In this document: piece by piece, positions 1-30,429 of the stretch
Layout: each line of letters begins with the position of its first letter
Numbering within the stretch: position 1 is the stretch's first letter
Source: a virus
Taxonomy: Duplodnaviria; Caudoviricetes
Virus record (IMG/VR): IMGVR_UViG_3300025652_008830
Span: 1-30,429 of that record
Direction: 5' to 3' (one strand)
DNA: 30,429 nt
Position numbers and translations under genes: made by a program
Notes under the pieces: generated by a model
What the model was told of the DNA's origin: nothing
The model's database searches: none
Seen by the model: only the letters and a program-made list of their open reading frames with translations

Positions 1-459
1 TACACCCAAAACAGCAGGTCCATTGTGACCAATGCCATATAAAACATCATCAATATTAAATGCCCACTTGTATCCTTCTATCCAGCCAAGGTCTTGAACT
101 CTCTTTACCCCAGCCAAAACACTTGTACCATGATACACAGGAGAAGCATTAGGGTAAGATCCACCCTCCCAAGGGTCCGACTTCTGAGCCTCCCAATAAA
201 TATTCTCAACAAGATACTTATAATCAAGACCTTTTACTTCTGCTGGTCTAGCAGCTAATTCATGCCCCAAAGCAAAGCCAACACAAGCGCCTTCAGTACC
301 TTGGTCGAACCAATCATTGCAGCGCCATGTATAAGAACGAAGCTTAGTGCTTTTTCTTAAATCGGAAATAGAATGTCCTCTGCTCTTCTCGTCAAACTGA
401 ACTATACGATCAAGCTTGATGTCTTCTGTTTGTTGGTTGTTTTTTAGTTTTATACTCAT
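1..459 (-). CDS. Papain-like cysteine peptidase (C1 family), partial, runs off the left edge
   Basis: Not in the ORF track. Manual translation from ATG at 459 gives MSIKLKNNQQTEDIKLDRIVQFDEKSRGH...WFDQGTEGACVGFALGHEL...YWEAQKSDPWEGG...GTSVLAGVK...GHNGPAVLGV, open to base 1. DQGxxGACVGFA matches the papain oxyanion Gln/catalytic Cys motif (QGxCGSCWAF). Confidence 0.8.
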   Translation of the reverse strand, partial: MSIKLKNNQQTEDIKLDRIVQFDEKSRGHSISDLRKSTKLRSYTWRCNDWFDQGTEGACVGFALGHELAARPAEVKGLDYKYLVENIYWEAQKSDPWEGGSYPNASPVYHGTSVLAGVKRVQDLGWIEGYKWAFNIDDVLYGIGHNGPAVLGV

Positions 460-470
460 AGCGTTCTATA

Positions 471-481
471 TATTTATACAC
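471..481 (-). promoter_or_regulatory. GTGTA+AT-rich motif (GTGTATAAATA) upstream of the peptidase; candidate phage-specific promoter
   Basis: The reverse strand reads AGTGTATAAATATATAGAACGCTATG; the same motif recurs upstream of several other genes. Confidence 0.45.
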
Positions 482-509
482 TATTTGAGCAACTTTTTCA
501 AAATAAGTG

Positions 510-538
510 TTGACTCTTGTTATAAAAGAGGGTATGAT
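510..538 (+). promoter_or_regulatory. Sigma70-type promoter
   Basis: TTGACT(510-515)-N17-TATGAT(533-538); ATG at 546 follows after 7 nt. Confidence 0.75.
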
Positions 539-545
539 CACCATC

Positions 546-1070
546 ATGAACATACAACAGTATATGACTCCAGAAATATTAGGACCGCTAACATTCCTTA
601 GCGTATTGTTTGTGGCACTTCTTAGCTCCATTCAAATAAAGAAAATACAAGAAATCTCTGAGCATTACGAGCATGAAGATGAAGAAGAAGATGTCAAATA
701 TGAAGCTCATATGGAAAAGCCAAGCTCTGGTCAGACATGGTATCACAGGATTTCTTTTAACTGTCCTTGGCCAGTTGTGGGTGAAGAAAGCGCACCACCT
801 GTAAAGATTCTGCAAGTTAGGGGAGATTGGTTGCAGTTTGGGTCTGGTGATATTAAAACGACTATGAAAGTAAAAGAGTTTTGCAGTCTATACATGCGTG
901 ATGAATTCAATGACTTCAAGAAGGTTGAGGTGCAAGATTTTGTTCCAGAGCAAAAGGAAGAACCAGAGCCAGAAAAAGAAGAAGCTACTCCCACACCCGA
1001 ATTTAATGTAATTAAAATCCATGGAGAAGACTTTGTTTTAACACCAGTAGAAAAGAAAAATGAACAATAA
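546..1070 (+). CDS. Hypothetical membrane-anchored protein
   Basis: The track ORF starts at 507, but its first codons overlap the promoter, so the start is moved to ATG 546. N-terminal hydrophobic helix (ILGPLTFLSVLFVALLSSI) followed by acidic stretches. Confidence 0.7.
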   Translation: MNIQQYMTPEILGPLTFLSVLFVALLSSIQIKKIQEISEHYEHEDEEEDVKYEAHMEKPSSGQTWYHRISFNCPWPVVGEESAPPVKILQVRGDWLQFGSGDIKTTMKVKEFCSLYMRDEFNDFKKVEVQDFVPEQKEEPEPEKEEATPTPEFNVIKIHGEDFVLTPVEKKNEQ

Positions 1071-1260
1071 ACCATTCACCCACGTAAAAGACATGAGGCT
1101 CGGAGATGCTGCGTTAAGCCTCTCTAAGGACAGGAGAATCCTCTTAGACTTCGTTTACACATGTGCGTCTGGCAAACGCTCAGACGGCGATTACAGCCAT
1201 TCTAGAGAGTATTTGCAGCAAAAGGCAGAAGAAATCCTAGAAGAACTAAGACAGGCATGA
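1060..1260 (+). CDS. Hypothetical protein (66 aa)
   Basis: Overlaps both neighbours in operon fashion (ATGA overlap at 1257-1260). Confidence 0.65.
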   Translation: MNNKPFTHVKDMRLGDAALSLSKDRRILLDFVYTCASGKRSDGDYSHSREYLQQKAEEILEELRQA

Positions 1261-1466
1261 ACAAACAAGAAAAATTCATCTTAGCCGAAACATGTGCTAA
1301 CAAAATCTCAGTTCTAGCAGAGAAACAAGACAAATTGTTTGAAAAGCTTAAATTAGACTTGGGCGTAGATGCCAGCGATGAGTATTTTGTTGATGCATTG
1401 TTTGATTATTGTTTCAATAATGGTGAGTATTCCGCGAAACTTTTAAATAAGCATCTAAATAAGTGA
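1257..1466 (+). CDS. Hypothetical protein (69 aa)
   Basis: Coupled to the upstream ORF by an ATGA overlap. Confidence 0.65.
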   Translation: MNKQEKFILAETCANKISVLAEKQDKLFEKLKLDLGVDASDEYFVDALFDYCFNNGEYSAKLLNKHLNK

Positions 1467-1523
1467 ACCAATACGTGTATATAATTATGAAAGGAGGCCT
1501 TCTAAGTTAGAAGGTTAATAAGA

Positions 1524-1709
1524 ATGAGTATATTTTTAGTGGTAATATTGTTGGTTTTATTAATGAGTTTCTTTATATTCTTTTATTTAGAGGACTTCTA
1601 CAAAAACCCTATCACCAAACCGCTATCCCAAAGCTTTGTTGAAGCAGTGGTACAGACCATAATGATGTTTTTTGTTTTGGCGGGTTTTTATATTATATTC
1701 AGAGTTTAG
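1524..1709 (+). CDS. Small two-helix membrane protein
   Basis: Two hydrophobic segments (IFLVVILLVLLMSFFIFFYL; VVQTIMMFFVLAGFYIIF). Confidence 0.55.
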   Translation: MSIFLVVILLVLLMSFFIFFYLEDFYKNPITKPLSQSFVEAVVQTIMMFFVLAGFYIIFRV

Positions 1710-1712
1710 TTC

Positions 1713-1741
1713 TTGACTTTATTGTTTATCTTTGATATTAT
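1713..1741 (+). promoter_or_regulatory. Sigma70-type promoter
   Basis: TTGACT(1713-1718)-N17-TATTAT(1736-1741); ATG at 1749 follows after 7 nt. Confidence 0.7.
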
Positions 1742-1748
1742 CATTATC

Positions 1749-1844
1749 ATGATCAATAAGAAGACAGTAGTTTTGGGTAACGGTTTTTTAGGGAATGGAT
1801 TTTCGAAAAATGTTACAATGTTGCAATGTTTTTTGATTAGCTAA
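1749..1844 (+). pseudogene. Probable truncated remnant of an NAD(P)-binding sugar epimerase/reductase
   Basis: 31-codon ORF MINKKTVVLGNGFLGNGFSKNVTMLQCFLIS*, starting with a beta-strand plus GxGxxG Rossmann motif, directly behind a promoter. Confidence 0.5.
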
Positions 1845-1885
1845 TATACTTTATTAGAACAAATATTTTTAAAAAATGAATAACC

Positions 1886-2671
1886 GTGAAAAAAGCAAAA
1901 AACAAAAAAATAAAGTTTATGTTCTCGGCTTTGAATTTGTTTAAACACAAAACGCGAAAAGCTTCTAAAAAGTTCGAAACAATTTGTATTGTTGGGTTAC
2001 CTAAGTGCGGAACCACATATTTGTTGGATTTTTTTATAAATGGAAATTTTACCAATATAGTTCATAAAAGAAAAGAAGCTACGAACTTAATGAATGGCAA
2101 CAGATTTATCAAGTTTAAACATTGCATTGCCAAAAACCCAAGAATAATCTGGGATATAGAATATTGGTCTAAACAATTGAAATATTTTGACGATACTTCT
2201 GAAAAATGCCTTTTTATAGTTTGTGTAAGACCATACAACGATGCTATCTATAGTTTGTATAAATACTTTCAAAAAGGAGGGTCTATATCCAACAACATGA
2301 AATATAATATATTTTTAGATAGTCATAAGAAAACTTATTTAGATATAGAGAAAAACATAATAACATTAAAAAATACAGTAAAAGAGCTTGTTGTTTTGCG
2401 TTTCAATGAAAGCATAATAAATGAAAACACATATAAGATAATAGAAGATTTAAACATTGACTTTAAAACCTTAAAGGAGAAAAAATGGGGAAAACACACT
2501 CCAAAAAAAATGCCAGAAGGTGTATTTATAGATGAAGAATTATCTTTGGCCTATCAATCACTGTTAAACAACCCCTTGGTTAATTCAATAACCTATAAAA
2601 ATAAAAAGTACTTATACGAGGTCGGCGTTTTGTATAGATTTTGTAAGATTTGGAGGTCATTGAATTGTTAA
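1886..2671 (+). CDS. Sulfotransferase-like P-loop protein
   Basis: IVGLPKCGTTYL matches the 5'-PSB (PAPS-binding) motif; IVCVRPYNDAIYSLYKY resembles the 3'-PB motif (RxPxxxxxSxY). Start codon uncertain. Confidence 0.65.
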   Translation: MKKAKNKKIKFMFSALNLFKHKTRKASKKFETICIVGLPKCGTTYLLDFFINGNFTNIVHKRKEATNLMNGNRFIKFKHCIAKNPRIIWDIEYWSKQLKYFDDTSEKCLFIVCVRPYNDAIYSLYKYFQKGGSISNNMKYNIFLDSHKKTYLDIEKNIITLKNTVKELVVLRFNESIINENTYKIIEDLNIDFKTLKEKKWGKHTPKKMPEGVFIDEELSLAYQSLLNNPLVNSITYKNKKYLYEVGVLYRFCKIWRSLNC

Positions 2672-2672
2672 T

Positions 2673-2701
2673 TTGATTTATACAAATATTATTAGTATAA
2701 T
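2673..2701 (+). promoter_or_regulatory. Sigma70-type promoter
   Basis: TTGATT(2673-2678)-N17-TATAAT(2696-2701) in the intergenic gap before the glycosyltransferase. Confidence 0.65.
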
Positions 2702-2738
2702 AAGCTTGAAACTTCTGAGAAAATTAATTTAAAAAACA

Positions 2739-3365
2739 ATGAGGCTTAAGGTAATATCTGCTTATAATGAAAAATTTAGAGAAATCTCTGATCTTTCGTT
2801 TCCAACAATAGAATCTTTTTGTGCTAAAAACAACTTCGATTGCGAAAGAGTTTTTATTGAAGATTTTGATAAACCCCCATCTTGGTTTAAAATTCAACTA
2901 TTCATTAAAGAAATTCATACCAATAAGTATGATTATTTATTATGGATAGATGCCGATGCAATTATTTTAAATGAAGATTTTGATATAAAATCAATAATTA
3001 ACAAAGAAAAAACATGGCATGTATCTCGCGATTCAAATAATATAAACTGCGGAGTAATGCTTTGGAAGTCTTCTGCTTTTAGTTCTGTTATTTTAAATAA
3101 AATATGGTCAATGAATCAAAAATATCTAAACCATATATGGTGGGAACAAGCCGCCATGATAGAGCTTCTTGAGGAAAATTTTAAAAACATCAACGAACAC
3201 ACAGAGTTCTTAGAGCAATCAATTTTTAATGCTTATGAAATTGATTATTATGGATTCACCGATAGGTCTGGTCAAATAAACAAAAACTCTTTTATTTGTC
3301 ATTTCCCATCTCTAGCGATGGGAACAAGAATAAAATTAATTAAAAAATATCGCAATGTTATATAA
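2739..3365 (+). CDS. Glycosyltransferase, GT34 (GMA12/MNN10-like, GT-A fold)
   Basis: Motifs SWFKIQL, YLLWIDADAII (DxD), INCGVML, WWEQAAM, FICHF. Confidence 0.8.
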   Translation: MRLKVISAYNEKFREISDLSFPTIESFCAKNNFDCERVFIEDFDKPPSWFKIQLFIKEIHTNKYDYLLWIDADAIILNEDFDIKSIINKEKTWHVSRDSNNINCGVMLWKSSAFSSVILNKIWSMNQKYLNHIWWEQAAMIELLEENFKNINEHTEFLEQSIFNAYEIDYYGFTDRSGQINKNSFICHFPSLAMGTRIKLIKKYRNVI

Positions 3366-3906
3366 AAACAACGAAACAGTAAAGGTGGATCTGGCTCATG
3401 CGGAACTTGTTAAATCGCTCATTATGTGTCACAAGCCCAAAAACATACTTGAGTTTGGTTATGGGGGAGGTAGAGTGACAGACAAAATTTTAGAGGCTAT
3501 TTCTTACAACCAAAATTCACCTTCATATTCTGTTGTTGACAACTGGCTTGATGTAGGAGGCATAATTCCAGATGGTCTTTTAGAGGAATATAAAGGCAGG
3601 GCTAGAATTATTACATCTAACGAAGAAGACTTTGTCAAAAACTGCGATATAAAATTTGATTTTATTTTTAGTGACGCAGATCATTATAGAACAGACCGTT
3701 GGTTTCTTGATGTTTATTTTAATATGCTTAACGATGGTGGCATTTTAATATATCATGATATAAATTTATTTGGTGGAGCATTTCCTAATTTATTAAACAT
3801 ATATAAAGAAACATTAGAAAACAAATTTAAACATTATCTTTTTAACAAAAACTCTTTAAGTTCAGAGAGGTGCGAAAGGGGTTTATTGGTTATATTTAAA
3901 AATTAA
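3355..3906 (+). CDS. Class I SAM-dependent methyltransferase (Methyltransf_24-like)
   Basis: Motif I ILEFGYGGG, FDFIFSDADH, LNDGGILIYHD. Confidence 0.8.
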   Translation: MLYKNNETVKVDLAHAELVKSLIMCHKPKNILEFGYGGGRVTDKILEAISYNQNSPSYSVVDNWLDVGGIIPDGLLEEYKGRARIITSNEEDFVKNCDIKFDFIFSDADHYRTDRWFLDVYFNMLNDGGILIYHDINLFGGAFPNLLNIYKETLENKFKHYLFNKNSLSSERCERGLLVIFKN

Positions 3907-3910
3907 TATT

Positions 3911-4945
3911 ATGAAAAAAGTAATTATAACAGGGGTGACAGGGCAGGATGGTAGTCACATGGCGGACTATTTGTTGAAGAATACTGAAATTGATATAATA
4001 GCTGGTGTGCGTAGGCTTTCGGTAAAAAACCATGAAAACATAAAACACCTGTCTGATAACCCAAGGTTTAAGTTAATCGATCTTGATATCACAGACCAGT
4101 CAAATGTAGATCGTGTTATCTCAGAAGAAAAACCAGACTACTTTATTAACTTTGCCGCCAATTCATTCGTAGGAGTTAGTTGGGACATGCCAGAGAACCA
4201 CATGAATACAAATTGCATGGCGGTTCTTTATCAACTTGAAGCAATACGCAAGCACTGTCCAGATTGCCATTATTACAACGCTGGTTCGTCCGAAGAGTTT
4301 GGCGACGTAGTTACTGCCCCACAGGACGAGACGCATCCACTGCGCCCCAGAAGCCCTTACGGAGCATCTAAGGCCGCAGCGAGACACTTAGTAAAAGTAT
4401 GGCGTGAAAGTTACAATTTATACGCCATTCAGGGATGGTTGTTTAATCACGAAGGAACAAGGAGGGGCGAAGAATTCCTTACCCGCAAGGTAACTAAAGG
4501 TGTTGCTAGAATTGTTAAAGAAATTAGAGATGGGAAAACACCAGTTCCGCTTGAGCTTGGTAATTTAGAGGCTAAAAGAGACTGGTCGGACGCTGAAGAT
4601 TTTGTCCACGGTATTTGGTTAATGCTTAACCAAGAAAAACCAAAAGAATATGTATTAGCTTCTGGGGAGACTCATACTATTCGGGAATTCGTTGAGTCTG
4701 CATTTGGCTTCGCTGGATTTAATCCAGATGAATGCTATTGGGAAGGTGAGGGATCACATTCTAAATATTATCATTGCGACCAAATGCTAGTTAAAATAAA
4801 CCCAAAATACTACAGACCTGCTGAAGTTAATTTACTTCTTGGCGACCCAAGTCTTGCTGAAGAAGAAATGGGTTGGGTAAGAAAAACAGATTTCTATGGT
4901 CTAGTAAAGAAAATGGTTTCCAATGATTTAAGCCCTTCCAATTAA
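3911..4945 (+). CDS. gmd: GDP-mannose 4,6-dehydratase
   Basis: ITGVTGQDGSHMA, AANSFVGVSW, AGSSEEFG, PRSPYGASK, LFNHEGTRRGEEFLTRKVT, LGNLEAKRDW, YYRPAEVNLLLGD. Confidence 0.95.
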   Translation: MKKVIITGVTGQDGSHMADYLLKNTEIDIIAGVRRLSVKNHENIKHLSDNPRFKLIDLDITDQSNVDRVISEEKPDYFINFAANSFVGVSWDMPENHMNTNCMAVLYQLEAIRKHCPDCHYYNAGSSEEFGDVVTAPQDETHPLRPRSPYGASKAAARHLVKVWRESYNLYAIQGWLFNHEGTRRGEEFLTRKVTKGVARIVKEIRDGKTPVPLELGNLEAKRDWSDAEDFVHGIWLMLNQEKPKEYVLASGETHTIREFVESAFGFAGFNPDECYWEGEGSHSKYYHCDQMLVKINPKYYRPAEVNLLLGDPSLAEEEMGWVRKTDFYGLVKKMVSNDLSPSN

Positions 4946-5605
4946 AGACCAACCTTTAGATTGTTTTGCTTTAGACCTAACAAGCCTATCCAGAACCCAT
5001 GTTTTTAGCTTATGGTCTTTACAGACTTTATATGTTGTCCCGACAACAAGCTCTCCGCATGGATTTAAAAACTCATAAACCCAAGCCCTTTTTATATCTT
5101 CTTGATTAGAAGTCGCTCTTATGAAATCCTGAGAAAAGTCTGAAATTTTTGAAGTTAAATTTAATAATGCAGATTTATTTAATTTTTCCTTTTTACAAAA
5201 CTCTGTTAAATTATCTATTTCGACAACCTTTTTAGTGGAAGCTTTTATTAAAAATACTTTTTTTGATTTGGTATTTGATATCTTTAATTTTGTAGACTCA
5301 TTTTGTAAGTCGTGCTGTTGTCCTCCACACAATCTTATATTGTAGCCATTCGGTATATATGAATTAAAAAAATTAGCATAATAACCCTCCATGTCATTTA
5401 AAGCCTCTTGATTTTTAATTCCACTTTCTAAAATTTCAAATTTAAAACTATCTATTCCATACTTTATTACAGAATGTTTTAAATAAGGGTTGTTTGATGA
5501 TCTCCACCATTTAGGTCTATATCTCTTTTTCAATCCCACCTTAGTTTGCCCTATATATTTTTTCCCATTCAATATATTAGTGATTCTATATATTTGTCCG
5601 TTCAT
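4928..5605 (-). CDS. Free-standing GIY-YIG (Seg-like) homing endonuclease
   Basis: MNGQIYRITNILNGKKYIGQT, conserved Arg (KKRY), GYN motif and C-terminal basic repeats. Likely start ATG 5605 rather than 5653. Antisense to the operon; overlaps the gmd 3' end by 18 bp. Confidence 0.85.
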   Translation of the reverse strand: MNGQIYRITNILNGKKYIGQTKVGLKKRYRPKWWRSSNNPYLKHSVIKYGIDSFKFEILESGIKNQEALNDMEGYYANFFNSYIPNGYNIRLCGGQQHDLQNESTKLKISNTKSKKVFLIKASTKKVVEIDNLTEFCKKEKLNKSALLNLTSKISDFSQDFIRATSNQEDIKRAWVYEFLNPCGELVVGTTYKVCKDHKLKTWVLDRLVRSKAKQSKGWSLIGRA

Positions 5606-5646
5606 GTCATTAATTACACTAATTAGTAAAAAATATGAAAAAACTA

Positions 5647-5675
5647 TTGACAACGATATTAAGCTATGATATTGT
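5647..5675 (+). promoter_or_regulatory. Sigma70-type promoter of the replication operon
   Basis: TTGACA(5647-5652)-N17-TATTGT(5670-5675) with an extended TGn; ATG at 5682 follows after 6 nt. Confidence 0.7.
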
Positions 5676-5681
5676 TATCAC

Positions 5682-6131
5682 ATGCCTAGAGGTCAAAAGA
5701 AATGCAAATCATGCGGAGAGTTTGTTGGGTCGAGAGTCTCAACCTGTTCTTGCGGTCATGTATTCCCAAAGGCAAAGCCGAAGAAAAAAGCCAAACCCTT
5801 CTTTAAAGAAAGGAAGGAGTTTATTAAGCGGATGCTTAAGGGAGGCAAGTCAGAAAACTTGCAGTTGGATATGATGGTTGTAACCAAGATATTCGAATCT
5901 TTTGACAATAATTTGGATTTCTTAAACAATATCTCTCCTCCCTTTAAGCTTGATAAAAGTATAAAGTTCTTTTTAACAGGGGATGGCAAAAAATATCTCA
6001 ACAAGAAAAAATTGGAGTTTGATTACATTCCTCCAGAGATTGAGAAAATAGTTGACTGCAACGAGAAGATAGGTAATGATATATCTACAAACAAAATAAA
6101 AACATTAAGACAATTTTTAAACAATGAGTAA
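5682..6131 (+). CDS. Hypothetical protein with N-terminal zinc ribbon
   Basis: CKSC...CSCGHVF followed by a Lys-rich segment; overlaps the recA start. Confidence 0.75.
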   Translation: MPRGQKKCKSCGEFVGSRVSTCSCGHVFPKAKPKKKAKPFFKERKEFIKRMLKGGKSENLQLDMMVVTKIFESFDNNLDFLNNISPPFKLDKSIKFFLTGDGKKYLNKKKLEFDYIPPEIEKIVDCNEKIGNDISTNKIKTLRQFLNNE

Positions 6132-7233
6132 AATAAAAACATCAGAGTTTGCTAAGGAATACCTTAAAGCAAACAAGGACTTGCATTATAACCTAACTGA
6201 AGACGTAGATGAATACGTTGTATCTAGCGGTTCAATGAATTTAGATTCATACTTGGGCGGAGGACTATCTTCTGGAGTGCATCGATTCGTTGGGGCTAAC
6301 GAAGGAGGCAAAACCAATGAAGCTTTACAAGTAATGTACAACATGCTAAATACGGTTGAAAACTCAAAAGCTTTATTTGTAAAAGCAGAGGGGAGACTTT
6401 CTAAAGATGTTAGAAAGCGTTCTGGAATAACCTTTGTTACCGATCCAGATGAATGGGTTGTAGGAACATGTTTCGTTTTTGAAAGTAATGTTTTTGATGC
6501 TGTTTTTGATTTTCTTAGAGGCTTGCTAAAGAACAACCCAGACAAAGAAAGGCTTTGCGTTGTAATAGATAGTATGGATGGTCTCTTGCCCCAATCAGAA
6601 CTTGAAAAAAGAACTAGTGACGCGGCAAAAGTTGCGGCTGGAGCTTTAATGACTTCGGATTTCCTCAAGAGAGTTAGTCTTGGTATGTGTAAATTCGGAC
6701 ATATGCTGATTATGATTTCTCAGATCAGAGCAAAGGTAGATATTAATCCTTATGCAAAAGGAGACCCAAACAATCAGACAAATGCAAGTGGTGGAAACGC
6801 TGCTTTACATTATCCAGATTGGATCTTAGAATTCCAAAAACAATTCAAGTCAGATAAAATCTTAGAAAAGCCAACCGAACAAATCGGGCCTAATAATAAA
6901 ATATATGGACATATGGCTAAAGTTCTTATTTGTAAGTCTACTAATGAATCCACTGGCCAGCTTGTAAAATACCCAATTAAACACGGCAGGATTAATGGAA
7001 AATCTATTTGGGTCGAACGTGAAATTGTAGAGATGCTTCTCATGTGGGACTTTATGGGTAAAAAGGGTTCTTGGTTTGACTTTGATGAAGAGGTAATATC
7101 TTATTTGGCAGACAAAGAGGTTGAATCAAAAACTAAATTTCAGGGCATGGCGTCTATATATGAATATCTGGAAAAAAACCCTAAAGTTTCAGAGGTTCTA
7201 GAACAGTTTGTTAAAGAAAAAATTCTTACCTAA
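6124..7233 (+). CDS. recA: RecA/UvsX-like recombinase
   Basis: SSGSMNLDSYLGGGL, Walker A GANEGGKT, Walker B VVIDS, ISQIR, SGGNAALHY, KKGSWF. Confidence 0.9.
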   Translation: MSKIKTSEFAKEYLKANKDLHYNLTEDVDEYVVSSGSMNLDSYLGGGLSSGVHRFVGANEGGKTNEALQVMYNMLNTVENSKALFVKAEGRLSKDVRKRSGITFVTDPDEWVVGTCFVFESNVFDAVFDFLRGLLKNNPDKERLCVVIDSMDGLLPQSELEKRTSDAAKVAAGALMTSDFLKRVSLGMCKFGHMLIMISQIRAKVDINPYAKGDPNNQTNASGGNAALHYPDWILEFQKQFKSDKILEKPTEQIGPNNKIYGHMAKVLICKSTNESTGQLVKYPIKHGRINGKSIWVEREIVEMLLMWDFMGKKGSWFDFDEEVISYLADKEVESKTKFQGMASIYEYLEKNPKVSEVLEQFVKEKILT

Positions 7234-7640
7234 TGATATTTACATCAATACACGGTAGAGATTTAAAAATGAAAAACCCCACAAAATACTTAATTAAGTG
7301 GGATAAAAAATGCAGGAGTAAGATACAAAAAAGAGTAAAGGATTTACTCTATAAACATTGGCTTGCAGATGTTGTCTTTGAAGAGTTCCCCGTAATGGGT
7401 TCTAGGATGACTATTGACTTTTATAACGCGAACAAGAAAATAGCAATAGAGGTTGATGGAGGCCAACACTATAAGTATAATAAATTTTTTCACGCGAATG
7501 ATAGGCAGAAGTTTCTAGAACAATTAAAAAGAGACGAAACAAAAGATAACTTCTGTGAAATGAATAAAATAGAACTTATAAGAATCATAGAATCAGACAA
7601 ATTAGATGACAATTTATTGAAAACACTAAAAATTATATGA
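7233..7640 (+). CDS. Vsr/DUF559-like PD-(D/E)XK endonuclease
   Basis: EEFPV...IDFY...IAIEVDGGQH...RDETKDNFCEMNKIELIRI. Confidence 0.8.
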   Translation: MIFTSIHGRDLKMKNPTKYLIKWDKKCRSKIQKRVKDLLYKHWLADVVFEEFPVMGSRMTIDFYNANKKIAIEVDGGQHYKYNKFFHANDRQKFLEQLKRDETKDNFCEMNKIELIRIIESDKLDDNLLKTLKII

Positions 7641-7876
7641 ATCCCAAAAAACAAATCAAACAAGAATCAACAATACCCGAAAGCCTCCTTACTCGCCTTT
7701 ATGATAGTACTGGGTGTATGTCTTACGGCACAAAAGGATTTCTCCTTTTTTATGTTAACGACCAAGGGACTCCTTCTGTTTTCTCTAATACAAGTAATGC
7801 TTGTATAGATATGGCTCTCCATAAACTTGTAGAGCTATACATGACACAACCACAAAGACCAAACGACAACTTATGA
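7637..7876 (+). CDS. Hypothetical protein (79 aa)
   Basis: ATGA overlaps at both ends. Confidence 0.7.
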   Translation: MNPKKQIKQESTIPESLLTRLYDSTGCMSYGTKGFLLFYVNDQGTPSVFSNTSNACIDMALHKLVELYMTQPQRPNDNL

Positions 7877-8166
7877 AAATTTTACTTATACTCGCTTTGC
7901 TTTTAGCTATTAACACTTCTTGCTATGCTCATTGCGGAAATTCTTGCTACCAAAATTCATATAGGCCTCCATCGACAGGGTTTCTTCCTTGCGGGTGCAG
8001 CTACTATTTAAGGAAAAAATTTGTTGGTTGGGATTGTAATAAAAAGCCCATTTATCGGTATGTTAAAATAAGTTCACATAAACGTTGCAGGGAAAGACAT
8101 TATATGCATAATAGATATAAACCAAGATACTACCTACCCACTTATAAAAACCCACAAAAAAGATAA
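7873..8166 (+). CDS. Small secreted Cys/Tyr/Arg-rich protein
   Basis: Signal-peptide-like MKILLILALLLAINTSCYA followed by a basic, Cys-rich mature part. Confidence 0.7.
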   Translation: MKILLILALLLAINTSCYAHCGNSCYQNSYRPPSTGFLPCGCSYYLRKKFVGWDCNKKPIYRYVKISSHKRCRERHYMHNRYKPRYYLPTYKNPQKR

Positions 8167-8175
8167 ATTTAAATA

Positions 8176-9720
8176 ATGATATTCTCATATGAAATAGAAA
8201 AGAAGGTTCTGAGCGGGCTTTTGCAGCACCCCGAAAAGTGGGAGGAGGTTTCTTCCTTTCTTAATGATTCCGATTTTTACAGTGAAGATTCTAAGGTTAA
8301 TATTTCTATATTCAAGCTTATAAGAAATGCTCTTGATAACGCGGAAATCATAGATGAAACAATTCTCATTCAGCGACTTGATCAACTTAAAGTTTCTTTT
8401 CCAGACAGCATAGATATTTCTGAATATGTTTTTTCTTTGGCTTTCTATAAGATAAGTGATGAAATTTTTATCTCATCGGTTAAGGAGCTTAAAAAATATA
8501 CAGCAAGAAGAGAAATTTATAATTCCTGCAAGGATGTGGCCGCCTTCGTTAAGAAGGCTGACCCAAGCTTAAGGTATGGAGAAATAGTTGAGAAGGCTGA
8601 TAAAATTTATAACGACAGTATACAAAAGTTTGAAATATCAGACTCTGGTCCTGTGGATTTGTTTGGTATGATGGAAGATGTAGTTGAAGAGAGAGGAAAC
8701 AATCCAGTCACCTTCTTTGGCTTAAGGGGGCCTCACAAAAGATTAGAGGAAATTTATGGATCTTTGCTGCTAGCAGGAAATATTACTGTTGTAGTCGCGA
8801 GGAGTGGAGTGGGTAAAACTCAATTCTGTATGGATTTTACAACTAAGGCAGCAGCTTTGAATAATAAGGTTCCAATCCTTCATTTCGACAACGGAGAAAT
8901 GAGCGAAGAGGAGTTGATATATCGTCAGTGTTCTGCTATATCTGGAATTCCAGTATGGTTACTTCAAACTGGAAAATGGAGGACATCAACTTATGGGGAC
9001 CTAACTCAAGAACAGGTTGTTGCTAAAGTTAGGTCTGCTTGGAAAAAAATCAAAGGCATCCAGTTTTATTATGAAAATGTAGCTGGCATGTCTGTTGATG
9101 AAATGTGTTCCGTTTTAAAGAGGTTTTATTATTCAAAAATAGGAAGAGGAAACCCTCTTATCTTTAGCTTCGACTATATTAAAAGCGATTTCAGTAACTT
9201 GGGTAAGTCTGATGGTTGGCAACAAGTAGGTAGAATGGTTGATAGCTTTAAGCAAGCTATCCATAAAGAGTTATGCTTTGATGGTAAGCCTTGTGTTTCC
9301 ATGATAACCTCGGTCCAATCAAATAGGCTCGGCATTACAACAAATAGGCAAGCTGGTAGTATTGTTGATGACGAAAGTGTAGTGTCTCTATCCGACAACA
9401 TTACTCAGTTCTGTTCTCACTTATTCCTTTTGCGTAAAAAAGTCGCAGAAGAAATACATGAAGAAGGTGATAGTTTTGGAACACATAAACTAATCAATTT
9501 GAAGTCTCGCCATATGGGCAAATCCGCATTAAGAGGAATAAACCCAGTTAGGATGCCAGACGGAACTAATAAAAACAATTACCTTAACCTTAAGATAGAA
9601 AACTTCAACATAAAAGAGCTCGGAGATTTGCAGGACTACGTTGACTCAGTAAACAACGAAGATGTCGGGGTGGTTGAGAATGATATATCTGACGATATAC
9701 CAAATGTATTATCTACATGA
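8176..9720 (+). CDS. dnaB: Replicative DNA helicase, DnaB family
   Basis: N-terminal EKKVLSGLL, Walker A VARSGVGKT, FDNGEM, FDYI, QSNR, KSRH; no intein. Confidence 0.9.
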   Translation: MIFSYEIEKKVLSGLLQHPEKWEEVSSFLNDSDFYSEDSKVNISIFKLIRNALDNAEIIDETILIQRLDQLKVSFPDSIDISEYVFSLAFYKISDEIFISSVKELKKYTARREIYNSCKDVAAFVKKADPSLRYGEIVEKADKIYNDSIQKFEISDSGPVDLFGMMEDVVEERGNNPVTFFGLRGPHKRLEEIYGSLLLAGNITVVVARSGVGKTQFCMDFTTKAAALNNKVPILHFDNGEMSEEELIYRQCSAISGIPVWLLQTGKWRTSTYGDLTQEQVVAKVRSAWKKIKGIQFYYENVAGMSVDEMCSVLKRFYYSKIGRGNPLIFSFDYIKSDFSNLGKSDGWQQVGRMVDSFKQAIHKELCFDGKPCVSMITSVQSNRLGITTNRQAGSIVDDESVVSLSDNITQFCSHLFLLRKKVAEEIHEEGDSFGTHKLINLKSRHMGKSALRGINPVRMPDGTNKNNYLNLKIENFNIKELGDLQDYVDSVNNEDVGVVENDISDDIPNVLST

Positions 9721-10766
9721 CCGATTACAAAAAAATATTAGAAGAGCTAGGGTATAGGTTAAAAGACCACGGATCTTATTGGAGAACAAATGCCCTATAT
9801 AGATCTGGAGACAACGCCTCTGCAATTCAAATTTATAAAGACACAGGGGTTTGGAAAGACTTCGTAGAAGATACTGAATTTTTACCCTTTCAAGCTCTAT
9901 TAGAAAAGACTCTAAATACAAAAGACCAGTCAATATTAAAGCCTTACCTAAATAACAGTTCTTTAAATACGCTAAGTCGCCCATACCAAAAAAAACTTTT
10001 GAAAGAAGAAAAAACATATAGTCGAGCAGCCTTAACAAAGTTATTGCCTCATTACGATTTTTATTTAGACAAGGGAATATCTCAGTCTACACTGGAAAAA
10101 TTTAATTGCGGTTTAGCCATGTCTAACAAAATGTATCAAAGAATGGTGTTCCCTGTTTTTCGTTCTGATGGGAAAATACACGGCTTCTCAGGTAGAAAAA
10201 CAACAAATGACAAAAAACCGAAATGGCTTCATGTCGGAAGGTGTTCTGATTGGTTTTATCCTTATTATTCAGTTAAAGAAATAGAGAAAGAGATCTTGTC
10301 GAAGAAAACCCTTCATATAGTTGAGTCTATAGGAGATTGTCTGTCGCTTTATGAAAGCGGAGTAAAAAACGTTTTAGTATCCTTCGGTTTAAATATATCC
10401 CCAAAATTTATATCAAAGTTGAGCGCGATGCCAATTGATAAAATATTCGTATCTTTTAATAATGATTTTAATTCAGAAAGAAACAGGGGTTTTGAGGGTG
10501 CTATTAAATCAATATTTAAGCTCTCAGATTGCACTGATTTTGAAAAGATATATTTTGCTCCGCCAACAAGCAACGACTTTGGTGAAATGACAAAAGATGA
10601 AATCGATCTTTATATAAAACACTGTAATGCGTTAGATCATGAAAAATCTTCTTCTTCTATTGTATCTATTGCAGAAGACATGGAAGATCGTGGTATAAAC
10701 AAAGCATTTTCGTCTAATTTTAAAAAATACAAGAAAACATACAATTTTAATTATGGAAACATCTAA
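9717..10766 (+). CDS. dnaG: DnaG-like primase (TOPRIM)
   Basis: RMVFPV...IHGFSGR...KPKW, IVESIGDCLSL, SFG, SFNND, NDFGEM; ATGA-coupled to dnaB. Confidence 0.8.
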   Translation: MTDYKKILEELGYRLKDHGSYWRTNALYRSGDNASAIQIYKDTGVWKDFVEDTEFLPFQALLEKTLNTKDQSILKPYLNNSSLNTLSRPYQKKLLKEEKTYSRAALTKLLPHYDFYLDKGISQSTLEKFNCGLAMSNKMYQRMVFPVFRSDGKIHGFSGRKTTNDKKPKWLHVGRCSDWFYPYYSVKEIEKEILSKKTLHIVESIGDCLSLYESGVKNVLVSFGLNISPKFISKLSAMPIDKIFVSFNNDFNSERNRGFEGAIKSIFKLSDCTDFEKIYFAPPTSNDFGEMTKDEIDLYIKHCNALDHEKSSSSIVSIAEDMEDRGINKAFSSNFKKYKKTYNFNYGNI

Positions 10767-11796
10767 CAAACCTCTATCCGCATCTAGGATTAAAACACTC
10801 CAAATGTGTTCTTGGCAATACTGGTCAAAATATCATTTGCGTTTACCCGATAAATCTAATCATGGTTCTCTTCGTGGCACAATTTGTCACGCAGTTTTTG
10901 AATTATTGGGAGATCCAAGACACAAACATCATTATACTAAAATAGTAAAAAAACAAAACATTCAAGCATCCCCAGCAATCGACAGGATGGTTTTGTCTTA
11001 TTCTAAAAAGTATGGTATAGATGATTTTGAGAATCTAGATTTAGTAAACCAAATGATCTTGGAGGGTTTAAATTATGATTTCTTTGGAGACAAGGACGGC
11101 AAGCCTACAAAGGCAATATCAGAAGAGAAGTTCGATATATCTGTTGATGAAGATGGGAAGTCTTACAGAATCCTTGGGTTTATAGACAAGCTTTACTTGT
11201 TTAAAAGAAAAAAAACCGCCCTCATTAGGGACTTTAAAACATCCAAGGCGATCTTCGCGGGGAAAGAATATGAAGACAATATGCAGGATTTAATGTATTG
11301 TTTGGCCATCAAGCATTTATACCCTGAATACATTAAGAGAAAAATGGAATTTCTGTTTTTAAAGTTCGACTGTAACAATGAGGGGTTGCTTGAAATGGAA
11401 CCAATTGATACAGATGAGTTAGAGGGTTTCGAATATTTTTTAACAGAAGTCCAAGGAATTATCAATAACTTTGATGAAAAAACAGCAAAGAGTAATTTAG
11501 CTTACGACAAAGGCTATCCAAAAAAAGAAGACGGGTTCGCTGGCAAGATTGTTTGCGGTTTTGCCGATTATGCTGGTAAACTCAAGAAGGACGGGACCCC
11601 AATGTGGCATTGCCCCTTTAAATTTGCCTTTGATTATTACCATCTCCTTGACAAGGATGGCGTATTTGTTTCTTCTGCATATGACAAGGGAACCTTGCAG
11701 AAAAAGCTTGACGATGGTGTCGGCAACGAGATTAAAAAACTTAGATATAAAGGTTGTCCAGCTTTTCGGGTTGACAACGTTAGCAATTTGCTTTAA
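10753..11796 (+). CDS. PD-(D/E)XK exonuclease (RecB/AddB/Cas4-like)
   Basis: LSASRIKTLQMC, GTICHAVFE, GFIDKL, IRDFKTS, QDLMY; C-terminal cysteines. Confidence 0.85.
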   Translation: METSNKPLSASRIKTLQMCSWQYWSKYHLRLPDKSNHGSLRGTICHAVFELLGDPRHKHHYTKIVKKQNIQASPAIDRMVLSYSKKYGIDDFENLDLVNQMILEGLNYDFFGDKDGKPTKAISEEKFDISVDEDGKSYRILGFIDKLYLFKRKKTALIRDFKTSKAIFAGKEYEDNMQDLMYCLAIKHLYPEYIKRKMEFLFLKFDCNNEGLLEMEPIDTDELEGFEYFLTEVQGIINNFDEKTAKSNLAYDKGYPKKEDGFAGKIVCGFADYAGKLKKDGTPMWHCPFKFAFDYYHLLDKDGVFVSSAYDKGTLQKKLDDGVGNEIKKLRYKGCPAFRVDNVSNLL

Positions 11797-11799
11797 TAT
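11771..11799 (+). promoter_or_regulatory. Sigma70-type promoter embedded in the 3' end of the nuclease gene
   Basis: TTGACA(11771-11776)-N17-TAATAT(11794-11799); ATG at 11807 follows after 7 nt. Confidence 0.7.
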
Positions 11800-11806
11800 T
11801 GCATTT

Positions 11807-12526
11807 ATGATACCGCTATTTAAGAGCCAGTTTAGCATTGGTAAATCTATTTTAACTATTGATGATATTGTTGATATTGCGAAAAACAAATCACTAGAAG
11901 AGGTTGTCTGCGTGGAAGATTCTTTTTTTGGTTTTAGATCTTTAAAAAGCAAGCTCTCAGAAGCAGGTATCAAGTTTATTTTCGGGATAAGGTTGTCAGT
12001 TGTTCAGGATTCTAACGACTCTGATTTGCGTCCTAGTAAACTTGTATTTTTTGCTAAAAATAATGATGGGGTAAAAGCCTTAAGGTCTCTTTATACCTCG
12101 GCTCACACAAGCGATAGTGGTTCGCTTTCTCTTGCTGATTATAAAAAATCATTTTTCAAGGACATAAAAGTAGCTGTACCCTTCTACGATTCTTATATTT
12201 ATAATAATATTTTTATGTTTGGGTTGTCAGAGCTGTGCTTAAGTGGTATCGAACACACTTACTTTGTTGAGGAAAATAACCATCCTTTTGATTTTCAGAT
12301 AAAGAGGGTGATGGATTCTTTGGGTGTCGAGACAACTCAATGTAAGAGTATATACTATAAAAACAAAGAAGACTTTCATGCCTTTCAGATGCACAAAGCT
12401 ATCTGCAACAGGAGAATGGGCAGAAGCCCTACTTTTTCAAGCCCCAATCTGAACGATTTCGCATCTGATGAATTTTCTTTCGAGTCTTATCTTGAAAAAA
12501 ATCAAAAAGAAGTTATTAGTGTATAA
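11807..12526 (+). CDS. Stand-alone, degenerate PHP domain of DNA polymerase III alpha (split DnaE N-part)
   Basis: True start is likely MIPLFKSQFSIGKS (the track start at 11549 overlaps the upstream gene). It aligns by eye to the DnaE PHP pattern (HxHSxYS..DG, AxTDH, GIKxIxGxE, LxxLAKNxxG) as KSQFSIGKS, VCVEDS, GIKFIFGIR, LVFFAKNNDG, with the metal ligands lost. Confidence 0.75.
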   Translation: MIPLFKSQFSIGKSILTIDDIVDIAKNKSLEEVVCVEDSFFGFRSLKSKLSEAGIKFIFGIRLSVVQDSNDSDLRPSKLVFFAKNNDGVKALRSLYTSAHTSDSGSLSLADYKKSFFKDIKVAVPFYDSYIYNNIFMFGLSELCLSGIEHTYFVEENNHPFDFQIKRVMDSLGVETTQCKSIYYKNKEDFHAFQMHKAICNRRMGRSPTFSSPNLNDFASDEFSFESYLEKNQKEVISV

Positions 12527-12532
12527 ATATAC

Positions 12533-12760
12533 ATGGAATACGACTTTTCAGATCAAGCCGCAAGTTTTTTGAAATCTTTTGCTAAAAGGTTTTCGCACTC
12601 AAAATACGATGATCAAGATAAAAAAGATTATGATCACGAAATGACTATCTCAGAGCAATCTATGCAAGAGCTCCATGAAAACGGGGTTACGTATATAACC
12701 GAATCTGGAGATGGAGAAACAATGGTGATCAAAGTTAGTTATTCTGGTAATAAAACTTGA
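12533..12760 (+). CDS. Hypothetical acidic protein (75 aa)
   Basis: ORF preceded by GTGTATAAATATAC (12519-12532). Confidence 0.65.
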   Translation: MEYDFSDQAASFLKSFAKRFSHSKYDDQDKKDYDHEMTISEQSMQELHENGVTYITESGDGETMVIKVSYSGNKT

Positions 12761-12776
12761 TCCATGCATTAAAAGA

Positions 12777-12804
12777 TTGACTAGTTTACATTTTGTGTTA
12801 CTCT
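12777..12804 (+). promoter_or_regulatory. Possible sigma70-type promoter
   Basis: TTGACT(12777-12782)-N16-TACTCT(12799-12804) with TGn; weaker match. Confidence 0.45.
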
Positions 12805-12816
12805 CTAATCAGAGTA

Positions 12817-13431
12817 ATGCTTAAATACGATCAAAAATACATAGTCTTTGATACAGAGACAGAAGGATTAAACCTTCATTCATCTAAGCCTTGGCAAATT
12901 GCTTGGATTGTTTGTCAGGGTTACAAGATTATAGAGACTCATAATAGGTTTTTAGATTTTGATGACCTTGAAATTCCAGATATAGTAAGAAAACTTACAG
13001 GATTCTCTTGGGACACTTATAACAAAAAGAAAGAAGATCCAGAAACTGTTCTTGCCGACTTTGAGGAATACTTGTATGACCCTCAATACAAAATAATAGG
13101 TCAAAATTTATTAGGCTTTGATGTCTATATGATAGCCGAACTCCAGAGAATGTTTGGAAGGAAAAGAGACTTTACTTATTTTGATAGAATTTATGATACC
13201 CGCGCATTGGGTAAGGCTCACAGAGAAGGGTTAGAAAAACCAAAAGAAAACTTTCTTAGCTGGCAGTACAAAATAATAAACGACAGAAGTCTAAAGTCAA
13301 AGGTTTCTCAAATTCAATTATTAAAGTATTTTGGTATTGACTTTGAAGAGGAAAAGTTGCATGATGCTCTTTATGATATTGAGATGTGTTACCAGATTTT
13401 TTGCGAACTTAAAAAAGCAATGAACTTATGA
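12817..13431 (+). CDS. dnaQ: DEDDh 3'-5' exonuclease (DnaQ/epsilon-like)
   Basis: ExoI VFDTETEGL, ExoII GQNLLGFDV, YDT, ExoIII HDALYDI; start ATG 12817. Confidence 0.85.
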   Translation: MLKYDQKYIVFDTETEGLNLHSSKPWQIAWIVCQGYKIIETHNRFLDFDDLEIPDIVRKLTGFSWDTYNKKKEDPETVLADFEEYLYDPQYKIIGQNLLGFDVYMIAELQRMFGRKRDFTYFDRIYDTRALGKAHREGLEKPKENFLSWQYKIINDRSLKSKVSQIQLLKYFGIDFEEEKLHDALYDIEMCYQIFCELKKAMNL

Positions 13432-15992
13432 TATTTGAAGACTTTACAGATTACGATGATTGCGAGCCAGCGGGAGTAGAACTTCCAAAGACTCCTGTTA
13501 ACGAGGACACCTTAATAGAGCTTGGTTTAAATTCAAATAGCTCAAACAAGGAAATAATGTACGAGTTAGCTCGCAAGGGTTTGAGGGATAAGGGCATAAC
13601 AAGCTATAAGAACAAAGAGGTTTATTTCGACAGGGTTCAAAAAGAGTTAACAATATTGGACGAGCTTGGGTTCACTGATTATATCTTACTTAATTGGGAC
13701 ATACTTAATTACTGTCACGATGAAAACATACCTACAGGGGCAGGCAGGGGTTCTGCAGCGGGCTCTCTGGTGCTTTACCTACTTGGAGTTACAAATATAG
13801 ACCCTATCCCTCACGACTTGTTTTTTGAGAGGTTTGTTTCTAAGAGCAGGGCTAAAAAAGTCACAGATAAAAACGGCAAAGAGTTCCTCGTCGGTAGCTT
13901 GCTTCCAGATGTTGACTCAGACATCTCTTACGAGAAACGACAGCAGGTTATTAAATACATCGAGGATGTGCATAAAGGGAAAACAGCTAAAATATTGACA
14001 TTCAATACGTTTAGTTCAAAGCTTTGCATTAGGGAAGCTACTAAATATTTTGATGGAGCTAAAGAGGAAGAGGCTGGTAGGGTTAGTGATATGATCCCAA
14101 AATTACACGGCAAAGTTTTTTCTCTTAATAAAGCAGAAGAAGAAAGTGAAAAATTTACAGCTTGGGCGGATAAACACAAAAAAACATTTCAAAACGCTTT
14201 AAAGGTTGAGGGTCTTACAAAGAACGTTGGTGTTCATCCATCTGGTATTGCTATTTGTTCTACAGATATTGGCGATGTAGTTCCACTCCAAAAAACAAAA
14301 GATGGTGATCTAGTTACTGCATATGACATGAACGATGTTGCAGACTTAATGGTAAAGTTTGATATACTCGGACTCAGAACCCTTACAATCGCTCACAAAA
14401 CATGTCAAAAAATAGGTTTAGATCTAGAGTTAGTAAACGAGGAAGACCCGTTTATTTATGAAACACTGCAGAACTTCAATCACCCAGTTGGTTTGTTTCA
14501 AATTTCTGCTGACACAAACTTTAGAGTATGCCAAGAAGTTAAACCCAATAATATTAATGAACTTTCTGACGTTGTAGCGCTTGCAAGGCCAGGGGCCTTG
14601 CAGTTCCTAGACGAGTATATTAATCAAAAACATGCACCAACAGATCTTAATTTGCAAAAAGACTTGGATGAAATTTTGTCTTGGTCTAATAATGTTATTC
14701 TTTACCAAGAACAATTAATGCAGATTGCCAATAAGGTTTTTGGTCTTACTTTGGACGAAGCGGAAACCTTGCGCAGAATAGTAGGAAAGAAGAAAGCAGA
14801 CGAAATGCAAGAGTGGAAGGAAAAGATTTATAACGGTGGTTTAGAAAATCATTTAGACGAAAGAATATGTGACTTTTATTGGGGTGCATTAGAAGCTTCT
14901 GCAGATTATTCTTTTAACAAGTCTCACAGTTTCGCTTATGCTAACTTAGCAGCCAAGACTGTTTACTTAAAATACAAACACCCGAAGGAATTCTTTTTGT
15001 CTGTCCTTGAGTCTTCTGAGTTCGAGCCAGAACCATTAAAAACAGTCAACAGTGTAAACGAAGAGCTTTGTGATTTTGGTATTGTGCTACTTCCTCCAAG
15101 TCTTTTTAAATCAGATATAAACTTCAAGATTGAAGGTGCAAATATCAGATACGGTTTAAATAGCATCAAGGGGATTTCTCTTAAAGCTCTTGAGAGTTTA
15201 GTAGACTTTAGAGGTGTTGAGTTTAATAATAAGTATGAGGTTTTTGGCGCAGCAAAAGAGTGCGGTATTAACATATCTGTCTTAGCTGCCTTGATTCAGG
15301 CTGGGACTATGGATGACAAGACTGATAATAGAAGTCGTTTAGTTCTTGAGGCTCAAGCATTCAACTTATTGACAGAGAGAGAGAAGAGGAACTTCGTTAA
15401 AATAGGAGAAAGATTTGGATATGACATATTAAACTCTATAGCAGATGTTGTTGACACAAAAGTTTTAGGAGATGATAACAAGCCTATAATTTCAGAGAAA
15501 AGGTTCGAAACATTCAAAAGAAACTTTCTTAAGTATAGGGAGATTTATAACAAGAATAAAAGCCACGAAAAGTTCACAAACTGGTGGTATGAAAACAGCC
15601 TTCTTGGTTATAGCTATTCATATTCTCTTAATGAGTGCTTTGAAGCAGATTACGGAAGATTAGAAACGCTTAAAGAAGTTTCTCTATTAAGCTCTGCAGA
15701 TAAATTTAAAGCCGTGTGTCAGGTCAAAGATTTCTTTACAAGAATATCCACTAATGGCAATAAATATATGATGATAGAGGCGTCTGACAATACCGCTTCA
15801 ACAAAGTTGTTGTTAATGGACAATCAAAGAGAAGAAAAACTTTCCAATTTCCTTGCTAAAAGCAAAATTAAAAAAGAGGATATAATAATTATAAATGCCA
15901 CAAAAAGCGATGGAGGAACTAGTTTCGTAGATACGATAAAAGTAGTAGATACAAAAATATTAATGAAATCAAGAGACATAAAGAAAAAATGA
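13428..15992 (+). CDS. dnaE: DNA polymerase III alpha core (DnaE without PHP)
   Basis: GAGRGSAAGSLVLYLLGVTNIDP, FFERF, PDVDSD, HPSG, KFDILGL, YQEQLM, YSFNKSH, IRYGLNSIKGI and a probable C-terminal OB fold. Confidence 0.95.
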   Translation: MIFEDFTDYDDCEPAGVELPKTPVNEDTLIELGLNSNSSNKEIMYELARKGLRDKGITSYKNKEVYFDRVQKELTILDELGFTDYILLNWDILNYCHDENIPTGAGRGSAAGSLVLYLLGVTNIDPIPHDLFFERFVSKSRAKKVTDKNGKEFLVGSLLPDVDSDISYEKRQQVIKYIEDVHKGKTAKILTFNTFSSKLCIREATKYFDGAKEEEAGRVSDMIPKLHGKVFSLNKAEEESEKFTAWADKHKKTFQNALKVEGLTKNVGVHPSGIAICSTDIGDVVPLQKTKDGDLVTAYDMNDVADLMVKFDILGLRTLTIAHKTCQKIGLDLELVNEEDPFIYETLQNFNHPVGLFQISADTNFRVCQEVKPNNINELSDVVALARPGALQFLDEYINQKHAPTDLNLQKDLDEILSWSNNVILYQEQLMQIANKVFGLTLDEAETLRRIVGKKKADEMQEWKEKIYNGGLENHLDERICDFYWGALEASADYSFNKSHSFAYANLAAKTVYLKYKHPKEFFLSVLESSEFEPEPLKTVNSVNEELCDFGIVLLPPSLFKSDINFKIEGANIRYGLNSIKGISLKALESLVDFRGVEFNNKYEVFGAAKECGINISVLAALIQAGTMDDKTDNRSRLVLEAQAFNLLTEREKRNFVKIGERFGYDILNSIADVVDTKVLGDDNKPIISEKRFETFKRNFLKYREIYNKNKSHEKFTNWWYENSLLGYSYSYSLNECFEADYGRLETLKEVSLLSSADKFKAVCQVKDFFTRISTNGNKYMMIEASDNTASTKLLLMDNQREEKLSNFLAKSKIKKEDIIIINATKSDGGTSFVDTIKVVDTKILMKSRDIKKK

Positions 15993-18307
15993 ATTTAAAA
16001 CTTTTCACACCACAAATACGTTCTGTAATTAAAGATTCGGAGACTGCTTGCATTGGCATGCATAGGCATTGCCTTGACATTGATATATTTTTTGATTGCT
16101 TTCTCGATGACCTTAGCTTATCTTGCGTAAAGATAATAGAAAAATACAAGATAAAAGAAGCTTTATATAAAGCGAGCGACTCTGTAATACAGAGGAAAAA
16201 GCGCAACAAAAACTGTTCTAAAAAATTCGACAAGTCCCTAGTTAGATTATTTAAAAATTGTTGGGAATCCTCCCAAGAGATGTTTGGTTTTGATTATATA
16301 CCTCCAGAAATTGTATTCTTAAATTTTCTCGATGTTGATATAGCTCCAAAAGCAATAAGAGATGTTGTTTTGATTGATAAGGATCTGGTTCAAGACATTG
16401 TCAGTGAGATAACTTTTTCTTTGAGTGATGTAGATATATCTTTGATTGAATCTATTGAATCCATCGAATCTCAAACACCATTTTCTAGGGACAAGGAAAT
16501 TATCGATATGTTTGAAGAAAACGAGGTTCTTTCTCAATTTGCTGAAAATTTAAATATAAAAGCAGTAAATAATAAGTTCGATAAGATTGTTGACTTCGAC
16601 GATAAAATATCTGAGATATCTACTGTTTTATGCCGCAAGAAAAAGCCTAATGTTATATTAGTGGGGACAGCGGGGACAGGGAAAACCTCTCTTGTAGAGG
16701 GACTTGTCAACAAAATTGTAAACGGAGAAGCTCCAGAGCTTTTGTCTAATAAGGTTATTTATTCTGTTAGTTTGTCTAGCATGGTTGCAGGAACCACTTA
16801 TCGCGGACAATTTGAACAAAGGTTGGAAGAATTTGTTAATGAAGCAAAAAAATATGACAATGTAATTCTTTTTATCGACGAGGTTCACACTCTTGTCGGA
16901 GCGGGTGGTTCAGGAGGCTCTAAGGAGTCTCTAGAAGCTTCGAACATACTAAAGCCAGAACTAGCTCGCGGAACCATTAGCTGTATAGGAGCGACCACTA
17001 TTAACGAATACAACGCCACAATTAAAAAGGACAGCGCTCTGGACAGGAGATTCGAGAGAGTGACCGTGAGGGAACCTTCTAAATTCCAAATGCGTAAAAT
17101 ATTGCCTACAATAACCTCTTATTACGAAGAGTTCCACCATGTCTCCTACTCTAAAGAGTTTATAGATAGTGTTATTGATTATTGTGAGAGGTTTAGTCCA
17201 AACAAACACTATCCAGATAAAGCCGTTGACGTTGTTGACCATTGCGGGGCTCAAGCTAAAGTTAGTCACTTTGAACTTAATCCAGAAATGAAAAAGATGC
17301 AACTTGAAATCATCAGGCTAGCTAAAGAACAAAAAAATCATGATGGTTTGTTGGCAGAATTCGAAAAGAAATTATCGGGCTGGTCTGAAAGAAAGCAGTC
17401 AAAAAGGGCGGAGGTGAAAGTCTCCCATCTTGAATCCTTTTTCTCGAGAAAGGAAAGCCCTCTTTCGGGGGATGTATTTTTAAATGAGGTTTTTTCAGAT
17501 ATAGTTAAAAAGTTTGCAGGTCATAACAAGACAATAAATGATTTAAAAGAGTCTATAATTATTTCTAATTACAATCTAAACACAAAGGTATCCTCTCCAA
17601 GCGTTTTTTGTATCAATGGAGACGATAAAACAGGGAAAACTTATCTCATGTCTATACTGAGAGAAAACTTTGAAAGATCTGGAGCTAATACGCTTAGTTA
17701 TAGCGGTATACATTTCTCAGACGCATACGCATCACAAAAAGTTATTTCTGGAGTGTCGAGCGGATCTTCTCTTTGCGAAAAAATACTAATATATCCCAAC
17801 AGCATAATATTAATAGACGACTTCGATAGCATACACCCTTCTGTTGTAAATCTTTTTTCAGAAATATTTAAAGAGGGTAAGCTTGAGTTACCCAACGGAG
17901 ACTGCGCTGATTTTTCTAATTGCAAGTTTTTCCTTACAAGCAGAAAAGCCTCTAATAACAAGCTTGGTTTCAACTCTTCTAAAGAAACTTCTGAATCAGT
18001 TATACCTACTGAGCTATGCTCTTCGTTTAATTCTAATTTATTCTTGCATAAGCTTGACGAAAAGGCCTTGCGTAGAGTTTTATGGCATAAGCTAACAAAA
18101 ATAAAGAAAAGTCTTAATATAAAGAATGTAGAGTTGGATTTTGACTTCAATTTTCTCAAATCATTTGTTAAAGAAAACTCCTCCAAGAGGCATGAAATAC
18201 AAGATCTTTCTAAGTCTTTTGATTTTAAAATAAATAAATATGTTCAAGCTAGGTTAATAAAGGGAGAAAAGAAAATAAACCTTAAAAAACTCCAAAAAAC
18301 AGGTTGA
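15989..18307 (+). CDS. ClpA/ClpC-like AAA+ unfoldase
   Basis: Clp N-domain-like start; NBD1 GTAGTGKT, AGTTYRGQFEQRL, LFIDEVH, LKPELARG, IGATT, DSALDRRF, PDKAVD; NBD2 GDDKTGKT, ILIDDFD; LGF loop. Confidence 0.9.
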   Translation: MNLKLFTPQIRSVIKDSETACIGMHRHCLDIDIFFDCFLDDLSLSCVKIIEKYKIKEALYKASDSVIQRKKRNKNCSKKFDKSLVRLFKNCWESSQEMFGFDYIPPEIVFLNFLDVDIAPKAIRDVVLIDKDLVQDIVSEITFSLSDVDISLIESIESIESQTPFSRDKEIIDMFEENEVLSQFAENLNIKAVNNKFDKIVDFDDKISEISTVLCRKKKPNVILVGTAGTGKTSLVEGLVNKIVNGEAPELLSNKVIYSVSLSSMVAGTTYRGQFEQRLEEFVNEAKKYDNVILFIDEVHTLVGAGGSGGSKESLEASNILKPELARGTISCIGATTINEYNATIKKDSALDRRFERVTVREPSKFQMRKILPTITSYYEEFHHVSYSKEFIDSVIDYCERFSPNKHYPDKAVDVVDHCGAQAKVSHFELNPEMKKMQLEIIRLAKEQKNHDGLLAEFEKKLSGWSERKQSKRAEVKVSHLESFFSRKESPLSGDVFLNEVFSDIVKKFAGHNKTINDLKESIIISNYNLNTKVSSPSVFCINGDDKTGKTYLMSILRENFERSGANTLSYSGIHFSDAYASQKVISGVSSGSSLCEKILIYPNSIILIDDFDSIHPSVVNLFSEIFKEGKLELPNGDCADFSNCKFFLTSRKASNNKLGFNSSKETSESVIPTELCSSFNSNLFLHKLDEKALRRVLWHKLTKIKKSLNIKNVELDFDFNFLKSFVKENSSKRHEIQDLSKSFDFKINKYVQARLIKGEKKINLKKLQKTG

Positions 18308-18332
18308 CAATACTCACAATCTGAGGTATTAT
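18304..18332 (+). promoter_or_regulatory. Sigma70-type promoter
   Basis: TTGACA(18304-18309, overlapping the Clp stop)-N17-TATTAT(18327-18332); ATG at 18340 follows after 7 nt. Confidence 0.75.
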
Positions 18333-18339
18333 CGTATTC

Positions 18340-18552
18340 ATGATGAAACAAGTAACTAAAAAGCAACGTTCGGCTGTAACGGCTATTCGCAATTCAAAAG
18401 GTCGTTTTTTCGGTCTTTATACAAAGCAAGGCTCGGTACATAACGCTCAGTTGGTAAATGAAACAGATAACTACATTACGGTTTATGACCGCAATTTAGG
18501 GAAGCGAGTTAAGCTCGCAAAAACCAGTATTGACGCTGTAAAAATTAGCTAG
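18340..18552 (+). CDS. Hypothetical basic protein (70 aa)
   Basis: ORF directly behind a promoter. Confidence 0.75.
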   Translation: MMKQVTKKQRSAVTAIRNSKGRFFGLYTKQGSVHNAQLVNETDNYITVYDRNLGKRVKLAKTSIDAVKIS

Positions 18553-18556
18553 AATT

Positions 18557-18727
18557 ATGAGCGGGAGAAGAGCAAAATACCTAAGAAGAATTCTTCGAGA
18601 TGAGCTCGGATCTAAATCCAAAACTCTAGACCCAGTATCTCGTAAAATTTATCGAAGACTAAAGAAGAAATTCGTTAGTCTAAACAAAGAAGAAAAATTA
18701 AAATATAAAATACAAAATTATGTCTGA
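18557..18727 (+). CDS. Hypothetical basic protein (56 aa), below the ORF-track cutoff
   Basis: MSGRRAKYLRRILRDELGSKSKTLDPVSRKIYRRLKKKFVSLNKEEKLKYKIQNYV*; fills the gap and overlaps the next start. Confidence 0.65.
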   Translation: MSGRRAKYLRRILRDELGSKSKTLDPVSRKIYRRLKKKFVSLNKEEKLKYKIQNYV

Positions 18728-18953
18728 AAATACACAAAATACACAAGAAAAACCTAAGTCAAAATGGCAAGAGCGAGAGCTCGGAGCTCTTTGGCGGGTA
18801 GATGGAAGGAACCAGTCTTTTTATTCTGGCTCTATCAAAGTTGGGGACAAAACAGTTAAAGTTGTCTGCTTCCCAAATAAAGATAAAGAACCAGACTCTA
18901 ATCAGCCAGATTTGAGGGTTTATGAAAGTGAAGATCGAGAACTTGCAACATAA
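18720..18953 (+). CDS. DUF736-like small protein
   Basis: ELGALW...FYSGSI...FPNKDK...QPDLRVY pattern, recalled as DUF736-like. Confidence 0.6.
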   Translation: MSENTQNTQEKPKSKWQERELGALWRVDGRNQSFYSGSIKVGDKTVKVVCFPNKDKEPDSNQPDLRVYESEDRELAT

Positions 18954-19225
18954 TGGGCGAAGATACAAATAATAACGATGCACCCGAGTCGGTTTTATCT
19001 GATGAGGAGATGTTAAAATTCAAACAGGCTTTTTACCAAAAGCTTGGCGGTAGCATTTCTTTTGCTGAAGTTATACAAGTCGTTAATGGAATGTTACTTA
19101 AAGAGGTCGATGAAAGGATTACTTCAATGAGTGCTGAAGAACTTGTATCAGCAAATTCAGAACTTTGCGGCTCCGAAAATCAAAACGAACCTGAAGATAA
19201 AACTAAAGATAAAACTGAAGATTAA
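18953..19225 (+). CDS. Hypothetical acidic protein (90 aa)
   Basis: TAATG overlap with the upstream gene; ends just before a terminator. Confidence 0.7.
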   Translation: MGEDTNNNDAPESVLSDEEMLKFKQAFYQKLGGSISFAEVIQVVNGMLLKEVDERITSMSAEELVSANSELCGSENQNEPEDKTKDKTED

Positions 19226-19240
19226 ATAAAACAACACAAG

Positions 19241-19283
19241 GATTCTTGGGGGTTATTCTTAACCTCCAAGAATCTTTTTTTTT
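19241..19283 (+). terminator. Rho-independent terminator
   Basis: GATTCTTGGGGGTTA-TTCT-TAACCTCCAAGAATC, a 15-bp stem with one G-U pair, followed by T9. Confidence 0.9.
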
Positions 19284-19343
19284 ATTAAGGTGTAATTATC
19301 TTAAAGCAATAGCATCCTTACAAACAATATAAATGTATTTAAA

Positions 19344-19532
19344 ATGAACTCAAGAATAAAACCAACCTCTAAAAAGATTATAGACGAATCAGGCAGACAG
19401 ATATGGCATATTTCTTACACAGACGAAAAGGGTAGGGTTTATGAATATCAACACCATAATCTTAACATAGCAATTAGAAGCTGGTATAGTATGTTTACTG
19501 AAACTCTTGGTATAAAGTCTGGAGGAGGATGA
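19344..19532 (+). CDS. Hypothetical protein (62 aa)
   Basis: ORF after the terminator, preceded by GTGTAATTAT at 19290. Confidence 0.6.
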   Translation: MNSRIKPTSKKIIDESGRQIWHISYTDEKGRVYEYQHHNLNIAIRSWYSMFTETLGIKSGGG

Positions 19533-19566
19533 TGTCAAAAATAATATAATCCGTGTGATTATTGTC

Positions 19567-19595
19567 TTGATTTTTGTTACAAAAAAACCTATAAT
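19567..19595 (+). promoter_or_regulatory. Sigma70-type promoter
   Basis: TTGATT(19567-19572)-N17-TATAAT(19590-19595); ATG at 19605 follows after 9 nt. Confidence 0.7.
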
Positions 19596-19604
19596 ACATT
19601 TTAT

Positions 19605-19904
19605 ATGGAGTCCTTTGATATTTTAAACATAGAAGTAGATACAGATGATATCTTCGAATATGTTATTGGTAATTCTTGTTATTGTCCAATAGAGAGACAA
19701 ATAGATTGCGAGAGATATGCGACTTACGACCCATTTGTTTACGATTCTTTTAATAAAGAAATGATTCATCAGGACGATCCGTATGTAGATTTTTGCACTC
19801 AAGTTTCCTTGCTTAAAGCAAGGGCTCCAAAAATGTCAGGTGACGAAATATACAGAATATGTGTAGAACTTGAAGAGATCTCTCCTAAAACTATAAAACT
19901 ATAA
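19605..19904 (+). CDS. Hypothetical acidic protein (99 aa)
   Basis: ORF directly behind a promoter. Confidence 0.7.
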   Translation: MESFDILNIEVDTDDIFEYVIGNSCYCPIERQIDCERYATYDPFVYDSFNKEMIHQDDPYVDFCTQVSLLKARAPKMSGDEIYRICVELEEISPKTIKL

Positions 19905-19914
19905 CAAAACCACT

Positions 19915-20382
19915 ATGTTAAAAAATTCTTTCCCCACTTGGCCTAAAAAAAACCCACTCAGCTTGGGCAATGAAACCTGTAGGTGTTCTGAGTTGTTCCC
20001 GAGTCAATTGTACTTAAATCATTCTAACGGCCTTTTTGTCGGAGGTAATACTCGCCCTATCCCTATAAGTGATAATAGGGCCGCAGGTTTCGATTGCGAT
20101 TATCAACTCTTCTTTGAGTTTGATCCACCATCCGAGGACCCATTCCTTTTCAATTATGCTGAACATGTGTTTATTGTTTTCGACAACCCCTCTAACTGGG
20201 ACGCGGCATTCAATGAAGGTGATCCTAATGACACCCGACAATGGATTATTAATTTCAATAACTCTTTTCCTATTAATAGTCCAATGTATGCATTCCCCGC
20301 CAACACAAACCCTTGCGACCCACAGGGTGATTATTTTAGCGGGCAAGATTCTGCGCAACTTTCTTTTGTACCATTCGATTAA
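19915..20382 (+). CDS. Hypothetical Asn/Pro/Phe-rich protein (155 aa)
   Basis: Longest co-oriented ORF in the gap, with an A-rich leader. Confidence 0.6.
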   Translation: MLKNSFPTWPKKNPLSLGNETCRCSELFPSQLYLNHSNGLFVGGNTRPIPISDNRAAGFDCDYQLFFEFDPPSEDPFLFNYAEHVFIVFDNPSNWDAAFNEGDPNDTRQWIINFNNSFPINSPMYAFPANTNPCDPQGDYFSGQDSAQLSFVPFD

Positions 20383-20417
20383 ATATACATGACTAATTCA
20401 AAGAAAAATATTTTAAA

Positions 20418-20810
20418 ATGAAAATGCCATTATCAGAAATTATAGATAGATATACTATAACCAAATTAAAATCAGAGAGAACTACTGAAGACGTATCTCA
20501 CGAACTCGCCTCTTATAAGAATGAGATAGACAAACACAACCAAAAAGAAGCGGAGCTCTTTGTTGAAAAGCTCTATAAAATAAACGGTAGACTTTGGGAT
20601 ATAGAAACAAAAGCATCTAGAGAGATAAACTCTAGGAAAACTGCTCCAGAAGATACTGATTACGCCGAGATAGGCAAGCTAGCTATAGACGTAAGAGAGG
20701 TGAACTGTGAAAGAAACGGAGTAAAGGCTGAAATTGTAGACGCTTTTGCAGAGGGGTTTAAAGAAATTAAAATAAACTATACCAAAACAAGTTACGGTAA
20801 AAATTCATAA
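20418..20810 (+). CDS. DUF6165-like helical protein
   Basis: SEIIDRYTITKLK...LYKINGRLWDIE...NCERNGVKAEI, recalled as the DUF6165 pattern. Confidence 0.6.
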   Translation: MKMPLSEIIDRYTITKLKSERTTEDVSHELASYKNEIDKHNQKEAELFVEKLYKINGRLWDIETKASREINSRKTAPEDTDYAEIGKLAIDVREVNCERNGVKAEIVDAFAEGFKEIKINYTKTSYGKNS

Positions 20811-21352
20811 TGTCTTACATATCAAACAAAGCAAAAGGACTCTCTGGGTCAAAACACATAGCTCATTCTACTTCGACAGGTTCTGATGGAGAAAGAAGAT
20901 TCTATGATTCCTGCAAGTCTAAAAAACTAGACATAAAAAAGACTCCCGCAAAAGATGATATGCACAAGCATACCGACTTTATTGTTGATGGAAAATCTTT
21001 TGATGTAAAGGGTCTTAAAAAATCCCACAATGAGGGTAACATTCTGATTGAACTAAGAAACGTTCAGGGAAAGTCTGGTTGGTGTAATAAATCTGGCAAT
21101 CCAGAGTGGGTTGCTTTTGATTTTGGTTTATTTTTCGTTTGTGTTAGCAATTCTGATTTGTATGATTTAGCCTGTGATATTTGTGATCTGAAAGATAAGG
21201 TATCTTCTATTGGCGCGGCGATGTACAAAGGGTATACCCGTAAAGACAGAAAAGATTTAATGACAGTCGTTAGCTTGTCAGATGTAATTAAAGGATGTGA
21301 TCATTGGCTTTTGCCTTATAAAGCATTCCATAGTCCTATGGAGTTACTTTAA
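20810..21352 (+). CDS. Putative PD-(D/E)XK-fold nuclease
   Basis: GERRF...HTDFIVDGKSFDVKG...IELRNVQGKSGW. Confidence 0.6.
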   Translation: MSYISNKAKGLSGSKHIAHSTSTGSDGERRFYDSCKSKKLDIKKTPAKDDMHKHTDFIVDGKSFDVKGLKKSHNEGNILIELRNVQGKSGWCNKSGNPEWVAFDFGLFFVCVSNSDLYDLACDICDLKDKVSSIGAAMYKGYTRKDRKDLMTVVSLSDVIKGCDHWLLPYKAFHSPMELL

Positions 21353-21419
21353 ATAGCTATATAGTTATTGGTTGACAAAGAAAGGTATTTAGATTGATTA
21401 AAGTGTAATAATCGTTACC

Positions 21420-22421
<1,002 letters not shown>

Positions 22422-22525
22422 AACTTGTGTAAAGAAAAACAAAAGCATAAAGAAAAATCTTCCACAAAACTTAGCGAATTTACAGGCTTTTATTATTTAA
22501 GAAGTATTAAAATATAAAAAATACT

Positions 22526-23920
22526 ATGGCACAACAAAAATTTACCGTAACCCCAGGAACTCACCAAGACGTACGTAATATTATCAACAGCAATTCTGAT
22601 GACGCGCAAGCTAGATTATCGGCTCTTGAAACAATCGGAGTCTCTGGAGAATCTGCATATGAGGTAGCTGTTAATAATGGATTTGCTGGTAGCGAAGCTG
22701 CTTGGTTGGAATCGCTCATTGGCGCAGATGGACAAGATGGGGTTGCAGGCTCAACTGGCCCTACAGGCCTTACTGGCCCTGCAGGACAAGACGGGACATC
22801 TGTAGTATTAAAGGGTACTGTTGCTGATTTCGCCAGCTTGCCAGCTGGCGCTGCAGAAGGGGATCTTTACATTACTTTAGATACGGGGGACGGTTGGGTT
22901 AGTAATGGAACAGAGAGTTGGGGCAATGTCGGTGCAATTCAAGGACCCCAAGGCCCGCAAGGTGAAAAAGGAGATATTGGACTCACTGGGGATGATGGAT
23001 TAACTGGTCCTGTCGGGGAACAAGGTATACAAGGGGAAAAGGGAGATGTAGGAGAAACTGGAGAGAATGGTAATACTGTTCTTAGTGGAGACTTTATTCC
23101 GACAAACGAGGGCGTCGATGGAGATTTTTTTATTAGAACAGATACTTTGGAACTGTATGGTCCAAAAACTGCTGTTGGATGGGGAGAAGAACCGACGTCT
23201 TTGTTGGGTTCGACAGGACTAGATGGCTCTGATGGTAATACAATTTTAAGCGGTTTTAGCCCACCATTAAATTCAGAGGGAGTAGATGGAGACTTTTTCA
23301 TTAATACAGAAACCTCTGATTTTTACGGACCGAAATCTAATGGTACTTGGAGCGCTGCTATCTCTTTGCTAGGCAAGGATGGAGCGGGAGTCCCTACTGG
23401 TGGAACGACCACTCAAATTATAAGTAAAATAGACGGCGTTGATTTCAATACTACATGGATTGATAACACCGCCAATAACACTGCTTACGATAATGTGGAT
23501 TCTGGGCTAACGGCTATAAACGTTAAAGACGCAATTGATGAGATTGCTATAGTTAAAGTTAAATTTTGGTACTTAAACAAAATGGGGGATGAAGTTTCCG
23601 CTTTTTCTGGAGACGGTGAAAAGACCGCTTGGGTAGCTCCAGCTGCAGGAGAAATTCATTCTGTTCACAGTGGTTCTTCTACAGCAGCCCAAGGAGGAAA
23701 TATTGTCGTCGATGTTAAAAAAGAAGGGGTAAGTATACTTGGTACGCTTGGCGTAATAGCTTCTGGTTCAAATAGCACAAGAACTGGGACACCACATGTA
23801 CTTACAGCTAACCCAACTAGTTTTGCTGCTGGAGATAGAATTTCATTTGAAATTAGCAGCTTTACCGCGACTGGAGGAGCAAAAGGGCTTCATACAGACA
23901 TTCTAATATCTTGGGTTTAA
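22526..23920 (+). CDS. Collagen-like tail fibre 1
   Basis: Gly-X-Y runs, GESAYEVAVNNGFAGSEAAWLESL motif, two GNTxLSG...EGVDGDFFI.T.T...YGPK...W nodes and a C-terminal beta domain ending AKGLHTDILISWV. Confidence 0.85.
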   Translation: MAQQKFTVTPGTHQDVRNIINSNSDDAQARLSALETIGVSGESAYEVAVNNGFAGSEAAWLESLIGADGQDGVAGSTGPTGLTGPAGQDGTSVVLKGTVADFASLPAGAAEGDLYITLDTGDGWVSNGTESWGNVGAIQGPQGPQGEKGDIGLTGDDGLTGPVGEQGIQGEKGDVGETGENGNTVLSGDFIPTNEGVDGDFFIRTDTLELYGPKTAVGWGEEPTSLLGSTGLDGSDGNTILSGFSPPLNSEGVDGDFFINTETSDFYGPKSNGTWSAAISLLGKDGAGVPTGGTTTQIISKIDGVDFNTTWIDNTANNTAYDNVDSGLTAINVKDAIDEIAIVKVKFWYLNKMGDEVSAFSGDGEKTAWVAPAAGEIHSVHSGSSTAAQGGNIVVDVKKEGVSILGTLGVIASGSNSTRTGTPHVLTANPTSFAAGDRISFEISSFTATGGAKGLHTDILISWV

Positions 23921-23935
23921 AAACTTACTTTTTAA

Positions 23936-26900
23936 ATGATTGTTAATCCATACATTTTCAGTTCCAATTTAGTCCCCCTGACTAATACATTAATATATGA
24001 TGAGTTTGGCGTAAAGATTTTTGATATCTTTGGAGAAATCCCCACTTTTGCAAATAATAGCGATATATATCAGGTTGAGATTGGCACATCATGCACAAGT
24101 ATTCCTAGTAATGGTTTTTCTAATTGCATTGGGTTAAGTGGCTCGTTTGTTATACCAAGTAGTGTTACGAGTATTGGGAGTAATGCTTTTTATTACAACA
24201 CCCCTATCAGCAATATGTTTGTGGACACCCCTTCTAGCTTTTGGCCGCCGAATGTTGGCGGTGGTGGTTTTAATTATGCTGCAGCATTTTTCCTTAATTT
24301 TAGTCCAATTAAAGTTCATGTTTCGCCAGATTATTTTGGGGTAGGTTCTAACTATGATGCTACTTGGGGTTCCAATCAAGGGTTAGCGGCTGGATCCACA
24401 ATTATTAACTGGGATTGGTATCCATACCCCGTTCCTAATGAGGAAGGCCCAGTTGAAAGCACTCTTTATGATATTAGTGATACTGCTTTAGTTGGTCTTT
24501 TCGGACCAATCCCAGACAACTGGAACGAGAATAACTCCCCATATGACGCTACTCGTTTAGAGATCGGTAAATCATGCACAAGTATTGGGGGTTATGCTTT
24601 TAATGGTTGTACTAGCTTAACTGGTTTATTAACTATCCCAGATAGTGTTCTAGCGATTGGGAGTAATGCTTTCAGTTATTGCTCTAACTTAACTGGTGCA
24701 TTGACTATTCCGAATAGCGTTGCAACTATTGGGAGTGGTGCTTTTCAGGCTTGCACTGGTTTAGATGGTATACTAACCATTCCGAATAGCGTTAATAGTA
24801 TTGAGAGTGCTGCTTTTAGCCTTATCTCAATAAACACATTATCTGTGTTAAATGAATTAACAACCATTTCATCTTTAGCATTTTCATCTAATACATCTTT
24901 AACAGATGCTTTTTTAGCTCCTTCTTTTTCTTTGGTAGATGGCAGTACATTCACATCATGCAACAACCTAACTAAGGTTTATGCTAAAGACGCCGCTTCT
25001 AATGGATACACAATTGGAGTGGGCCAGAGTGTTGGAGGAGAAACAGTTGAAGTACTTAACTGGGATTGGTATCCATACCCCGTTCCTAATGAGGAAGGCC
25101 CAGTTGAAAGCACTCTTTATGATATTAGTGATGCTGCCGTAGTTGGTCTTTTCGGACCAATCCCAGACAACTGGAACGATAATAATTCGCCGTATAGCAC
25201 TGCCACTCGTTTAGAGATCGGTAAATCATGTACGAGCATTGGAATAAAAGCTTTTTGGGTATGTGACAACCTTACTGGCAGCTTAACCATTCCAGATAGC
25301 GTTTTAATTATTGACGACAACGCCTTCACAAGTTGCTTTAACCTTGACGGCACATTAACCATTGAAAATGGAGTTCAAAGCATAGGATTAGGTGCATTTA
25401 GCAACGATCCTTTTACTGGTTCTCTGGTTCTGCCAGACAGTTTGGAAACTCTTGGTAGTGGCGCTTTTTACAAAGCCAAATTTACAGGTGGATCATTAAC
25501 TATTCCTGACAGCGTTACTAGCATCGGGGAAAGATGTTTTAAACGTACTGAGTTTACTAGCTTATTGAGTTTCCCAAACAACATTTCTTTTGAAATCATT
25601 CCAGACGAATGCTTTAGTACTTGCTCTGCATTAAGTGGCTCCTTGGTTATTCCAGATAGTGTTACGACTATTGGGGATGGTGCTTTTTTCCAATGCTCTG
25701 GCTTAAGTTCGTTAACTATTGGAAATAGCGTTGCAACTATTGGGAGTCAAGCTTTTTATTATTGCACTGGCTTTAATGGTTCATTAACCATTCCAAATAG
25801 CGTTAGGACTATTGAAACAGAGGCTTTCCGTGGTTGTGATTTTACTGGTTCATTGACTATTCAAGATGGTGTTACAACTATTGGGAGTCGAGCTTTTGGT
25901 TATTGCGATGGTTTTACTGGTTCATTAACTATTCCAGATAGTGTTGATACTATTGGGAGTTATGCTTTCACAAGCACCAGTGCTTTAGATGGTTATTTAG
26001 TAATTCCAAATAGTGTTGCGAGCATTGGGACTTATGCTTTTTATGACAATTCTTTTGAGAGTATATATATAGATTGTGCGGCTTCGTCTTGGACAGGGAC
26101 AAATGCTTTATCCATCTTTCAAGCTTCTCCGCCAGTGATTTACGTTAATGCTCCTGACCCAGATGCTGCTGGATACAATGCAGCATGGAAAACAGCGCAA
26201 GGATTACAAGTGGAAGCTATAATTTTAACTTGGCAAAACTACCCAGCTCCAACGCCTAATCCAATTGATCCTGCTCTAACTTACCTTTATGACTCTGGTG
26301 GTTCTTTTTTGACTCTTCTTCAAGATGATATACCCAATAACTGGAACGATGGCAATACACCATACAATGCTGATAGAGTTGAGATCGGCACATCATGCAC
26401 AAGTATTGGTAATTATGCTTTTTCAAATTCTAATAATATGACTGCAGGCTTAGTTATACCGTCTAGTGTTTTGACTATTGGTGATCGTGCTTTCAATCAA
26501 TGCAATAACTTAACTGGTTCATTAACAATTCCAGATAGTGTTGATACTATTGGGAGTTATGCTTTTAATTATTGCACTGGCTTTACTGGTTCATTAACCA
26601 TTGAAAATGGAGTCCAAAACATTAGCAGTTATGCTTTTAATTATTGCAATGGCTTCACTGGTTCATTAACCATTCCAGATAGTGTTACGACTATTGGGAG
26701 TAATGCTTTTTATATGGGGGTCTTTTTCGGCTCACCTTCTTGGTCTGGAGCATTAACTATTGGTGATGGGATAGAAACTCTTGGTAGTAGGGCTTTTCAG
26801 TATTGCTCTGGCTTTACTTCATTAACTATTGGGAATGTTCTTACAAGCATTGGGGATTTCGCTTTTAAAAATTGTAGTGACATTATTCATATATATATCA

Positions 26901-27091
26901 ATTGCGGTTCTGATAAATGGACAGGATCAAACGCTTTACAAGTAACGACCGCACTTACAAAGATATATATTAATGCTCCTGACCCAGATGCTGCTGGATA
27001 CAATGCAGCATGGAAAACAGCGCAAGGAGTTGCTGTCGGAGTAGTAATTGAGACATGGGACAATTTCCCAGCTTCAACACCAAATCCATAA
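23936..27091 (+). CDS. BspA/TpLRR (LRR_5)-type adhesin with four tandem capped LRR modules
   Basis: About 26 repeats of CxxLTGSLTIPDSVTTIGxxAFxx in four modules, each ending WxxYP/FPxxxPN; located in the tail cluster. Confidence 0.9.
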   Translation: MIVNPYIFSSNLVPLTNTLIYDEFGVKIFDIFGEIPTFANNSDIYQVEIGTSCTSIPSNGFSNCIGLSGSFVIPSSVTSIGSNAFYYNTPISNMFVDTPSSFWPPNVGGGGFNYAAAFFLNFSPIKVHVSPDYFGVGSNYDATWGSNQGLAAGSTIINWDWYPYPVPNEEGPVESTLYDISDTALVGLFGPIPDNWNENNSPYDATRLEIGKSCTSIGGYAFNGCTSLTGLLTIPDSVLAIGSNAFSYCSNLTGALTIPNSVATIGSGAFQACTGLDGILTIPNSVNSIESAAFSLISINTLSVLNELTTISSLAFSSNTSLTDAFLAPSFSLVDGSTFTSCNNLTKVYAKDAASNGYTIGVGQSVGGETVEVLNWDWYPYPVPNEEGPVESTLYDISDAAVVGLFGPIPDNWNDNNSPYSTATRLEIGKSCTSIGIKAFWVCDNLTGSLTIPDSVLIIDDNAFTSCFNLDGTLTIENGVQSIGLGAFSNDPFTGSLVLPDSLETLGSGAFYKAKFTGGSLTIPDSVTSIGERCFKRTEFTSLLSFPNNISFEIIPDECFSTCSALSGSLVIPDSVTTIGDGAFFQCSGLSSLTIGNSVATIGSQAFYYCTGFNGSLTIPNSVRTIETEAFRGCDFTGSLTIQDGVTTIGSRAFGYCDGFTGSLTIPDSVDTIGSYAFTSTSALDGYLVIPNSVASIGTYAFYDNSFESIYIDCAASSWTGTNALSIFQASPPVIYVNAPDPDAAGYNAAWKTAQGLQVEAIILTWQNYPAPTPNPIDPALTYLYDSGGSFLTLLQDDIPNNWNDGNTPYNADRVEIGTSCTSIGNYAFSNSNNMTAGLVIPSSVLTIGDRAFNQCNNLTGSLTIPDSVDTIGSYAFNYCTGFTGSLTIENGVQNISSYAFNYCNGFTGSLTIPDSVTTIGSNAFYMGVFFGSPSWSGALTIGDGIETLGSRAFQYCSGFTSLTIGNVLTSIGDFAFKNCSDIIHIYINCGSDKWTGSNALQVTTALTKIYINAPDPDAAGYNAAWKTAQGVAVGVVIETWDNFPASTPNP
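24405..25242 (+). repeat. Direct repeat of about 185 bp (24405-24588 / 25056-25242) spanning a module junction
   Basis: Exact 77-bp block (24405-24481 = 25056-25132) and exact 40-bp block (24489-24528 = 25140-25179), offset 651. Confidence 0.9.
26145..27028 (+). repeat. Exact 59-bp direct repeat (26145-26203 / 26970-27028) in two C-caps
   Basis: TTAATGCTCCTGACCCAGATGCTGCTGGATACAATGCAGCATGGAAAACAGCGCAAGGA occurs twice. Confidence 0.9.
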
Positions 27092-27187
27092 AACACAAAC
27101 AATTATTAAATACCGATACCGAAATTCACAACACAATTAAAAATTCTTGTGTATATACTGAATAGGAAGAACTTTTAAAAAACCAAA

Positions 27188-28405
27188 ATGCCTCAAGAAA
27201 TTTTCATACCAACAGAAGGAGTATCCACACACCTAGAAGCAAGAAACGTTATTAACAGTAACGCGAATGATGCAGAGGTGCGGATAGCTAATTTAGAGTC
27301 TAGATTAGATTTAGAACCTCACAATATTAATTCTTCATATGGAGAAGGAGAAACGTTTTATTTTGGTGGTTCCTCTTATAGAGTTGATGACGGGGCTACA
27401 TTGAATGTAGGTGAAAGTCCAACAACTAATCCAGAAAAAGTAACTTCGCTTGATAATGTTGGACTTGACGGAAAAACCGTTCTTAACGGCATCGTTGTTC
27501 CGACAACTGAAGGTGTCGACGGAGACTTTTACATTAAGACAGACACCTCTGACATTTATGGACCAAAGACTGGAGGCGCTTGGGGTGCTGCTACGTCTTT
27601 GATTGGCGCTGATGGTGCTGATGGTGCTGATGGTGTAGATGGTGCTGATGGCAAAACAGTTCTTAGTGATGCTGTAGTGCCGACAACAGAGGGCGTTGAT
27701 GGAGATTTTTTCATTAGAACTGACACATCAGAAATTTACGGTCCTAAAACTGGTGGAGCATGGGGCGCTCCTACATCCTTGATTGGAGCCGATGGAGCCG
27801 ATGGAGCCGATGGAGCCGATGGAGCCGATGGAGCCGATGGAGCTGCTGGTGCCGATGGAGCTGCTGGGCTTGACGGCAAAACAGTCCTTAATGGAGTCGT
27901 TGCTCCGACAACCGAAGGTGTTGATGGCGATTTCTATATAGATACAGTAACTTCTAACCTTTACGGACCTAAAGATAGTGGTGTATGGGGGGCAGCTACT
28001 TCACTTATAGGTCCTACTGGACCTACTGGACCCGCTGGCGATGGAGGTGGTGGCACTACACTCTCAGGCACTACAGCAAACGATACTCAAACAGAAATCT
28101 TTATAGATGGTACATCTCCGAATAGAGTAGATGTCGCTACTGGTTCAACAATTACATTCTCTGCTTTAGTTGCTGCAAGATCTGCCACAGAAAGTGCTGG
28201 CTATAAGATCGAGGGTGTCATTAAGAATGATGCTGGAACAGCCGAAATAGTTGGTGTTGTAGTTAAAACAATTTTTGCCGAAGAAGATATAGCATGGGAC
28301 GCTACCGTAACTGCGGCTAATAACGCAATTACATTCCTTGTAACTGGCGATAGTGTTGATTCTGTATCTTGGGAAGTAACCCTTAATAAGATCGAAGTAA
28401 CCTAA
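27188..28405 (+). CDS. Collagen-like tail fibre 2
   Basis: N-terminus paralogous to fibre 1 (THLEARNVINSNANDAEVRIANLE), three DGKTVL...EGVDGDF...YGPK..W nodes, (GAD)n runs and a different C-terminal beta domain. Confidence 0.85.
   Translation: MPQEIFIPTEGVSTHLEARNVINSNANDAEVRIANLESRLDLEPHNINSSYGEGETFYFGGSSYRVDDGATLNVGESPTTNPEKVTSLDNVGLDGKTVLNGIVVPTTEGVDGDFYIKTDTSDIYGPKTGGAWGAATSLIGADGADGADGVDGADGKTVLSDAVVPTTEGVDGDFFIRTDTSEIYGPKTGGAWGAPTSLIGADGADGADGADGADGADGAAGADGAAGLDGKTVLNGVVAPTTEGVDGDFYIDTVTSNLYGPKDSGVWGAATSLIGPTGPTGPAGDGGGGTTLSGTTANDTQTEIFIDGTSPNRVDVATGSTITFSALVAARSATESAGYKIEGVIKNDAGTAEIVGVVVKTIFAEEDIAWDATVTAANNAITFLVTGDSVDSVSWEVTLNKIEVT
27785..27838 (+). repeat. Perfect 9-bp tandem repeat (GGAGCCGAT)6 encoding (Gly-Ala-Asp)6
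   Basis: Read directly from the sequence. Confidence 0.95.
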
Positions 28406-28408
28406 AAA

Positions 28409-29074
28409 ATGAGCCAATTATTCAGAGGAGATATCACTAACAGTGTTGCAGAGCTTACCTTGCTTGACGAGGAAGTTATTGGCGGTGGTGCTGGCACATT
28501 GTCTTATGGTCTTGGTGGAACTAATAATGGTGAAATTCTTACTGTAAGTAAGGGAGATTTTCCAGATTATAGTGCTGGGTCTAATCCATATTACAATGAT
28601 ACAAATTTTAGAGGATTAGTAATTGGCACAAGTTGCACAACTATTGGAAGTTATGCTTTTTATTATTGCAATGGCTTAACTGGTTCATTAGTTATTCCAG
28701 ATAGTGTTACAACTATTGGGGATTATGCTTTTAATGCTTGCATTAACTTAACTGGTTCATTAACTATTGGAAATAGTGTTACGAGTATTGGGGCTTATGC
28801 TTTTGCTGATACTTCTTTTGGAGGAGCAATAGTTATACCAGATAGCGTTACAAGTATTGGGAGTTATGCGTTTTATTATTGCAATATTTTCTCTCCACTC
28901 TATGTTAACACACCAGCATCATCATGGGTTGGGTCAAACGCTTTAACAGGGGCTAGTCTCACTACTATATATGTTAACGGAGTAACAGCATTAGGTTACA
29001 CAGCTGGAGCGCAAACATTCCAAGGGAAATCATTAACGATAGCCGAATGGACAAACTACCCTAACATACCATAA
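28409..29074 (+). CDS. Single-module BspA-type LRR protein (4 repeats)
   Basis: GLVIGTSCTTIGSYAF plus 24-aa repeats; ends WTNYPNIP. Confidence 0.9.
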   Translation: MSQLFRGDITNSVAELTLLDEEVIGGGAGTLSYGLGGTNNGEILTVSKGDFPDYSAGSNPYYNDTNFRGLVIGTSCTTIGSYAFYYCNGLTGSLVIPDSVTTIGDYAFNACINLTGSLTIGNSVTSIGAYAFADTSFGGAIVIPDSVTSIGSYAFYYCNIFSPLYVNTPASSWVGSNALTGASLTTIYVNGVTALGYTAGAQTFQGKSLTIAEWTNYPNIP

Positions 29075-29094
29075 ATTTTAACTAAAACAAAAAA

Positions 29095-29661
29095 ATGAAA
29101 TACGCAATCACAGGTCCTCAAGGACGAATCCGCAGAATAGTAGATGTAGAGCCGACAGAAGCTCCATACTATAGCGAAATTTCAGATGCAGATGCAGCTA
29201 CTGTTGATGCCTCTGATGAAATATACTTTATTGTTAACAGCACTCTGCTGACACAAGATGAATTTAGAGAGCAAAAACAAACAGAAAGATTCAATCAACA
29301 ACTCACAGACTTTGGCGCAGATATTGATGGTGCAAAGAAACATTCAAGAGATCATTACGCCGATAAAAGATACAATGTAGAAGTCGGAGGTATTAATGTT
29401 GGTGGTTTGCCAGTAAGAACTGACAGGCTCACAGTATCAAGGATTTATCAAGCAAATGCATTGGCAATTCAAGACCCCGCATTTACTACTGAGTGGAAGA
29501 TTGGTAATGGATCATTCATTACTGTTGATGCTACACTGATTGGTTCTTTGACTGCTGCAATCACAAGCCACATTCAAACTTCTTTCACTAGAGAGAAGAC
29601 AATCAACGAAGAAATCACTGCCGCAACTACTATAGCAGAGTTACAGGCAATCACATGGTAA
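29095..29661 (+). CDS. DUF4376-domain tail fibre assembly/chaperone-like protein
   Basis: RYNVEVGGINVGG..VRTD...EWKIGNGSFITVD...HIQTSFTRE...AATTIAELQAITW. Confidence 0.75.
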   Translation: MKYAITGPQGRIRRIVDVEPTEAPYYSEISDADAATVDASDEIYFIVNSTLLTQDEFREQKQTERFNQQLTDFGADIDGAKKHSRDHYADKRYNVEVGGINVGGLPVRTDRLTVSRIYQANALAIQDPAFTTEWKIGNGSFITVDATLIGSLTAAITSHIQTSFTREKTINEEITAATTIAELQAITW

Positions 29662-29667
29662 TTTAAT

Positions 29668-30417
29668 ATGAGTAAGTTTTTCAAAGGCGATGTTACAAAT
29701 GGCGTAGTTGAGTTTAACTTGCTCGATCCTGCGGTGGGTGCTGGTGGCACTACTGCTACTGTTATTACAAAGAATACTGGAGCGAATGTAGTTGAGCAGA
29801 TTGTTGGATCTATATCCAGCTATGCATATGGTCTTGGAAGTAATGGAGGGTATGATGTTAAGGGATTAGTAATTGGCACATCTTGCACAAGTATTGGGAC
29901 TCATGCTTTTGCTTATTGCACTAGCTTAACTGGTCCATTAGTGATTCCAGATAGTGTTACGACTATTGGGAGTCAAGCTTTTTATAATTGCATTGACTTT
30001 AACGGTTCATTAACTATTGGAAATAGTGTTACAACTATTGGGAGTTATTCTTTTGGTTATTGCTCTAGCTTAACTGGTCCATTAGTGATTCCAGATAGTG
30101 TTACAAGCATTGGGACTTATGCTTTTATTCTTTGCGCTAATATAACTGGTCCATTAGTCATTCCGAATAGTGTTACGACTATTGGGAGTTATGCTTTTGG
30201 TGAATGCAGTGGCTTAACCACAGCATATCTAGCTACACCATATGCTAATATACCAACTGGAGGTTTTGGGTCTGGTGCATTTTTCTACTCTGGATTAACC
30301 ACGGTCTATGCTAATGATGCAGTAGCCAATGGCTGGACATTAGGCGCTGGTCAAACTGTTGGCGGTAAATCTGGAGTAACCGTAATAGACTGGACAAACT
30401 ACCCTAACATACCATAA
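29668..30417 (+). CDS. Single-module BspA-type LRR protein (5 repeats), paralog of 28409..29074
   Basis: Same N-terminal peptide type, GLVIGTSC cap and 24-aa repeats; the last 27 bp are identical to those of the paralog. Confidence 0.9.
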   Translation: MSKFFKGDVTNGVVEFNLLDPAVGAGGTTATVITKNTGANVVEQIVGSISSYAYGLGSNGGYDVKGLVIGTSCTSIGTHAFAYCTSLTGPLVIPDSVTTIGSQAFYNCIDFNGSLTIGNSVTTIGSYSFGYCSSLTGPLVIPDSVTSIGTYAFILCANITGPLVIPNSVTTIGSYAFGECSGLTTAYLATPYANIPTGGFGSGAFFYSGLTTVYANDAVANGWTLGAGQTVGGKSGVTVIDWTNYPNIP

Positions 30418-30429
30418 TGAGCAAAACAT
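30417..30429 (+). CDS. Start of the next gene (MSKT...), truncated by the window edge
   Basis: TAATG stop/start overlap. Confidence 0.5.

What the first reader, a model, noticed from the sequence alone, without database searches (positions are those of the whole stretch)
23936..30417. Combinatorial LRR adhesin repertoire: N-cap x (LRR)n x C-cap shuffling in a phage tail locus
Seen: six LRR modules in three genes (about 23987-24442, 24443-25093, 25094-26263, 26264-27091, 28409-29074, 29668-30417) carry 2, 5-6, 12, 7, 4 and 5 repeats, mostly of 24 aa/72 bp. There are two N-cap types: A (TxxYD...IP...EIGxSC) and B (YGLG...GLVIGTSC). There are two C-cap types: X (LTxAxLA...VYAxDAxxNGxTxGxGQxVGG) and Y (YV/Ixxxxxx W xGxNAL...IYV/IN). 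All four combinations occur: A-X (module 2), A-Y (modules 3 and 4, more loosely 1), B-Y (28409) and B-X (29668). Every module ends in a WxxYP/FP motif. Inference: crossovers inside the near-identical LRR cores reassort caps and change repeat number, generating receptor-binding variants, perhaps using the RecA and nuclease encoded in this window. The cap-variable LRR-cap layout is analogous to lamprey VLRs. I do not recall this described for phage tail tips, but cannot check the literature.
Basis: partly seen in the sequence, partly recalled or inferred. Interest (0 to 1): 0.85.

Follow-up and report, generated by a model that had tools for sequence, protein, structure and literature searches.

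The report
Shuffled LRR tail adhesins shared among phages
This uncultured aquatic phage carries six leucine-rich-repeat modules among its tail-fibre-like genes, and related phages hold the same parts in other combinations, likely through ordinary DNA recombination; the proteins likely help the virus grip its host, a known phage strategy on a protein scaffold little described in phages.

Summary
The six modules, repeat counts and terminal motif are real, and all are BspA/TpLRR (LRR_5). The 2x2 cap scheme is only partly right. 'N-cap B' is not one class (17% identity), 'Y' is mixed, and the repeats are not near-identical (median 62%, maximum 85%).

The locus has two parts. The four-module ORF is stable: a 93%-identical relative keeps its caps and counts, and a 39%-identical ortholog keeps its cap order. 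The two small genes lie in a fibre–LRR–DUF4376–LRR(–sulfotransferase) cassette that is strongly mosaic across unrelated aquatic phages. Of 248 pairs with C-caps at least 90% alike, 191 have N-caps at most 50% alike. P0013 joins this window's front to another phage's rear within repeats 1–2. Shared-tract ends are not enriched in the repeat cores. Fronts stay with their gene slot; rears move.

Relatives fuse such LRRs to fibre N-termini and minor tail proteins, so virion display is likely but unproven. I found no sign of VLR-like or DGR machinery. This scan found the same kind of system on other DNA. My paper searches found no description of it in phages.

The parts
21420..22421 (+). Tube-fold or minor tail-like protein. 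Distant homolog of the domain to which relatives fuse LRR arrays.
   Evidence: PHROG tail E 2e-4, Pfam Phage_tube_2 E 0.03; hhalign to the N-domain of P0293/P0290 E 0.0012, score 31 against a maximum of 20 in 40 shuffles
22526..23920 (+). Collagen-containing fibre-like protein 1, directly upstream of the four-module ORF
   Evidence: Pfam Collagen E 1e-11; PHROG tail fibre E 5e-26
23936..27091 (+). Four-module LRR_5 protein. M1 23987-24442 (2 repeats), M2 24443-25093 (5), M3 25094-26263 (12), M4 26264-27091 (7). Architecture is stable in relatives.
   Evidence: relative L014 has the same caps and counts with 117 aa differences; ortholog P0197 is 39% identical with the same cap order
24405..24481 (+). 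77-bp exact junction repeat, copy 1 (end of M1 C-cap, linker, start of M2 N-cap). Evolves in concert with copy 2.
   Evidence: 3 sites where both copies agree within a genome and differ between the window and L014
25056..25132 (+). 77-bp exact junction repeat, copy 2 (M2/M3 junction)
26145..26203 (+). 59-bp exact repeat in the M3 C-cap; the second copy is at 26970-27028 in the M4 C-cap
27188..28405 (+). Collagen-like fibre protein 2. Its distal part is replaced in the close relative. Its last 117 aa (28052-28402) form a conserved tip domain.
   Evidence: PHROG tail hits; similarity to L014 breaks at 27651; tip domain found in 48 proteins with varied N-termini
28409..29074 (+). Small LRR gene, slot 1 (4 repeats). 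The N-terminal ~18-aa hairpin is a predicted docking segment. 28654-28735 is an 82-bp exact tract shared with another phage's slot-3 gene.
   Evidence: Model pLDDT 87, hairpin at low confidence; tract; P0013 shares aa 1-109
29095..29661 (+). DUF4376 protein, likely a fibre-maturation chaperone
   Evidence: Pfam DUF4376 E 6e-14, PHROG tail fibre E 1e-21; relatives of the tested chaperone V22 gp27 carry DUF4376 (PMC7289586, passages)
29668..30417 (+). Small LRR gene, slot 2 (5 repeats). It holds a 40-bp direct repeat at 29921-29960 and 30065-30104; loss of the 144 bp between them gives exactly protein P0002.
   Evidence: the middle repeats are covered by perfect-match contigs in runs X1-X3
30417..30429 (+). 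Start of a further ORF whose first four residues match the slot-3 LRR genes of relatives; cut by the window end
   Evidence: Sequence; relatives; an alternative continuation in run X1
6124..7233 (+). RecA/UvsX-like recombinase. A candidate for the exchanges; its role is untested.
   Evidence: Pfam RecA E 1e-12, PHROG UvsX-like E 9e-32

Best explanation
The three genes encode BspA/TpLRR solenoids that likely serve as virion-displayed binding heads on the phage's collagen-like fibres, and the two small ones belong to a fibre–LRR–DUF4376–LRR(s)–sulfotransferase cassette whose fronts, repeat blocks and rear caps occur in many combinations across unrelated aquatic phages, likely through ordinary homologous recombination during co-infection plus selection on a few exposed residues per repeat. 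Shown: (1) the fold class; (2) mosaic alleles, including exact joins inside repeats 1-2; (3) slot-specific fronts with freely moving rear caps; (4) variable positions 10, 11, 14, 15 and 17, rich in Tyr, Ser, Gly, Asn and Asp; (5) conversion between module junctions within a genome; (6) a stable four-module ORF. Inferred: (a) each small protein docks on the conserved fibre tip through its N-terminal hairpin, as T2-type gp38 docks on its fibre; (b) it binds a host surface ligand through the variable side of the solenoid; (c) phage or host RecA-type enzymes carry out the exchanges. The four-module ORF is best read as an old, fixed concatemer of such heads that drifts by substitution and local conversion.
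For: Mosaicism. Of 248 pairs with C-cap at least 90% identical, 191 have N-cap at most 50% identical, among 119 modules. With a strict cut, 179 of 188 such pairs have non-identical C-caps. The N and C trees conflict at supported nodes. P0013 is window-28409 aa 1-109 plus a 192-aa suffix identical in P0001 and L023_11284, overlapping at aa 82-109; the window shares an 82-bp exact tract with L023_11284 there. Within slots, N-versus-C rank correlation is 0.01, 0.08 and 0.19 (12, 10, 9 genes), against 0.62 for the two ends of DUF4376. The close relative L014 is 92-96% identical up to 27651 and carries a different cassette beyond.

Virion link. The flanking genes are fibre-like or tail-like. A fibre N-terminal module is fused to LRR heads in 7 of 167 proteins, all above the best of 3340 shuffles. 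LRR arrays are fused to a minor-tail-like domain downstream of a tape-measure gene in L115, and in the same gene order in G001 and G002. The tip domain and the G-x-x-T-N anchor co-occur in 10 of 10 cassettes, against 0 of 8 others.

Selection. Window versus L014 gives 28 non-synonymous to 1 synonymous changed codons at four variable positions, against 20 to 24 elsewhere (Fisher p 3e-6). dN 0.19 versus dS 0.09 at those codons.
Against: There are no virion proteomics, no host and no ligand. No cultured phage carries a close copy (13 weak records, none covering 80%). My idea that the anchor mimics the tip's first strand was not supported (0 of 167 above shuffles). N and C caps are not fully independent (Mantel r 0.25 overall and 0.18 in the anchor family, p 0.002). 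Only 6 of 76 pairs with near-identical N-caps have unlike C-caps, and the protein set is biased to X caps because the query had one. The sulfotransferase ends are also decoupled (rho 0.28, not significant), so recombination is cassette-wide and not LRR-specific. P0013, P0002, P0001 and P0026 each rest on one contig and could be assembly chimeras. The cassettes are related to each other, so the 10-of-10 count is not ten independent events.
Confidence: 0.65

Rival explanations
1. One reading: the six modules form an in-genome combinatorial repertoire. Crossovers inside the repeat cores, driven by the phage's own RecA and nuclease, reassort caps among all six modules quickly enough to act as a variant generator.
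For: Junction copies evolve in concert within a genome. P0002 is an exact pop-out at a 40-bp direct repeat. Exact tracts of 27-38 bp link different modules and genes. 3 of 54 long shared tracts join two genes of the same genome. RecA is present.
Against: The four-module ORF keeps caps and counts in L014 and cap order in P0197, where modules 2 and 3 also keep about 5 and 12 repeats (counted by eye). P0197's cluster shows no change in LRR number; its one indel is a 50-aa non-LRR unit. 51 of 54 tracts are between genomes. Tract ends are not enriched in cores. Repeats are at most 85% alike.
Confidence: 0.12
2. The LRR proteins are not fibre-tip receptor-binding proteins. They are non-essential accessory binders (loose decoration for sticking to particles or polysaccharide), or proteins acting in or on the infected cell, and they ride in the fibre region.
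For: A genome carries several paralogs, 1 to 4 per cassette, more than one receptor-binding tip needs. The conserved partner is a sulfotransferase (Pfam Sulfotransfer_3 E 5e-16), which is not a structural protein. The window's own anchors match no tail family.
Against: Fusions to fibre N-termini and minor-tail-like domains in relatives. A DUF4376 chaperone gene inside the cassette. Anchor type tracks the fibre-tip type.
Confidence: 0.15
3. A diversity-generating retroelement somewhere in the gene pool mutates the variable codons, and recombination then spreads the products.
For: 81% of 656 variable codons end in T and most are N-N-T, as A-to-N mutation of AAT would give. 31 of 37 changes at codon positions 1-2 involve A.
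Against: No reverse transcriptase in the window or in 0 of 4 records searched, which are 36-74% complete. No all-AAY template pattern in IMG/VR. No non-coding LRR copy in 22400-30429. Scaffold third bases are just as fixed. About 26 A-involving changes are expected from base composition (my hand estimate). dN/dS is only about 2. CAA, CAG and GAA codons occur.
Confidence: 0.05
4. The mosaics are artefacts of metagenome assembly through shared k-mers.
For: The cassette breaks into short contigs with many branches in the runs that hold it. The alternative core that P0013 carries occurs in 3 of 4 of those runs. Several key proteins rest on one contig.
Against: 179 of 188 discordant pairs have non-identical C-caps. 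Separately assembled records repeat the same cassette with 0, 0, 4 and 1 differences over 2.1-3.5 kb. L014 and L036 agree at 99.8% and independently show the window's module order.
Confidence: 0.03

Closest known systems
BspA/TpLRR-class LRR proteins (Pfam LRR_5, PF13306; PDB 4gt6, 4fs7, 6mlx, 4h09, PcpA 4cp6)
   Same: Same repeat family by profile, by sequence to solved chains (4gt6 E 2e-33, TpLRR 6mlx E 6e-16) and by fold ranking (the top 11 Foldseek ranks are bacterial LRR structures of this kind, best E 1.1e-3).
   Different: Phage-encoded, with fibre-type or hairpin N-termini instead of cell anchors. The repeat is mostly 24 aa. The caps are family-specific and end in W-x-x-Y/F-P or a D-L motif.
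Tandem LRR surface-protein locus of Flavobacterium psychrophilum (PMC10392669, passages read)
   Same: Tandem LRR genes with 2-14 repeats, hypervariable positions on one side, extensive recombination. The paper already makes the comparison with lamprey VLRs.
   Different: Bacterial and T9SS-exported, up to 19 copies plus gene fragments. Here there are 1-4 small genes per phage cassette, no fragments seen, slot-specific fronts, and exchange between phage genomes.
T2-type gp38 adhesins of the T4 superfamily (PMC3157838, abstract read)
   Same: A small separate protein next to the fibre gene, with an N-terminal attachment domain, a conserved scaffold with hypervariable segments, and interchangeable specificity parts.
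   Different: Unrelated scaffold (glycine-rich motifs versus an LRR solenoid). One adhesin gene there, several here. Docking and receptor binding are shown for gp38 and only inferred here.
Flexible host-recognition modules of phage pan-genomes (PMC7468147, abstract and passages)
   Same: Near-identical core genomes with interchanged variants of tail-fibre and receptor-binding genes; recombination as the main source of diversity.
   Different: That paper has no mention of leucine-rich proteins (0 hits for 'leucine'). Here the exchange reaches below the gene, down to repeats and caps, and crosses phage families.
Lamprey and hagfish variable lymphocyte receptors (PMC13337447, passages)
   Same: Cap, variable number of LRRs, cap; diversity from reassorted repeats.
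   Different: VLRs are assembled somatically by CDA-mediated gene conversion of flanking cassettes into an incomplete germline gene. None of this is seen here; every gene is complete. The LRR class differs. The variable residues lie off the main beta-sheet in the model, whereas VLRs bind mainly with the concave sheet (recalled).

Membership tests
BspA/TpLRR (PF13306) | LRR_5 profile match above the curated cut-off | tested here: met
   408, 87.5 and 147 bits against a cut-off of 27.7
BspA/TpLRR (PF13306) | Repeat motif I-G-x-x-A-F-x-x-C/N with a parallel beta-sheet solenoid (motif recalled) | tested here: met
   I100, G89, A93, F99, C93 percent in 305 unique repeats; model pLDDT 87 with one main strand per repeat
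BspA/TpLRR (PF13306) | Cell-surface export or anchor, as in the cellular members | tested here: inconclusive
   No signal or membrane segment apparent by eye; no predictor was run
VLR-type programmed LRR assembly | Incomplete germline gene with flanking donor LRR cassettes | tested here: not met
   All LRR self-matches in 22400-30429 lie inside complete ORFs. The genome beyond the window end was not seen.
VLR-type programmed LRR assembly | Dedicated deaminase or recombinase | tested here: not met
   None among 38 window ORFs; only a general RecA/UvsX. The genome is partial.
VLR-type programmed LRR assembly | Diversity generated within one clone | not testable with these tools
   Only assembled contigs were available, no raw or long reads
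Diversity-generating retroelement | Reverse transcriptase gene | tested here: not met
   Window; 0 of 4 related records, 36-74% complete; a fifth was not held
Diversity-generating retroelement | Non-coding template repeat with A at the variable sites | tested here: not met
   0 matches to one all-AAY pattern in IMG/VR; AAY-AAY heads in fetched loci all lie in coding repeats. A single pattern is a narrow test.
Diversity-generating retroelement | Adenine-specific variation | tested here: inconclusive
   31 of 37 changes involve A, against about 26 expected from composition (hand estimate); 81% N-N-T codons
gp38-like separate fibre-tip adhesin | Gene directly downstream of a fibre gene, with chaperone nearby | tested here: met
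   DUF4376 link from PMC7289586
gp38-like separate fibre-tip adhesin | N-terminal domain binds the fibre tip | tested here: inconclusive
   Co-occurrence 10 of 10 versus 0 of 8; low-confidence N-terminal hairpin; no direct evidence
gp38-like separate fibre-tip adhesin | Present in the virion and determines host range | not testable with these tools
   Uncultured phage, host unknown
gp38-like separate fibre-tip adhesin | Glycine-rich-motif scaffold of true gp38 | tested here: not met
   The scaffold is LRR_5; it may work like gp38 but is not a member
Invertase-driven shufflon | Inverted recombination sites and a site-specific recombinase | tested here: not met
   22 short inverted pairs, none recurring at module borders; no invertase among window ORFs

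The most novel reading that the evidence does not exclude
Unrelated aquatic phages (T4-like, lambda-tail-like and small ones) draw on one community-wide library of antibody-like LRR binders. Several different LRR heads clip onto one conserved fibre tip through a slot-specific N-terminal hairpin, so each virion carries a multi-specific tip. DNA-level conservation of the repeat scaffold keeps heads, repeats and caps exchangeable across phage families, and the co-travelling sulfotransferase tunes the binding chemistry.
Probability: 0.25. Interest if true: 0.78.

Novelty: new variant of a known kind. Interest (0 to 1): 0.5.

Why it matters
Recombination of receptor-binding parts is textbook phage biology, and shuffled LRR arrays are known in bacteria. 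What my searches did not find in print is LRR_5 solenoids as exchangeable tail-associated heads shared among unrelated phage families. If the virion role holds, this adds a scaffold class to phage host recognition and marks phages that probably share hosts. It also offers a natural library of small (190-470 aa) binders with Tyr/Ser/Gly/Asn/Asp-rich variable sites that can be assayed directly. It does not point to a new programmed diversity mechanism.

Tried and rejected
No whole genome is held for the window.

Complex prediction of the fibre-tip trimer with the 28409 protein gave no verdict (score 0.02, mark 0.32). This is neither support nor evidence against binding.

The idea that the LRR anchor mimics the tip's first strand: 0 of 167 above shuffles. 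Two other fibre N-terminal profiles also found 0 of 167. A pairwise BLAST of the L028 anchor against P0124 found nothing; only the profile did.

A search for relatives of module 1's cap among proteins of 578-1840 aa found none. The larger search was swamped by generic LRRs; 5 of its 150 hits passed my cap-motif filter, and I examined P0197, P0293, P0290 and P0169.

Host: a scan of species genomes gave one weak hit in a MAG (41% over 56 aa), not used. PMC4611503 (passages) lists Verrucomicrobia phages but does not bear on this locus. The host stays unknown.

The metagenome scan returned 79 loci. L035 appears to be the window itself and was excluded; L036 is the same strain as L014 (99.8%); the rest are distant collagen or fibre matches. 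So there is only one independent close relative.

Contigs of public runs cannot show pop-outs at 40-77 bp repeats or rare variants.

The fibre-tip fold was not obtained. It has no PDB sequence match and only unnamed viral clusters in the Atlas. The search against predicted viral structures was not obtained either.

Promoter and terminator scans were at or below shuffle level.

Nine paper searches were run. By their listings none describes LRR_5 proteins as phage tail adhesins. Subscription journals are mostly outside the library, and I opened no supplements.

Full report
Setting. The window is a fragment of a tailed-phage genome. It holds a RecA/UvsX-like gene, DnaB, primase, a PD-(D/E)XK nuclease, split DnaE, a Clp ATPase, a tube-like gene and two collagen-containing fibre-like genes. 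No whole genome is held. Four freshwater metagenome runs hold it, with perfect-match pieces up to 1.8 kb. Three IMG/VR records with related cassettes carry DnaE orthologs at 52-53% identity (3 of 5 searched). No cultured phage has a close LRR homolog. The host is unknown.

Observation. The six modules, their coordinates, the repeat counts (2, 5 plus a cap-like turn, 12, 7, 4, 5) and the terminal W-x-x-Y/F-P motif are as described. All are LRR_5. A model of the 28409 protein is a confident solenoid (pLDDT 87) with a low-confidence hairpin at residues 5-18, and its nearest solved folds are BspA/TpLRR proteins. The cap classes hold only in part. X is one clade that includes module 2 and the 29668 protein. 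'B' is not a class, because the two N-caps are 17% identical and the shared YGLG words are in different structural places. 'Y' is mixed: the 28409 rear is closer to X (44%) than to modules 3 and 4 (37%, 32%). The cores are not near-identical: 0 of 120 repeat pairs reach 90%, and the median is 62.5% (16 repeats of exactly 72 bp).

The four-module ORF is stable. One independent close relative (L014, L033 and L034 are the same contig; L036 is the same strain) is 92-96% identical over 16 kb. It has the same four modules, caps and repeat counts, with 117 residue differences and one single-residue gap. Module DNA identities are 86, 92, 92 and 99%. A distant ortholog, P0197 (39% over 981 aa), keeps the cap order with about 3, 5, 12 and 11 repeats (counted by eye) and adds Ig-like domains and a fifth module. 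Recombination inside the gene does occur. At three sites of the 77-bp junction repeat both copies agree within each genome and differ between genomes, and the exact repeat is 140 bp long in L014. That is gene conversion in the caps and linker, not in the cores.

The small genes lie in a mobile, mosaic cassette. Beyond position 27651 the same relative has a different fibre stalk and three different LRR genes around DUF4376, followed by a sulfotransferase. The same layout occurs in contigs with T4-like capsid genes and in contigs with lambda-like tail genes (labels recalled from motifs). Looser versions occur in other phages, including a complete 40.5-kb one. I pooled 44 locus genes, those of 120 homologs that passed a family filter, and the four window modules, giving 119 modules. 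Of 248 pairs with C-caps at least 90% identical, 191 have N-caps at most 50% identical. The reverse is rarer, 6 of 76, and a weak linkage remains (Mantel r 0.25). The set is biased to X caps because the query had one. With a strict cut, 179 of 188 discordant pairs have non-identical C-caps, which chimeric assembly of the same alleles cannot give, and separately assembled records repeat whole cassettes with 0-4 differences.

The window's own genes take part. P0013 has residues 1-109 of the 28409 protein and a 192-residue rear identical in P0001 and L023_11284, which have two other fronts; the overlap lies in repeats 1-2, where window and L023 share 82 exact bases. The 28409 rear recurs at 90-93% behind unrelated fronts. 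P0002 is the 29668 protein minus the two repeats between a 40-bp direct repeat, while contigs in runs X1-X3 support the five-repeat form. These single proteins each rest on one contig, so any one could be an assembly artefact.

Rules of the shuffle. In 34 genes from 12 distinct cassettes, fronts go with the gene slot and rear caps cross slots (I looked for this after reading earlier finding e1-6012590). Within slots 1-3, front and rear distances are uncorrelated (rho 0.01, 0.08, 0.19; the three slot-4 genes were left out), against 0.62 for the ends of DUF4376 and 0.28 for the sulfotransferase. Of 54 long shared tracts, 51 are between genomes. Of their 75 internal ends, 32 fall in fronts, 29 in cores and 14 in rears, against length shares of 24, 55 and 22%. 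Cores are therefore one site of exchange, not the preferred one. Synonymous codons of the scaffold are strongly fixed across phages (for example one Ser codon at 95% against 13% background), which fits homogenisation by exchange or recent expansion.

Variable surface. Positions 10, 11, 14, 15 and 17 of the repeat are the most variable and are rich in Tyr, Ser, Gly, Asn and Asp (305 unique repeats). In the model the main strands fall at positions 22-24, so the variable residues lie off the main sheet. Between window and L014 the codons at 10, 11, 14 and 15 show 28 non-synonymous to 1 synonymous change, against 20 to 24 at the other twelve positions scored (p 3e-6). dN/dS there is about 2, which fits moderate diversifying selection or conversion between repeats. 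The N-N-T codon bias (81% of 656) looks DGR-like. However, no reverse transcriptase was found in the window or in 4 partial related records, a template pattern had no match, and A-involving changes (31 of 37) are close to what composition predicts (about 26, hand estimate).

Are they on the virion? This is inferred. The flanking genes match tail-fibre families. Relatives of the tested tail-fibre chaperone V22 gp27 carry DUF4376 (PMC7289586, passages). A profile of fibre N-termini finds the same module at the start of 7 of 167 LRR proteins, above all 3340 shuffles. In L115 an LRR array is fused to a minor-tail-like domain that follows a tape-measure gene and two minor tail genes (the fused domain's own PHROG match is weak, E 0.25). 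G001 and G002 show the same fusion, and these proteins end in the same W-x-x-Y-P cap. P0293 carries capped modules of the window's types behind that domain. The conserved fibre tip and the G-x-x-T-N anchor occur together in 10 of 10 cassettes and in 0 of 8 others, which suggests docking; the cassettes are related, so this is not ten events. The window's RecA may act in the exchanges, but a complete phage with a one-LRR cassette lacks a homolog (2 of 5 records have one).

Comparison. It likely works like T2-type gp38 adhesins (PMC3157838, abstract) and fits the flexible host-recognition modules of phage pan-genomes (PMC7468147, passages). The scaffold and the reshuffling match the F. psychrophilum LRR array, for which the VLR comparison is already in print (PMC10392669, passages). 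It fails the VLR tests: no incomplete gene, donor cassettes or deaminase (definition from PMC13337447, passages). PMC2843621 (passages) mentions phages only for a different domain. Nine searches listed no paper on LRR_5 tail adhesins in phages; the library lacks most subscription journals. The scan noted the same kind of locus on at least four other windows; these notes are leads, not support.

Verdict. Real, but not as framed. It is a population-level mosaic cassette of likely fibre-tip LRR binders next to an old, fixed four-head concatemer. New variant of a known kind; interest 0.5.

Noticed in passing
L014:12349-13146 and equivalent genes in most cassette loci (beyond the window end): A Sulfotransfer_3 gene follows or adjoins the LRR genes in nearly all related cassettes, even in distant phages. 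Its substrate is unknown; the Tyr-rich LRR surface or a glycan are candidates.
   Followed up: partly
window 1886-4945: A cluster of sulfotransferase-like, glycosyltransferase (GT34-like), methyltransferase and GDP-mannose 4,6-dehydratase genes, suggesting glycan modification of the virion or the host surface.
   Followed up: no
L117, L118 (G001, G002), L115; proteins P0290, P0293: Giant LRR arrays (1361-3717 aa) fused behind a minor-tail-like domain in the tail operon, after the tape-measure gene.
   Followed up: partly
window 27188-27460; P0197 aa about 1215-1310: A ~50-aa unit from the N-terminal part of fibre 2 occurs as 2 or 3 tandem copies inside a C-cap of P0197 and P0319, with a faint CBM_5_12 match.
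   Followed up: partly
window 28052-28402: A 117-aa fibre-tip domain, 62-96% conserved in 44 of 48 homologs while the fibres' N-termini and stalks differ. It has no Pfam or PDB match.
   Followed up: partly
window 19915-20382 and 12533-12760 versus L033: Small variable spots: the 155-aa ORF at 19915 is absent at that place in the close relative, which has a different 159-aa ORF one gene downstream, and the 75-aa ORF at 12533 is missing.
   Followed up: no
window 4928-5653 (minus strand): A GIY-YIG homing endonuclease between the dehydratase and RecA regions.
   Followed up: no
window 11549-15992: DnaE is split into separate PHP, exonuclease and catalytic genes.
   Followed up: no
window 27604-27861: 9-bp collagen-like tandem repeats in fibre 2; their copy number differs between L014 and L036.
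   Followed up: no
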